From Thermovirgaceae bacterium (lineage in GTDB: Bacteria > Synergistota > Synergistia > Synergistales > Thermovirgaceae): a stretch of DNA of 64,000 bases. The notes below the pieces were generated by a model. It was not told where the DNA came from. It made no database searches and saw only the letters and a list, made by a program, of their open reading frames with translations. Numbering within the stretch: the first letter of the stretch is position 1; the number at the start of each line of letters is the position of its first letter. This document shows positions 1 through 64,000 of the stretch, one piece after another. Location of the stretch: the NCBI GenBank assembly GCA_040767805.1, contig JAXGNU010000005.1, positions 1 to 64,000 on the forward strand. The letters are read 5' to 3'. The position numbers and the translations under genes are program-made.

Positions 1-247
1 AATTTTTTAAACCAAAGCAACCTTCTTTCAACGCGTCCAGAGGACAAGCTTTTTTGTGAAAAAGCGCCCGCCTCCTTTTTTGGGCCGGCTTTCGCCCGTC
101 ACTCGTGCAAGCACCAACGGCTACTAACGACTGCGGCGCCGTCAAAAAAGGCCGCCTATCCCTAGGAAGGAGCGCGGCCAGGTCCTTGCCTCGGCAGTAA
201 CCCCGGACATCTCGCCCCAGCTTAATGACAGGCCCTTACTACCATAT

Positions 248-287
248 AAAGAAGGGGCCCCCCCGCTTGACCGCGAAAGGACCCCTC
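248..287 (-). terminator. Probable intrinsic terminator of the AOR-moaD operon
   Basis: GC-rich hairpin followed by a short T run on the minus strand, just after the moaD stop. Confidence 0.55.
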
Positions 288-310
288 CGTAAGAAACAAA
301 CTGGCAGGTA

Positions 311-583
311 TTAGCCCCCGCCGACGAGGGGGAATACGGCCAGGTGGTCTCCTTCCTTCAAAGGGGCCGCCAGGCCGCCGATGTGCTCGATATGCCTCCC
401 GTTGAGGATCAGGATGAGTTGCAATTCGCGCTCCGGCGTCTTGAGGACCTTTTCGCCGAAGCGCAAGCCGTACTTTCCCGACAGGGCCTCCAGGAGGTCC
501 GCCACGGAACCCTCCGCTTCGACCTGCGTTTCCTTCTCCCCGACGATCCCGCGGACCATGCCGAAGAAGGAGACCCGGATCAT
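311..583 (-). CDS. moaD: MoaD/ThiS-family sulfur carrier protein
   Basis: 90 aa, ubiquitin-like, ends FPLVGGG; directly downstream of AOR. Confidence 0.85.
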   Translation of the reverse strand: MIRVSFFGMVRGIVGEKETQVEAEGSVADLLEALSGKYGLRFGEKVLKTPERELQLILILNGRHIEHIGGLAAPLKEGDHLAVFPLVGGG

Positions 584-592
584 ACCCTCCCC

Positions 593-2389
593 CTACCGGA
601 TCCCCAGTGCCGCCAGTTTGGAGGGCGTGGGAACGCCCTTTTCGTCCCAGCCCCGAAGCTTGTAGTACTCTGGGATCATTTCGCCGATGCGGCTCACCTT
701 GCCCTTGGCAGGCCCATCGGGGATGGGCTCCTTGAGCAGCCTGGCGGGCAGTGTATCGTCCCTGGCCGGGTCGAGCCCCTCCCTGAGGTTGAAGAGCCGC
801 TCCAGGGTCCAGATCCTGTCCCCGGCCTCGAGGAGGCTGTCGGCGTCGAGGTCAAAGCCGGCCCCGTGCTTGAGCATGTCGGCGTAGTCGCCCGCGCCGA
901 GCGCGAAGGATGTGAAGAGACACATGCCCGAAGAGTCGATGGCGGCCGTCAGGTCGTGGAGCGTCTTGCCCCACTGGGCCTTGCCCTCCGTCACCCAGGG
1001 GTCGATTTTCTCGGGGATGCCCAAGACCTCGGGGGAAATGAGGTACCCCCTCACGTGGCAGGCCCCGCGGTTGCTTACCGCGTAGGTCAGGCCGATGCCC
1101 TGGATGCCCCGCGGGTCGTAGGCCGGGAGCTCCTGCTTCTTGACGGAGATTGAGAACTCGGGGTGCCCGTAATATTCCCCCAGCCGGTAGCTGCCCTGGG
1201 CCATTCTCTCCCCGAGCCCCTCGACCTTGCCCATCTTCTCCGTCCAGTAAACCAGGGCATCGCCGGAGCCGAACTTCAGTTCCGGCCCCACGCCAAGGTC
1301 CTCCTTGGGGATGAACCCCTTCTCGTACAGCTCCATCGCCGCCGAGATCGTGCCCCCGGCGCTGATCGTGTCCAGCCCCAGTTCGTTGCACAGGTAGTTG
1401 GCACGGATGATGGGCTCGAGGTCGTCGACGCCGCAGTTGCTGCCCAGCGCCCAAAGGGTCTCGTACTCGGGGCCTTCGCCCTTCTTGTCCTCCAGGGCTG
1501 TCTCCCTGCCGCACCCTATGGGGCAGGCGAAGCAGTTGGTCCTCCCCGTGAGGAAGGTCTCCGCCAGCCTCTCGCCGGAGTGTTTCTCGGCGCCTTCGTG
1601 TTGCGACTCCTGGAAGTTCTTGTAAGGGTAACTGCCGAGCTGGTTGAGTATGTTGACAAGGACCGCGGTGCCGTAGGTGGGCAAACCCTCACCGGTGACG
1701 CCGTTTTCCTTGATCTTTTGCATGGCCGCCTTCAGGGTTTCCCTGAGCCCTTCGGGGTCGGCGGCCTTGAAGCTCCCGCTCCCCCTGACGACGACGGCCT
1801 TGAGATTCTTCGAGCCCATCACGGCGCCCACGCCGCTCCGGCCCGCCGCCCGGTGCTTTTCGTTGACGATGCAGGCGATGGGGGAGAGTTTCTCCCCGGC
1901 GGGGCCGCTGCAGGCCACCCTCGCCTTGGGGTCCCCCACTTCCTTCAGCAGCGCGTCGGTGGTCTCGTGGGTATCCTTGCCCCAGAGCGAAGAGGCGTCG
2001 CGCAGTTCGGCCTTGTCGTCGTTGATCCACAGGTAGACAGGCTTCTTGGCCTTCCCCTCCACGAGGATCATCATGTAGCCCGCCCTCGCCATTTCCGCCC
2101 CCCAGTAGCCCCCGGAGTTGCTCGAGGCTATGAAACCTGTCAGGGGGCTCTTGGTGATCACCATGTACCTCCCGCCGGTGGGGACGTTGGAACCCGTCAG
2201 CGGCCCCGTGGCGAAGATGAGTTTGTTCCCCTCCGAGAGGGGGTCCGTCCCGGGTTTCAGCTCCTCGTAGAGCAGCTTGGTCCCGTACCCGCGACCGCCG
2301 ATGTACTGCTTGACCCAATCGGGGTTCAGCGGTTCCTGTTTGACCGTTCCCGCGGAAAGGTCAACCCGCAAAAGACGCTGCGCTTGCAT
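593..2389 (-). CDS. aor: Tungsten-containing aldehyde:ferredoxin oxidoreductase
   Basis: AAGRSGVGAVMGSKNLKA, CFACPIGC, GPEYET, GLDTIS, VKKQELPAYDPRG motifs; start placed at MQAQRLL after an AG-rich RBS. Confidence 0.93.
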   Translation of the reverse strand: MQAQRLLRVDLSAGTVKQEPLNPDWVKQYIGGRGYGTKLLYEELKPGTDPLSEGNKLIFATGPLTGSNVPTGGRYMVITKSPLTGFIASSNSGGYWGAEMARAGYMMILVEGKAKKPVYLWINDDKAELRDASSLWGKDTHETTDALLKEVGDPKARVACSGPAGEKLSPIACIVNEKHRAAGRSGVGAVMGSKNLKAVVVRGSGSFKAADPEGLRETLKAAMQKIKENGVTGEGLPTYGTAVLVNILNQLGSYPYKNFQESQHEGAEKHSGERLAETFLTGRTNCFACPIGCGRETALEDKKGEGPEYETLWALGSNCGVDDLEPIIRANYLCNELGLDTISAGGTISAAMELYEKGFIPKEDLGVGPELKFGSGDALVYWTEKMGKVEGLGERMAQGSYRLGEYYGHPEFSISVKKQELPAYDPRGIQGIGLTYAVSNRGACHVRGYLISPEVLGIPEKIDPWVTEGKAQWGKTLHDLTAAIDSSGMCLFTSFALGAGDYADMLKHGAGFDLDADSLLEAGDRIWTLERLFNLREGLDPARDDTLPARLLKEPIPDGPAKGKVSRIGEMIPEYYKLRGWDEKGVPTPSKLAALGIR

Positions 2390-2534
2390 GTCTTTCCCTC
2401 CTTTTCTCTTTTTGCGACAACCTTGCCGGCCCACGGTAAAGATCTCTCGAGGCTCTCTATTCTTCGCTCAGGAAGTCAGCCTGGATACTTCGAAGAACCC
2501 GTCGGTCACCTCCTTTTCCCCATCGGTCGATTTT

Positions 2535-3638
2535 CTAGGGGCACCGGATAAGGTTCCGGTCCCACAGGCAGTCGCTGCAAGCCGGGGAGTTACCCCAGCA
2601 GTCGCTCTCGGTGGTCTTGGCGTATTCGCAGGACCTGAGGAGGTTGCAGTCAAGGCAGGAGGCGTAGAGGGCCCTCCTCAGCCTCCACCTGAAGGAAATG
2701 TAACCCGGGTCGTCCCAGACCTCCGCCAGTCCCTGCCTTTCCAGGTCGCCGAAGAACCAGGGGATCACCTCCTTCTCCCTCCCGAGGACGATCTCCCTGT
2801 AGCCGTGGCACAACCTGAGGCAGGGGGCCACGAGGCCGTCCCACCTTATGAAGCAGGACTCGGACCTCACAAAGTTGCAGTGCCGCTCGGTGGACAGGGA
2901 GAACCTCGGCAGTTCGGGCTTGATCCCGGCGTACTGGAACTGGGTGTAGAGTTTCGAACGCACGGCCACTTCCTCTTCGAGGGTGAGGGGATAGAGCCGG
3001 TTGGCGTCGGCCTCCATATCGGTGGGGAGCAGGTTGCTCACCGAGACGGCGCTGATGCCCTTGCCTTTCAGGGATCGCACGATACCGGGGATGAGGGGGA
3101 AGTTTGACCGGGTGACCACCAGGGCGATGCGGGTCTCGCAGGCGTTGGACCCGGCATGCTCCCTGGCCTCCCGGAGCTCCTCCACCGCCTTCGACAGGAC
3201 TTCCAGGCTGCTCACCCTCCCCGGCCAGGGGACATCGTCGGCCTCAACAGAGAGGTCGACGATGTCGGCCCCCACGGCCACAAGGGCCCTGGCGGCGGCC
3301 CCGTCGAGCAGGGTGGCGTTGGTCGTTATCCTCACACGCCTACCGGCGGACTTGAGGATGCCGACGGCCTCGAAGAGCCTGGGGTGGCAGAAGGGTTCTC
3401 CCATACCGAGAAAGTGGACTGTTTCAAGAAGGGGGAATTGGGCGAGGTCCGAGGCAACCCGGAGGAACAGGTCCCAGTCCATATCGCCCTGGGGCTCCGT
3501 CCAGGATTCCCGGAAGCACATGGGGCAGTTGAGATTGCACCTGGTACTGAACTCGAGGTAGACCTTCCGGAGCCGTCGGTCCTTGGGAATGACGATCCGG
3601 CTCTCGTCAAGATCGAGAATAACGCTACCCATTGTCAT
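2535..3638 (-). CDS. Radical SAM/SPASM protein, putative tungsten-oxidoreductase maturase
   Basis: CNLNCPMC motif, Cys-rich C-terminus (CLDC...DCWGNSPACSDCLW), upstream of aor. Confidence 0.85.
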   Translation of the reverse strand: MTMGSVILDLDESRIVIPKDRRLRKVYLEFSTRCNLNCPMCFRESWTEPQGDMDWDLFLRVASDLAQFPLLETVHFLGMGEPFCHPRLFEAVGILKSAGRRVRITTNATLLDGAAARALVAVGADIVDLSVEADDVPWPGRVSSLEVLSKAVEELREAREHAGSNACETRIALVVTRSNFPLIPGIVRSLKGKGISAVSVSNLLPTDMEADANRLYPLTLEEEVAVRSKLYTQFQYAGIKPELPRFSLSTERHCNFVRSESCFIRWDGLVAPCLRLCHGYREIVLGREKEVIPWFFGDLERQGLAEVWDDPGYISFRWRLRRALYASCLDCNLLRSCEYAKTTESDCWGNSPACSDCLWDRNLIRCP

Positions 3639-3696
3639 GGACCCCCCTTGGGGGCCGTCGATCCCGACAGCCCGCATCCCTGACAATGACTGTTTT

Positions 3697-3725
3697 ATTA
3701 TCAGATTAAAGCGTCCCTACGTCAA
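3697..3725 (-). promoter_or_regulatory. Sigma70-type promoter for the radical SAM-aor-moaD operon
   Basis: TTGACG-17 nt-GATAAT on the minus strand. Confidence 0.55.
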
Positions 3726-3733
3726 GTAGAGCG

Positions 3734-3865
3734 GGGGTCAGGTCTACACTTTTGACTTTTTACACGGCGGCGGCAAAATCCATTTAAACAAAGAGCGTCC
3801 TTTGCCCTTGGGGCCTACCTTTTCCGCGGGATCCAGCATTTAGTCAAAAGTGTAGACCTGACCCC
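3734..3865. mobile_element. 132-bp non-autonomous mini-element bounded by 24-bp inverted repeats identical to those flanking the RAYT-like gene
   Basis: GGGGTCAGGTCTACACTTTTGACT at 3734-3757 and its exact reverse complement at 3842-3865. Confidence 0.8.
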
Positions 3866-4802
3866 GCCTTTGGATCTTTGCGAGCATGTCGGCCGTCATG
3901 GCGTCCAGGTCGTACTTCGGTGCGAAGCCCCATTCGGCCCTGGCGGCCGAGCAGTCCAGGGAGCGGGGCCACGACGCGGCGATGGCCTGCCTCACGGGGT
4001 CGACGGCGTAGTCAATCTCGAAGGAGGGGATCCGTTTCCTTATCGATGCCGCCACCTGCCCCGGCTCGAAGCTCATGGCCGACACGTTGTAGGCGTTGCG
4101 GTGGACCAGTTTCGACGGCTCGGCCTCCATCAGCCGGACCACCGCCTCGAGGGCGTCGGGCATGTACATCATGTCCATGAAGGTCCCCGGGGCTATGTAG
4201 CTGGTGTAACGGCCCTGGGAGACGGCCTCGTAGTAGATGTGGACGGCGTAGTCCGTGGTGCCGCCGCCGGGCGGGGCTTCGTGGGAGATGAGGCCGGGGA
4301 AGCGCAGCCCCCTTGTGTCGAGGCCGTACTTCAGGTGGTAGTAGTCGCAGAGCAGTTCCCCCGTGACCTTGGCGACGCCGTAGATCGTGGTGGGCCGCTG
4401 GATCGTCACCTGGGGCGTGCCGTCGGGCGGCGTGGAGGGGCCGAAGGCCGCGATGGAGCTGGGGAAGAAGAAGGCAGCCCCCCGCTCCCGGGCGCACTCC
4501 AGGGCGGCGAAGCACCCGCCGGCGTTGACGTCCCACGACCCCTGCGGGTCGGCCTCGGCCCTGGCCGACAGGACCCCGGCGAGGTGTATCACGGCGTCGA
4601 CCCCGAAGGAGCCCATCAGCCCCGAGAAGGCCCTCCCGTCGCGGACCTCCAGGATCTCGAAGGGCCCCCCCTCCGAGACCGGCCCCGGCACCCTGCGCCT
4701 GGCCGTGGCCAGGACGTTTCTGGCACCGTACCGCTCCCGCAGGTAGGGGACCAGTTCCGCGCCTATCTGCCCGTTGGAACCGGTGACGAGGATTCGTTTC
4801 AC
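3840..4802 (-). CDS. tdh: L-threonine 3-dehydrogenase (extended SDR type)
   Basis: ILVTGSNGQIG, PSSIAAFG, YGVAK, PGGGTTDYA motifs; GTG start overlaps the kbl stop (GTGA). Confidence 0.88.
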   Translation of the reverse strand: MKRILVTGSNGQIGAELVPYLRERYGARNVLATARRRVPGPVSEGGPFEILEVRDGRAFSGLMGSFGVDAVIHLAGVLSARAEADPQGSWDVNAGGCFAALECARERGAAFFFPSSIAAFGPSTPPDGTPQVTIQRPTTIYGVAKVTGELLCDYYHLKYGLDTRGLRFPGLISHEAPPGGGTTDYAVHIYYEAVSQGRYTSYIAPGTFMDMMYMPDALEAVVRLMEAEPSKLVHRNAYNVSAMSFEPGQVAASIRKRIPSFEIDYAVDPVRQAIAASWPRSLDCSAARAEWGFAPKYDLDAMTADMLAKIQRRGQVYTFD

Positions 4803-5986
4803 GGCAGGATACCCATCCCCCGGCCCACCTCGACGAAGCGCTCCACGGCGAAGCGGAGGTCTTCCTTCGTGTGGGCCGCCGAGACCATGCAGCGGATCCT
4901 GGCGGTCCCCCTCGGGACGGTGGGGAAGACTATGGCCGTCGCGAAGACTCCCTTTTTGAAGAGTTCGGCGCTGAAGGTTTTGGCGTCGGAGGCCTCGCCG
5001 ATGATGACGGGCGTTATGGGTGTCTCGCTGTGCCCCGTGTCGAAGCCCGCGGCCGAGAGTTCCCTCTTCAGGAAGTCGCCGTTCTCCCTGAGCCGGTTGA
5101 CCCGTTCCTCGCTCTCCTCCAGTATATCCACCGAGGCGAGGTTGGCCGCCACGTCGGGGATGGTGAGGGCGCTGCTGAAGAGGTTCGGCCGGGCCTTCTG
5201 GCGGATGTAGTCGATGAGGGTGGCGCTCCCGGCGATCATGCCGCCCATGACCCCGAAGGCCTTGGACATGGTGCCCACCTCCACGTCCACCCTGCCGTGA
5301 AGACCGAAGTGGTCGGCGATGCCTCGGCCCCCCCGGCCGAGCACGCCTTCCCCGTGGGCGTCGTCGACGACGACGATGACGCCGAAGGCTTCGCACAGTT
5401 CGACTATCTCCGGCAGTTTGGCTATGTCGCCGTCCATGGAGAAGACTCCGTCGGTGACGAGGAGGTGCCTGCCGGGGTTGCCCCGGTGCTCCCGGAGCTT
5501 GGCCTCGAGGTCCGCCAGGTCGGAGTGGCCGTACCGAACCACCCGGGCCTTGGTGAGGCGGCAGGCGTCGATGATGGAGGCGTGGTTCAGGGAGTCGCTG
5601 TAGATGGTGTCCTCCGCGGCGGGGACGAGGGTGGGTATGACGGCCAGGTTGGCGCAGAACCCCGACTGGAGCACGATGGCCGCCTCGGCCCCCTTGAACT
5701 TGGCCAGGCGCCTCTCCAGCTCTATGTGGGGCGTCATGGTCCCGGCGATGGTCCTCACGGCCCCGGGCCCCACGCCCCACTTGTCCACGTACTCCTTGAC
5801 CCTGGCCACCACCCTCGGGTCGTTGCAGAGCCCCAGGTAGTTGTTGGAACAGAGGTTCAGGTGGTCCTTGCCCGCTATCCGGACCCACGCCCCCTGGGGG
5901 CTTTCTATAGCGCGGATCGTCCCGTAGAGGCCGTCGCGCTTCATGGCCTCCAGCTCTTCGGTGAGGAACTGCATCGGTACCGCCAC
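4799..5986 (-). CDS. kbl: Glycine C-acetyltransferase (2-amino-3-ketobutyrate CoA ligase)
   Basis: CSNNYLGL, LNHASIID, DGVFSMDGD, DDAHG, GTMSKAFG PLP motifs; coupled to tdh. Confidence 0.9.
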   Translation of the reverse strand: MAVPMQFLTEELEAMKRDGLYGTIRAIESPQGAWVRIAGKDHLNLCSNNYLGLCNDPRVVARVKEYVDKWGVGPGAVRTIAGTMTPHIELERRLAKFKGAEAAIVLQSGFCANLAVIPTLVPAAEDTIYSDSLNHASIIDACRLTKARVVRYGHSDLADLEAKLREHRGNPGRHLLVTDGVFSMDGDIAKLPEIVELCEAFGVIVVVDDAHGEGVLGRGGRGIADHFGLHGRVDVEVGTMSKAFGVMGGMIAGSATLIDYIRQKARPNLFSSALTIPDVAANLASVDILEESEERVNRLRENGDFLKRELSAAGFDTGHSETPITPVIIGEASDAKTFSAELFKKGVFATAIVFPTVPRGTARIRCMVSAAHTKEDLRFAVERFVEVGRGMGILP

Positions 5987-6027
5987 GGCTATCACTCCCG
6001 CTTCCGAATTTGACCCTTGCCGGGACC

Positions 6028-6057
6028 AGTATGCTTTTCACCCGGAGGGAGTGTCAA
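6028..6057 (-). promoter_or_regulatory. Sigma70-type promoter for kbl-tdh
   Basis: TTGACA-18 nt-CATACT on the minus strand. Confidence 0.55.
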
Positions 6058-6154
6058 CGAGGTATAGTTTGAAGGCCGGTTCGTATAATCGACGGTCGGG
6101 ATAATATAATATTCCCGGCCCCCCCCGAGGGGGAAAGCGGGGAGGTCTTCACCG

Positions 6155-6850
6155 ATGGATGACTGGACCCTGGAGGAATTGGCCGGAAGGATGAGCGGCG
6201 ACACCAGCGCGCCCCACCACATAGCGGCGGTGCTGCGAGACGCCATCTACCGGGGAGTGCTCGAGGAGGGGGGTCCGCTCCACCAGGCCCGGATCGCCCA
6301 GAGCCTCGGCGTGAGCCCCATCCCGCTGAGGGAGGCGTTGAGGCTGCTCGAGACGGAGGGGCTCGTGGAGTTCCGGGGGTACCGGGGGGCCTTCGTGACG
6401 GAGCTCTCCCTGGAGGAGGCCCGGGAGCTCTACGAGATGGTGGCCGCCCTGGAGACCAGCCTGATGAGGACGGCCTTCCCGGGGATCACCCGCAAGATCA
6501 TCCAGGACGCCGGCGAGGTCCTCGACCGGATGGAAAAGGAAGAGGACTGCATCCGCTGGCGGGACCAGAATTTCCTCTTCCACACCCTTTTCTACGAGCC
6601 GGCCGACCGACCGCTGACCCTCGACATGGTCTCGAGGCTCAGGCAGAAGACGGACCGCACGATCAGGACCCACCTGGGCTCGATGAGAGACGAGTCCCAG
6701 CGGCAGCACCGGGAGATCCTGGCGGCGGTGACGGCCGGCGACCTCGAGGGGTCCGTGGCCGCCCTGGCCCACCACCTGGCCTACACCTCCAGCGACCTGC
6801 AGTCCTGGATGAGGGACGAACAGTCTAGAAAGAAAAGGCCGGAGCCTTGA
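6155..6850 (+). CDS. GntR-family regulator with FCD domain
   Basis: wHTH LGVSPIPLREAL; C-terminal FH...QHREIL...HL. Confidence 0.88.
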   Translation: MDDWTLEELAGRMSGDTSAPHHIAAVLRDAIYRGVLEEGGPLHQARIAQSLGVSPIPLREALRLLETEGLVEFRGYRGAFVTELSLEEARELYEMVAALETSLMRTAFPGITRKIIQDAGEVLDRMEKEEDCIRWRDQNFLFHTLFYEPADRPLTLDMVSRLRQKTDRTIRTHLGSMRDESQRQHREILAAVTAGDLEGSVAALAHHLAYTSSDLQSWMRDEQSRKKRPEP

Positions 6851-6859
6851 AGGCCCCGC

Positions 6860-7810
6860 TCAAGGGGTGAAGCCGAGTGCCTCGGGCCGGCGCAGGGCCT
6901 TGTGCTTCAGGACGGGAACGCCCAGTTCGCCGGCGAGCCTCCGGCACTGGTCGCGGAAAGCGCCCTTTATCCCCTCGTGGTAGACCACGGCGTCGATGCC
7001 TCCCCTGATGCTCGACGCGGCGGAGCGAAGTTTTTCGTAACCCCCTTCCGAGGCGTAGTCCCCGGTGACGATCCACTGGTTAGGGAGTATGTGGGATACG
7101 CCGAAGGGGAAGTCGCCTAGGGCCGCCTCGGAGAAGGACCTTTCGAAGTGGACCCCGCCCACGCACAGGACCCGGTACAGGCGTTGGGATTCCGAAAAGG
7201 GCTTCACCAGGCTCCTGGCCATCACTCCCACCGCCCGCGGGTCCTCCCAACTGGCGGGGGTGCTGCCCACCTCGATGTCGAGCATGGGGACGGGGAACCC
7301 GTCCATCAGCCGGGGGTCCTGTCCCTTGAAAGTCCCCGTCCAGTGGGTGGCCTCGGTCACCACGCTGAAGTCATTGACTTCCGCCCGGGCCCTCTCGTCC
7401 TCCAGGGCGCGGAGGAGATTCCTCACGTAGGCCGGCTCGGCGGGGGGGAAGACGCCGGCGTTCACGTCGCCCACGGTGTGGACCGTCAGGACCCTGTCGG
7501 GGGCGTTGGCACCCTCGTGCCAGTTCACCTCGGCCGCGAGGTCGACATCGAGGAAGTGCCCCTTCAGGACGGGCAGGTATCGGCGGAAGTCGTAACTGAC
7601 GAGGGTCTCCTGGCGCATAAAGAAGAAACGGTCCCCCCGGCCGTCGACGTACTCCATGACGGGGTACCCGTCGACGGAGACCCCCGTCTCATCGGGGCGG
7701 TAAAGTTCCAGGACCTTCTCGAAGGCCTGCCTCGAGACGTGGTCGTAACCCTCGCCGACGCAGAAAAAGAAGAGGGCCTTTCTCCCCCCGGCGGTCTGTT
7801 CCTTTTTCAT
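6860..7810 (-). CDS. D-aminoacyl-tRNA deacylase, archaeal/plant DTD2 (DtdA/GEK1) type
   Basis: LTVHTVG, TEATH, DIEVGST..W, VGGVHF, SHILP motifs; start at MKKEQT after a GGAGG RBS. Confidence 0.8.
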   Translation of the reverse strand: MKKEQTAGGRKALFFFCVGEGYDHVSRQAFEKVLELYRPDETGVSVDGYPVMEYVDGRGDRFFFMRQETLVSYDFRRYLPVLKGHFLDVDLAAEVNWHEGANAPDRVLTVHTVGDVNAGVFPPAEPAYVRNLLRALEDERARAEVNDFSVVTEATHWTGTFKGQDPRLMDGFPVPMLDIEVGSTPASWEDPRAVGVMARSLVKPFSESQRLYRVLCVGGVHFERSFSEAALGDFPFGVSHILPNQWIVTGDYASEGGYEKLRSAASSIRGGIDAVVYHEGIKGAFRDQCRRLAGELGVPVLKHKALRRPEALGFTP

Positions 7811-7882
7811 TTCTTCGCCTCCCCCTGGAAGTGCTGTTATTATACAGGGCGTGAAAGAAGCCGCGGCTGTCGATGAAAGGAG

Positions 7883-8602
7883 ATGCACCCCTTGCGATTC
7901 TGCATAGCACCCGAAGTCTTCGAGAAATGGCCGGAGTACCGCCGTTGCACCGTGGTCGGCCGGGGACTGGAGAACGCCGAGGACGACCCCGCCCTGCTGG
8001 CCCTGCTCAGGGAGGCCGAGGCGGGCGTCAGGGGAGACCCCGCCCTTGAGGACTACAAGGAATACCCCCTGATCGCGTCCTGGCGCTCCGTCTTCAGGGA
8101 GATGGGGCTCAACCCCAACAAGTTCCCGCCGTCCATCGCCAACCTCATCAGGCGGACCCGCTCCGGCAAGGACCTGCCCTTCATAAACAGGATCGTGGCG
8201 ATCATGAACATCATAAGCCTGAAGTACCGCATCCCCTGCGGCGGCGACGACCTGTCGGGGCTGGCGGGGGACCTCCGGCTGGGACCGGCGAGGGGCGACG
8301 AACCCTTCGCCCAGCTGGGCGACCCCGGGACGGTGGAGAACCCCGACCCGGGGGAGATCATCCTCCACGACACGGTGAAGGGGACGGTCTTCTGCCGGGG
8401 GTGGTGCTGGAAGAACGGCGACCCCAGCAAGATCACGGCCCTGACCAGCCACGTGGCGCTGCACCTGGACTTCCTGCCGCCCCTGGAGGTCGCGGCCCGC
8501 GAAAGGGCCGTCGAGGAGATCATGGGCCTCCTGGAGGGCCGCTGCGGCGGGAGCGTCACGGCCCGACTGATAGAACCGGGGAACCCCTGCTGCGAGATCT
8601 GA
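7883..8602 (+). CDS. Free-standing B3/4 (PheRS-beta editing-like) domain protein
   Basis: WRSVFREMGLNPNKFPPSIANLIRR, INRIVAIMNIISL, GGDDL, CRGWCWK pattern. Confidence 0.85.
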   Translation: MHPLRFCIAPEVFEKWPEYRRCTVVGRGLENAEDDPALLALLREAEAGVRGDPALEDYKEYPLIASWRSVFREMGLNPNKFPPSIANLIRRTRSGKDLPFINRIVAIMNIISLKYRIPCGGDDLSGLAGDLRLGPARGDEPFAQLGDPGTVENPDPGEIILHDTVKGTVFCRGWCWKNGDPSKITALTSHVALHLDFLPPLEVAARERAVEEIMGLLEGRCGGSVTARLIEPGNPCCEI

Positions 8603-8694
8603 CCGCCCTTCGGGGCGGAGGGGTTGAACCACTCAAGGGGAAGGGCTTAAAATCCTTCCCGAAAATACCGCTTTCACGGTGAGGAGAGAGGTCT

Positions 8695-9654
8695 ATGGAT
8701 CGTGCATCCAGGGTCGTGGTAGCCTTGGGGGGGAACGCCCTCCAGGAGGCGGGCGCGCCGCCTACGGCCGAAGCGCAGCTCGAGGTCGTAAGGAAGACCG
8801 CCGGATTCCTGGCGGAGATAAGCCGCAAGGGCTACGAGATGGCCATCGTCCACGGCAACGGGCCCCAGGTGGGGAGGATCGTCCTTTCCCAGGAGATCGC
8901 CTCCAGGGAGAACCCCCAGACCCCCGCCATGCCCTTCGACGTCTGCGGGGCCATGAGCCAGGGTTACATCGGCTACCACATCCAGCAAGCCCTCAGGGAG
9001 GCCCTGAAGGATAGGGGCCGCGACATACCGGTGGTCACCCTCGTAACCCAGGTCGTCGTCGACCCCGGGGACCCCGCCTTCAGCAACCCCACGAAGCCCA
9101 TAGGTCCCTTCTACACCGAGGACGAAGCCAAGGCGATCGCCCAGGAGAGGGGTTTCACCATGAAGGAGGACGCCGGCCGCGGCTGGCGCAGGGTCGTCCC
9201 GTCGCCGGACCCCAAGAGGATCGTGGAGCTCTCCGCCGTGAAACGCCTCTGGGATACCTCCATCGTGATCACCGCCGGGGGCGGCGGCATCCCCGTCGTG
9301 GAGAAGAGTGACGGCTCCCTCGCGGGCGTGGCCGCCGTGATCGACAAGGACCTCGCGGCGGGGCGACTGGCCCAAGACATCGAAGCCGACATACTGCTCA
9401 TCCTGACCGAGGTCGACAAGGTCTGCCTCAACTACAAGAAGCCGGACCAGAGGTTCCTCGACCGGATGACCGCGGCCGAGGCGGAACATTTCATGGAAGA
9501 GGGGCACTTCGCCCCGGGGAGCATGCTCCCCAAGGTCCTGGCCTCGGTGAACTTCGCGCGGAGTTCCCCCGGCAGGAAGGCCGTGATAACCTCGCTTTTC
9601 AAGGCCGTCGAAGCCCTGGAGGGGCGCGAGGGCACTGTCGTCACGATGGATTGA
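8695..9654 (+). CDS. arcC: Carbamate kinase
   Basis: VVALGGNAL, HGNGPQVG, PTKPIGPFY, GWRRVVPSP, VIDKD, GSMLPK. Confidence 0.95.
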   Translation: MDRASRVVVALGGNALQEAGAPPTAEAQLEVVRKTAGFLAEISRKGYEMAIVHGNGPQVGRIVLSQEIASRENPQTPAMPFDVCGAMSQGYIGYHIQQALREALKDRGRDIPVVTLVTQVVVDPGDPAFSNPTKPIGPFYTEDEAKAIAQERGFTMKEDAGRGWRRVVPSPDPKRIVELSAVKRLWDTSIVITAGGGGIPVVEKSDGSLAGVAAVIDKDLAAGRLAQDIEADILLILTEVDKVCLNYKKPDQRFLDRMTAAEAEHFMEEGHFAPGSMLPKVLASVNFARSSPGRKAVITSLFKAVEALEGREGTVVTMD

Positions 9655-9671
9655 AGTCCCCTTGATGAGGG

Positions 9672-9707
9672 GAGGCCCCGGGTTTATCCCCCGGGGCCTC
9701 GTTTTTT
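9672..9707 (+). terminator. Intrinsic terminator between convergent arcC and helicase genes
   Basis: GAGGCCCCGGG-loop-CCCGGGGCCTC followed by GTTTTTT. Confidence 0.75.
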
Positions 9708-9719
9708 ACCCTTTTAAAG

Positions 9720-11426
9720 TCAGGCCGTCCTGCTTCCGGCGCGGTCCCGGTCGCTCCAGGCCCTCCGCCTCCCCGAGGCGGCGATCCGGCTAAGGGCCGG
9801 TCCCGACAGCCTGTCGGGGTCCCGCCGGTACTTCTCAAGGGCCCCGGGGAGCAGTTCCACCATGACGCCGTCTTTTTTGAGCACTATCTCGGCGATCTCA
9901 CGGCTCTCCACGTCCAGGGCCGAGCATACCGTCCTGAGGACTTTCCCGGCGTTCCAATCGGCGGCGTCCCTCACGGGGAGCCGGACGAGGGTGCCCTTTT
10001 TTCGCCCCAGGGGCTTGCGCTCCCTCCGGGCCGGGACGGCGCGGGGACCCCGGTGGGCCGCCTGCTCCCTCTCCCGGGCGAAGTCGTCCTTGAGGGAGTA
10101 GCCGATGCGGATGTCCTTGGCCGCCAGGCCAAGGAAGGCCGCCACGAGTTCAACCGGGTCAGCCTTCTCGAGCAGGCTCGCGGCCCATTCCCTAGTGCCG
10201 TCGTCGCCACTGTTGGAGGAGCCCAGGACCATTTCCTCGTAACGGGCCCTCTGCATGGCCCTGATGGACTGGGTGTCCGGGACGGGCGACCAGTCCAGGG
10301 AGATCTTCGTGTCCCTCAAGAGGCCCTTCAGTTTGTGGGCCTCGGCCAGGGTGAGCACCAGGATATCCTGGCCCTCGTTGCCGGCCCTCCCGGTCCTCCC
10401 GCTGCGGTGGACGAAGGTCTCCGCATCGGAGGGCAGGCCGAACTGGAAGACGTGCTCCACGTCGGGTATGTCCAGCCCCCTGGCGGCGACGTCGGTGGCT
10501 ACCAGGTGGGAAACCCGGCCCGAGGCGAACATCGCCAGGGCGCGGTTCCTCTCCCTCTGGCTCATATCGCCGTGGAGGCTGCAGGTACTGAACCCTTCCC
10601 GGTCGAGCCTGTCGGCCACCTCGATGGTCTCCGCCCTGGTATGGCAGAACACGAGCCCCTTCGACGAGTTCTCCCAGAGCAAAGTGTTCACCAGGCCCTC
10701 CACCCTGCGGCTCCTCGGCGTCGTGTAGACCCGGTGGACTATGTCCTCGTGCTGAGCGCCCTCTTCCACGAGGGATATCATCTCGGGGTCGGTGAGGTAC
10801 CTCCGGGAAAGGGCCCTGACCGCCGGGGGCATAGTGGCCGAGAAGAGCCAGGTCCTCTCCCTCGCCGGGGCGGCCTCGAGGATGGACTCCAGTTCCTCCC
10901 TGAAGCCCATGTCGAGCATGTGGTCGCCCTCGTCGAGGACCACGGTGCGGACATGATCCATCTTGAGGGTCCCCCGGCGCACGTGGTCCAGCACCCGGCC
11001 CGGGGTCCCGATGACGAAGGCCGCCCCTTGCCTCAGCTCGCGGACCTGGGCCGCCATGTCCATCCCGCCCACCAGGGTGGCGCAGGCGCATCCTATCCGC
11101 CGGGATAGCCACGCCGCCTCGCGGGAGATCTGGAGGGCCAGTTCCCTCGTCGGGGAGATGATCAACACCCCCGGTCTCGATGGGTCGAGGGCCGGGTCGT
11201 TCATGAGGGGAAGCAAAAAGGCGAGGGTCTTGCCCGAGCCCGTCCGGGCCCGGACGATCAGGTCGACGTCGAGGTCTTCCCGGCCGAGCACGGCCTCCTG
11301 GACCGGCATCGGTTCGGTGAAACCCTTCGCCTCGACGGCCTCGAGGAGTTCTTCCCGGAGGCCGAAGCCCTCAAAACCCTTCCGGCCTTCCGGTACCATT
11401 GTTTCCAGTGTCGCGGTTTGTTCCAT
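9720..11426 (-). CDS. DEAD/DEAH-box RNA helicase (DeaD/CshA-like)
   Basis: TGSGKT, PTRELA, TPGR, DEGD, SAT, ARGLD, HRSGRTGR motifs. Confidence 0.92.
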   Translation of the reverse strand: MEQTATLETMVPEGRKGFEGFGLREELLEAVEAKGFTEPMPVQEAVLGREDLDVDLIVRARTGSGKTLAFLLPLMNDPALDPSRPGVLIISPTRELALQISREAAWLSRRIGCACATLVGGMDMAAQVRELRQGAAFVIGTPGRVLDHVRRGTLKMDHVRTVVLDEGDHMLDMGFREELESILEAAPARERTWLFSATMPPAVRALSRRYLTDPEMISLVEEGAQHEDIVHRVYTTPRSRRVEGLVNTLLWENSSKGLVFCHTRAETIEVADRLDREGFSTCSLHGDMSQRERNRALAMFASGRVSHLVATDVAARGLDIPDVEHVFQFGLPSDAETFVHRSGRTGRAGNEGQDILVLTLAEAHKLKGLLRDTKISLDWSPVPDTQSIRAMQRARYEEMVLGSSNSGDDGTREWAASLLEKADPVELVAAFLGLAAKDIRIGYSLKDDFAREREQAAHRGPRAVPARRERKPLGRKKGTLVRLPVRDAADWNAGKVLRTVCSALDVESREIAEIVLKKDGVMVELLPGALEKYRRDPDRLSGPALSRIAASGRRRAWSDRDRAGSRTA

Positions 11427-11460
11427 AAAAGCACGTTCCTCCTGTATTCGATAAAGGGGC

Positions 11461-11495
11461 ACAAAAAAAGCGGCGCCCATGGGGGCGCCACTTCG
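11461..11495 (-). terminator. Terminator-like hairpin upstream of the helicase
   Basis: GTGGCGCCC-loop-GGGCGCCGC then T7 on the minus strand. Confidence 0.55.
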
Positions 11496-11601
11496 TGTAA
11501 TCCCTTCACGGCAATGGGACAATTATCGCCATCGGCGGCGAAATGTCAAGCGGTGCCGGGGGCCTTTACAGGGTACTACCCCGGAGCTGCGCCGGGGCAC
11601 A

Positions 11602-12489
11602 TCATTTCGAGGTCCGGACCCAAAGCATGCGGCCCTTTTCGAAGAGGGGCTCGAGGGCGCCCTCGTCGGCGAGGTGGGAGAGGTGGGCCGACACGGTTAT
11701 ATGGGTGAGGACGTACTGGGCCGGGTTGAGAGAGAGGTCGAAGTGGACGGCCAGCTCCGCGATGAGGTCCTCCCGGGAGGAGGGGACGGCGCAGATGCCC
11801 AGGATCCTGTCGCGTACCTCCCCGAGGGCGTCCTTGTTCCTCTTCACGAGGGGGCCGATGTCGCCGCAGGGCTCGGCGTGGCTGGGCACGAAGAGGGCCG
11901 CCTCGGCCTTTTCCAGGTATTCGAGGGTTTCCAACTGGGAAGCCACGTCGAAGCAGACGGCCATGCCGTACTTGTCGAGTATGGCCGGCGGGAAAAGGCT
12001 GTCGGCGATGAAGAAGACGCCGTCGGGGGTCCTGAGGCCCACCATGTCGAGGAAATGCCCCGCCAGGGGCACCGCCTCGAGGCCCGTGTCCAGCACCGGC
12101 CCCGACGAGGGAATGATGTCGGTGACCTTCGAGGGCTGGGCCCTCAGGAACTTCCCGCTTATGGCGCCGAAACCCGCCGCCCCCCAGAGGAGGGCCGGTT
12201 CCAGCCAGGGCTCCTCGATGAAGGCCGACTCGGCCCGCGTCGCGGCCACGCGGCAGCCGGTCCTCTTCTGGATGAGGGCGTTGCCCCCAATGTGGTCGGC
12301 GTTAGAGTGGGTGTTGACGATCAGGTCCAGGGCCCACCCCTTCTCCTCGAGGGCCTTCAGGATCTTCCTCCCCGCCGACTCGTCGTTCCCGCTGTCGATG
12401 AGGATCGCCCGGCCCTCCCCGGCGTAAACCCCCAGGTTGGTGGGGCCCGGTATGTACCAGCTGTCCCCCGACGCGTTCACCATGTCCAT
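11602..12489 (-). CDS. MBL-fold metallo-hydrolase
   Basis: THSNADHIGG, GH, ADS, PSH motifs. Confidence 0.85.
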   Translation of the reverse strand: MDMVNASGDSWYIPGPTNLGVYAGEGRAILIDSGNDESAGRKILKALEEKGWALDLIVNTHSNADHIGGNALIQKRTGCRVAATRAESAFIEEPWLEPALLWGAAGFGAISGKFLRAQPSKVTDIIPSSGPVLDTGLEAVPLAGHFLDMVGLRTPDGVFFIADSLFPPAILDKYGMAVCFDVASQLETLEYLEKAEAALFVPSHAEPCGDIGPLVKRNKDALGEVRDRILGICAVPSSREDLIAELAVHFDLSLNPAQYVLTHITVSAHLSHLADEGALEPLFEKGRMLWVRTSK

Positions 12490-12572
12490 TGGTGCACCAC
12501 TCCTCTTGCTGTTACTATAGGTTCGCCGCGGGAGAAGGACAACCTCTTCCCCGCGAAGAAAAGGAGGTACCC

Positions 12573-13448
12573 TTGACCGACCTCATCCTCATCGATGGCC
12601 ACGCCCTGGCCTACAGGGCCTTTTTCGGCGTCAAGCGGCCCCTCCGCTCCCCCGAGGGCGTGCCGGTGAACGGCCTCTACGGCTTCGGGAGGGCCCTCAT
12701 GGCCATCGTCGAAAGATCCGGGGCGAGGGAGGGGGCCGTGGTCTTCGACTCGCCGGGACCCAGCTTCCGAAAAAAGCTCTACCCCCCCTACAAGGCCAAC
12801 CGCCCAGCGCCGCCGGAGGATTTCATCCCCCAGTTGCCCCTCATGATGGACCTGGCCCGCTGGCTGGGGATAACGGTCGTGACCAGCCTCGCCTTCGAGG
12901 CCGACGACCTGATCGCCGCTGCCGCCGTCAGGGAGGCGGAGCGCGGCAAGGGAGTGGTCATCGTCACGCCCGACAAGGACCTCTTCCAGACCCTGGGCGA
13001 GGGCACCATAACCATCCTGCGCCCCGCCGGGGGCGATAGTTTTACCAGGGTGGACGCCTCCTCCTTCCGGGAGGCCTTCGGGTTCGAGCCGCGCCACATG
13101 GCGGAGTACCAGGCGCTGATGGGCGACCGGACGGACAACATCCCCGGCGTCGCGGGGGTCGGGCCCGTCACAGCCGGGAGACTGGTGAGGCGTTTCGGCG
13201 ACCTGGAGTCGCTCTACGATGGGATCCGCTCCGTGAAGGGCGCCCTGAGGGACCGCCTTGAGAAGGGGCGGGAGGAGGCCTTCCTGAGCCGGGAGCTGGC
13301 CCGCCTCCGCCTTGATGCCCCCGTGCCGGAGAATCTCTTCCTGGCGGAGCCCGACCGGGAAGGTTCGGCCTGCTTCTGCGAGGAAAAGGGGCTTGAAGAC
13401 CTGGCATGGTCCTGCCGCTCCTTCAGCCCTTGCCCTACGGGGTGGTGA
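12573..13448 (+). CDS. Stand-alone 5'-3' exonuclease / flap endonuclease (PolA N-terminal-like)
   Basis: LIDGHALAYRAFF, YKANR, FEADD, DKD, LMGDRTDNIPGVAGVG; TTG start after AGGAGG. Confidence 0.88.
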   Translation: MTDLILIDGHALAYRAFFGVKRPLRSPEGVPVNGLYGFGRALMAIVERSGAREGAVVFDSPGPSFRKKLYPPYKANRPAPPEDFIPQLPLMMDLARWLGITVVTSLAFEADDLIAAAAVREAERGKGVVIVTPDKDLFQTLGEGTITILRPAGGDSFTRVDASSFREAFGFEPRHMAEYQALMGDRTDNIPGVAGVGPVTAGRLVRRFGDLESLYDGIRSVKGALRDRLEKGREEAFLSRELARLRLDAPVPENLFLAEPDREGSACFCEEKGLEDLAWSCRSFSPCPTGW

Positions 13449-13454
13449 AGATCC

Positions 13455-15332
13455 GTGGCAGGCGGTAGCGAGGGCTTTCTTCCCGTCGACCGGGGGGACC
13501 TGGAGCGCCTCGGCTGGGACGAGGTGGACTTCGTCTTCATCACCGGCGACGCCTACGTAGACCACCCCAGTTTCGCCAACGCCGTCATACCCAGGGTCCT
13601 CGAGGCCCGGGGCTACCGGGTCGGCGTGATCGCCCAGCCCGACTGGAGGAGCCTGGAGGACTTCCTGGCCCTCGGCAGGCCCCGCCTGGGCGCCCTGGTC
13701 TCGGCGGGCAACCTGGACTCCATGCTCTCCCACTTCACGGCGGCGAAAAAACCCCGCCGTGACGACCCCTACTCCCCCGGCAGCAAGGCCGGGGGGAAGC
13801 CCCAGAGGGCGACGGTGGTCTACTGCAACCGGGCCCGGGAGGCCTGGAAGGACATCCCCCTTATCATAGGCGGCGTCGAGGCCAGCCTCAGGAGGTTCGC
13901 CCACTACGACTTCTGGTCCGACAGCGTCAGGAGGTCCGTCCTCGTCGACGCCAAGGCGGACCTCCTCGTCTTCGGCATGGGGGAAAAACCGATCCTCGAG
14001 ATCGCCGAGGCCCTTTCCAGGGGCGTGTCGGTGGGGATGATAAGGGATGTCCCGGGGACCTGCCACCGGGCGAAGGAGACGGACCTCCCCCCGGGGGCCG
14101 TCGTCCTGCCCTCCTTCGAGGAGGTCTCCCGCGACCGCACGGCCTTCGCCGAAGCCTTTCGGCTCCAGTACGGGGAACAGGACCCCTTCCGGGGGTGCCC
14201 TGTCGCCCAGGACCAGGGGGCCTGGTACGTCGTTCAAAACCCGCCGGCCATGCCCCTTTCCACGGAGGAGATGGACTGGGTCTATGAACTCCCCTACAAA
14301 AGGGAACCCCACCCCATGTACGGTGAAAAGGGGGGCGTCCCCGCCGCCGAGGAGGTCCGGTTCAGCATAACGGCCCACCGGGGCTGCTTCGGGAGCTGCT
14401 CCTTCTGTTCCATAACCTCCCACCAAGGGAGGGTGATCCAGGCCAGGAGCGACGCCTCCATCCTGCGGGAGGCCAGGACCCTGACGGGGCTGCCCGGTTT
14501 CAAGGGGTACATCCACGACGTGGGGGGACCCACGGCCAACTTCCACTCCCCCGCCTGCTCCGCCCAGCTTTCCCGGGGCTCCTGCCCCGACAGGGACTGC
14601 CTCTGGCCGGAACCCTGCGCGGCCCTGGAAACCGACCAAAAGGGCTATTTCGAACTTTTAAAGAAGGTCCGCTCCCTCCCGGGGGTGAAGAAGGTTTTCG
14701 TGCGCTCCGGTATCCACTACGACTACCTCCTGGCCGCCCGTGACCCGAGGCTCATCGAGGACCTTTGCGAACACCACGTCAGCGGTCAGCTCAAGGTGGC
14801 CCCCGAGCACGTCTCGCCCAGGGTCCTGGCGCTGATGAGGAAACCCGGTAAGGAGGCCTTCCTGGAGTTCATGAGGGAATTCGACAGGGCCAACAGGAAG
14901 TCGGGGAAGGAGCAGTACCTGGTCCCCTACCTGATGTCGAGCCATCCCGGCTCCACCCTGGCCGACGCGGTGGAACTGGCCCTGTTCCTGAAGGAGATCC
15001 GTTACCACCCCGAGCAGGTGCAGGATTTCATCCCCACGCCGGGGACCCTTTCGACGTGCATGTTCTACACGGGCCTGGACCCCCTGACCGGCGAAGAGGT
15101 CTACGTGCCCCGCTCGGCCCACGAGAGGAAGCTCCAGAGGGCGCTGCTGCAATACCGCTCGCCGGCCAACAGGAAACTCATTGAGGAGGCCCTGGTGAAA
15201 GCGGGGAGGGAGGACCTCATCGGTACAGGCCCCCACTGCCTGGTCGGACCCATGGGCCGCGGGGCCAGGCGGAAGGGGCGCTCCGGCAAGGGGGGGCGGA
15301 CCCGGCTCAGTCGCGGGGGCGGAAAACGATGA
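13455..15332 (+). CDS. YgiQ (UPF0313)-family radical SAM protein
   Basis: GDAYVDHPSF, EASLRRFAHYD, RGCFGSCSFC, DVGGPTAN, QVQDFIPTP. Confidence 0.92.
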   Translation: MAGGSEGFLPVDRGDLERLGWDEVDFVFITGDAYVDHPSFANAVIPRVLEARGYRVGVIAQPDWRSLEDFLALGRPRLGALVSAGNLDSMLSHFTAAKKPRRDDPYSPGSKAGGKPQRATVVYCNRAREAWKDIPLIIGGVEASLRRFAHYDFWSDSVRRSVLVDAKADLLVFGMGEKPILEIAEALSRGVSVGMIRDVPGTCHRAKETDLPPGAVVLPSFEEVSRDRTAFAEAFRLQYGEQDPFRGCPVAQDQGAWYVVQNPPAMPLSTEEMDWVYELPYKREPHPMYGEKGGVPAAEEVRFSITAHRGCFGSCSFCSITSHQGRVIQARSDASILREARTLTGLPGFKGYIHDVGGPTANFHSPACSAQLSRGSCPDRDCLWPEPCAALETDQKGYFELLKKVRSLPGVKKVFVRSGIHYDYLLAARDPRLIEDLCEHHVSGQLKVAPEHVSPRVLALMRKPGKEAFLEFMREFDRANRKSGKEQYLVPYLMSSHPGSTLADAVELALFLKEIRYHPEQVQDFIPTPGTLSTCMFYTGLDPLTGEEVYVPRSAHERKLQRALLQYRSPANRKLIEEALVKAGREDLIGTGPHCLVGPMGRGARRKGRSGKGGRTRLSRGGGKR

Positions 15333-15756
15333 CCGTGCAGGGGGCGTGCTCCACCACCCTGGCGGCCACGCTGCCTATGAAGAACCTCTCCAGGCTCCCC
15401 ATGCCCCTGTGTCCAATGAAGATGGACCGGTAGGGGTACTCCTCCGCCTGGCGGATTATCTCCCCCGAGGGGCTCCCGTAGGGGAAGACCATGGAGACCT
15501 CGACCTTTTCGGCCCCGGCCTCCTCCCGCTCCTTGAGCACCATGGCCTCCAGGGCCTTCCTAGTGGCCTTGGCATGCTCCTCCTCGATCGTGGTGGGGAT
15601 GGGCATTCCCGGGAAAAGCGCGGCGGGGTAGGGCTGGAAGACGTATATGAAGTCGAGCCCCTCGAGCTTTTCCTTCCTGGCCCGCTCAAAGGCGAACCTC
15701 ACCAGCGGTTTCGTTATGTCGCTGCCGTCGATGGCCACAAGCGCCTTGCGCATCAT
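15307..15756 (-). CDS. Universal stress protein
   Basis: LVAIDGS; GHRG...IGSVAARVVEHAPCTV. Confidence 0.88.
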   Translation of the reverse strand: MMRKALVAIDGSDITKPLVRFAFERARKEKLEGLDFIYVFQPYPAALFPGMPIPTTIEEEHAKATRKALEAMVLKEREEAGAEKVEVSMVFPYGSPSGEIIRQAEEYPYRSIFIGHRGMGSLERFFIGSVAARVVEHAPCTVIVFRPRD

Positions 15757-17711
15757 CGATCACCTCCATGATCGCCCCCGAACCCTCGATCGGGGTCGGG
15801 AAAGCGGAAACCCTTCTTCCTGAAAAGCCTCAGGCAGGCATCGACCACCTGGGGGTCATAGAGGCGCCCCTTGTTGGTCTCGATCTCCTCCAGGGCGGCT
15901 TCCACACCCAGGGAGGCCCTGTAGGGACGGTGGGAGGACATGGCCTCCACCACGTCGGCCACGGCGAGGACCCTGGCCTCGAGCATGACCTGGTCTCCTT
16001 TTAGGCCCCTGGGGTACCCCGAGCCGTCCATCCTCTCGTGGTGCTGCAGGATCATCTCGGCCAGGCGCCAGGGGAGCTCGATGTTCTTCATTATCTCGTA
16101 CCCCACCTCGGGGTGGGTCCTGATCAGGGCGAACTCCACCTCGCCCAGGGTTCCGGGCTTGCTCAGTATCTCCGTGGGTATGTTTATCTTGCCCACGTCG
16201 TGGACCAGCCCCGCCATCCTGATGGAATTGACGGTTTCCTTGTCGAGCCACAGCTCCTTGGCGATGGCCTCGGAAAGGATCGAGACGTTCCTCTGGTGAC
16301 CGGCGGTGTAGGGGTCGCGGGTCTCGGCGGCCATGGCGAGGACGTCGATGGTTTGTTCCCAGGCGCGGCTCATGCTCTCGAGGCTTTTTTCGATATGCTC
16401 ACGGCTCTCGATGAGGGTCCTCCTGGCCTCCTTCGCGGCGGATATATCCCTGTATATGACGTAGGAGCCGACGAGCCCTCCCTCCAACGTGACGGGCACG
16501 GAGACGAGGGAGACGTCGACGAGGGTGCCATTCTTCTTCCGTCTCACCGTCTCCACCTGGGTAGGGTTGCCCCAGTCGGACCTTCTGTCCAGCTCCTTCC
16601 CTTCCTGGAGGAGGTCCTCGGGCACTATCACTTCGTTCAGGGTCCTGCCCTCAGCCTCGTCCCGGCGGTACCCGAAGAGCCTAGTGAAACCCCTGTTAAC
16701 CCGCAGGATCAGGTTGTCCTTCGCGCTCTCCAACACCAGGGCATCGGGCGACTCCTCGAAGAGCTTCTCGAAGAGGACCTTTTCCCTGGAAAGGTCGGCC
16801 TTGCTCTTCAAGAGTTCCCTGGTGCGGGCCAGGACCTTCCGACGCAGCATCAGGTTCGTGAAGAGGACACCAAGCACGATCGACAGGGACGCCCCCACGA
16901 ACCAGGGGAACCACCGCGGGATGACGCTCATGACGCTCCTCTCGGAAATCCAGTCCTGGATAGACCTGTTGAGGGGGGAATCGGGGATGGGCCTCCACTT
17001 GGTGAGATGAAAATCGAGGATCTGCAGGACCGTCACGCTGAGGCCCTTGGGGGCGGCGAAGCGCAGCTCCCGGGGTTCCAGGAAAATATTGGTCCGGTCG
17101 ACCCGGTGCTCCGCCTCGTTGGTCAGGCCGAAGAGGCGGCTCACGAGCCCGGCCTCGGCTTTATATTCCTCGAGGGCCTTGAACACATCGGGGTAATCGT
17201 CCACTTCGAGGTAGGAGCAGGTTATCCCGAAGCGCGCCGCGAGGCTCTTGAAGGCTTCCCCGTAGGTGTCCCTTTTGACCACGGCGACCTTCATGCCGTC
17301 CAGGTCGGGGATGGAGGTGGGGTTCATGTCACGGCGGGAGTAGAAGACCCCCCAGTTGGATACGACGGCCTGACGGGTGAAGTCGAAGAGCCGCTCCCTC
17401 TCCTCGGTCCAGGCCACGGCCGCCATGATATCCAGCTCGCGCCGTTCGAGCCTTTCGAGCCCCTCGGCGAAGGATCCCTCGACCCATTCCATCGTCCAGC
17501 CGTTCTCAGCGGCCACCGCGTTGAGGACGTCGGCGAAGAGGCCCTTCACGGCGCCGTCGGTATCCTGAAAGACCAGGGGAGCGTTCTGGTAAAAACCAAC
17601 CTTGACGTGGTGGATCGCCTGGGCGGGGGCCGAAAAGAGGAGCAGTCCGAGGGCGGTCGCCGCCATGCAGCGGGCCAGGAGTTTCCTCGTCAGCACTCGC
17701 ACGCGGCTCAC
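15753..17711 (-). CDS. Solute-binding domain-TM-PAS-HD-GYP c-di-GMP phosphodiesterase
   Basis: Signal peptide, SBP_bac_3-like domain, TM helix, PAS; RDPYTAGH, HDVGKI, HHERMDGSGYP. Confidence 0.88.
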   Translation of the reverse strand: MSRVRVLTRKLLARCMAATALGLLLFSAPAQAIHHVKVGFYQNAPLVFQDTDGAVKGLFADVLNAVAAENGWTMEWVEGSFAEGLERLERRELDIMAAVAWTEERERLFDFTRQAVVSNWGVFYSRRDMNPTSIPDLDGMKVAVVKRDTYGEAFKSLAARFGITCSYLEVDDYPDVFKALEEYKAEAGLVSRLFGLTNEAEHRVDRTNIFLEPRELRFAAPKGLSVTVLQILDFHLTKWRPIPDSPLNRSIQDWISERSVMSVIPRWFPWFVGASLSIVLGVLFTNLMLRRKVLARTRELLKSKADLSREKVLFEKLFEESPDALVLESAKDNLILRVNRGFTRLFGYRRDEAEGRTLNEVIVPEDLLQEGKELDRRSDWGNPTQVETVRRKKNGTLVDVSLVSVPVTLEGGLVGSYVIYRDISAAKEARRTLIESREHIEKSLESMSRAWEQTIDVLAMAAETRDPYTAGHQRNVSILSEAIAKELWLDKETVNSIRMAGLVHDVGKINIPTEILSKPGTLGEVEFALIRTHPEVGYEIMKNIELPWRLAEMILQHHERMDGSGYPRGLKGDQVMLEARVLAVADVVEAMSSHRPYRASLGVEAALEEIETNKGRLYDPQVVDACLRLFRKKGFRFPDPDRGFGGDHGGDR

Positions 17712-17823
17712 CCCCTTTTGCAGCCCTCAAGGAACCCCCGGGCGGGGGCCGGGGGATTGTATTATTTATGAAGGCATACGAAGTGATTTTATCATGCACC
17801 ACGGGCGAGGGCAAACGAGATTT

Positions 17824-19035
17824 TTATTCCGTCGGCCCCTCGCCGGTGGCCGCCTCGACCCCGCCCTCCGCGATGGGACCCTCCAGCGGGGCCGCCTCCA
17901 GGCCACTCAGTTTCCGGATCTCTTCCAGCCTCTCCAGGGGGCGCTCCAGGCCCCTCCGGCGGGTGGTCACCAGGTTCTCGTAGTCGTCACGGGCCCCTTC
18001 GATCTGCTTTCCCAGGTGTTCCAGCCTTTTCAAGAACTCCTTCCACTGTTTGCTGAAGGCCCCGAAGAGCGCCAGCAGTTCCCTGGAAGCCTGCTCCAGG
18101 GTGAAGTTGTCCACGGCCTGCCTTATCACGGCGAGCACGGCGTAGAGGGTGACGGGCGAGCAGAAGATCACCTTCTGCCGGAGCCCGTCGTCGATCATGC
18201 CCGGCTCCTGTTCGTGGATGAAGGAATAGACCTGCTCGTTAGGGATGAATAGGAGGGCGTAGTCGAGGGTGTTATGCTCCGGGTCGATGTAGTCCCTGGA
18301 GGCTACCTCCTTTATCCTCTCCCTCACATCCCTCAGGAAGGAACGGCGGCACTGCTCCCTCTCGGCGTCGGACGAGGCGCCGAGCCAGGCGAGGTAGTTG
18401 TCGAAGGGGAACTTGACATCCATGTTGAGCGTGAGCCTCTTGGGCAGGAAGAAGGTGAAATCGGGCTTCCTGCCCGACCCGGCAAGGACCTTCTGCCTGG
18501 CGTAGTTGAGCCCCTCGACGAAACCGGCGAGGCGGAGGATATCCTCGGCCATCCGTTCCCCCCACTGCCCCCTGGCCTGGGAGCTCGAAAGTGCCTCCTT
18601 TAGCGTCCCCGTGGTGGTGTTCAGTTCGGCGGTCCTCTCGTTGACCTCCCTCAAGCGGTCGGCCAGCTCGCCGAACTTGGACTCCCGGTCCTTTTCCAGG
18701 TCGCGTACAAGGCTGGAGACGGCCTCCAGCTTCGCCGTCATCTCCTCGAGGCGGCGGTCGATGAGCTCCTTCTTACCCTCCAGTTCCCGGCTGCTGAGGT
18801 CCCTCTCAGCGTCGAAACGGGACTTGGCCAGTTTCAGGAATTCCTCCGTCGACCTCGAGAGGGCCTCCAGGGAGAGGTCGCCGAAGGCGGCCTTGATGTG
18901 CTCCGTTATGTCCTCGACCCGGTCCCTGGCGGCGCGGGCGTGGATGGCCCTCAGGGAAAGGACCACCGCGACGGCCAGGAAAAACCCGGCGAGGAAAACG
19001 GCCGCCAGGGGGTAAAAGTTTGCGATTGGGCCCAT
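17824..19035 (-). CDS. rmuC: DNA recombination protein RmuC
   Basis: N-terminal TM plus coiled coil; RGQWGE, KPD, DVKFP, LFIPNE, SPVTL. Confidence 0.9.
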   Translation of the reverse strand: MGPIANFYPLAAVFLAGFFLAVAVVLSLRAIHARAARDRVEDITEHIKAAFGDLSLEALSRSTEEFLKLAKSRFDAERDLSSRELEGKKELIDRRLEEMTAKLEAVSSLVRDLEKDRESKFGELADRLREVNERTAELNTTTGTLKEALSSSQARGQWGERMAEDILRLAGFVEGLNYARQKVLAGSGRKPDFTFFLPKRLTLNMDVKFPFDNYLAWLGASSDAEREQCRRSFLRDVRERIKEVASRDYIDPEHNTLDYALLFIPNEQVYSFIHEQEPGMIDDGLRQKVIFCSPVTLYAVLAVIRQAVDNFTLEQASRELLALFGAFSKQWKEFLKRLEHLGKQIEGARDDYENLVTTRRRGLERPLERLEEIRKLSGLEAAPLEGPIAEGGVEAATGEGPTE

Positions 19036-19173
19036 GGCATCATCCCCATCCTTTCCTACCGATTATATACGCCCCCGCGTCACCGCGGGGCATCCCACCC
19101 TTGTCGCCCCGTCTTTCCGTCGTGGTAGAATGTTCTAGCCCCCACCCGGGCATACCCTCCCGGAGGTGATCGA

Positions 19174-21282
19174 TTGCCCCTCCCCGGTGAAAGCCGAAGG
19201 ACGGCCTGCGACGGCCTCGAGGACCATCTCCGCCTCCTCGTGGAGAACTCCCCGGAAGGCATGGTCTTTTGCGACGAAGACGACAGGATCGTCTTCGCCA
19301 ATTCCCGCTTTTGCGACATTTTCGGTTGGGAGGCGGCCGAAGTGACGGGGAAGGAGATCGGCGAGGTCACGGCCGGGACGCCGGGGTTCTCCTCCCATGC
19401 TTTGCTCGTGCCCTCCGCGGTTTTCCCGACGCCCCACTTGATCACCGACGCCGTCAGGGTAAAAAAGGACGGTACAGAGATCAAGGTCTCCATCCTGATC
19501 GGGCCCATCCACGAGGAAGGGCGCCCGGTGGGGACCTACGGAATATACTGGGACACGGGGCGCCGGGAGGAAGTGGAAAGGGCCCTCCGGGAGAGCGAGC
19601 AGCAATTCCTGAATATCGTGGAAGACCAGGACGAGTTCATAATCCGCTTCAAGCCCAACGGGACCCTGACCTTCGCGAACACCTCCTACTGCAGGCGTTT
19701 TGGCAAGGACCGGGACAAGATCCTGGGGCTGAACATCTTCGACCACGTGGACCAGGAGGAGACGAGTCGCCTACGCCGGGAGCACTTCGAAAAACTGACC
19801 CCCGAGAACCCGACCAACACCGACGAATCGTGGTCCCTCCTCCCCGATGGCAGCATTGGGCTCGAGCAATGGCACAACCGGGGCGTCTTCGATGAAGAGG
19901 GCCGCCTCGTGGCGATCCAGTGCGTCGGGAGGGACATCACAGCCCAGAAGGAGGCCGAACGGTCCCTCCGGGAGAGCGAAAGGCGCTACGCCGCCATCGT
20001 CGAGAGCCAGGTGGAGATGGTCTGCCGCTTCTCCGATAAGGGTGAGATCACCTTCGCCAACGACGCTTTCTGCCATTTCTTCGGGCTGGACAGGGACCGC
20101 GTCGTTTCGCGCCGACTCTTCGAGATAATGGGGGACGCCGAGGCCTCGAGATTCCTATCGGAACCGAACGGCCAGTCCCCCTTGGGCCAGGGGCCCTTCT
20201 TCGAGCAAATCCTCGACCTCCCCCAGGGGGGGAAGCGCTGGCTGAGATGGACCAGGAGGGGTATCCTCGATGAAAAGGGGACCCTTACGGAGGTCCAGGC
20301 CGTCGGCCGCGATGTGACCACCCTCAAGAGGACCGAGGAGGAACTGAGGCAACTGAACTCCATCCTCCGCTCCGTCAGGGGGGTAAACCGGCTCATCAGC
20401 CGTCACCACGACAGCGAGAAGCTCGTCCAGGAGATTTGCGCCCACCTGGTGGAGACCAGGGGCTACCGCAACGCCTGGTTCGGGATCCTGGGCAAGGGGG
20501 GTACCCTCCAGTCCGTGTCGGAAGCGGGGGTGACGGCTGACGGCAAGCGCCTGTCGGAGAGAAGAAGGTACGGTATGCTCAACGAATGGGGGCTTTCGGC
20601 CCTCAAGGAACCGGGGATACACCTGAAACGGGGGACCATGACCATGACCGACAGCCCCCTCCTGGATAGTTACGAGGAGGGAGGCATAATGACCACCAGG
20701 CTGGAATACGCCAAAAAGATCTACGGCCTCGTATCGGTATCCCTCCCCGGCGACGCCCACTTCGACCCCGAGGAGCAGGCCCTCTTCTTGGAACTGGCCG
20801 AAGATATATCCTTCGCCCTCCACGCCATCGAAACCGAGAAGGACCGCCAGAGGAAGGACGCCAACCTCGAGGAGAAGGCCCGGCAGCTCGAACTCCTGGT
20901 CGCCGAACACTCCTCGGGGCTATGGGAGTGGGACGTAAGCGAGGGGAGGGTCGTCATGAACGCCGCCTACGAGACCATGCTGGGCTACTCCCCCGGCGAG
21001 ATGGAGCAGTCCCTGGAGGGCTGGAAGCGGCAGATCCACCCCGACGACCAGGCCGGTGTGGCCGACCTGCTGAGAGAGGTCCTCTCCGGAAAGGACGGCG
21101 ACGACATCTACGAGACCGAGTTCAGGATGGCGAAAAAGGATGGTTCATGGCTGCCCCTCCGAAGCCGGGGGTTCGTGGTCCGCAGGGATAAAAACGGCAG
21201 GGCCGCCAAGATGGTCGGCATCCATACACCGGCGGGGGAAGCCCTTCAAAAACAAAGGAGGAGGAGAGGACATGAGGCGTAA
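19174..21282 (+). CDS. Multi-sensor protein (PAS-PAS-PAS-GAF-PAS), no recognisable output domain
   Basis: Repeated FAN..FC..FG and GRDIT/GRDVT PAS-PAC units, a GAF segment, final GLWEWD...IHPDD PAS. Confidence 0.75.
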   Translation: MPLPGESRRTACDGLEDHLRLLVENSPEGMVFCDEDDRIVFANSRFCDIFGWEAAEVTGKEIGEVTAGTPGFSSHALLVPSAVFPTPHLITDAVRVKKDGTEIKVSILIGPIHEEGRPVGTYGIYWDTGRREEVERALRESEQQFLNIVEDQDEFIIRFKPNGTLTFANTSYCRRFGKDRDKILGLNIFDHVDQEETSRLRREHFEKLTPENPTNTDESWSLLPDGSIGLEQWHNRGVFDEEGRLVAIQCVGRDITAQKEAERSLRESERRYAAIVESQVEMVCRFSDKGEITFANDAFCHFFGLDRDRVVSRRLFEIMGDAEASRFLSEPNGQSPLGQGPFFEQILDLPQGGKRWLRWTRRGILDEKGTLTEVQAVGRDVTTLKRTEEELRQLNSILRSVRGVNRLISRHHDSEKLVQEICAHLVETRGYRNAWFGILGKGGTLQSVSEAGVTADGKRLSERRRYGMLNEWGLSALKEPGIHLKRGTMTMTDSPLLDSYEEGGIMTTRLEYAKKIYGLVSVSLPGDAHFDPEEQALFLELAEDISFALHAIETEKDRQRKDANLEEKARQLELLVAEHSSGLWEWDVSEGRVVMNAAYETMLGYSPGEMEQSLEGWKRQIHPDDQAGVADLLREVLSGKDGDDIYETEFRMAKKDGSWLPLRSRGFVVRRDKNGRAAKMVGIHTPAGEALQKQRRRRGHEA

Positions 21283-21736
21283 GGATAAGGAGATCACCGA
21301 CGAGGCCCAGGTCAGGGGGATCCTCGAAAGGGGCAAGGTCTGCCGGGTGGCATTTTTCGATGAGGAGTACCCCTACATGGTCCCCCTCTGCTTCGGCTTC
21401 GACGGGAGGTCCCTCTACTTCCACGGTTTCAACGGTGGGAAGAAGATCGAATGCCTGCATAAAAACCCCAAGGTCTGCTTCGAGGTCGACGAGGACATCG
21501 AGGTCGTCCAGGACCCCGACCCCTGCGAGTGGACCATGAAATACAGGAGCGTCGTCGGTTTCGGCACCGCCGTCTTCCTGGAAGGGACGGATGAAAAAAG
21601 GGAGGGGCTGAACCACGTGGTGAGGCAGTACGCGGGCCGCGAGCTCCCCTTCCCGGACCAGGCCATGGCGGCGATCGCCGTGGTCAGGATTGACATAGAG
21701 TCCATGACGGGCCGCCGGAACGGATACACCCTTTAG
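21272..21736 (+). CDS. Pyridoxamine 5'-phosphate oxidase-like (NimA-family) flavin-binding protein
   Basis: MRRKDKEI, YPYMVPL, LYFH, NPKVCFEV, YRSVVGFG. Confidence 0.88.
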   Translation: MRRKDKEITDEAQVRGILERGKVCRVAFFDEEYPYMVPLCFGFDGRSLYFHGFNGGKKIECLHKNPKVCFEVDEDIEVVQDPDPCEWTMKYRSVVGFGTAVFLEGTDEKREGLNHVVRQYAGRELPFPDQAMAAIAVVRIDIESMTGRRNGYTL

Positions 21737-21748
21737 AAAAGGCAGCCG

Positions 21749-22369
21749 GTGATGCTCGGTCAGGTCGTAACCTGGATAGTCTCCACCATCGGGAGGATGG
21801 GCTACACCGGCGTTGTAGCCCTGATGTTCCTGGAATCGTCCTTTATACCCTTTCCCAGCGAAGTGGTGGTCCCCCCCGCCGGTTACCTCGCGGCCAGGGG
21901 GCAGATGAACCTCTTCGTGGTCATCCTGGCCGGCATCGCCGGGAGCATCCTCGGGGCAATCTTCAACTACTGGATCTCCCTCGCCTTCGGGCGCCCCTTC
22001 TTCGAAAGGTACGGCAAGTACTTCCTGGTCAGCGACAAGGCACTGGACCAGGCCGACCTTTACTTCGCGAGGCACGGCCATATCAGCACCTTCATCGGCA
22101 GGCTCCTTCCCGGCATCCGCCAGCTGATATCGCTGCCGGCGGGGCTCACGAGGATGAACATCCCCCTCTTCCTCTTCTACACGGCCTTGGGGTCGGGCAT
22201 CTGGGTGGTGATCCTCGCCTGGGTCGGGTTCTGGGTGGGCAACAACCAGGCCCTGGTGCACCGGTACATGCACACCGCCTCCTACGCCCTGGCGGCCTTC
22301 TGCGTCGCCCTGGCGGCCGCCTATGTTTTCCACTGCAGGAGGAAGAACAAAAAGATCGGAAAAACGTAA
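21749..22369 (+). CDS. DedA-family membrane protein
   Basis: LESSFIPFPSEVV, GRLLPGIRQLISLPAG. Confidence 0.92.
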   Translation: MMLGQVVTWIVSTIGRMGYTGVVALMFLESSFIPFPSEVVVPPAGYLAARGQMNLFVVILAGIAGSILGAIFNYWISLAFGRPFFERYGKYFLVSDKALDQADLYFARHGHISTFIGRLLPGIRQLISLPAGLTRMNIPLFLFYTALGSGIWVVILAWVGFWVGNNQALVHRYMHTASYALAAFCVALAAAYVFHCRRKNKKIGKT

Positions 22370-22525
22370 AGCTTAAGGGTGATCGGGGATTCCATGCCGC
22401 CTTCCGTAAACCCCGGGGGCGCGCTTTCCCCCTCGCGGCGCCCTTGGGTCTCCCCTTCCACCCTTACTCGGGGCGCCGCGCGTTATGGGTGGTTTCCGCC
22501 TTCCCTGGGCGAGTTCGTGAATTAT

Positions 22526-22554
22526 TTGACGATTTTCTTTTTTCTGTGTATACT
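22526..22554 (+). promoter_or_regulatory. Strong sigma70-type promoter with extended -10
   Basis: TTGACG-17 nt-TATACT, preceded by TGTG. Confidence 0.75.
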
Positions 22555-22809
22555 CCATACACAAGATAAGGCGCCTCTGCCAACAACGATATAACCACCT
22601 GTTCTCCGGGCAACACTGAGCGAGAAGCGACCAGCCACCACCTTTTGGTTTAGGCGTTGAACTTCCTGCCCGCCAGGCCGGCGGCCAGCAGGTCTTTTGT
22701 GTTCGGAGACAAGACGGCGACGGCTGAGATCCCGTCCCCGCCAAGCGGTCCCGTCGCCCCAGGCGGGTCGCGAAAACCTGGGACTGACCGGAAAGGAGGG
22801 GAACGCGAT

Positions 22810-22950
22810 ATGAAGGGAAAGGCGATGCTTTTGATGGTCCTGGTAGCCCTTGTGGTCGTCGGGGCCCTCGTGGTGATGAACAAGGGCAAGTCGGAGATCC
22901 CGCCGGCGGAGGAAGCTGCCGTGGTTGAAATGGAAAACTCAGGTTCCTAG
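22810..22950 (+). CDS. Small (46 aa) single-TM protein
   Basis: AGGAGG RBS at 22794-22799; basic N-terminus, hydrophobic helix, acidic tail; own promoter and terminator. Confidence 0.65.
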   Translation: MKGKAMLLMVLVALVVVGALVVMNKGKSEIPPAEEAAVVEMENSGS

Positions 22951-22978
22951 ACCACCCCGGCACGACACTATGCATTGC

Positions 22979-23010
22979 GGCCGTCCGCTTTTCGTGGGCG
23001 GCCTTTTTTT
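22979..23010 (+). terminator. Intrinsic terminator
   Basis: GGCCGTCCGC-loop-GTGGGCGGCC followed by T7. Confidence 0.8.
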
Positions 23011-23092
23011 GCCTGTTCCACCGGTACATGGTACATTGTGCCGGTAAAACACCCGGCCCGGGGGCCACTGGAAAAAGTGAGGGGCGGCAGCC

Positions 23093-25903
23093 ATGTCGAT
23101 GAGAGATATTTTTCACGGATCACCCTTCGGGGAGGGCGAACGCCCCAGGCGTGTACCCCCTTTGAAATTTAAAAAAGGTATCTGGATCATCCTGGGGGTG
23201 CTCCTGCTGCTGGCGGTGATAGTGCCGGCGACGGCCACCTTTTACACGGACCTGCTCTGGTTCCGCGAGAGGGGGCTCCTGCAGGTCTTCTGGACGAGGC
23301 TGCTCCCGCAGTGGGTGCTGTTCGCCGCGGCGGCCGCGGCGGCCTTCGTGATCTTTTCACTGAACTGGCTCAGGGCGCGCCGGTCCGCCATGAGGGAGAT
23401 AGCCTTCGCGTCCCTGCCGGGAGAGGTCCTCGACATACCCATGCGGGCCTCGGCCCTGGCGGTGGCGGCCATCGCCGCGGTCCTGGCCGTCATGAACGGC
23501 CTCGCTGTCCGGTCGGGGTGGATGACGGTCCTCCAATACCTGAACAGGACCCCCTTCGGCAGGAACGACCCCGTCTTCGGCAGGGACGTGGCTTTCTACG
23601 TCTTCGATATCCCCTTCCTTTCGCTGCTCCAGGGCTGGCTCCTCAGCACCCTCGTCACCACCCTCGTAGGAGTGGCCCTGATCACCGTCCTGGCAGTGCT
23701 GCCGAGGATGCGCGATGAGAACCGGTTCTACCTGCCCCCCTTCGCCCGAGGGCACCTTTCTGTACTGGGCGCCCTGGTAGTCGTCCTGTGGGGCGCCGGG
23801 CTCTGGCTCGAGCGTTTCCACATACTCCTCTCCCCCGAAGGGGTGGTGTTCGGGGCGGGTTACACCGACGTGCACGTCAAGCTCCTGGCCTTGAACATCA
23901 TGGTGGGCCTTTCGCTGGCCGTCGCAGCCCTGCTGGTGGCCAACATTTTCAGGAGGACCTGGAGGCCCGCCATGGCGGGGGCCGTCCTCCTGGTGGGGGC
24001 CTCCCTGCTCTTGCGGGGGCTCCTCCCAGGCATCGTCCAGAAGTACGTTGTCGAGCCCAACGAGTTCGCCAAGGAAAAGTCCTTCATCGAGTTCAACATC
24101 CGGGGCACCCTCGAGGCCTACGGGCTCGATGACCAGGAGATCATCGACTTCCTCCCCGAGGACGCCGTCTCCGCCGAGGACATCCGCAACGAACCGGACA
24201 CCATAAGGAATATAAGGCTCTGGGATTACCGGCCCATCCTCAGGGCCTTCAAGCAGCTCCAGGAAATAAGGACCTACTACGACTTCCCCGACGTGGACGT
24301 GGCCCGCTACACCTTCAACGGCTCCTACCGCCAGGTCATGCTGGCGGCGAGGGAGCTCGACCACGGGCAACTGCAGAACCAGACCTGGGTCAACCAGCAC
24401 CTGGAGTTCACCCACGGCTACGGCCTGGTGATGAACTTCGTCAACGAGGTGGACACCGCCGGGAAACCGACGCTGATCGTCAAGGACCTCCCTCCCCAGG
24501 CGACGGTCCCCCTGGAGGTCGACAGGCCCCAGATCTACTTCGGCGAGAGGCGCATACCCTACTCGCTGGTACGTACGAACATCATGGAGTTCGACTACCC
24601 CATGGGCGACTCCAACGTTAGGACCACCTACGAGGGGACCGGCGGGGTGCCCATCGGAGGGGTCTTCAACAGGATAATGTTCGCCCTGCGCTTCAGGGAC
24701 TCCCAGATCCTCTTCACCAACGCCATAACCGCCGAGAGCAGGATCCTGATGTACCGCAGCCTGAACGAGCGCCTCCAGAAGGTGGCCCCCTTCCTGCTCT
24801 ACGACAGCGACCCCTACCTGGCCGTCGTCGACGGGAAACTCGTCTGGATCGTGGACGCCTACACGGCCACCGACCGCTACCCCTACTCGAACCCCGTCAG
24901 CCTCTCCGGGACGAGGCAGAAGATCAACTACGTCCGCAACAGCGTCAAGGCGGTGATCGACGCCTACGACGGCAGCATCGTGCTCTACGTTTACGACCCC
25001 GATGACCCCATCATCAGGACCTGGCAGGGCATATTCCCGGCCCTCTTCACCCCGGCCGACGAAGCCCCCGAACAACTCAGCACCCAGATCCGCTATCCCA
25101 TGGGGCTCTTCCTGATCCAGAGCGAGATATACCGGACCTACCACATGAGCGACCCCAACACCTATTACAACAAGGAGGACGTCTGGAGGCTGTCGACCCA
25201 GGCGTCGACGGGTGACATAAACGCCTACTACCTGATCATGCGCCTCGTGGGCGAGGAGAAAGCCGAGTTCGCCCTCATCGCCCCCTTCATGCCCGTGGGC
25301 AGGGACAACATGATCGCCTGGATGGCGGGGCGCTCGGACCCGCCCAATTACGGGCAGCTCCTGGTCTACCAGTTCCCTAAGCAGAAGCTCATCTTCGGCC
25401 CCTCCCAGGTGGCCGCCCTGATCGACCAGGACCCCGAGATCGCGGCCCAGCTCTCCCTTTGGACCCAGCGGGGCTCCGACGTCATCCGGGGCGACATCAT
25501 GGTCATCCCTCTGGGCGACTCCCTCCTCTACGTCCAGCCCTTGTACCTCAGGGCGGAGAACAGCGACCTGCCGGAACTCAAGCGGGTCATCGTCTCCTCC
25601 GGCGGGAAGGTTGCCTGGGGCGGGACGGTCGATGAGGCCATCACCACGCTGCTGCTCCGGCTCCACGGCGAGGCTCCCCCCGAGGTGAGCCATCCCGCGG
25701 CGGAAGAGGAAAGACCCGCGCCGCGGCGGCCGGCCGCCGAAGAAAAAAGCGTCGGCGGGCTCGCCCGCCAGGCGAGGGAGCACTTCGACGAGGCCCAGGA
25801 CGCCGCCCGGCGGGGCGACTGGGCCAGGTACGGCCGGGAACTGGAAAAACTGAAATCGGCCCTGGAGGCGCTGCTGGAGGAGACGGAACAGAGGCAACAA
25901 TGA
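23093..25903 (+). CDS. UPF0182-family membrane protein
   Basis: DPVFGRDVAFYVF, GAGYTDV, NIRLWD, QEIRTYYDF, FTHGYG, NYVRNSVKA, YVQPLYL. Confidence 0.92.
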   Translation: MSMRDIFHGSPFGEGERPRRVPPLKFKKGIWIILGVLLLLAVIVPATATFYTDLLWFRERGLLQVFWTRLLPQWVLFAAAAAAAFVIFSLNWLRARRSAMREIAFASLPGEVLDIPMRASALAVAAIAAVLAVMNGLAVRSGWMTVLQYLNRTPFGRNDPVFGRDVAFYVFDIPFLSLLQGWLLSTLVTTLVGVALITVLAVLPRMRDENRFYLPPFARGHLSVLGALVVVLWGAGLWLERFHILLSPEGVVFGAGYTDVHVKLLALNIMVGLSLAVAALLVANIFRRTWRPAMAGAVLLVGASLLLRGLLPGIVQKYVVEPNEFAKEKSFIEFNIRGTLEAYGLDDQEIIDFLPEDAVSAEDIRNEPDTIRNIRLWDYRPILRAFKQLQEIRTYYDFPDVDVARYTFNGSYRQVMLAARELDHGQLQNQTWVNQHLEFTHGYGLVMNFVNEVDTAGKPTLIVKDLPPQATVPLEVDRPQIYFGERRIPYSLVRTNIMEFDYPMGDSNVRTTYEGTGGVPIGGVFNRIMFALRFRDSQILFTNAITAESRILMYRSLNERLQKVAPFLLYDSDPYLAVVDGKLVWIVDAYTATDRYPYSNPVSLSGTRQKINYVRNSVKAVIDAYDGSIVLYVYDPDDPIIRTWQGIFPALFTPADEAPEQLSTQIRYPMGLFLIQSEIYRTYHMSDPNTYYNKEDVWRLSTQASTGDINAYYLIMRLVGEEKAEFALIAPFMPVGRDNMIAWMAGRSDPPNYGQLLVYQFPKQKLIFGPSQVAALIDQDPEIAAQLSLWTQRGSDVIRGDIMVIPLGDSLLYVQPLYLRAENSDLPELKRVIVSSGGKVAWGGTVDEAITTLLLRLHGEAPPEVSHPAAEEERPAPRRPAAEEKSVGGLARQAREHFDEAQDAARRGDWARYGRELEKLKSALEALLEETEQRQQ

Positions 25904-26087
25904 CCTCTTCCCCTGGCCTTAGCCGGGGGGGGGAGGCCGTGGGTTTGGGCGATAGAATTTCGAGCGGCGGGGCGGGGGAAAGAGTACCCCTGCTATGGGG
26001 AGTATTTCCTTCCCGGCTATTGACTTGGGCCGGCCTTATATCTAATCTTTCAGACAGTAGCACTCTATCCGGGAAGGAGGGCATACC

Positions 26088-26507
26088 ATGAGAAAGCTGT
26101 CCTGCTTGGTCTTCATGTTTGTTGTCCTGTTTTTTGCTTTCCCCGCTGCCGCTGACGTGGTCGACATTTCGGGTCCATGGGTCCTGGAGTTCCCCCAGGG
26201 CCAGGGACTTGTAGTTTTAACGCCGACGAGCGATAACCCCCCCAATTACACTGGACATGTTGAGATACCTTCCGCCGACTTTGCAGGGGGCAAGCAGCCC
26301 TTCGGCATCAAGATGCTGACCGCCCCAAACTATGTCACCCCGGGCCAGGACATAACCTTCCAGCCCACCACGGGAGGGGGCGGGATTTCGTTCTTCATGA
26401 TGAACTTCAGCGGTCCCGGCAACGGGATAGCCTGGATAATCACTCACGGCGGCGCCAGTAACTACCAAATACAACTATCCAACGAGAAAGCCTTGGCCCA
26501 CCGGTAG
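26088..26507 (+). CDS. Hypothetical exported protein
   Basis: AGGAGG RBS, signal peptide ending AAA, downstream terminator. Confidence 0.65.
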   Translation: MRKLSCLVFMFVVLFFAFPAAADVVDISGPWVLEFPQGQGLVVLTPTSDNPPNYTGHVEIPSADFAGGKQPFGIKMLTAPNYVTPGQDITFQPTTGGGGISFFMMNFSGPGNGIAWIITHGGASNYQIQLSNEKALAHR

Positions 26508-26540
26508 GACCTTTGATCCACCCACACCCTGCAATTGGTA

Positions 26541-26577
26541 AGGGGTCGGCCTTTTCAAAAGGCCGACCCCTGTTTTC
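26541..26577. terminator. Hairpin terminator between convergent genes
   Basis: AGGGGTCGGCCTTTT-C-AAAAGGCCGACCCCT perfect inverted repeat plus T tail. Confidence 0.75.
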
Positions 26578-26717
26578 TACCCCGTCAGGCACGCAGGGCC
26601 CGATCAGTGCCTTTTTAACAGCGAACGCCGGGAGTGAAGTCCATCCATCAGGACCCCCGATGCTCCGACATCGTCCCCCTTGGCGTCCACCCTGTAGATC
26701 CCGGAGGAGGATAACGA

Positions 26718-27161
26718 TCAGAGCTTGCCCCAGATCTTGTAGGTGAAAGAGTAGCCTTCGCTTTCGGCCGCTTCCTTCACCGCCGAACGCACTCTCTTGT
26801 AATCGAAGGTGTAGTCGTACTTCTTGCCGAAGAGGCTCGCCTGCTGGTCGACGACACCCTCCAGCCCATCGGTGCTTGAAGACACCTTGCTCTTCCTGAA
26901 GGAAAGCCCCGGCCCCGGATCGTCGAGCCCACCGGCGCCCAGCCCGGACTTCGCCTCCTTGAGCATCTCGGTGAAAGTGACCTCCTTGCTGCCCTCATCC
27001 ACCTTGAACTTCGCTGTGTAGGTCAGTTTCTGCTTGTTCAGAAAGGCCTTCCTTTCAGCGATGACGCTGTCGAGGCAGTAGACCTCCTTCTTGTCCACGA
27101 AGGTTCCAGGGACATCCTTGATCTTTTCGGCTACCTTTTGAAGAACCTTTTCCCTGCTCAC
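26718..27161 (-). CDS. Hypothetical protein
   Basis: Backbone-like codon usage; GGAGG RBS before a GTG start. Confidence 0.65.
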   Translation of the reverse strand: MSREKVLQKVAEKIKDVPGTFVDKKEVYCLDSVIAERKAFLNKQKLTYTAKFKVDEGSKEVTFTEMLKEAKSGLGAGGLDDPGPGLSFRKSKVSSSTDGLEGVVDQQASLFGKKYDYTFDYKRVRSAVKEAAESEGYSFTYKIWGKL

Positions 27162-27238
27162 GCCACTCCACCCCTCCTTCAAAAACCGACCTGGAAATTT
27201 TGTAATAGGAATTATACCCTTGTTTCTTTACCTGGACA

Positions 27239-27754
27239 ATGATTTCTTACACTAAAGACGTCATCCGTGGAGGAGACTCCCGGCCCGGCTTTTCGGTCTA
27301 TTCTCCGGCGGACAGCCCTGTGCGTGCGCTCTCCTATCCCTGGCGGGCACCGGGCTTCTCCCTATGGAAGTCCCTTGAACTGGTGGCCGAGGTCGAGAAC
27401 CTGACACTCACGGACCAACTGACGGGCCTCCCGAACCGCCGCGCCCTTTTCCAGAGGCTCGACAGCGAGGATAACAGGCTCAACCGGTACGGCGGGAAAA
27501 TGTCCATCGTCATGATCGATATGACCGGTTTCAAGGAGGTCAACGGCACCTACGGCCACCTGGTGGGCGATTCCGCCCTCCAGGCGGCGTCGCATTGCGT
27601 CAGGGACTGCCTCAGGGAGTCGGTCTTCGTGGCCCGCTTCGGCGGCGACGAGTTCGTCGTCCTTATGCCCGAGACGGGGGCGGAAGAGGCCGCCGTCCTT
27701 CAAAGGGCCGACGACAGGATGTACGTGGAAAAAGCGAGCCCGGGGAACAACTAG
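27239..27754 (+). pseudogene. Degenerate GGDEF (diguanylate cyclase) domain with internal deletion
   Basis: TDQLTGLPNRR, FKEVNGTYGHLVGD, ARFGGDEF present; the segment with the SxG strand before RADDRMY is missing; start uncertain. Confidence 0.6.
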
Positions 27755-29109
27755 CGGGAGGGTACGAGGAAGGTCATCCCCAGGAGCCTTTCGGCCAGGT
27801 CGGCCCGCCGGGGGTCAAGATCAGCCGCGTCCCTGCCGGGCCGGAGCGTTGTTATGACCGCCGCACCGACGATATGGCGCCCTTCCTTCCCGTCGCGGAG
27901 CGTCCTCACGCCCCACATCGAGTGGAAAACCCAGGGCTCACCCCGGTAGATCCCCAGGTAGAGCATGATATGGCCGGGTGCCGCCAGCAGGGTCGCGAAG
28001 GGCACCCCTTCCTGGACCAGCCTCTCCTCCTTTTGCCGGCCCGGGACCTCGCCGAAGGGGACGAAGGGGTACGCCCGGGCCTGGGCCGCCGAGTTCCGTG
28101 GGAACCAGGCGCCGAAGGCGGCGAAGAGGTCCCTCAGGCTCCCCGAGCAGTCCCGGTTCCCTCCAAGGTCGCCCCAGCCGTAGGGTTTGCCGAGCATCCT
28201 GTCGATGACCATCGCCAGGTTCCACTCCGTCAGGGACAAAGGCCCCTCGGAGGCCTGCCCCGATGAAAGGAGGGCCTCGACCCGGACGGCATGACCCCAT
28301 TCGTCCCTCACCGGCACCGCTACGACCAGGGGCCCGCCCTTGCCGCCCCCCACGATGGGGAGCACCGTGCCCACCCGGGCGGTGAAGCGGTAGACGCCGC
28401 CGCGGTCGCTGACGGTGACGCCATCGTCGATGACGAAGGCCTGCGGCAGGGACTGCCATCGCTGGGCGAAGTCTTCATCCATCAGGGCGATATCCCTCGA
28501 GTCGACCCACCCCGAGGCGTAACCCGTCTCGACGAAGGCCCAGGCCCCGTCGGCAGAGTAATGCCCCACGAAGAGGGGCTCACCGGCTTTCACCCTGGAA
28601 TTCTGGAGGTAGTCGAAGGGGTAACCTTCCCCTGCGCGGGAAGGGTCCTCGAAAAAGGGCCTCGAGGTCGGCAGGGCCCTGAGGTCGGTATCGACACAGG
28701 CCACGGCCTTCCGGCTCACCGAGCCCCACCTGTCCAGGTCGCATAGGGCAAGGAGGGAACGCACCCACTCCCTCGGGTGGGGCCTCAAGTTCTCTCCCCA
28801 GGGTTCGCCCTCCTTCCACCGTTCCCAGGCCCACAGGGATTCACCGGGCTCAACCTCGGGGGCGCTCCTGTCCCAGGGCGAGAAGTAGTTTTTCCTGAAA
28901 AGGTCCGCCATCTCTTTTTGCGCGGCCTCGTCGATCATGGGGGCCCCGAAATCCTTCCCCACGAAGCGGAAGGCTGTCCGGGGCGCCTCGAGGGCCGCCG
29001 CGGGAAAGGGAAGCGATAAAAGCAGCAACAGGAAGAGGAAGACCGCCGCGGGGCGTGGTGACCGGCGCGCCCCGGCCGTCGCCGGAAGGGTTTTCACTTG
29101 TCCCATCAC
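27751..29109 (-). CDS. SH3-domain NlpC/P60 (C40) cell-wall peptidase
   Basis: GEGYPFDYLQNS, PYGWG...RDCS, GHIMLYLG, FHSMWG. Confidence 0.88.
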   Translation of the reverse strand: MMGQVKTLPATAGARRSPRPAAVFLFLLLLLSLPFPAAALEAPRTAFRFVGKDFGAPMIDEAAQKEMADLFRKNYFSPWDRSAPEVEPGESLWAWERWKEGEPWGENLRPHPREWVRSLLALCDLDRWGSVSRKAVACVDTDLRALPTSRPFFEDPSRAGEGYPFDYLQNSRVKAGEPLFVGHYSADGAWAFVETGYASGWVDSRDIALMDEDFAQRWQSLPQAFVIDDGVTVSDRGGVYRFTARVGTVLPIVGGGKGGPLVVAVPVRDEWGHAVRVEALLSSGQASEGPLSLTEWNLAMVIDRMLGKPYGWGDLGGNRDCSGSLRDLFAAFGAWFPRNSAAQARAYPFVPFGEVPGRQKEERLVQEGVPFATLLAAPGHIMLYLGIYRGEPWVFHSMWGVRTLRDGKEGRHIVGAAVITTLRPGRDAADLDPRRADLAERLLGMTFLVPSR

Positions 29110-29171
29110 TCCCTCAAAGGAGGTTCCCCCCTTGCCGGCCTTTCTGATATCTTTGAAGGGGGGGTGACGGC

Positions 29172-29720
29172 TTGGACAACCGGAGCATGGTGACGAGGTT
29201 CCTCGACGTAATAGAGGGGGACATCCTGCCCCTCACCGAAAGGGCGGTGCCCAGGGGGCACAACATTTTCGGGGCCGCCGTGCTGCGGGTCCGCGACCTC
29301 TCCCTGGTGGTCGCGGCCACGAACGAAAGGGGCGCCGACCCCACCCTTCACGGGGAAATGGCGGCTATCCGGGCCTTTTTCAGGGACAAGGGGCGCCCCG
29401 ACCCGGCCGACACGGTCTTTTTGGCCACCCACGAGCCCTGTTCCATGTGCCTTTCCGCCCTCGCCTGGTCGGGGTTCCGGAAGATCTACTTCCTCTTCAC
29501 CTACGAGGAGACCCGCGACGACTTCAGGATGGGCGACGACCTGCGGATCCTGGCCGAGGTCTTTTCAACGACGGTGCCCTCGAGGAAGAACTCCTACTTC
29601 GAACTGGTCCCACTCCGGGGCATGATAGCCTCGCTTCCCGAGAGGGAGCCCCTCCTGGAGAGGGTCGCCAAACTCAAGGGTACCTACAAGGCCCTGTCCG
29701 AAAAAGTTCTTACCCCCTAG
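29172..29720 (+). CDS. Zn-dependent nucleoside/nucleobase deaminase
   Basis: FGAA, LHGE and THEPCSMC motifs. Confidence 0.88.
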   Translation: MDNRSMVTRFLDVIEGDILPLTERAVPRGHNIFGAAVLRVRDLSLVVAATNERGADPTLHGEMAAIRAFFRDKGRPDPADTVFLATHEPCSMCLSALAWSGFRKIYFLFTYEETRDDFRMGDDLRILAEVFSTTVPSRKNSYFELVPLRGMIASLPEREPLLERVAKLKGTYKALSEKVLTP

Positions 29721-30226
29721 AAGGGCTCGAACCCCATCTCGCTCATGAACTCCCGCTGCAGCACCCGGTACTGTTCGTCGATGTACTCCTGGTGCTCGCC
29801 CTCCCACTCGGAGAGCATCTCGAGGACCCTGCGGCCCTCGGGGTCGTCCATGGTGCGGGCGGCGTTGTTGTAGAAGTTCCTGAAATCGGTCTCGATGGCG
29901 AGGGCCATCCTCAAAACGCTGAAATCGGAGGACATCTCGCCCAGGGGCGGCTCGACGGCTGTGCCTACCCTCTTTTCCAGGATGATATCGCCGGCCTTCT
30001 CCAGCTCCTCGACGGGCAGGGCCGCGTCGGCCCACTTTCCCGTCTCGCCCAGGCTGACCTTGTGCTGCTTCAGGAAATCGTAGTGCCCCTTCTCCCATTC
30101 GGCCAAGTTCGCCAGGAGGCTCCTCGTGTCCGCCCTGCTCACCTTCTGCAGCGAGTCGAGGTAGAAATCCCTGGCATCGAGCTCCATCCTCATGGCGAAA
30201 TCCACGATCCGCTCCGCCTTTCTCAT
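29717..30226 (-). CDS. Ferritin-like/rubrerythrin-family protein
   Basis: Two ExxxxxFY...ExxH diiron half-motifs. Confidence 0.8.
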   Translation of the reverse strand: MRKAERIVDFAMRMELDARDFYLDSLQKVSRADTRSLLANLAEWEKGHYDFLKQHKVSLGETGKWADAALPVEELEKAGDIILEKRVGTAVEPPLGEMSSDFSVLRMALAIETDFRNFYNNAARTMDDPEGRRVLEMLSEWEGEHQEYIDEQYRVLQREFMSEMGFEPF

Positions 30227-30318
30227 TTGCCGCACCCCCGACAAGATATTATGCCAGTCTTTTGATTCTATCAGTAAGGAAAGGAGTAAAAAGCGCAGCG
30301 ACCTTTGGATAATGAATA

Positions 30319-30347
30319 CAAAAAAGCGGCCCCCGCGGGAGCCGCCA
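30319..30347 (-). terminator. Intrinsic terminator of selD
   Basis: GGCGGCTCCC-GC-GGGGGCCGC plus T6 on the minus strand. Confidence 0.7.
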
Positions 30348-30358
30348 TGATCCGGTCC

Positions 30359-31393
30359 TTACCAGATCCTTATCCTTTCTGCCCCCTCGGCGAAAACCCC
30401 GATCTTCGCCGCGTGAGGGAACCCTGCTTCATGGCATGCCTCGAGGAACCGCATCGCGGCCTCCTCGCTCACGGCCAGCAGGAGCCCGCCCGAGGTCTGG
30501 GCGTCGAAAAGCAGGGCGGGAAGGGCCCCGGGCATCTTTTCCAGGCCCTCTACCCTCGGGGCGTATAGTTCCATGTTTCGATCGGAGCCGCCGGGGATAA
30601 AGCCCATCTCGGCCTTCTCGAGCGTCCCGGGCAGCAGGGGCAGTTCACCGGGGGAGAGCCTCGCCTCCAGGCCTCCATCGGAGAGCATGTCCAGGAGGTG
30701 CCCCGCCAGGCTGAAACCCGTCACGTCGGTGCAGGCGTGGACCTCCGCCAACAGTTCCCCGGGCAGCCTCGCCGGGAGATCGTTGAGGGCGCCCATGGAC
30801 CTAACGGCGGCCTCCGTCTCCCAGGGGTCGGCCGCCCCGGCTTTTATGGCCGTCGCTACGAGTCCAGTGCCCAGGGGCTTCGTGAGGATGAGCGCGTCGC
30901 CGGGGCGGGCCCCGGTGACCTTCCACATCTTCGCGGCTTCGACCTCGCCGAAGACGGCGAGGCCGTACTTGGGCTCTCCGTCGTCGACACTGTGGCCGCC
31001 GGCGAGGACGGCCCCGGCCGCGTTGACCCTCTCCTGACCGCCCTTGAGGATCTCCGACAGCACCTCCAGCGGTTCGCAGGTGACGGGGAAACCGACGATG
31101 TTCAGGGCCACCAGCGGCCTGCCGCCCATGGCGTAGACATCGCTCAGCGCGTTGGCGGCGGCGATCTGACCGTAGGTGAAGGGGTCGTCCACCACGGGGG
31201 TTATGAAATCGAGGGTCATGATGGCCGTCCTCTTCCCGTCGAGCATCCAGGTGGCGGCGTCCTCACCCTTGTCCCAACTGGTGAGCAGGAACCCGTTCTC
31301 CTGGGTGGGAAGCGCCTTCAGTATCTCTTTCAGGTCCGCCGGACCTATTTTGGCCGCTCAGCCGCTGCTGTGCGACAGTTCCGTAAGCCGCAT
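30359..31393 (-). CDS. selD: Selenide, water dikinase (selenocysteine-containing)
   Basis: ATG at 31393 with GGAGG RBS reads MRLTELSHSSG-UGA-AAKIGP in frame into DFITPVVDDP, NALSDVYAMGG, GGHS, TDVTGF, DAQTSGGLL. Confidence 0.93.
31332..31346 (-). promoter_or_regulatory. Candidate bacterial SECIS hairpin
   Basis: AGGTCC-GGC-GGACCT begins 11 nt after the in-frame UGA (31358-31360). Confidence 0.7.
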
Positions 31394-31410
31394 GGTGAAA
31401 CCTCCTCATT

Positions 31411-31434
31411 GGGGTCAGGTCTACACTTTTGACT
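31411..31434 (+). repeat. 24-bp RAYT-associated repeat (left arm)
   Basis: GGGGTCAGGTCTACACTTTTGACT; overlaps the transposase stop codon. Confidence 0.9.
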
Positions 31435-32365
31435 ATTTCAGCTTTTCCCCTATTTTCCGGACCCTTTCCTTCAACTCCCTGTTCCTTTCCATCCTGCTCT
31501 CAAGCCTCCGGCAGGCGCGGTTCACCCCCGATTCCGTCAACCCGTAAAGGTCCCCTATCTCTTTAAGCTTAGCACCACTGAACCTCCAGCAGAGGTAGAT
31601 GCCCGCCATCTTTGCCAGCTTGGCCTCCTCGGGGAAAACCTCTTCAGAAGCAGCCTTGATATCCCCCAAGGCGGGGCCGCCGACCAGTTCCCTCAGCGCC
31701 GGAAGGTCACGGCCCGGCTCAATTCCCTCCAGGTACTTCTCCCTGATGTCCCTGATGAACTCGTCGGTGCCGAGGATCGTCGAGGCGATCGAACCGGCAA
31801 GGGGGTCCACACCCTCTTCGCCGACGGCCTCCATCAAGTAGGCCCTGTAGTTTCCGGGGCGGTCCTTTTCGGACGGGCCGAAATACCCAAGGACGAGGCC
31901 CGTCGAAAGCCAGGAGGGGGCGGTGCCGTCGAGGTACCGAGGGCAGCTGCTCCACTGGTATTCCTCAAGGGAGGAAACCATCTTCGCCCTGACGGGGTTC
32001 AGGTGAATGTAGCGCGAAAGTTCAGCAGCGTAGGCGTCGGCCTCGACCAGGGTCGCCTTGTAGCGCCCCTGGAGTAGGTGGCCCGCTCTTTGATGCTTAA
32101 GGTTGAAATAGGTGGTATAGGACCCGTTGATATGCTTCATCACGCGCGAGAGATTCCCGTCGGGGGTTTCCACCATCAGGTGGTAGTGGTTGTTCATGAG
32201 GCAGTAAGCATGGAACACCGCCCCATACCTCTCCCAGGCCGACAACAGGTACGAAAGAAATTTTTCCCTGTCCCGCGCGGTCTTGAAGATATCCTTCTTT
32301 TCATTGCCCCGGGACATAACGTGGTACAAAGCGCCGGGGTATTCGATCCTCAAAGGTCTGGCCAA
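31433..32365 (-). mobile_element. HUH/Y1 REP-associated tyrosine transposase (RAYT-like) with C-terminal HTH extension
   Basis: YHVMSRG, YCLMNNHYHL (HUH), GHLLQGRYKA, YIHLNPVRA (Y1), YQWSS; C-terminal LKEIGDLYGLTESGV helix-turn-helix. Confidence 0.9.
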
Positions 32366-32411
32366 GGGAAAAACCTCCTGTCGTGAAAGGATGAAAAAAT
32401 TTTCTTTGATT

Positions 32412-32559
32412 ACGCCAAATTAGTCAAAAGTGTAGACCTGACCCTGCTCTTCCACGCCAAATTAGTCAAAAGTGTAGACCTGACCCCGCTTTTCCAGTCA
32501 AAAGTGTAGACCTGACCCCGCTTTTCCAGTCAAAAGTGTAGACCTGACCCCGCTTTTCC
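32412..32559 (-). repeat. Tandem array of four copies of the RAYT-associated repeat
   Basis: AGTCAAAAGTGTAGACCTGACCC(C/T) at 32422, 32464, 32496 and 32528; periods 42, 32, 32 bp. Confidence 0.92.
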
Positions 32560-32806
32560 AGGTTTAATATGATAGGGTTGCACGAGACAGGGAGAAGAGA
32601 CCGGGCGAAATCACTGGGGAAAAAAACGAGATATCGCGCTGGTTGGGGCATCGGGACCCGGTTTTTCGGAGGACGGGGTTCACGGAAATCCTGGTCTCAA
32701 CTCGGAAATCCATGGCCTCAACCAGTGGTTGAGGGTTCCCATTTTCATTATTTTCGATGAGGTCTGTTCCAATGTTGAAGATACCAGGAAGTTACAATCT
32801 ACGATA

Positions 32807-33967
32807 ATGTTCAAGTTGGCTGTTCTTTCCCTTTCCCTACTTACTTTGATGTCCAACAGCGCCGTATCTCCGGCCCTAGGGGAGATTAGTGATTATTTCT
32901 GTTACAGCAAAGAGAGCCTTATTCGACTTGTACCTGTCATTCATGCGATTACGATTGTCCCCACAATTTTTTTTGTGGGACGCCTTTCAAGAGTTTTCCC
33001 CGGTAAGGCCTTGCTTGTTTTCGGACTTTCGGTTTTTACCCTGTCGGGGACGATAGGGGGTTTTGTCTCCAACATATTTACTCTACTGTTGACTAGGCTC
33101 TTCATGGGTTTTGGCCTTGGCCTGGTGATCCCCTTTTCTACGGCATTGATTTCGGATTTTTTCGAAGGTGATGAAAAGACCAGGCTGATGGGACTTTCCA
33201 GTTCTCTTAATATGTTTGGTGGGATGATTGCTCTGCTTGTTGCGGGACAGCTGGCTTCCTTTTCCTGGAGACTACCTTTTTTGATTTATTCTTTTGGTAT
33301 TCCTGTTCTGGGTTTGACCATCCGCTACCTACCCAACCTGGCAATAAGCGCCACCGAAGAAGCTACCGTTGGAACAAGCCCTGGAAGGTCCATCCTGCCG
33401 ATAGTACTGTCGATGTTTTTATTTAACCTGGTTTTCTTTATTCTCACTCCCACCATGGCCTTTTATCTTCGTTACAGCGGCCTTGGTGACAGCAGGATAA
33501 CGGGAATGGTCATTGCTTCCGCGAATATTGGAGGTTTCGCTGCGGGTATTTTGTTGCCTCAGACAAGAAAAACCTTGGGGAAATTTTTTATTCCAGTTGT
33601 CCTTTTCTCGATAGGAACAGGGTTTATCTTGCTATCGAAGGCGACCCTGATCGCCGTCGTTTTCCTGGGCACCATTGTTATAGGCTTCGCCAATAGGTCC
33701 ATCTACCCTCTTTTTTTCCTGAAAGTGACGGAAAACACCACGCCGGCGGAAGCAATCCGAAGAACTTCTCTATTAAGCACAATGGTGTACCTAGGGCAGT
33801 TCATGGCCCCTATCTTCCAGCAATTTGTCGGTATAGCTTTTCAAAGACCCGACATACGTTTCCTATACGGTTTTGTGGCCGTCCTTTCGATGGCCGCATC
33901 TTTCCCATTTTTTACCTATGCTTCGATCAAGAGGGGAAATGCTCTCCAGGCGATAAAAAAGGAATGA
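32807..33967 (+). CDS. MFS transporter
   Basis: About 12 hydrophobic helices, GRLSRVFPGK loop, RLFMGFGLG; visibly lower GC than the backbone. Confidence 0.85.
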   Translation: MFKLAVLSLSLLTLMSNSAVSPALGEISDYFCYSKESLIRLVPVIHAITIVPTIFFVGRLSRVFPGKALLVFGLSVFTLSGTIGGFVSNIFTLLLTRLFMGFGLGLVIPFSTALISDFFEGDEKTRLMGLSSSLNMFGGMIALLVAGQLASFSWRLPFLIYSFGIPVLGLTIRYLPNLAISATEEATVGTSPGRSILPIVLSMFLFNLVFFILTPTMAFYLRYSGLGDSRITGMVIASANIGGFAAGILLPQTRKTLGKFFIPVVLFSIGTGFILLSKATLIAVVFLGTIVIGFANRSIYPLFFLKVTENTTPAEAIRRTSLLSTMVYLGQFMAPIFQQFVGIAFQRPDIRFLYGFVAVLSMAASFPFFTYASIKRGNALQAIKKE

Positions 33968-34453
33968 CAATTTGACCGCTCACGCGCTCCCTGTACCGGG
34001 AAAAGCGAAAACAGCCCTGTTAAAAATGTGAATCAAACTCCACCCCAAGAGCGCTGCCTATAACATAGGGGAAAGGGACGAGCGACGGTCCTGCACCGGC
34101 CGCGCAAAGTCGCAAAAATCCCTTCCGGGCAAAATCATAGGTTCCCATCCATCCGCACACGATCATCGAGTATCGCCGTTTGTGCGATGCTGAAGATCTT
34201 CCTTCTCACCCCCATGATCTCTTTCGAAGAGCAGTTTTTTTGATACCTTTTTGAAAGGCCTGGAAAGACAAGGTTCGAGTCCACTTTGACGAAGTCAAGT
34301 TAATCGACCGAAGAGAGGTATTTCGAGAGGTTAGAATTAAGGAGACCGCCCAACAGCCTGCCGTCTAATAGTTTTAAGGCAAGTGATACAATTATCTTGA
34401 ACGGGATGAAGGGATGGCAAGAGATAGATTAAACCACGACGGGAGGTTCGATC

Positions 34454-35959
34454 ATGACCTTTTCACCCAGTATGAGTTCGGGCTTTACGGCGGCCAGGAA
34501 CAGGAGCAAGTATATTTCCCCCCAGTCGGGGATGTGCTCCCTGTGCACCGAAGAGTGCCCGGGGACTTGCGAGATAGCCCAGGCGGCCGTCCTGGGGAAG
34601 ATAACGGTTTATCCCACCACCACCGGCGCCAACCAGATCGCGTCGGAAAAGGATTACCCCATCGATTTTTCCCATTTCAATATAAACGGCCGTTGTTTCG
34701 GCGCCCTGGGGGTGGAGGCGGACCTCGAGCACGGGGAGATTTTCAACGTCAACCTGGCCTCGGAGTACGGCTATGATCACAGGGTGAAACTCGACCTGCC
34801 CATCGTCCTGCCCGCTATCATCAAGATGAACTGGGTCGACTACTTCGGCGGCGCCGCCATGGCCGGGGTGACCTGCATGATCGGCGAGGACGCCAGGGAA
34901 AAAGACGCCGAACTGGAAATGACGGACGGGAGGATCACGTCCTTTCCCATGCTGCAGAGAATACACGACAGCTTCCATAAATATTACCGTGGTTCGGGGC
35001 AGATGGTGCTCCAGTGCAATGTCGACGACCATCTCACGGGCGTTCCGGAGATAGCGCTTGAAAAATACGGCTTCGAGGCCCTAGAGTTCAAGTTCGGCCA
35101 GGGTGCCAAGGGGACCCAGCCGGTCAACAGGATCAAGGACTACGACGAGGCCGTGAAAAAGGTAGAGAAGGGGCACCTCGTCCACCCCGACCCCTTCGAT
35201 CCCAAGGTGATGGAACTCAGGGAAGAGGGCTGCTGCCCCAACTTCTACACCTACGGGAGGCTCCCGATGTGGACCGAGGAGACCATGGCAAAGCGGATCA
35301 CCGAGCTTAGGGAGAGGGGAACGAAGAACGTCTATTTCAAGATGGCCGGCTTCGACCTGGCCGATGTGGAGCGGGTCATCCGCATGGCGATAGAGAACAG
35401 GGTCGACATGGTCACCTTCGACGGGGCCGGCGGCGGTTCCGGCTACAGCCCCTCGAAGATGATGGACGAATGGTCCCTCCCGACGGTCATGCTTGAAAAG
35501 GGCGTCGTCGATATCTGCGACAAACTGGAAAGGCAGGGCAAAACGCTGCCTGCCATGGTCATCACCGGGGGCTTCATAAGCGAGGACCAGGTATTCAAGG
35601 CCCTCGCCTACGGCGACGGGTTCATCAACGCCGTCGGCGTCTGCCGCGGCGCGATGGCGGCGGCCATGACGGGCAAGACCATCGGCGACGAGATAAAGGC
35701 GGGCAGGACGCCGGAATTCTTCAAAAAGTTCGGCGATACCGTCGACGAGGTCTTCCGCGACCTGGCTGACCTTAAGGGGATCTACGGGAAAGAGGCCGAG
35801 AATTTCTCCACGGGGGCGATCGGGGTTTTCTCCTACCTGAACAAGCTGGCCTTCGGTTTGAGGCATTTCGCGGCCTTGAACCGGAAATTCGACCTTATGT
35901 ACCTGGACAGGAGCGACCTGATCCCGCTCACCTACTACGCCAACGACCTCTTGGGCTAG
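34454..35959 (+). CDS. FMN-binding glutamate-synthase-family protein (stand-alone FMN barrel)
   Basis: N-terminal CSLCTEECPGTC, EFKFGQGAKG, TFDGAGGGSG, GGFISEDQVFKALA. Confidence 0.85.
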   Translation: MTFSPSMSSGFTAARNRSKYISPQSGMCSLCTEECPGTCEIAQAAVLGKITVYPTTTGANQIASEKDYPIDFSHFNINGRCFGALGVEADLEHGEIFNVNLASEYGYDHRVKLDLPIVLPAIIKMNWVDYFGGAAMAGVTCMIGEDAREKDAELEMTDGRITSFPMLQRIHDSFHKYYRGSGQMVLQCNVDDHLTGVPEIALEKYGFEALEFKFGQGAKGTQPVNRIKDYDEAVKKVEKGHLVHPDPFDPKVMELREEGCCPNFYTYGRLPMWTEETMAKRITELRERGTKNVYFKMAGFDLADVERVIRMAIENRVDMVTFDGAGGGSGYSPSKMMDEWSLPTVMLEKGVVDICDKLERQGKTLPAMVITGGFISEDQVFKALAYGDGFINAVGVCRGAMAAAMTGKTIGDEIKAGRTPEFFKKFGDTVDEVFRDLADLKGIYGKEAENFSTGAIGVFSYLNKLAFGLRHFAALNRKFDLMYLDRSDLIPLTYYANDLLG

Positions 35960-36212
35960 GTGGGGCCGGCCCCGGCGCCGGGGATAAAACAGCGGCGACT
36001 CATAAACCCGATAAACGCCGGGGCCCCATTGTGCTATAATGACTTACGTCGAAGCAAGATTTTTGGGAGAGGGTTGAGGACTCTCCGGTTTTGGTGTAAT
36101 CATATTGGTAATGCCAAGGACTTATCAGAATGACTTTCAGGGGAAGGTCTTGTTGAAACCGGCTTCTGTCCTTGGCGCCGATCTCGATACTGGCCGGAAA
36201 AGGGGAACCCTG

Positions 36213-37022
36213 ATGTCGTCTGGAACCGCCGACGAGAAAGGAATGATCTATAAGATAGCCCGTTACGCCATCCATGATGGACCGGGGATCCGCACCACCG
36301 TTTTTTTGAAAGGCTGCCCCGCCCGCTGCCTCTGGTGCTGTAACCCCGAGTCGCAGCGCCGGGAACCGGAACTGGCGAAAAAGGTAGAGTTGTGCCGGAC
36401 CTGCCCCGCCGACGCGCTGGAATGGATAGGTCGGGAGATCACCGCCTCTGACTTACTCCGAGAAGTAGAACCTGACCGCCCTTTTTGGCGAAGGTCGGGA
36501 GGGGGCGTGACCCTTTCCGGTGGTGAACCTCTTTTCCAACCCCGGTTCGTGAAGCGATTCCTTCAACTTTGCCGGGAAAAACACATACACACCGCCTTGG
36601 AGAGCAGCCTTTTCGGCGACTGGAAGTTCCTGGAAGAATTGATGGATCTCGTCGATTTCTTCCAGTTTGACTTGAAGGCCATGGATCCCGAGGAGCACCT
36701 TCAATTGACCGGTCTCGACAACCGGGTCATTTTGGATAATGCCGCCAGGCTCCTCGAGAGCGATAAACAGCTCCTGGCGAGGATACCCCTCGTCCCCGGA
36801 TGCAACGATGGGGAGTCCAACCTTCGTGAACTGGGGGCCTTCCTGGAACGCCACCGCCCCGGGGCCCACCTGGAGGTCCTACCTTACCACCGCATGGGAG
36901 TCGGTAGATACGAAGAGTTGGGCAGGCCTTACCCCTTGCCTGACACTCTCCCGCCGACGGAGGAAGAGATGGAGAGGGCCTTGGGGATCCTGAAGGATTA
37001 TTCAATCCGGGTTATCAACTAG
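36213..37022 (+). CDS. Glycyl radical enzyme activase 1 (short form)
   Basis: HDGPGIRTTVFLKGCPARCLWCCNPES, GGVTLSGGEP, RIPLVPG, LPYH. Confidence 0.92.
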   Translation: MSSGTADEKGMIYKIARYAIHDGPGIRTTVFLKGCPARCLWCCNPESQRREPELAKKVELCRTCPADALEWIGREITASDLLREVEPDRPFWRRSGGGVTLSGGEPLFQPRFVKRFLQLCREKHIHTALESSLFGDWKFLEELMDLVDFFQFDLKAMDPEEHLQLTGLDNRVILDNAARLLESDKQLLARIPLVPGCNDGESNLRELGAFLERHRPGAHLEVLPYHRMGVGRYEELGRPYPLPDTLPPTEEEMERALGILKDYSIRVIN

Positions 37023-37035
37023 GGAGGTCGATAGC

Positions 37036-39426
37036 GTGCCCAAGACAACCACGAAAAGACGCGAACAGACCGTTGAACGGATCGCATCGATGAGAAAGAG
37101 GATGATCCTCGAACAGCCCACGGAACTGCTCCCGGAAAGGGCCCTCCTGGTCACCGAGGCCTACGAGGAGCACGCCGCTGAGCCGGCCTTGCTGCAGCGG
37201 GCCTACGCCCTGCAGAAGGTGCTCTCGGAAATGACCCTTTTCATGGATGATGAGGAACTTTTCGTCGGCCATCCTTCGCCGCAACCCCGGTCACCCATCG
37301 TCTGCCCGGAATTCGGCGCCCGCTGGATCCTGGAGGACCTGGATAACTTCGCCACCCGCAGCGCCGACGCCGTGGGGCTCACGGAAGAGAACAAGATCCT
37401 TTTGAGAGACTGCCTGACCAAGTGGGAACGGAGTTCCCTCGATGCCGTCGTCGACCGGCTTATCTCCCAGGAGGTCAAGGACGCCCTCGATGAGGGAATG
37501 ATCACTGTCGGCGGCCGAGGGACGGCCCAGGGCAACATCTCCATAAACTACAGCAAGCTGCTCGCCAGGGGCCTCCGAGGGATCATCGACGAGATCGACG
37601 AAAAACTGCGTACCGATGCGCCCAAGGGTATCGACGGGACGAAGAAACGGACCTTCTGGAAAGCCGCCCGGATCAGCTGCGAAGCCGTGATCGATTTCGC
37701 CCACCGCTACGCGGACCTGGCCGCCCGAAAGGCCGCCGGGACCAACGACACCCGGAGGAAGGAGGAACTCCTCCAGATAAGCGAAATCCTGAGGCGGGTC
37801 CCCGAGTTCCCGGCGACGACCTTCCGGGAGGCTGTCCAATCGGTATGGCTCGTCTACTCGGTGCTTCACATCGAGTCGGACCCCCACGCCATACTCCTGG
37901 GGCGCGTCGACCAGTACCTGTATCCTTTCTACCTGAAAGACAAGGCTGAAGGCCGCATCACCGATGAGGACGTGGTGGAGATCCTGGCCACGCTCTGGAT
38001 AAAGTGCACCGCCATCATCAAGCTCATGGATTCAGTCACCACTCGTACTTTCGCCGGTTTCCCGCTCTTCCAGAACGTGACCATCGGCGGCCAGGGGAGC
38101 CACGGGGAAGACGCCTCCAACGAGCTATCCAGGCTCATCCTCGACGCGGCCCTCGTCGCCCGCGTCACCCAGCCCTCCATCGGTTTCCGCTACCACAACA
38201 AGGTGGACCCGGACCTGCTGCAAAAAGTGGCAGAGACGATCCGGGAGGGACTGGGCTACCCCGCCATCATGAACGACGGGTGCATTATCCCCAAGCACCT
38301 GATCCGGGGGGCCACCCTGGAAGAGGCCCGCAACTACTGCACCAACTGCGTCGAGACCGATATCGAGGGGATGACCGATTCCCGCGCCCATTCGGGCTAT
38401 GTCAACTTCCCCAAGTGCTTCCTGCTGGCGATGAACGACGGCGTCGACCCCGAGTCCGGCCGCCGGGTCGGGCCTGCGACGGGGAAGCTCGAGTCCTTCA
38501 CCTCCTTCGACGAACTTTTCTCGGCCTACAAGGCCCAGGTGGCCCATTTCACTAAGCTCATCGTCGATGCCTACGACCTGGTCGACGGGGCCCACGCTGT
38601 CCACACTCCCGAGCCTTTCATGTCGAGCCTCCTCGATGACTGCATCGAACGGGGAATGAGCCGCCAGGAAGGCGGGGTTCGATACAACTTTTCGGGGATC
38701 TTCGGCGTAGGCCTCGCCTCCGTGGCCGATTCCATGGCGGCGGTGCGCCGGCTGTGCTTCGATGAACGATCGGTGCCCCCTTCGAAAATGCTCGAAGCTC
38801 TGAAAAACAACTTCCAGGGCGAGGAAACCCTCCTCGACGCCTGCGAGAAGGCGCCCAAGTTCGGCAACGATGACGACTACGTCGACCTCATCGCCCGCGA
38901 CGCTGCCCATGTCTTCTGCAGCGAGGTGACCCAGTACCCCTGCATGAGGGGCGGTTTCTACATCCCCGAGCTTCACTCCGTCTCGACCCACGTCTACTTC
39001 GGCGAGGTCACCGGGGCCACTCCCGACGGCCGCCTCAGGGGCATCGCCTTCTCCGACGGCGCCTCCCCCGTGGGTGGCAGGGACCGCAAGGGCCCCACGG
39101 CGGCGGTGCGGTCGATGACCAAGATCGACCACCAGGAAGTCCTCCAGGGGGTCCTTTACAACCAGAAGTTCTCCAGGAGCCTCCTGAGAAAGCCTGGCGA
39201 AGTGGGGGCCTTCACCGATTACATCCGCTCCTACTGCGACCTTGGAGGCCACCACATCCAGTTCAACATGATATCCACCGAGGAATTGCGGAAAGCCCAG
39301 GAGAACCCCTCGGCCTTCCGCGACCTGATAGTACGGGTGGCAGGGTACAGCGCCTATTTCACCGAGCTCAACCGCAACACCCAGGATGAGATCATCGCCC
39401 GTACGGAGTACGAGGAGCTCTCCTAA
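37036..39426 (+). CDS. Glycyl radical enzyme 1 (eliminase-like, substrate unknown)
   Basis: GRVDQYLYPFY, YCTNCVE thiyl loop, ATPDGR, HIQFN, LIVRVAGYS. Confidence 0.92.
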   Translation: MPKTTTKRREQTVERIASMRKRMILEQPTELLPERALLVTEAYEEHAAEPALLQRAYALQKVLSEMTLFMDDEELFVGHPSPQPRSPIVCPEFGARWILEDLDNFATRSADAVGLTEENKILLRDCLTKWERSSLDAVVDRLISQEVKDALDEGMITVGGRGTAQGNISINYSKLLARGLRGIIDEIDEKLRTDAPKGIDGTKKRTFWKAARISCEAVIDFAHRYADLAARKAAGTNDTRRKEELLQISEILRRVPEFPATTFREAVQSVWLVYSVLHIESDPHAILLGRVDQYLYPFYLKDKAEGRITDEDVVEILATLWIKCTAIIKLMDSVTTRTFAGFPLFQNVTIGGQGSHGEDASNELSRLILDAALVARVTQPSIGFRYHNKVDPDLLQKVAETIREGLGYPAIMNDGCIIPKHLIRGATLEEARNYCTNCVETDIEGMTDSRAHSGYVNFPKCFLLAMNDGVDPESGRRVGPATGKLESFTSFDELFSAYKAQVAHFTKLIVDAYDLVDGAHAVHTPEPFMSSLLDDCIERGMSRQEGGVRYNFSGIFGVGLASVADSMAAVRRLCFDERSVPPSKMLEALKNNFQGEETLLDACEKAPKFGNDDDYVDLIARDAAHVFCSEVTQYPCMRGGFYIPELHSVSTHVYFGEVTGATPDGRLRGIAFSDGASPVGGRDRKGPTAAVRSMTKIDHQEVLQGVLYNQKFSRSLLRKPGEVGAFTDYIRSYCDLGGHHIQFNMISTEELRKAQENPSAFRDLIVRVAGYSAYFTELNRNTQDEIIARTEYEELS

Positions 39427-39456
39427 TTTCAAGAAAGGGATCTGGAGGTGTCGATA

Positions 39457-41856
39457 ATGGCTAACAGTTTCAATGCACCCTATGCGGACCGGATAAACAG
39501 GTTAAAGGAGAAGGTGCTGACCACCTACCCCGAGATCGACCTTGAGAACGCGAGGATCCTCACGCAAAGCTTCCGTGAAACCGAGGGGGAGGTCTTTGTC
39601 CTGAGGAAGGCCAAGGCCTTCCGGCGCCAGTGCCAGGAGAAGACCGTGGAGATCTGGGACGATGAACTGATCGTAGGCAACGCCGGCAGCAAGATCCGCG
39701 GCGGTATCCTCTCCGCCGACGTCTGCTGGTCCGTACTCGACAAGGAGTTGGACACGATCAACACCCGTCCCTACGACAAATTCCACCTCCGGCCGGAGGA
39801 CCGGAAGATCTTCGAGGAGGAGATCCGCCCCTATTGGAAAGGACGCTCCAATTACGAGGCGTGGCTGGCCCAGATACCCGAGGACGTGGCCGCCCTAAGG
39901 GACAATGGCGCCCTTTACATCGACAAGAAGGCCGTCCGCGGTTGGGGCGAAGTGACGGCCGGTTACGAGTGGTTCATAAAGAACGGAGTCAACGGGATCG
40001 TCAAGCTCGTGGAGGCCCAGAAGGCGGGCCTGGACGCGACGCGCCCCGGCGACTACGAAAAGGAGGCCTACCTCGACTCGCTTTTAGTAGTGGCCGAAGG
40101 GATGCTGACCCTGGCGGAACGCTATGCCCTCGAGGCCGACCGCCTGGCCTCGGCCGAGAAAGACCCGGCCCGCCAGAGAGAGCTCCGGAAGATCGCCGAG
40201 ATCTGCAGGCACGTCCCGGCCCAGCCGGCCCGCACCTTCCACGAGGCGTTGCAGTCCTTCTACTTCTACCAGATCTTCCTGTTCATGGAGCAGAACGCCG
40301 CCGCCTATAACCCCGGCAGGATGGACCAGTACATGTACCCCTACTACAAGGCCGATCACGACGCGGGTCGCATCACTCCCGAGGAAGCCCAGGAACTGCT
40401 GGATTGCCTTTGGGTCAAGTTCTCCGAACAGTGCCTGTTCCAGGACGGCAAATCGGCCGAGTACTCTTCGGGGTACCCCATGTTCCAGAACCTTTGCGCC
40501 GGCGGTGTGGACCACCAGGGCAGGGACGCCGTCAACGACCTCTCCTACATGATCCTCCAGGCGACGATGGATACCCAGCTCTACCAGCCCTCGCTCTCGG
40601 TGCGGTATAACATGGCCAAGAACCCCGACACCTTTCTTCGCAAGATCGTCGATCTCATTAGCCTGGGGACGGGTTTCCCCGCCTTCCACAACGACGAGGT
40701 CGGCATCAGGATGCTCATGAACAAGGGGGTCCCCCTTCGGGAGGCCCTCGACTGGAACCCCGGGGGATGCGTCGAGACGAACCTGGCCGGTAAGCTCCGG
40801 GCCTATTCAGCCTTGGCTGATATCAACCTCGGGAGCGTGGTGGAGTACGTGCTCCTCGGCGGGAAATGCCGCAAGACGGGCGCCCAGGTGAGCATCGACA
40901 CGGGCGACCCCAGGTCCTTCGCCACCTGGGAGGAATTCGAGGAGGCCCTCAAGGCTCAGCTCCATTACGTCATCCGGGTCGTCGTCAAGGCCAGCCATAT
41001 CATCGACGAGATCTGCATGGACCGCCCCGTGCCGGCCCTGTCCTTCAGCTTCGAGGAATGCATCACCAGCGCCAAGGATTACGCCTGGGGCGGAGCCAAG
41101 TACAACACGGGCAACGGCATCATTTGCATCGGCGTCGCCGACCTGATCAACAGCGCCGCCGCCGTGCGCCACCTCGTATACGAGACGAAGGCCCTCACCA
41201 TGGGCGAGCTCCTCGAGGCCCTGGACCGCGATTTCGAAGGCCGCGAGGAGACCCTCCGGCTCTGCCGGGAGGCGCCGAAGTACGGCAACGACGACCCCCG
41301 CGTCGACGACCTGGCGGCGGATCTTTTCTCCTACATCGCCGACGAGATCGAAAACTACCGCAGCAAGTTCGGCGTCATGACCCCCGGCATCCTCCCCGTC
41401 TCAGGGAATACCCCCTTCGGGAAGGAAGTGGGCGCCCTGCCTTCGGGACGGCGGGCGTGGAAACCCCTCGCCGACGGGGTCAGCCCGAACGGGGGAACGG
41501 ACCTGAACGGCCCCAGCGCCGTCCTCAAGTCCGTCGCCAACATTCCCCACGACCGGTTTGTCCAGGGGACGTTGCTGAACATGAAGATCGATCCTGAAAT
41601 GCTCCACACCGAGAACGGGATCATCCGGTTCATGGCCCTGCTGAAGAGCCTTTACTCCCTGGGGATCTATCACGCCCAGTTCAACGTCGTCGACCAGTCC
41701 AAACTGATCGACGCCCAGAAAAACCCCGATAACTACAAGGGACTCCTTGTCCGCGTCGCCGGTTACACGGCCTTCTTCGTCGAACTTGGCAAGGACGTCC
41801 AGGACGAGATCATAGCCAGGACGGTTCACGGAGAAAAACCCTCCAGGACCTGCTGA
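39457..41856 (+). CDS. Glycyl radical enzyme 2 (eliminase-like, substrate unknown)
   Basis: GRMDQYMYPYY, WNPGGCVE thiyl loop, ALPSGR, HAQFNVV, LLVRVAGYT. Confidence 0.92.
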   Translation: MANSFNAPYADRINRLKEKVLTTYPEIDLENARILTQSFRETEGEVFVLRKAKAFRRQCQEKTVEIWDDELIVGNAGSKIRGGILSADVCWSVLDKELDTINTRPYDKFHLRPEDRKIFEEEIRPYWKGRSNYEAWLAQIPEDVAALRDNGALYIDKKAVRGWGEVTAGYEWFIKNGVNGIVKLVEAQKAGLDATRPGDYEKEAYLDSLLVVAEGMLTLAERYALEADRLASAEKDPARQRELRKIAEICRHVPAQPARTFHEALQSFYFYQIFLFMEQNAAAYNPGRMDQYMYPYYKADHDAGRITPEEAQELLDCLWVKFSEQCLFQDGKSAEYSSGYPMFQNLCAGGVDHQGRDAVNDLSYMILQATMDTQLYQPSLSVRYNMAKNPDTFLRKIVDLISLGTGFPAFHNDEVGIRMLMNKGVPLREALDWNPGGCVETNLAGKLRAYSALADINLGSVVEYVLLGGKCRKTGAQVSIDTGDPRSFATWEEFEEALKAQLHYVIRVVVKASHIIDEICMDRPVPALSFSFEECITSAKDYAWGGAKYNTGNGIICIGVADLINSAAAVRHLVYETKALTMGELLEALDRDFEGREETLRLCREAPKYGNDDPRVDDLAADLFSYIADEIENYRSKFGVMTPGILPVSGNTPFGKEVGALPSGRRAWKPLADGVSPNGGTDLNGPSAVLKSVANIPHDRFVQGTLLNMKIDPEMLHTENGIIRFMALLKSLYSLGIYHAQFNVVDQSKLIDAQKNPDNYKGLLVRVAGYTAFFVELGKDVQDEIIARTVHGEKPSRTC

Positions 41857-41939
41857 CCTTGCAATCCCGGGGCGGCGGAGCTCCCGCTTCGCCGCCCCGG
41901 TCACTTCCGATCCAAGGATCGAATCAGGGGAGTCATGCC

Positions 41940-42908
41940 ATGAATAACCTTACAAAAGGGACCGACGGAGAACGGGTCGGCAGAGTGCTGCGGATCGAGA
42001 GGTCCTCCATCCATGATGGGACGGGGCTGAGAACGGTCGTTTTTTTAAAGGGCTGCCCCCTGCGCTGTCTCTGGTGTTCCACTCCTGAGTCTCAAAACCC
42101 TCTGCCCGAGAAAGGTTACGCCAAGGAACGCTGCACGTTGTGCGGCCTCTGCATTGAAAACTGTCCCCAGGGGGCCCTGAGCCTCGATGAGGCGGGAGAG
42201 AGGATCGTCACCGACCGGGATAAGTGCGTCAATTGTTTCGAGTGCGTCAGGGTCTGTCCCTCCGGTGCGATGAAAAGCTACGGTGGCTTCATGACCGTCA
42301 ACGAGGTTGTGGAGGAGGTCGTAAAGGACGCCGTCTTCTACTTCCATTCCGGCGGAGGCGTCACCATCAGCGGCGGGGAACCCTTGGACCAGCCTGATTT
42401 CGTCCAGGCCCTCCTGCGGGAATGCCAAAAGCATGGTATCCACCGCGCCCTGGAAACGAGCTTTTTCGCCCCCTGGGAGACGATCGAGCCCCTGCTCCCC
42501 TTGGTGAACCTGCTTTTCGTGGATATGAAGCACTCCATGCCCGAAGAACACCGGCGCCTTACCGGTGTCGACAACAACCTGATCGCTGAAAACATCCTCA
42601 AGGCCGATGCCTCGGAGTATCCCTTTGACCTCGTCATCCGCACCCCCCTGGTCCCGGGGCTAAACGATTCGGATGAGGCCCTCGCAAAAGCGGCGCATTT
42701 TCTCAAAGGCTTGAGAAAGCTGAAAGAGGTCGAATTTTTAGCCTATCACCGTCTTGGCACCGATACCTACGCTCACCTGGGGATTCCTTATCCCCTGAGC
42801 GAGATAAAAAGTCCGAACAAGGATTTCATGCTATCCAAGGCAAGGTTTTTCATGTCAGAGGCCAAGGGAATCCCCGTCGCGATCAACGGAGTCCCCGTAA
42901 ACCCCTAA
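41940..42908 (+). CDS. Glycyl radical enzyme activase 2 (with 2x[4Fe-4S] ferredoxin insert)
   Basis: HDGTGLRTVVFLKGCPLRCLWC, CTLCGLCIENCP, CVNCFECVRVCP, GGVTISGGEP. Confidence 0.92.
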   Translation: MNNLTKGTDGERVGRVLRIERSSIHDGTGLRTVVFLKGCPLRCLWCSTPESQNPLPEKGYAKERCTLCGLCIENCPQGALSLDEAGERIVTDRDKCVNCFECVRVCPSGAMKSYGGFMTVNEVVEEVVKDAVFYFHSGGGVTISGGEPLDQPDFVQALLRECQKHGIHRALETSFFAPWETIEPLLPLVNLLFVDMKHSMPEEHRRLTGVDNNLIAENILKADASEYPFDLVIRTPLVPGLNDSDEALAKAAHFLKGLRKLKEVEFLAYHRLGTDTYAHLGIPYPLSEIKSPNKDFMLSKARFFMSEAKGIPVAINGVPVNP

Positions 42909-42948
42909 CAATTTGAACACATACCTTAGCTTTTGGGGAGGACCCGCC

Positions 42949-43890
42949 ATGGAGAGAAAAGATTTTGCCCTGGCCTTCTTGGTCGTGACCATATGGGGCG
43001 GCAACTTGATCGTGATCAAATTGGGTCTCAACGACGTACCGCCCATGCTTCTCGCCGCCCTGCGCTACATCTTCACGGCTCTGCCGGCCATAGCTTTCAT
43101 AAAACCGCCCCGGCTGGAGTGGCGTTATACAATCGCCTACGGCATGACCATCGGTTTCGGGCAGTTCTCCTGCCTCTTCTACGCCATGTACATCGGCATG
43201 CCCGCGGGGCTCTCCTCGATCCTTCTCCAGACCCAGGCCTTTTTCACTATCTTCTTCGCCGCTTTCCTCTTCGGGGAAAAACTCGAGGCCCGACAGATGA
43301 TAGGCCTCGCGACGGCCCTAATGGGCCTTTTCCTGATCGGCGGCATCAAGAGTCCCGCCGGCATACCTCCCGTCTCTTTCACGGCCTTCGCCCTGACCAT
43401 GGCCGCCGCGGCTTTTTGGGGACTATCCAATATAGTCGTACGGTTGGCCGCCAAGCATACGGCATCCCGCGGGGAAAAACTGAACACCCTGAGCCTCGTG
43501 GCATGGTCCAGCCTTGTACCGCCCCTGCCACTCCTCGGCCTGGCCGTGCTGATGGACACCCCCCGGGAGCTGATCGGCGCGGTGACGCATATGAACCGCG
43601 TCTCCCTCTTCGCCATCCTTTACCTGGCCTACCTGGGGACCATTTTCGGGTCTTCCCGGTGGAGCGGCCTGCTGGCGAAGTATCCCGTGGGGAAGGTTGC
43701 CCCCTTTTCCCTGCTCACGCCGCTGACCAGCCTCGTCATGGCCAGGCTCATCCTCGGGGAGGAACTATCCCTGCACCAGTACCTCGGCAGCATGGTGGTC
43801 CTCCTCGGTTTGTGCATCGTTAACTTCAACGGACGCTTCAAAAAAGATGATCTAGGTCAGCCTGATCAAGGGAAACCGCCTTCGACTTAA
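42949..43890 (+). CDS. EamA/DMT-family transporter
   Basis: WGGNLIVIKLG, PPMLLAALR, GMPAGLSS, VAPFSLL; about 10 TM helices. Confidence 0.9.
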   Translation: MERKDFALAFLVVTIWGGNLIVIKLGLNDVPPMLLAALRYIFTALPAIAFIKPPRLEWRYTIAYGMTIGFGQFSCLFYAMYIGMPAGLSSILLQTQAFFTIFFAAFLFGEKLEARQMIGLATALMGLFLIGGIKSPAGIPPVSFTAFALTMAAAAFWGLSNIVVRLAAKHTASRGEKLNTLSLVAWSSLVPPLPLLGLAVLMDTPRELIGAVTHMNRVSLFAILYLAYLGTIFGSSRWSGLLAKYPVGKVAPFSLLTPLTSLVMARLILGEELSLHQYLGSMVVLLGLCIVNFNGRFKKDDLGQPDQGKPPST

Positions 43891-44032
43891 GCAAACCCCG
43901 GGCAAGACTTACGCAGCTTCACTCAGGAAACACACAAACAAGCGCTCCCTAATCGGATCAACCGCGGAGTCTAACAGGAAAAGATCGCCCGGGGACCGAG
44001 GTCCCCGGGCGAAGTTTTACCGGGATCGCCCC

Positions 44033-44699
44033 CTAGCGCAGTCCCAGGACGTTGCTCGGTAGCCACAGGGTGAGCTGGGGGAAGAAGATGACCAACAGGA
44101 CCACGGCGGCCTGGATCAGGATGAAGGGCCAAACCGATCGGTAAAGATCCATCGTCGTGATCTCCGGCGGGGCCACCCCCTTCAGGTAAAAGAGGCAGTA
44201 ACCGAAGGGGGGCGACAGGTAGCCGATCTGCATGTTGATCATGAAAAGGACGCCGAACCAGACGGGATCGAACCCGTAGCTGGCCAGGATCGGCGCGTAG
44301 ATGGGCAGGGTCAGGCACATCATCGTTATCTCTTCCGTGACGCACCCCATGATGATGTAGGTCATCTGCATGATCATGACCATGACCAGGGGAGTGACGT
44401 TGAGGTTCAGGAAAAACTGGCGGATCAGGTCGGCCGCCCCCACGGTGACGAACATGGTGGCGAAGAGCTTGGCGCCGACTATGATCCACATGACCATGTT
44501 GCAGATCCGGAAGGTCCTGTCGCAGGACTCCCACAACAGGGCAAAGGTCAGCTTTCTCTTGGCGGCCACGCAGAGAAGGGCCACGCCGGCGCCGATGGCG
44601 GCTGCCGCCGAGGGTGAAGGCCATGGGGAAGCCGAGAAAGAGTCCGCCGAAAAGAAGCCCCAGAAGCATGATGAGGTAAGTGGACGCAGTCAGCTCCAT
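44033..44699 (-). pseudogene. TRAP large permease (DctM) with large out-of-frame internal deletion
   Basis: N-terminus (..LGFPMAFTLGG) joined out of frame near 44605 to the C-terminal half (AAAIGA...DPVWFGVL...LSPPFG...LWLP). Confidence 0.85.
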
Positions 44700-44701
44700 G
44701 A

Positions 44702-45200
44702 TCACACCTTCTTCTCGAAAAGGCCGTAGAGAGTTTCGACGAACTGGGCGATCCCCTGGAGGATCATCAGCATCGAAGCGGCAGGGATGAAGAGCTTCAC
44801 GGGGTAAACGGGCGGACGGAGGAAGGAGACCGTTGTCTCACTGTACAGGACCGACATGTAGGCCATCTTGCAGCCGTGATAGAAGATCACGCCCATCAAC
44901 AGGAAGAAAAAGGGGTAGGTGATCAGATCAACGACGGCCATGGCCCGTTCGGAGAAAAGGGCGTAAAGGACGTCCGATTTGATGTGTTCCCGATGCAGCA
45001 GTACGTACCCACCGCCTATGATGGCATAGGCGCCGAAAATGTGGCCCGAAATCTCGTGGGCCCAGATCGTGGGCGCGTTAAACACGTACCTTGAAACAAC
45101 CTCGTAGCACAAGATGCCTATCAAGGGCAAGATCAGAAAGCATAAGGTCTTACCAAAAAAAGGTGTTCAGTTTCCCGATAAACCGGATGAAGTACCTCAT
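44702..45200 (-). pseudogene. TRAP small permease (DctQ), +1 frameshift in a homopolymer
   Basis: Removing one base from the A7 run at 45155-45161 joins MRYFIRFIGKLNTFF to GKTLCFLILPLIGILCYEVVSRYVFNAPTIWAHE. Confidence 0.8.
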
Positions 45201-45809
45201 CGACAACCCCCCCATGCTATCGCAAAGCGATAGGCACCCTTGAGGCGAATGTAAAAGGTATCCAAAATCCGCGCTCTGGAACAACCTAAAAAAACACGCA
45301 ATACCGAAAGTATAGGACCCGAAGCCCGCCCTGGTTTCCAGACCCTGAAAAGCAAGAGCAGGGCATTTGTTCAAAAGGATTGAGGCTATGAAGAAACCTG
45401 GCAGTGGTCCGGCCTTTGAGATACTCCTCCGGCGCCGCCTGGAAACCGTCGAAGCATAAAAAGGCGTCACTATCGTCCTGTTGAAGATCGTGATACCGCT
45501 CTTGGTTCATCCGAATGCACCGCACCCGGTGATTACCCCAAGCTGGCGGGGAACAGAGTAAACCTGCAAGGTCCCCCAGGGCGTTTGGCTCCTTCCCCGG
45601 TAAGAGGGGAACCTTGCAGGCCTATTACGGTTGAAAAAAACCTTCCGCCCGTGCCTGAGCCGATCATGATAGGCACCGGCGGGATCCCTAACGAGAATCG
45701 CCGGGGATCACGTAACAGTCACTTCAAGGAGGGACTTCGGCTTCCTTATCGGCTGAACCCGATCAGGCCTCCGTTACCTCGGCCGGGCCGATCCGGCCCG
45801 GCGACCAGG

Positions 45810-46898
45810 TTATTGTTCCATCAAAGCTTTTGCCAGTTCAGGCCTGTATTCCTGGAGGTAGGCCTTAAGCACTTCGATGGCTTCCTTGCTGGCGGCGTCC
45901 TTGCCGAAATCGGGCAGGAAGGAAGCCACCGTGGCGTTCCACTTCAGGGCATCCTCTTCGGACCAGTCCACGATGGTAACGCCCAGATCCTTGGCCTGGC
46001 CCCAGGCTTTGCCGTTGTCGGCCGATCCCTGGAACTCGGCGAAGGCGTTGCCCGCCGCAAGGGCGGACTCGACGACGGCCTTGAGATCGTCGGGAAGCTC
46101 TCTCCAGACTTTGCCGTTGACGATGAAGTAGTCAACATTGACCGGGCCCATCAGGGGCGTCCGGAGCCAGTACTTGGCGACCTCGTGGAAGCCCATGGCG
46201 ATGCTGTCGGCGGGACCGCAATAGGTACAGGCATCGATGACTCCCGATGAGAGGTTCGTGTAGATTTCCTCCCCGGGCGACCAGGTGACGGAGGCCCCGA
46301 GAGCACCGAGGGCGTTGGCCACGGGGACGTCGCCGCTGCGAAACTTCATGCCCTTGATCTTATCGATGCTGTCGATGGGCACCTTGGAGTTCATGATCAT
46401 CTGGAGCACGTAGTAGGCGGGGCCGACCACGTGGACATCGCCGTATTTGGCCAGTTCTTCCCGAAGGAGGGCCAGGATCCGTCCGTCGTTCTGCTTCTCT
46501 ACATACTGGTGGAGTTCCCAGGTGTTGTTAAGCAGGAAGAGGGGGTTGGCGACCAAGCTCAAGAGGGGTATCTTCCCCGAATAGTAGTCGGTATAGATAA
46601 TCATTGCCGGGGTTGCCCCGGTGTCCACGGCATCCAGCTGTTCAGCGACGGGGCAGACCATCCCCAGCGCGGTAGGCGTAACCTTGATGCGGCCGTTCGA
46701 AGCGCGGGTGATGAGGTCCGAGACGTAAACCAGCCGGTCCTATACGACGCCGCTGGGCTGCCAGGTTGAAGGATACCACTGCCAGGTTTTTTCCTTGGTC
46801 TCGGCCGCGATGGCCCCAGTCTGGAAACAGGAGGCAACGAGGGCGAAAGCCAAGAGTACAAATATCCCAACTTTCAGTGCCTTACTTTTCTTTCTCAT
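45810..46898 (-). pseudogene. TRAP substrate-binding protein (DctP) with in-frame amber stop
   Basis: ATG at 46898, signal peptide, TAG at 46740-46742, then same-frame SNGRIKV...KGMKFR...EIYTNLSSGVID. Confidence 0.8.
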
Positions 46899-47027
46899 TA
46901 CAAAGAGCACCACTGCAATTCACCGGCATTTTCCCCACAGGTGATGTTAATCCGATCCGATGGCACCCCTCTGCTCCGGCTGAATTTTGCCTTATTCCCT
47001 GATTTTAGCGTTGGGGAAAGAGCTTGA

Positions 47028-47765
47028 TCAGTCCATCAACATTCCGCCGTTTATGTTTAGGACCTCTCCCGTAATATAAACGGCCTTCTCGGAAAGGAGG
47101 AAAGAGACGGCATCGGCTATTTCTTCGGGTTTGGCCAAACGCCCGATGGGGATCTTCTTGATCGCTTCTTTCCAGCGGTCGCTTTTAAGGATATTGGGCG
47201 TCTCCACCCATCCCGGCGCGACGGCGTTCACATTGATATGGAATTCCGCCATTTCCGCCGCCAGGGACCGGGTCAAACTGATCACCCCGGCCTTGGCCGC
47301 CGAGTAGGCGGCGTTCCCTGGTCCGGGCGTCTTCCCGTCGATGGAAGCCATGTTGACAATCTTCCCCGACCGGTGGGCCATCATATCGACGAGGCACTCC
47401 TGGCTGCACCATAAGAAAGATTTCAGGCATACGTTCATGACCAAGTCCCAATCCTGGTCTTTTATTTCCATGAAGGGTCCGCTGGGGTAAATACCCACGT
47501 TGTTGATAAGGGCGTTGATGGGTCCAAAGGTGGATCGTGCTTTAAGGATGGCGCCTCGGGCAGCATCCCGGGTCGAAAGATCACAGGCGATACCTTGGGC
47601 AGTCCCCCCATTCAGGGCAACTTCATTCGCCACAGCTAGGGCATGCTCTACGGAAAAGCTGACAATGCTGACGGTCCACCCTTCACTTGCCAGCGTCCTA
47701 GCTATAGCCCTGCCTATACCGCTTCCTCCCCCGGTGACAACAGCGTGGCCTTTTTTCGGTGTCAA
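47028..47765 (-). CDS. Classical SDR oxidoreductase (FabG-like)
   Basis: TGGGSGIG, NNVG, YSAAK, NAVAPG. Confidence 0.9.
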   Translation of the reverse strand: MTPKKGHAVVTGGGSGIGRAIARTLASEGWTVSIVSFSVEHALAVANEVALNGGTAQGIACDLSTRDAARGAILKARSTFGPINALINNVGIYPSGPFMEIKDQDWDLVMNVCLKSFLWCSQECLVDMMAHRSGKIVNMASIDGKTPGPGNAAYSAAKAGVISLTRSLAAEMAEFHINVNAVAPGWVETPNILKSDRWKEAIKKIPIGRLAKPEEIADAVSFLLSEKAVYITGEVLNINGGMLMD

Positions 47766-48269
47766 CGCTATCCCCCTCAGATAGACAGACTATTGATTCC
47801 AAGGAAAACCCCGTTGGGAAAACAATTCTACACTAACCATAGCGATGGCAAAACCTTTCGTGGGGTTCCTTGTGTTCTGTCTGTCAGGCTTCCGGCTACT
47901 CACAAAGGGTCAATTCCTTTTGGATCCGCATGACACAATAGAAAATGGTAATATTGGATTTACCAAGATAATACCAGTTTGGGAAACATTTTAACACGCG
48001 ATCGGATAACGTCAGGAAAGGGGTCACCAAGGCCATTCATGTATACTGATGCTCGGAAACGCACCGGGAGCGTTGTATCCGCCCGGTAACGTCCCCGAGT
48101 AACTGGAGCTGACCGCGGGGGTCGGCAGGCTTCTCGGGTAAAATAGAGAACCGGGGAAAAAGGACATCCGCCAGGAAGGCGTGCCTTTAACCTTTCAAGG
48201 CCTGTTGTCACCAACACCCATATGATGGATCTAAATTTACATCCAGATTCCCGCACATGGATACAATCT

Positions 48270-50443
48270 TGAGGTGAAGTCTTGTAAACGGATATGGCAT
48301 TCTTTGTTCAGGAAGGACCTGGACGGGGGTGCCAACCGTGGCGAAGCTAAAGGAGCATCACATCATGTGCGCGGAAGAACTAGCAAACCACAAAAGCATC
48401 AGGGATATAGCGTCCACCTTTTGCGTGGACGAAAGCACCTTGAGATACAGGCTCGAACGGCATCGGACAGGAGCCGTGGATGGCAGATCGCTCCAGGAGG
48501 AAGCGTGCGCTCCTTCCGACCCCTTGTCCTCGAGTGGATACAGGGGCAGGAAGGGCAGGAGCGGCCGGAATCCGTTCGGGCATTGTATATGAAAGACTTC
48601 TGCGCGGACCACGGATACACGGGGAGCTATGGGTGTCTACAGGTTCGTCAAAAGGAGGCGCAAGGCCCCTTTCCCTGCCCCCTTCCGCCGGAGTGGAGAC
48701 CAAGCCGGGGGCGCAAGCTCAGGCCGACTGGCTTCAAAAGAAGATCTATATCCACGAACTTGGCGGAGAGACAAAGATCTCGGCATTCATAATGACCCTG
48801 TCCCACTCCCGGATGTGGTCCGTCGTCTGGAGCCGGAGCGAAAACATGCTCACCTGGCTTGCCTGCCACAACAGGGCCTTCGAATTCCTGGGAGGTGTCC
48901 CGTATACGGTCAGGATAGACAACCTCAAAACGGGAGTAGCCTGCGGCTGCGGAGCCCTGGGCAAAGCTCAACGAAGAGTACGCCTCCTACGCGAAGCAGA
49001 TGGATTTCGCCATAGACCCCCACAGGGTCAGGACACCCAGGGACAAGGGCAAGGCGGAACGTAGGGTCCAGGATGTGAAGACGCTCCAGATTACGGAGAA
49101 GGACCGGTTCGAGGATATGGAGGACCTGCAGGAGACCAGCACCCTCCGGATCCTTGCCAGATCACGGAAGTTACTATGCCCAGTAACGGGCAAAAGCATC
49201 TACGACAGCTGGAACCTTGAAAAGCAGCATCTAAAGCCCCTTCCATTTTCTTCCTGTACCCTTCGATGTACACAGGTCTCGAGGAAGTTGGCCGGGATTG
49301 CCTTGTCTCCTTCGAGGGAAGACGTTACATCCCCTACACTTGGACCCAAACGGACGGTCAGGTCAGGGGGTGTGCGGACACCGTCGAGATATGGGGGAGA
49401 GGGAAACTGCTCTGCACCTTCCCGCGCAAAACGGACTGCAGGCTTCTCATTGACCAGGGCCACTACGAAGGGGCCAGCGAAGGCGCAGGAAAGACCCCTG
49501 TTCCTCTTGGGAAAATTGGCAGGGAGATCGTAATACCCAGAAGCTGGGAGATAGAAGATGCCCCCAGGCGTTCCATAGATCGCTACGCGGAAGCTGTGGG
49601 TACACGGTCATGACCAGGCCAGAGGCAGTGACCGGTCTGGACGCGAGCAGGTCTTTGCTGGAAGAGATGGGCTTTGAGCATGCCCAGCATCTCGTGGCGG
49701 AGCTCATGGAACAGGCCGTAAAGGACAACGCCTCCTACGGTGACTTTCTGGAAAAAGGTTTGAGAAGAGAACATGAATACCGGGAAGAGCGCAGGATAAG
49801 GACACTCCTTTGAAGCTGTCCGGCCTGCCCCAGGGCAAGACCCTTGAAAGCTTCGACTTCACCTTTGGTCGGAGCGTGAACAAAGGAGATCGAGCTGCTT
49901 TCGACCTGCGAATACGCCAAGAGGAAGGAGAACATCCTCCTCCTCGGCCCGCCCGGAGTGGGCAAGAGCCACCTCGCGCCGCGGCGTTGGGGGTGCGGGC
50001 CGTACAGAATGAAGCTTCTCCGTCTCCTGGCTGACTGCCGACGACCTGCTTTTCGCCTCAGGCGGGACGAGGAGAACCCTTCCAGGCGAAACAGGAGGAG
50101 GAAATACTGTCTCCTCGGGCGTTCTCGTCCTTGGAGCGAGCTGGGGTTCCAGGTCCTGGGCCGGGGCGACGCCCACCTGCTCTTCAAGGTGGTAAGCGCC
50201 AGGTACGAAAGGGCGAGCACGATCATCACGTCGAACAAGAGCATACGGGATTGGCCGGAGATGCTGGCAGGAGACGAAGTCCTCACTACCGCTATCCTGG
50301 ACAGGCTTTTACACCATTGCCACGTCGTTCATGTCGACGGAAGCAGTTACCGCCTCTGGGAGATGGAACAACGGACCAGACCCGCACCGCGGAAGGAGGG
50401 ATGACCTGAACGGTCAAACATTTCAGGTTCACGAATCACCCCA
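48270..50443 (+). mobile_element. IS21-family element (istA ~48338-49613, istB ~49610-50404), multiply frameshifted
   Basis: ETKPGAQAQADW, RIDNLKTGV, DKGKAER (IstA); KTLESFDF, GPPGVGKSHL, TIITSNK, AILDRLLHH (IstB); imperfect TG...CA ends; boundaries approximate. Confidence 0.85.
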
Positions 50444-50462
50444 ACGCGTTCAAGAAGGAATG

Positions 50463-51896
50463 GGTAGTGTCAAGAATTTTTCGCACATTTTTTTCTCGGG
50501 CTTAATATTCAGCAGTCTCCCCGAATAGGGGTGTCATTTTATTAAACGCATCCGGCCATAACCTCAGGTTCACGATCCCTTTCGTATGCATATAGCTTTT
50601 CCATGTCCATGTACTTTCGAGTTCCCCATTTGGTAGATACTATATGTCTTAGTCTGGCAGCCACCAGCATGAGGGCCGAATTGCCGTCCGGGAAAGCGCC
50701 CACCACCCGCGTTCTGCGCCGGATCTCGCGGTTAATTCGCTCAAGGGGATTGTTCGTCCTGAGACTTCTGCGGTGCTCCGGGGGAAAGTTATAGTAGCTG
50801 AAGGTCTCGGAGACGCCTTTTTTTACTATCTCAGCAGCCTTCTGAAGCTTCATTTCCCGCAGTTTCACCACCACGTCCTCCGCTTTTTTCTCCGCAGCCT
50901 TAAGATCTTCAGAAGCGTGAATCGCCTTGAGCATGTCCGCCACCATGCGCATCTTGCCACGGGGAGTTACGGTGAATACGTTGCGATAGAAATGAACCGC
51001 GCACCTCTGCCACCTAGATTCAGGAAAGGCTTCACCAAGGGCATCCACAAGGCCTGAGCATTTATCAGAGATGAAGAGGCGAACACCCTTCAGCCCCCTT
51101 TCCTTCAAGTGTCTCAGAAAGTTCAGCCAGCTCTCCTTGTCCTCCTTGCCTCCTTCAGCCACGCCGATAACTTTTCTGTAGCCCTCGCTGTCTACTCCTA
51201 TCGCCACTAGTACGGATACGTTCTCAACCTCGCCTCCCCAGCTTCTCTTCAGCCAGATTCCGTCAAGATAGACATAGGGGTGCTCTTCCTCAAGGGGACG
51301 ATTTCTCCAGCTTTCTATATGGCCATAAATCTTCTGGTTCATGTTGCTTATGGTCGAGGGGCTTACCTTGGTACCCCAAAGGGCTTCCGTGATATCTTCA
51401 ACACGCCTCACGGATACACCGGCGAGATACATCTCAATCATGGCCTCCTCTACCGAAGCCTCCCTCCTGCGGTACCTTTCTATTATGGAGGTCTCAAAGG
51501 TCAACGTTCTGAGCTTGGGCATCCGGAGGGTCACTTCGCCGGCCTTCGTATGCAGCTGCCTGGTGTAGTAACCTGCCCTGGTATCCACACGGTCCGGGGA
51601 ACGCTCATATCGCGTGGCCTTGCACAAAGCGTCAGCCTCGGCGTCCAGGAGACTGTTCAGCGTGTCTTCCACACTCTTCTTTACCATCTGGTCAAGATGA
51701 TTGCGGATCTCTCCCTCGTCAATGCTGATGATTTTAGAAACCGGCCGTGTCTCACACGCTTTTTTTGTGATATCTTTCATATGCAGCAGCCTCCGCTTCA
51801 GGGGTAAGTTTTGTTGTCGCAGATAAAACCTTACACCCTTCAGGGGACTGCTGCACCTTATTGAACAAGATTGTGCGAAAAATATTGTACGTTATC
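50463..51896 (-). mobile_element. IS256-family element, intact, with 8-bp target duplication
   Basis: 25-bp imperfect terminal IRs; AAGGAATG at 50455-50462 and 51897-51904. Confidence 0.93.
50542..51780 (-). CDS. IS256-family DDE transposase
   Basis: MYLAGVSVRRV, YVYLDG, FISD, WQRCAVHFYRN, TNNPLERINREIRRRT. Confidence 0.95.
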   Translation of the reverse strand: MKDITKKACETRPVSKIISIDEGEIRNHLDQMVKKSVEDTLNSLLDAEADALCKATRYERSPDRVDTRAGYYTRQLHTKAGEVTLRMPKLRTLTFETSIIERYRRREASVEEAMIEMYLAGVSVRRVEDITEALWGTKVSPSTISNMNQKIYGHIESWRNRPLEEEHPYVYLDGIWLKRSWGGEVENVSVLVAIGVDSEGYRKVIGVAEGGKEDKESWLNFLRHLKERGLKGVRLFISDKCSGLVDALGEAFPESRWQRCAVHFYRNVFTVTPRGKMRMVADMLKAIHASEDLKAAEKKAEDVVVKLREMKLQKAAEIVKKGVSETFSYYNFPPEHRRSLRTNNPLERINREIRRRTRVVGAFPDGNSALMLVAARLRHIVSTKWGTRKYMDMEKLYAYERDREPEVMAGCV

Positions 51897-52016
51897 AAGG
51901 AATGTGTATATCTGCGGGAAAGTGGATGTAAATTTACTGCGGGAATCTGGGTGTTAATTGACACCTGTCATCGTGGGTTTAGGTGGGCCGCTAGAAAAAT
52001 TTAAGGGGGAACTACA

Positions 52017-52733
52017 GTGAGCAAGCGAGGAGCCTTGGTCAATCAGATACTCGAAGGAATTAAAAACGGTTCCCTGGTCGAGAACGGCCAATTGCCCTCA
52101 GAAAGGGCCCTGGCGAATAAATATGGCATCAGCCGTATCCTCCTTCGAGAGGCAATCGTGGTCCTGGAGACTCTTGGTGTTGTCGAAAGCAGGGAGAGGC
52201 TTGGTATTTTCGTCAAGAAGCCCGATATAAACGGACTGGCGGAATCCCTTCGGATAATGCCTTACTGGTCTGAGAGTTTTGTTCTCCAGTTGATCGAAAT
52301 ACGCCTCATGACTGATGTACGGGCCGCGGAGCTGGCGGCGTTAAGGAGAAACGGGAAGCAGCTGGAAGCACTTCGGCAGTGCCTTGCCACCTTTCTTGAA
52401 ATAGGTGTGGATACTCTCCAAGAAGCGAAGCTTTCTTCTCATTATGAATTTATTTTCCACAGGCTTATTGTGGAAGCCGCGAACAACGATATATTGATCA
52501 GGATCTATGAAGGCCTAAGCTCCCTGATGGAGAAAAACAATGATTTCCTTCACGAAAAACTGACCCGGGACGCAACATGGGGAAAACGTGTGAAGGAGCA
52601 TCATAAGAATATTTTTCAGGCAATTCAGGATGGAGACTCGGAAAAAGCGAAGCAATGGATGCGTACTCACCTTTTCGAGACGCGGGATAGATACTGCAAG
52701 ATCTTGGAGGAATTGAAAGGACTTTTTATATAA
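52017..52733 (+). CDS. FadR/GntR-family regulator (FCD domain)
   Basis: LPSERALA..YGISR..LREA, EIR, FHRLI..AANN, EHH..I..AI. Confidence 0.9.
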   Translation: MSKRGALVNQILEGIKNGSLVENGQLPSERALANKYGISRILLREAIVVLETLGVVESRERLGIFVKKPDINGLAESLRIMPYWSESFVLQLIEIRLMTDVRAAELAALRRNGKQLEALRQCLATFLEIGVDTLQEAKLSSHYEFIFHRLIVEAANNDILIRIYEGLSSLMEKNNDFLHEKLTRDATWGKRVKEHHKNIFQAIQDGDSEKAKQWMRTHLFETRDRYCKILEELKGLFI

Positions 52734-52838
52734 AAGAAGGTAATTACTCAACGGCCTGTTGCCCAAATAGCGTTTCTTGAGGTGGAAGTACCTGAATACC
52801 CTTAAAATCAGTGTAGGCAGCGCAAGGGGGTGCTCTCC

Positions 52839-54687
52839 ATGATGGGTATTCAAGAACCCGACGGCGGCAAATTCTTTTACACCAACATAAGAATCGCTCA
52901 AAGGGTCCGCAGGGACCACCCTCTCCGGGAGATAGCGGCGAGGGTGGACTTTGACTTCATCTAAAGCGAAGTGGCGGACAAATACGGGACGAGGGACAAC
53001 GTATCGGTTCCTCCCCCGGTGATACTGAAGCTGAGATAACGTACAATATTTTTCGCACAATCTTGTTCAATAAGGTGCAGCAGTCCCTGAAGGTGTGGGT
53101 TTTATCTTAAGACGGCAAGAACTTACCCCTGGGCGGGGGCTGCATATGAATATCACAAAAAAAGCGTGTGAGACACGGCCGGTTTCTAAAATCATCAGCA
53201 TTGACAGGGAGAGATCCGCAATCATCTTGACCAGATGGTGAAGAATAGTGGAAGACACGCTGAACAGTCTCCTGGACGCCAGGCTTGACGCTTTGTGCAA
53301 GGCCACACCCCGATATGACGTTCCCCAGACCGTGTGGATACCAGAACGGGGCCCACTACACCAGGCAGCTGCAGCCACGAAGGCCATGCCAGTGACCCTC
53401 CGGATGCCCCGCTCAGGGCGCAGGGCAGGCACCACGAACTCCATAATAAGGCCTGCACGGAGGAGACTCAAACCCAGAGAGGCCATGATTGGATGTATCA
53501 CCGGTGTATCCCGTGAGGCGTGTTGAAGATGGAGAACCAGGTAAGCCCCTCGACCGCCAGCAACATGAACCAGAAGACATGGCCATATAGAAAGCTGGAG
53601 AAATCGTCCTTGAGAAGAGCACCCTATCTGTCTCTTGGCTGGAGATCTGAAGAAAGAGAAGCTGGGGAGACGAGGTTGAGAACGTATCCATGCAAGTGGC
53701 GATAGAGGAGAGAGAATAGACAACGAAAATTTGAAAAAGTTATCGGCATGTGCTGAAAGAGCACAAATTGAACACTTGAGAAGGAAAGGGCTGAAGAGTG
53801 TTACCTCTTCATCTCTGATAAATGCTCGGGCACTTGTGGATGCCCGCAGTGGCTTTCACAGATCTAGGTGGCAAGTGCGCGGTTCATTTCTATCGCAACG
53901 TATTCACCGTAACTCCCCGTGGCAAGATGCGCATGTGTGGCGGGTTGCTGGGGCGATTCACGCTGAAGATGCCAAGGCTGCGAAAAAAAGCGGAGGGACA
54001 GTGGTGTGAAACTTGCGGGAAATGTCTTCGAAAGAGGCTCGCGAGATAGTAAAAAAAGGCTCGGACCTCAGCTATAACTCCCCCGGAGCACCGCGGAAAT
54101 CTCAGGACGAACAATCGAGCGAATTAACCGCGAGATCCGGCACCAGGAGCGCACGCAGGTGGTGGGCGCTTTCCCGGACGGCAATTCGGCCCTCATGCTG
54201 GTCCGGTATGAGACAAGACGCCTGAAATCTGCAAATGGGGAACTCGAAAGTACGCCGGACGCCGGGCTTATATGCATACGAAAGGGATCGTGAACCTGAG
54301 GTTATGGCCGGATGCGTTTAATAAAATGACACCCCTATTCGGGGAGACTGCTGAATATTAAGCCCGAGAAAAAAATGTGCGAAAAATTCTTGACACTACC
54401 AAGCTGATGCTTCTTTTGGTCTTTTACAACGTCCGGTCCGAGCGTGAGCTCATGGCTACCCTTCCGGAGAGGCTGGACTGGCTCTGGTTCCTGGGTTACG
54501 ACCTCGACACGAAAATCCCCGACCACAGCGTCCTCTCCAAGGCTCGGAAGCGCTGGAGGGCGGAGGTGTTCAGGAACTTCTTCGAGCGGATAGTTTTCCA
54601 GTGCGTTGAGGCAGGTTGGTGAACGGCGGCAAGATCTTTGTCGACGCCAGCCTTGTCGAAGCCGACGGGTCGAACAACTCGTTCTAG
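52839..54687 (+). pseudogene. Truncated IS1182-like transposase interrupted by IS256
   Basis: DHPLR...SVPPPVILKL | MLLLVFYNVRSERELM...WFLGY...IPDHSVLS; internal TAA; ends shortly after VDAS. Confidence 0.8.
53035..54400 (+). mobile_element. Second IS256 copy (inverted relative to the first), error-ridden interior
   Basis: Same terminal IRs as 50463-51896; flanks AAGCTGA / AAGCTGAT; transposase fragments in several frames. Confidence 0.9.
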
Positions 54688-54744
54688 TGATGACTAAGCA
54701 CAACCTTAATCTATGTCAAATATTACTAACAAAGTATTGGTACG

Positions 54745-56424
54745 TTATGAAAATCGGTCTTCCATCATAGCACCAAGATGTGCCTGTAGTGCATTGTTAG
54801 CGTAAATGCCAACTATGCCACATTCTTTCTTCTCAGGTTTCTCCCAACTTTCAATACGTTTTGTAATCTCATCTTTCGAAACGTCAAGGTCGACGGTACG
54901 ATTTACAATATCAATCTTAAGGACATCACCATCTTGAATTACGCCAATTACTCCGCCAATTGCTGCCTCAGGTGAGACATGTCCAATTGCCATTCCTTCC
55001 GTAAAACCCGAGAAACGGCCATCTGTGAGGACAAAAACGTCATGTCCCATACCTTTTCCCACCAATGCATCTGTTGTGAGCATAACTTCTCTCATGCCTG
55101 GAGCTCCGCGTGGCCCTTCATATCTGATTACGACGACATCGCCAATCTTGATCGTTCCGTTAAGTACCGCCTCATGTGCATCTTCGTCACAGTCAAAGAC
55201 CTTTGCTATACCCGTAAAAGCATATTTTTCTTTTGGGATTGTCGTTGTCCTGCAAATGGCACCGTTTAGTGCAATATTGCCTTTCATTACCGCTATGCCT
55301 CCATTGGGGAAGACGGGATTGTCCACGGTCGTTATAACGTTACAATCACGAGATTTTGATTTTTCTGAAATTTGTCCTATCGTTAGCCCTGATACTGTTA
55401 TGCAATCCTTATGTAGGAATTGCTTTATCTCGCCCATCAAAGCAGGCACACCACCAGCACGGTAAAAATCGACAACAGTTGCCATGCCCGTCGGTTTTAC
55501 TCTACTGATCACTGGCACAATTTTTGACAACCTGTCAAAATCAAGAAGCGTGAGATCAACTCCAACTTCGCGCGCAAAACTCAAGAGGTGCAATACAGCG
55601 TTAGTAGAACCGGCTACTGCCATTGTCGCCGCTATTCCATTTAAGAAAGCTGCTTTTGTCATAATATCACTAGGCTTTATGTTTTTTTCAACAAGTGTAA
55701 TAATACTACGGCCAGTTTGGGTAGCAAAGCGTTCCTTTTCTGCGTATGTTGCAGGTATTACAGAAGATCCTGGCAAAGAGAGCCCGAGCACTTCCGTAAG
55801 TATTTGCATTGTGTTCGCTGTCCCCATGAGGGAACATGCCCCAGGACCAGGACAGACATTGTTTTCAAGATATTTTATCTTTTTGTCGATTTCTTCATTG
55901 TGATCAAATTGATTACCAAAAACAATTTGATCAAGCTCGCTGATTAATGTTTGTTTATTGTTATACACACACACATCTTGGCATCCCCCCGTTATAACAA
56001 TGGTAGGAATTTTGGCACGTATTGCACCAATAATTACACCTGGTATGATGCTATCGCATGATGCTATCAACACCAGACCGTCAAAAAGATGACTGCCCGC
56101 CATAATTTCTACAGAAGATGCGACGACGTCCCTAATCATCAGTTCATGGCGGAAATATGGTGTACCTATGGATACAGTTCCACATGTAGAAATAGTGCCA
56201 AACTCGAAGGGGGTACCACCAGCTTCGAGGATTCCGTTGCGCACTCTTTTCGCAAGTCTGCCAAGATGTACATGTCCAAGAGCCGCATCGTTGGCCGTAT
56301 TTACGATGCCTATTAACGGCTTTTTCAACTCGTCATCATCGTAGCCACAACCTTTATATATTGCACGGCGTGACCCAGAACTTCTCTTGGAATATCCAAA
56401 TCTCGTATTAAGATAGTCCGTAAT
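54745..56424 (-). CDS. IlvD/Edd-family Fe-S dehydratase with atypical metal-site residues
   Basis: [53 protein letters not shown]; homology extends upstream of the TTG to an ATT at 56424. Confidence 0.85.
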
Positions 56425-56534
56425 GGGTAATCTCTCCTTTAAAAAATACTTAAACCTAACATTAAATATCGATTCGTTATCCTCTTTAGATACTTTAATT
56501 ACAACGTTAGGAAAAACAGAAAACTCATTTCTTG

Positions 56535-57521
56535 TTAGATTTTAATCTCGCGCCCAATTCCAGCTCTTATAGCATTGTTATAAATGTTCCATGCAGCAAC
56601 CACGTCCAGCACTGCATATCCCACCGTTTTCATCACCGTGATCTGGTTCGGATTCTGACGACCATCGATCTTACCGTCTAGAACCTCTCCAAGCTCACCG
56701 GCGATACAATCAAAACTGTACTTGCCCTCGTTGATTGGTATAATAAAATCTCCAGCTTCGGCAAATACAGATTCTTTGTTGTCAACAAATACGCGCGCCC
56801 TCCGGATTAACGATAAATCAAGTTCTCTTTTGTTTGGTGTGTATGAACCTACTCCGTTTACATGGGCCCCATATTTTATCCTTTTACCATCAAAAACTGG
56901 AGTTTCGGATGTCGTTACGGTTGTTATTACATCTGCTTCATCTGTCGCTTCTTCTGGCGAAGACGTAGCTACCAGTTTTACTCCGAATCGCTCCGCCGTA
57001 TCCATTTCTCGGGTGACGAAACTTTTTATCCTTTCTTTCGATACATCATATATTCTTACTTCTTCGATATTTCTTACCATAAGCATTGCTTCAAGCTGTC
57101 TATGCGCTTGCCCTCCAGTACCAAAAAGAGCCGCAACTTTGCTGTTATTTCTTGCAAGAATGTCAGTAGCCGCACCGGATATTGCTCCTGTCCTTATCCT
57201 TGTAACCTCTGTACCATCGATCATCGCACAAACTTCACCTGTCTCATGATCCAGCAATAATACCTGAGCAGTAACAACGGGAGTATTCTTATTTATGTTG
57301 TCCAGAAAAGTGGACACAATTTTTATTCCTATACGGTTTACATAACTCTTCACGTATGCCGGCATAAACTGTGACATGCTAGCCTCATTTACTCTAAAGC
57401 TAATGCGCACCGGAACCTCTGTCTGCCTCTGCGAATGGAGTAAAAACGCCGTTTTATTCGATTGGATTGCATCCCGCATTGTAAAAATTTTGTTAATATC
57501 CTGTGCGTCCAATAAAAGCAT
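56535..57521 (-). CDS. Ornithine cyclodeaminase / mu-crystallin family protein
   Basis: [36 protein letters not shown]. Confidence 0.9.
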
Positions 57522-57556
57522 TAATATTTCCTCAACCTATTATTATTAAAACTATT

Positions 57557-58294
57557 TTAGAGGTGCCCTTCATATTGCTTCGGGGTAACTGCGTTATATA
57601 CGTGTTTAATCATCGTTATAAAATCATAGATTGGAAGGCCTGTGTGATCGTGGAGCAGTTTCGCATACGGAGGTAGGTCGCTGCATTCAAGAAGAATCGC
57701 ACCGATGGTCCCTTCTCTCTCTATCATCTCATCAACAACCTCAATGATCTCTTTCTGCATTAGCTCATTGTCAAGTGTGCCCCTACAATGAAGAATGGCT
57801 TCAAGGAATTCAGGCTTATTCTCCATGCCGTAAACGACAACAGGCATATCTTCAGTGACACCAACACTGCGGAAATGACTAGTGGTGAGCTTTGATTTAT
57901 TAGCTGTAATGACCCCCAATTTCTGTCTTGAACTTAAGGTCTGTACTATAAAAGGTATCTGTAACAAACTTGAAAGGAACACGGGAACATCAACGGCATC
58001 CGCAACTTCCTTTTGGAAAAGGGCCATAAAACCACATGCTCCTGTTATTGCGCGTACGCCTTCTCTTTCCAGCTGCTTTGCACCTTCGACAAAAGCGGAC
58101 ACCAAACTTTTGTCAGCCTGATAAACCATCCTTTGCGTATCCGCTCCCTTAACTTCATGGTACCTTACTGGAAATGGATAGGTATTAGCATTTGCAACAT
58201 TTCCTGGAATATAAGGATACGCACAATCCAGCACCAGTATACCAACAGCCTCACCACTCCACGATTTACTTCTCTTATCAAGTGTGTAAATCAT
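57557..58294 (-). CDS. Asp/Glu/hydantoin racemase-superfamily protein
   Basis: PGNVANA.TYPFPV, ITGACGF, SSLLQ, LLECSDLPPY (two-Cys arrangement). Confidence 0.8.
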   Translation of the reverse strand: MIYTLDKRSKSWSGEAVGILVLDCAYPYIPGNVANANTYPFPVRYHEVKGADTQRMVYQADKSLVSAFVEGAKQLEREGVRAITGACGFMALFQKEVADAVDVPVFLSSLLQIPFIVQTLSSRQKLGVITANKSKLTTSHFRSVGVTEDMPVVVYGMENKPEFLEAILHCRGTLDNELMQKEIIEVVDEMIEREGTIGAILLECSDLPPYAKLLHDHTGLPIYDFITMIKHVYNAVTPKQYEGHL

Positions 58295-58431
58295 TTTTTA
58301 ACCCTCCAAATTTTTTAATATGTATCTTTTGTTCAGTCACAAAATACCAAAGTATCTTCTGAACATCATGATGATTAATATGCGTTTTATTTGGCAGATA
58401 ATTTTTTTCGAGATAAAGTGGATTGTTTAGT

Positions 58432-59736
58432 TTATACTGTCCCCAAAACCAGCTTGGGTAACCAGAGAGAAAGCTCTGGGAAATATGTTACGGCTATCAG
58501 TGTAGGAAACCATGCGAATAATATGAACCACATTGTTGGGGGAAGCATCTCTAAAGCAGAAACTCCTGAAACTCGGGAGCCAAGGTAGAGCAAAGGGGCA
58601 CACGGCGGTGTTATAACTCCAAGACCAAGGTTTACACCAACAATTGCAGCAAGATGCACAGGGTGAACGCCGAAACTTGCCACCACAGGGACAAGGATAG
58701 GAACGCTGAGCAACATAGCTGATAGGTCATCCATGATCATCCCCAAGCCGAGAAGCATCAAGTTGATTATCAGCAATATAACTCTCGGATCCTTGCTTAT
58801 ACTCTTAAGTACGCCCATCATTAGCTCGGGAAGTTCTTGCATTATAAGCAAGCGGCTTAGAATCATTATGCCAAATGACATCACGAGGACGGAGCCAGTA
58901 GTTTCTGCCGCATCGAGAAGGGCTTCCATTAAGAATCTCAATGTTAACTTCTTGTAAAATAAAAACCCCACAGGGATAGCATAGAAAACTGCTATGGCCG
59001 CAGATTCAGTTGGCGTAAATATCCCTGAATAAGTTCCGCCAAGAACGATTATCGGCATAAGCAGAGCTGGCGTACCCCACTTAGTCTTGGTCTTTATTTC
59101 GTCCCAACGTTCTCGACCGTATTTCTTCTCCACCAGCTGTATGTTTGTGTTATTACGAAGCATTACAAGGTTCGTTATCGAAAGGGTTGTTGCAAGAAAT
59201 AAACCAGGTAAAACCGTCGCAAGGAAACAAGCTAATATTGACTGCCTTGCAACCCATGCGTAAATGATCATTGTTGAACTGGGCGGTATCAAAAGCCCAA
59301 GAGGCGCCGCATTTGTAATCAATGCCGCAGCATGGCCTTTCGGATAACCTTGATCGTACATCTTAGGCAGCATGACCGAACCAATGCACACTAGCGTAGC
59401 GTTGCAGCTTCCAGATATAGCTCCGAATACTGCTGAGGAATATACAGATACTACTCCAAGTCCTCCACGAATATTTCCGACAAATAGATCAATAAAATCT
59501 ACAAGTGCTTCCCCTATTGCACTTTTCTGCATAATATTACCTACCAGAATATAAAGGGGAACACAAAGCATCACTACAGCATTTAAGACATCGAAACCAT
59601 AAGGAAGCATAAATGAGGGATCAAGTTTCAAATGGTACACCAGGATAAAAACTGCTGTTATAAACGAATACATTACAGGGACACTTAATGTTAACATTAT
59701 AACGACAATGAGCATAGCCAGTCCGACTACAAGCAT
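58432..59736 (-). CDS. TRAP large permease DctM
   Basis: FGAISGS, LIPPS, FTPTESA, PVHL, ITPP, LWLP. Confidence 0.92.
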   Translation of the reverse strand: MLVVGLAMLIVVIMLTLSVPVMYSFITAVFILVYHLKLDPSFMLPYGFDVLNAVVMLCVPLYILVGNIMQKSAIGEALVDFIDLFVGNIRGGLGVVSVYSSAVFGAISGSCNATLVCIGSVMLPKMYDQGYPKGHAAALITNAAPLGLLIPPSSTMIIYAWVARQSILACFLATVLPGLFLATTLSITNLVMLRNNTNIQLVEKKYGRERWDEIKTKTKWGTPALLMPIIVLGGTYSGIFTPTESAAIAVFYAIPVGFLFYKKLTLRFLMEALLDAAETTGSVLVMSFGIMILSRLLIMQELPELMMGVLKSISKDPRVILLIINLMLLGLGMIMDDLSAMLLSVPILVPVVASFGVHPVHLAAIVGVNLGLGVITPPCAPLLYLGSRVSGVSALEMLPPTMWFILFAWFPTLIAVTYFPELSLWLPKLVLGTV

Positions 59737-59756
59737 TTAATCATCCCCACAATACA

Positions 59757-60269
59757 TTATTCATAAATCCCAGCTTTATATTTACGAATATCTCTCGATA
59801 GATAAACAATAGAAAACAACAACATAAGAAGGTATCCAATTAATATCGCACTTTGGGGCACAAGAAGAGGTATTTTCCATATCACAGTCACTGGATTAAA
59901 TTCAAGGTCAAATAGAAGCATCTGAACTGCTAGAATAACAAGTGGAATTCCTAAGATAACCTGAATTATTTTTGAAATCAGTGAAACTATTAAACTAGTC
60001 TTTTTTGACACAAAAACAGCCAGAAAATCTGCCTTTATTTCAGTTTCTCGAAATGAGGAATAGGCGGCACCAATAAAATACATCCAAAACGCCCCAACAA
60101 GAACAAATTCTTCATAACCAATAAAATTTTTGTATAAAACATAACGAAATAATACGACAACACCCAATATTACTGTTACAAGTACAGTTGACAAAATCAT
60201 TAAAAATCTTAAGGTTTTTAAAAGAACCTTCCAGAAGATTGTGCGCTGAATTCTTTCGTCCCAGTGCAT
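59757..60269 (-). CDS. TRAP small permease DctQ
   Basis: 4 TM helices, VLFRYV, EE...WMYFIGAA; AGGAAGGAG RBS. Confidence 0.88.
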   Translation of the reverse strand: MHWDERIQRTIFWKVLLKTLRFLMILSTVLVTVILGVVVLFRYVLYKNFIGYEEFVLVGAFWMYFIGAAYSSFRETEIKADFLAVFVSKKTSLIVSLISKIIQVILGIPLVILAVQMLLFDLEFNPVTVIWKIPLLVPQSAILIGYLLMLLFSIVYLSRDIRKYKAGIYE

Positions 60270-60404
60270 TACTTCTCTCCTTCCTACTTCTTTCTTGCGC
60301 GAATCTCTTGTAAGAATAAGCGAAGCAACATAACATGCTTGAAAACAATGCCATGCCATGTTGCCTCGCTCATGTTTAAAATTGGGGAATAAACCTCTTC
60401 CCTG

Positions 60405-61415
60405 TTATTTTGTGATATAGGCGACAATCGAATCCATCAGTTCTTTAGAAAAAGTATCGGAATACTTTGGCCATATTGTATCGCGAGCGAGTTTCGCCAT
60501 AAACTCCCTTTCGTTTTGAGTAGGTTCTATCACCTCTATACCAAATTCTTTCATTTCTGCGATATATTGGTTATGGCTCCTTTCTGCTTCCGCGTTCGTC
60601 CACTTTGCGACTTCCGCAAAAGCTTCTCTCATTATTTTCTGATTCTTTTCACCAAGTGCTTCCCATGCCTTTTTGCTTATGACGTAATCATTAAGTGCAA
60701 AAACGCAGTCATAAGTGATGTATGATCCTACAGCATCACGAAGTTCGAGAAAAACGGCTTCTGGACTGTCACCTGTATTCCCGTTGATGACGTTTGTCTG
60801 CATTGATGAGAAAACTTCTGTGCGAGGCAATGTAGCTACCTGATAGCCCATTGCCATGTACCACTCTCTCTTCGGGGGTGTCGCTTCAACTCTGACCGTC
60901 ATCTTTTTTGTATCTGTCGTAAAGGGCGTAGTGACAGTTTTCCCTTTTGAAATGGCGGCGCCCTGAATTCCGTCAATAACGGAACCAATATAGACAACTC
61001 CGCATTCTTCGTATGCCATCGCAAAAAATTTCGCAAAGGGTGATTCTGGTTCAAGAAGCGCATTCAACTCTTTAAAATCTTTAACAATGAATGGTAATGT
61101 TTGAATGTCAAACTTTTTGTTAAATCTCGGAGTTGCATAATTACCTTCCATATCAACGGTTCCACGAATCACTTCCTGAAACACGTTCTCGTAACTACCA
61201 AGCTGACTTGATGGGAAAACTCTAATCTCGACTTCCCCGTTTGTACGTTCTTTCATTATTCGAGCAAATTTTTCATAGCCTTCTGTTAGAAATGAGCCAG
61301 GGGGGAACAACCCAGAAAAGCGAAGTTTCAGCGGCTGTGCTTCTGCAGCCATACATAAAAATGGAACTAGGATTATTGTCAATAATACTGTGCTAACAAA
61401 CGTTTTTTTGGTCAT
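60405..61415 (-). CDS. TRAP substrate-binding protein DctP
   Basis: Signal peptide, ERTNGEVEIRVFPSSQLG, EVFSSMQTNVING. Confidence 0.92.
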   Translation of the reverse strand: MTKKTFVSTVLLTIILVPFLCMAAEAQPLKLRFSGLFPPGSFLTEGYEKFARIMKERTNGEVEIRVFPSSQLGSYENVFQEVIRGTVDMEGNYATPRFNKKFDIQTLPFIVKDFKELNALLEPESPFAKFFAMAYEECGVVYIGSVIDGIQGAAISKGKTVTTPFTTDTKKMTVRVEATPPKREWYMAMGYQVATLPRTEVFSSMQTNVINGNTGDSPEAVFLELRDAVGSYITYDCVFALNDYVISKKAWEALGEKNQKIMREAFAEVAKWTNAEAERSHNQYIAEMKEFGIEVIEPTQNEREFMAKLARDTIWPKYSDTFSKELMDSIVAYITK

Positions 61416-61995
61416 AATAATTACCTCCCTGCATTATCTAAATAAAAGTACGAATGAAACACTGCGTGCTATTATTCATGATCCTCTTCTCACTATCTGA
61501 GTCTGATCTAATCACCTCCATTCAAGTTCACATATTTCGCTTGTCAATCGTCTGAACCACTAGATTCTTAGTCATCTCGGTCGTAATACTCTCAGTCAGT
61601 TCGGAATTGCTTTAAATATTTAACAACTCTGAAGGATTTTATAATCTCAATTTTCCGCGCCAGGTTAGAATAACCTCCTTCCTGGACTACTTATTTCCCC
61701 TATCGTTCTCTGAACTCCCTATGGTGAATTAAAAGCAATCCAATCCTTTGCATCAAACCTTTTTCCCAAAAAGTAAGAACCAAATAAGAAGTCATGAAAT
61801 TCTCTACTTCTATGTTTTATGTGGTGGAATAAATTAAAGTTAATAATAAGGTTTTTTATACTGGCACTACCATGGATAGACCATAAATATAAGTGACTAT
61901 ACAATAGAACCATTTTTTTGTCTAGCTTCCGAGTTACCTCTGTGATCGGACAGCGGTAATTTCCCACCTCAGGGTTTTGTTAGAGATTGTATCCC

Positions 61996-62325
61996 ATGAA
62001 GGACGAGGGTGACATCAGGTTGCCCATCAAGCAGGCGCGGAGACTTCACGTTCTTGAAGAGGTGACGGGCGGGGTGATAACCAACAGGGAGGCTTCAGCC
62101 GCTTTGGGGCTGTCGGTGCGGCAGATCCAGAGGATAAAGACCGGCTACGAGGAGGCGGGAGCGTCATCGCTGGTCCACGGCAACACCGGCCGCAAGCCTT
62201 CCAACTTCATCCCTACCGACATAAGGGCCTTGGTGGCAGAGCGTGCCGTTGGCCTGTGGAAGGGAGCCAGCGCCAGCCACATGTCGGAGCTACTCTTTAC
62301 CGAAGCGGGGCGGCGGACCCGTTAA
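61996..62325 (+). pseudogene. N-terminal HTH fragment of an ISNCY-like transposase
   Basis: EASAALGLSVRQIQRIK..Y...G...LVHGNTGRKPSN; no catalytic domain follows. Confidence 0.7.
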
Positions 62326-62529
62326 GGACCCGGCGGTGATAGCCCGGGTCCTGAAGGTGGATCATACCAAGGCCTTTGTTCTTTTTTCAAAGATTCTCAA
62401 ACGATTCAGCTTTGCTCACAAGGGACGACCGATTACCTGTCCCGCCTTATTTGTTTTTTGTAGAACTCAAAGGACTCAATTGAGCAACAGCTGAGCAACA
62501 GCCCGTCAAGACCTGACACCAATCAGGTC

Positions 62530-63438
62530 TTACCGGTGATAATCCTTATTCACGAGCCAGAAAGCCACAGAGCCGTCCTTTTCCCTGTAAAGGAAGACTT
62601 TGTACCGTTCTCTCTCCCAAAGGCTGCTTTTATTCGGCGAATAGGTATCGGCCGGGCCGAGGAAGCTCTCAAAAAATGCTTTCAGCCCCTCAAAGGCCTC
62701 CCTGTCCTTGGGCAATGCCGTGCCCCTCAGCATGGAGAAGGTGGAGTTTTTGAAACCGTACAGGAAAGCGCCCTTCTTCATGGGGATCCCGCCCAATTCT
62801 GAAACTTTGAGGTCCCCTTGTCCAAGGTAGTAACTGATGTTCAGGTCGTGATCCCGAGAGATGAACTGGATATTGACCGTTCCGTAGGACTTGGCTCCCC
62901 ACCTGAGGCCCTTGAATCCGTCTTCGAAGGGATCCTCCGGGGCCGGCGGGCATGACTCCTCGCCATCCAGGCCCTCCAGGAATGCCCCGGCGGAGACCAG
63001 GTTGCTCTCGTCGTCAGGGTCGTGGACTATCTGTACCCAGTTGTTGGGGCTTTCCCATCTCACGTAGTCCAACTCGGCCGAGCCTCGAGACGGGGTCCCC
63101 AGCTCCCTCTCCAGGACTTCGCACCAGGTCTCCCATTCAGCCCGCCCGGGACATCCCTCGGCCAGGAAACCCTCGAACCTGAGTTGGTTGAAGAAGAAAA
63201 GGGGGCTTTCAACGAACTTAAGACCCTTCCAGGTCCTGGCGACACTGTCGGCGCGGGCCCAGGTCAGTTGCCCCTCTTCCTCGTCGCATTCCTCGTGGTC
63301 CGACAGGTCCTGGAACTCCGAAAAGGGCTGACCCCACCGGTAGCTGTCGTAACCCTCCGGTTCATTGAAGGAAAAAGCCGGCGAGGCCGCCAACAATGTC
63401 AACAGGGTGAAAAATACCAGGGCCTTTTTCAAAGCCAT
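62530..63438 (-). CDS. Hypothetical exported protein with an internally duplicated domain
   Basis: Signal peptide (AFS); EPEGYDSYRWG and EDGFKGLRWG each open a similar half. Confidence 0.65.
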   Translation of the reverse strand: MALKKALVFFTLLTLLAASPAFSFNEPEGYDSYRWGQPFSEFQDLSDHEECDEEEGQLTWARADSVARTWKGLKFVESPLFFFNQLRFEGFLAEGCPGRAEWETWCEVLERELGTPSRGSAELDYVRWESPNNWVQIVHDPDDESNLVSAGAFLEGLDGEESCPPAPEDPFEDGFKGLRWGAKSYGTVNIQFISRDHDLNISYYLGQGDLKVSELGGIPMKKGAFLYGFKNSTFSMLRGTALPKDREAFEGLKAFFESFLGPADTYSPNKSSLWERERYKVFLYREKDGSVAFWLVNKDYHR

Positions 63439-63724
63439 CCCTCCCTTGCCTAGGTCACGGGCTCTCTAGAAATTCCTCTTAAATCAACACTGTCGAAGGC
63501 CGGATCAGGGACCCTGTCAAATGGGCCCAAAGGTTCGCATGAAAGGGCTTTCCTTGGAAAAAACAGGCGAAGAAGAGTTGACCGGTGGTCCCGTCGGGCC
63601 GGGACGTTTTTTGATCTCCCCTTTCCTGGTGACCCTGCAGGGCCTGTAGCCGGGAAAAGCCTTCATTCCCATGGTTTTCACCTCTCCACCCAACCCCGGT
63701 AATTGAAATGATTGTATACTATTC

Positions 63725-63752
63725 TTGCCTTTCAGGGATTTGTGTCTATAAT
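63725..63752 (+). promoter_or_regulatory. Sigma70-type promoter
   Basis: TTGCCT-16 nt-TATAAT. Confidence 0.5.
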
Positions 63753-63819
63753 ACCCGCGTCAGTATGAAATCACCCCTAAAGCCCATGGGGGTGACCCTA
63801 TTTCAAAGGGGGCGGGTTT

Positions 63820-64000
63820 TTGACCCGAAGACTCCTGAGGGATCTTGTCCCGGCGGTCGCCTTGGTGTGCGCGGCTTTAGCCCTGCTTCACACCATCCAA
63901 GGAGAACGCCCGGAGAGTTCCCCGGTGAACGCCGTCTCCGAATGGAGCCGGGAGCGTGCCGTAGCCGACCGTGTTTCTCAGCTCGACGGCACCGTCACCT
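63820..64000 (+). CDS. Partial CDS with N-terminal hydrophobic helix (runs off the window)
   Basis: TTG start; open frame TRRLLRDLVPAVALVCAALALL... to the window end. Confidence 0.45.
   Translation, partial: MTRRLLRDLVPAVALVCAALALLHTIQGERPESSPVNAVSEWSRERAVADRVSQLDGTVT

Follow-up and report, generated by a model that had tools for sequence, protein, structure and literature searches.

GRE1, a glycyl radical enzyme (GRE) encoded in the window (the whole stretch of 64,000 nucleotides that was analysed), belongs, judged by its sequence, to a monophyletic and so far uncharacterised branch within the PFL2/glycerol dehydratase-type GREs. The hallmark of this branch is a Cys loop that lacks one residue and has Asn where a Gly normally precedes the catalytic Cys (N-C-[V/I]-E). 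What is new here is the genomic context of the short-loop GRE, which is paired with an HpyG/HypD-like GRE. Taking all observations together, the best explanation, which we consider reasonably probable, is that GRE1 is a functional member of the short-loop branch and acts as an eliminase or isomerase on a hydroxyproline-derived substrate.

The GRE1 gene and its Cys loop

The gene and its key positions are:
37036..39426, + strand: GRE1, 796-aa glycyl radical enzyme with short Cys loop (Pfam, NCBIfam, AF2 model)
37534..37536, + strand: codon of Asn167, equivalent of the general-acid His164 of glycerol dehydratase (alignment to 1r8w)
38335..38355, + strand: Cys loop Y434-C435-T436-N437-C438-V439-E440 with catalytic Cys438 and CxE Glu440 (translation)
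39334..39402, + strand: glycyl radical motif RVAGYSAYFTELNRNTQDEIIAR with Gly770 (residues 767-789 of the GRE1 translation)

The 796-aa frame of GRE1 is uninterrupted, as the earlier note had claimed, and its translation includes EEARNYCTNCVETDIEG. Pfam detects PF02901 (E 1.7e-198) and PF01228 (E 1.4e-30), so both the barrel and the C-terminal glycyl radical domain are present, and TIGR01774 of NCBIfam scores 726 bits at a cut-off of 678. The AF2 model has a pLDDT of 90.4 and a TM score of 0.95 to 1r8w. The radical motif satisfies the glycyl-radical fingerprint RVxG[FWY]x6-8[FL]x4Qx2[IV]x2R, as quoted in the part of PMC13450708 available to us. The same part gives CxE as the criterion for GRE 1,2-eliminases and isomerases; GRE1 retains the catalytic Cys438, the CxE Glu440 (C438-V-E440) and the Gly motif, and an activase gene adjoins. 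All curated NCBIfam equivalog cut-offs lie far above the scores of GRE1, which are 580 bits against 1100 for HypD (NF043068), 560 against 1050 for CutC (TIGR04394), 534 and 535 against 1000 for HpfG and HpsG (NF048009, NF048011) and 145 against 994 for PFL (TIGR01255). The two adjacent loop Cys of PFL and TdcE are replaced by N437-C438. Homologues of GRE1 carry generic source names only.

The C-T-N-C-V-E motif is encoded by codons 435-440 (38338-38355), with the Tyr codon directly before it (38335-38337). The loop reads ARNYCTNCVET in GRE1 and ALDWNPGGCVET in GRE2, the neighbouring GRE, whose translation includes ALDWNPGGCVETN with GGCVE at 40762-40776. HMMER places a one-residue gap between Tyr and Cys of GRE1 in the alignment with 1r8w ('arny.ctncvet' to 'ardygiigcvep') and again with 9rco, and MAFFT concurs, which bears out the earlier reading of a loop that is one residue shorter and Gly-less. 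Where the canonical PFL2/eliminase loop has Gly at position -1 and an aromatic-to-Cys spacing of five residues, GRE1 has Asn and a spacing of four. The frequency of this arrangement was assessed in 150 alignable rows, consisting of the query and 149 of the 150 best 50%-identity representatives (the fragment P0232 was left out). The aromatic-to-Cys spacing is longer in 147 of these. Position -1 is Gly in 136/150, in agreement with the statement that Gly almost always precedes the catalytic Cys, while 11 have A, S, I, F, V, Y or T at normal loop length and three have the short Asn-Cys loop. These three (P0001, P0044, P0116) all fall in the GRE1 clade. In the available part of PMC13450708, pyruvate formate-lyases are the sole non-RNR GREs described that have no Gly at -1.

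Conservation of the short loop

A motif search found YC[TMAN]NCVE[TS]D to be kept by about 100 clusters of homologues, with identities to GRE1 of 56-100%; the matches listed at identities of at least 56% all carry it, and none of them had xxGCVE. A sister branch at 43-48% identity keeps YVTNCIEPE and, like P0102, shares the one-residue deletion. In the tree all 16 short-loop rows are held by a single clade with an SH-like support of 99. Within these sequences (alignment A2) C438 and E440 never vary, and 15 of the 16 keep N437. The clade can be recognised by N-C-[V/I]-E with the one-residue deletion, by the replacement of the acid His with Asn, and by TDSR(A/P)HSGYVNF after the loop. The motif is absent from the solved and curated GREs. 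The proposal that the short loop defines a distinct GRE subclass thus holds, in the form of a conserved clade with a recurring motif and no characterised member found. The clade is conserved in Synergistota and, to judge by source names, in other lineages.

Of the 268 genomes of the phylum (Synergistota), 24 have a GRE1 orthologue, and two metagenome contigs (L107, L108) are 100% identical over the loop segment. The metagenome contig scan used a 71-residue alignment of the loop segment and is specific for short-loop enzymes; since the loci were retrieved with the loop motif itself, they carry no weight for its conservation. A scan of genome contigs with the full-length alignment gave the generic Gly-loop pattern, with one short-loop locus among 79 and canonical GREs for the rest, and was used solely for background data on xxGC loops. 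The copies in G034, which are 43% identical, proved to be canonical.

These distributions bear on whether GRE1 could be an ordinary xxGCVE enzyme whose loop was altered by a strain-specific lesion or misread through a sequencing or assembly error. The one argument for this is the rarity of the motif (3/150 representatives). The equal loop in the homologue clusters, which come from several sources, its occurrence in the 24 genomes and in L107 and L108, and the open frame make such an origin hardly conceivable. Lesion, error and chance are therefore ruled out as explanations.

Pocket residues and loop geometry

The catalytic Cys438 sits at the loop tip, where a turn joins strands 434-436 and 441-443 of the AF2 model. 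In the model the deletion seems to be accommodated by the helix-to-strand linker at the hairpin base rather than by the tip. If so, the unusual geometry of the tip proposed earlier would rest mainly on the Gly-to-Asn change. Asn437 probably lines the substrate site, by analogy with pyruvate formate-lyase. In that enzyme Cys418 of the Cys418-Cys419 loop occupies the equal -1 position and attacks the substrate (PMC13450708, in the part available), which makes a substrate contact of Asn437, as suggested in the earlier note, plausible. The two enzymes are otherwise distant (E 3.3e-37), and GRE1 has the CxE Glu.

Differences extend beyond the loop. His164, named as the general acid of B12-independent glycerol dehydratase (GD) in the available part of PMC13450708, is replaced by Asn167 in GRE1. 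All 16 short-loop sequences have Asn at position 167, whereas 98 of the 144 outgroup representatives have His there and the CutC-like ones have Asp. Ser282, Tyr339, Asp447 and Tyr640 of GD, which we take to have roles in the pocket, align to Ala285, Phe345, His452 and His647 of GRE1. Alignment against the outgroups gave 22 signature positions of the short-loop clade, including N167, N437, D448, S449, R543, E645 and H647. We infer from this pattern that the pocket was remodelled along with the loop, with Asn167 for the acid His that diol dehydratases and hydroxyproline dehydratases have, and the new invariant Asp448, Ser449, Arg543, Glu645 and His647. Such a rebuilt pocket would suit a zwitterionic amino acid as substrate, with a leaving group for which no His acid would be needed.

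Comparison with known GREs

The top solved relative of GRE1 is the B12-independent glycerol dehydratase of C. butyricum (1r8w/1r9d; E 1.7e-195, 41% identity, TM 0.95), and the 1,2-propanediol dehydratases 5i2g and 9rco are also among the closest. The nearest solved relatives are thus diol dehydratases and not hydroxyproline enzymes. Glycerol and propanediol dehydratases share the fold, the Gly motif, the catalytic Cys and the CxE Glu with GRE1, but have an extra loop residue and Gly ahead of the Cys, and they differ in several pocket residues (His164 versus Asn167) and in genomic context.

HypD (6vxc) and HpyG/HpzG (8id1/8iof), the families of the neighbour GREs, share the superfamily and CxE with GRE1, whereas identity is 31-33% and their loop has canonical length with Gly before the Cys. 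HypD is a trans-4-hydroxy-L-proline dehydratase and HpyG/HpzG are N-methyl-cis-4-hydroxyproline dehydratases, according to the part of PMC13450708 available. That part also describes a ring-opening hydroxyproline GRE, 33% identical to GRE1, in which there is no leaving water to protonate; by analogy only, it could be a chemical model for GRE1. OrtAB-type thiolase genes were not found near GRE1, in the window or in the annotated loci. Choline TMA-lyase CutC is a CxE eliminase whose residue at the His164 position does not serve as an acid: it is an Asp, which presumably contacts the amine leaving group; it is 34% identical to GRE1 and has the canonical loop DYCLMGCVE. The HpyG/HpzG paper is that of Jiang et al. 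(ACS Catal 2024). Literature searches, with the gene-cluster figures of Jiang et al. outside their coverage, found no paper on the short-loop clade.

Genomic context

The genes of the window that surround GRE1 or may be related to it are:
36105..37022, + strand: AE1, radical-SAM activating enzyme, upstream of GRE1 (TIGR02494, 284 bits, cut-off 174)
39448..41856, + strand: GRE2 (best PDB match 8id1)
41859..42908, + strand: AE2, activating enzyme with two-cluster ferredoxin insert (TIGR02494, 322 bits; Fer4 domains)
42913..43890, + strand: EamA-family transporter (Pfam PF00892)
47028..47765, - strand: FabG-like short-chain dehydrogenase, SDR (Pfam adh_short)
52017..52733, + strand: GntR/FCD regulator (Pfam)
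56535..57521, - strand: ornithine cyclodeaminase/mu-crystallin-family (OCD) gene (Pfam PF02423)
57557..58294, - strand: 245-aa racemase-like gene (homologues beside short-loop GREs)

GRE2 matches 8id1 from end to end (E 0, 1177 bits; loop WNPCGCVETNLAGK versus WNPGGCVETNLAGK), and its assignment rests solely on this similarity. The true start of AE1 probably lies further in than that of the longest ORF given here. AE1 of the window has no ferredoxin-like insert; a full-length orthologue retains it. Its orthologues lie upstream of GRE1 in L100, L103, L104 and L002, and orthologues of the EamA transporter follow AE2 in L101, L104, L106-L109, L112 and L114. Near GRE1 there are no microcompartment or aldehyde-handling genes.

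An HpyG-like gene adjoins the GRE1 orthologue in 23 of the 24 Synergistota genomes, the remaining orthologue being at a contig end. HpyG-like genes without GRE1 occur in two genomes (G014, G022). Among metagenome loci with enough flank, a second GRE stands beside the short-loop one in 9/9 of group A, in six of group B and in three of group C. The maps of the high-GC loci L102 and L105, for which spurious opposite-strand ORFs had been picked, were left out. All eight partners from groups B and C that were tested have HypD as their best NCBIfam family (788-1070 bits), all below the curated cut-off, and the four searched against the PDB (from L116, L120, L126 and L129) match HypD 6vxc best. Short-loop members more distant from GRE1 thus have HypD-like enzymes next to them, and some have putative hydroxyproline-pathway genes nearby as well. 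Some partner GREs have no CxE Glu, and their own substrates are uncertain.

Homologues of the SDR are found near GRE1 orthologues in L100, L101, L104, L106-L112 and L114, and immediately 3' of the GRE1-like gene in L117, L119 and L120, but not in L002, L103, L113, L115, L116, L126, L129 and L130. Against PDB and NCBIfam the SDR gave generic FabG-like matches only. GntR/FCD genes adjoin the cassette in L101, L110-L112, L114, L118, L125, L126 and L129. Genes for AcnX, enolase-superfamily, DHDPS-family, DAO, Pyr_redox_2, OCD/mu-crystallin and racemase-like proteins occur near short-loop GREs, and we assume hydroxyproline-pathway roles for them from the literature on these families. Such neighbours are present in three of the five annotated group B/C loci (L120, L126, L129, versus L116, L113). 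The OCD gene of the window is 41% identical to the one that follows the GRE pair in L120, and the racemase-like protein, for which no PDB match was found, has homologues next to short-loop GREs in L126 (52% identity) and L120 (44%). Both genes are possible distant members of the GRE1 pathway.

Possible reactions and alternatives

The pairing with an HpyG/HypD-like GRE, together with the frequent SDR and GntR genes and some hydroxyproline-pathway genes, makes a hydroxyproline-derived substrate most likely for GRE1. It could differ from the partner's substrate in isomeric form or in N-methylation, or be a precursor or product of that substrate. In the proposed mechanism AE1 would install a radical on Gly770, which would move to Cys438. 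The Cys438 thiyl would then take a hydrogen atom from the hydroxylated substrate, of which the OH would be held by Glu440, and the last step would be a 1,2-elimination or an isomerisation. More tentatively, and with less than even confidence, we suggest that the clade catalyses an undescribed GRE reaction in the anaerobic breakdown of hydroxyproline or N-methyl-hydroxyproline (betaine), in which Asn437 and Asn167 would bind a nitrogen-bearing leaving group. Candidate reactions are ring-opening C-N cleavage of N-methylated 4-hydroxyproline; loss of water from a 3-hydroxy- or dihydroxy-proline, which would feed the HypD/HpyG-type neighbour via the SDR; and attack on an isomer taken by no known GRE.

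The structural relatives could also mean that GRE1 is a paralogue of glycerol or 1,2-propanediol dehydratase in which the loop difference is neutral, with 1r8w, 9rco and 5i2g as best solved matches. The change of His164 to Asn167 and of four further GD pocket residues, the conserved hydroxyproline-type GRE neighbours and the lack of microcompartment or aldehyde-handling genes nearby make this very improbable. That GRE1 serves the adjacent HpyG/HypD-type GRE as a partner subunit (e.g. in a heterodimer) or spare radical carrier is unlikely, though somewhat less so. In its favour, GRE1-type genes were never found without a partner GRE, while HpyG-like genes do occur without GRE1, and in groups B and C the two GREs often share a single activase. 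However, the GRE1 type has its own activase in group A, and the Cys, Glu and Gly motif are kept together with a specific, conserved polar pocket, the pattern expected of a catalyst selected for its own substrate. Moreover, the available part of PMC13450708 describes no heteromeric catalytic GRE pair.

A further question is whether C435-x-x-C438, the CxxC to which the earlier note drew attention, is a functional pair, acting through a second thiyl as in PFL, as a disulfide switch or as a metal site. CxxC is invariant in the branch at identities of at least 56%, and PFL, as covered in the available part of PMC13450708, offers a precedent for a second catalytic loop Cys. Yet the first Cys is replaced by Val in the YVTNCIEPE branch and by His in P0102, although both share the deletion and the remaining pocket. 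A Cys at this place is also frequent in canonical CxxxC loops, such as CutC-like DYCLMGCVE and PD-like NYCIIGCVE, and the AF2 model puts Cys435 at -3 in the ascending strand and not next to Cys438. We consider a functional pair distinctly unlikely. Because the first Cys varies across the clade, CxxC was dropped as a clade-defining feature.

Implications

Functions of GREs are assigned largely from Cys-loop and pocket residues, and whole clades are still without function (PMC13450708, in the part available). The short-loop clade is a natural test of the purpose of the near-universal Gly before the catalytic Cys, and its pairing with a hydroxyproline-type GRE narrows the substrates that enzymologists would try to a short list. 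If GRE1 does act on a hydroxyproline derivative, the anaerobic breakdown of collagen and proline betaine in digesters and guts would gain a further step. Should the clade indeed catalyse an undescribed reaction, the two-GRE modules would be a general funnel of collagen- and plant-derived proline derivatives into proline.

Loop variant and clade

The cassette comprises two neighbouring glycyl radical enzymes, GRE1 and GRE2, and their radical-SAM activases:

36105-37022, AE1, radical-SAM activase flanking GRE1
37036-39426 (+), GRE1, stop-free ORF of 796 aa, with Cys loop EARNYCTNCVETD at residues 430-442
38338-38355, GRE1 codons 435-440 (C-T-N-C-V-E)
39448-41856, GRE2, next ORF after GRE1, with loop ALDWNPGGCVETN
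41859-42908, AE2, radical-SAM activase flanking GRE2

The two enzymes, 33% identical to each other, both score above the cut-off of NCBIfam subfamily model TIGR01774 and contain the PFL-like and the glycyl-radical domain of Pfam. Translation confirmed the loop codons at the position assigned in the earlier note, and the frame described there as intact is open over all 796 aa. The loop had also been described as one residue short and Gly-less, which is borne out by a one-residue gap in HMMER and MAFFT alignments. Relative to glycerol dehydratase (GD, 1r8w) and GRE propanediol dehydratase (9rco), HMMER places the gap between Tyr434 and Cys438, with well-aligned flanking blocks, and MAFFT puts it at the same place.

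Rarity was assessed with the query and the best 150 matches of an exhaustive HMMER search against a library holding one representative per 50%-identity cluster; after removal of one fragment not covering the loop, 150 aligned rows were left, query included. Gly immediately precedes Cys in 136/150 rows, so the statement that it almost always does so holds at 91%. Other residues at the usual spacing occur in 11 rows (three Ala, three Ser, and one each of Ile, Phe, Val, Tyr and Thr), and shorter spacing with Asn in three: GRE1, its 70% representative P0044, and P0116. Within this sample the deletion is limited to GRE1's own lineage. The representatives with non-Gly at normal loop length are P0195, P0198, P0208, P0218, P0226, P0252, P0253, P0258, P0266, P0267 and P0270; in P0190 Asn replaces the catalytic Cys itself.

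The motif YC[T/M/A/N]NCVE[T/S]D was present in every listed match at 56-100% identity in a word-index search (about 100 clusters at 90% identity; sources named as Synergistales, Cloacibacillus and Desulfobacula). A lesion in an ordinary enzyme with canonical closest homologues is ruled out, since relatives at 56% identity or more keep the short loop. The deletion is also present in P0102 (51% identity, YHIICVETD) and P0104-P0112 (43-48%, YVTNCIEPE); canonical length and Gly return in the next relatives, P0113 and beyond. A FastTree phylogeny of 40 sequences, with local support only and the loop columns kept in, places all 16 short-loop rows in a single clade (SH-like support 99) and gives a canonical W[A/S]I[E/T]GCVE group as its sister. 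One deletion at the base of this clade is the simplest reading. The single clade and the conserved motif support the proposal that the loop marks a separate GRE subclass. The CxxC, also singled out originally, is not taken as a functional novelty, because its first Cys is invariant only among relatives of at least 56% identity, gives way to Val or His in sister branches, and is common at the equivalent position in canonical enzymes (DYCLMGCVE, NYCIIGCVE).

The AF2 model of GRE1 (22-row alignment; mean pLDDT 90.4, pTM 0.92) matches 1r8w with a TM score of 0.95 at 41% identity. Its DSSP strands, 434-436 and 441-443, enclose a turn holding N437-C438-V439-E440. In the model of P0122, a canonical relative with the loop NYCIIGCVEPQ, the strands span -4 to -2 and +2 to +4 about Cys. 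The linker that follows the preceding helix is one residue long in GRE1 and two in P0122; in these models the deletion is thus taken up at the hairpin base, and the tip change is Gly to Asn. Asn often stands in for Gly in turns.

Relation to known enzymes

GRE1 falls far under all NCBIfam equivalog cut-offs (HypD 580 vs 1100 bits, CutC 560 vs 1050, YbiW-type 578 vs 1109, HpsG/HpfG about 535 vs 1000), and source names of its homologues are generic. A 2026 review catalogues all characterised eliminases and isomerases of the superfamily; its eliminase/isomerase and Cys-loop passages name no Asn-Cys-loop enzyme and give two loop cysteines for PFL and TdcE only (PMC13450708). Literature searches on the short-loop clade found no paper. 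The loop variant is real and conserved, and belongs to a known enzyme kind; no characterised member of its clade was found.

Sixteen clade members were set against 144 full-length outgroup representatives, which gave 22 signature positions, conserved in at least 15/16 clade members and found in <10% of outgroups. One is Asn167, where 98/144 outgroups have His and CutC-like representatives Asp; it corresponds to GD His164, the acid protonating the leaving hydroxyl (PMC13450708). Others include Asp448, Ser449, Arg543, Glu645 and His647. In the HMMER alignment GRE1 Ala285, Phe345, His452 and His647 match Ser282, Tyr339, Asp447 and Tyr640 of GD, residues with roles in that enzyme. These replacements, together with Asn167 for His164, make it very unlikely that GRE1 is a disguised diol dehydratase. 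A more polar and charged pocket lacking the acid His suggests a zwitterionic substrate whose leaving group would need no His protonation. Asn437 is a further signature position (Gly in 133/144 outgroups); a substrate contact is plausible by analogy, because it occupies position -1, where PFL has Cys418, which attacks the substrate (PMC13450708).

Partner enzymes and neighbourhood

The best solved relative of GRE2 is the HpyG/HpzG-type structure 8id1 (E 0, 1177 bits, end-to-end), and its loop is ordinary for that family since HpyG itself has WNPCGCVE. Among 61 related genomes, GRE1 orthologues (at least 61% identity) occur in six and HpyG-like genes (at least 71%) in nine; G014 and G022 have only the latter, and G055 has fragments of both. 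Across the phylum, orthologues were found in 24/268 genomes and 15/76 genera. An HpyG-like gene directly adjoins them on the same strand in 23/24; in G227 the contig ends. The core order is AE1-GRE1-GRE2-AE2, and an EamA transporter gene often comes next.

Scanning metagenome contigs with an alignment of the loop segment retrieved 26 loci, eight too short to judge neighbours. The nine group A loci (61-100% identity to GRE1) all repeat the cassette. The short-loop gene also has a second GRE as its neighbour in the six group B (55-62%) and three group C loci (45-46%, YVTNCIEPE), where a single activase usually separates the two. HypD was the best NCBIfam family of all eight group B/C partners tested (788-1070 bits, under the 1100 cut-off), and HypD 6vxc the best PDB match of all four searched. 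GRE1 is strictly paired with HpyG/HypD-type enzymes, with no reverse dependency.

Partner loops are NGCVE in four, NGCVN in two and NGCVT in two. Characterised eliminases all keep the CxE glutamate, whereas the partners L119:2147-4531, L120:12024-14390, L129:6459-8807 and L130:6506-8854 do not; their HypD model scores are 972-1070 bits, and they may form a second unusual GRE group.

In the window, in G047 and in the same-genus genome G004, AE1 is without a ferredoxin-like insert of about 40 residues (two auxiliary 4Fe-4S clusters). The insert is present in AE2 and kept by the AE1 orthologues of G031 (L104) and L002, which looks like lineage-specific loss in an eliminase-type activase.

Other genes in the window are:

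593-3686 (-), aldehyde:ferredoxin oxidoreductase gene adjoining a radical-SAM/SPASM maturase-like gene
31433-32365 (-), IS200-like Y1 transposase
32729-35959 (+), MFS transporter and 501-aa glutamate-synthase FMN-type-domain protein, just upstream of AE1
43971-46661 (-), TRAP transporter genes after the cassette
47028-47765, FabG-like SDR
48480-49064 (+), rve integrase fragment
50542-51780 (-), Mutator-family transposase
54745-56328 (-), dehydratase (dihydroxy-acid/6-phosphogluconate family)
56535-57521, OCD
57557-58294, racemase-like
58432-61415, second, intact-looking TRAP set

The transposase and integrase genes flanking the cassette and its patchy distribution (24/268 genomes) fit a mobile accessory module. 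The first TRAP genes look shorter than in G004 (DctQ 142 vs 167 aa, DctP 283 vs 366 aa), and no DctM domain was found in the 244-aa ORF of that region; contig L107 has the same short forms. Decay of this transporter is possible.

The MFS and FMN-domain genes recur in G004 and on metagenome contigs L106-L108, whose GRE1 is 98-100% identical; of the two, the FMN-domain protein alone was matched on L107 and L108. The 501-aa fold presumably resembles N-methylglutamate synthase subunits, and by that analogy would fit N-methyl amino-acid breakdown.

In L117, L119 and L120 the short-loop gene is immediately followed by a FabG-like SDR gene, and most group A loci, the window included, carry one close by; it was not found in several of the loci mapped. 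In 3/5 annotated group B/C loci the neighbours include AcnX with swivel domain, enolase-superfamily, DHDPS-family and B12-binding proteins, DAO and Pyr_redox_2 oxidoreductases, OCD/mu-crystallin and a racemase-like protein of about 250 aa. Several of these families have roles in aerobic 3-/4-hydroxyproline and hydroxyproline-betaine pathways. The window OCD and racemase-like genes are homologous to L120/L126 neighbours; the adjacent dehydratase-family gene may be part of one catabolic set with these and the TRAP genes.

The strict pairing would suit three arrangements: GRE1 may open the partner's pathway to another proline derivative, may catalyse a step ahead of the partner, perhaps via an SDR-reduced keto intermediate, or may follow it. 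A non-catalytic partner role is less likely.
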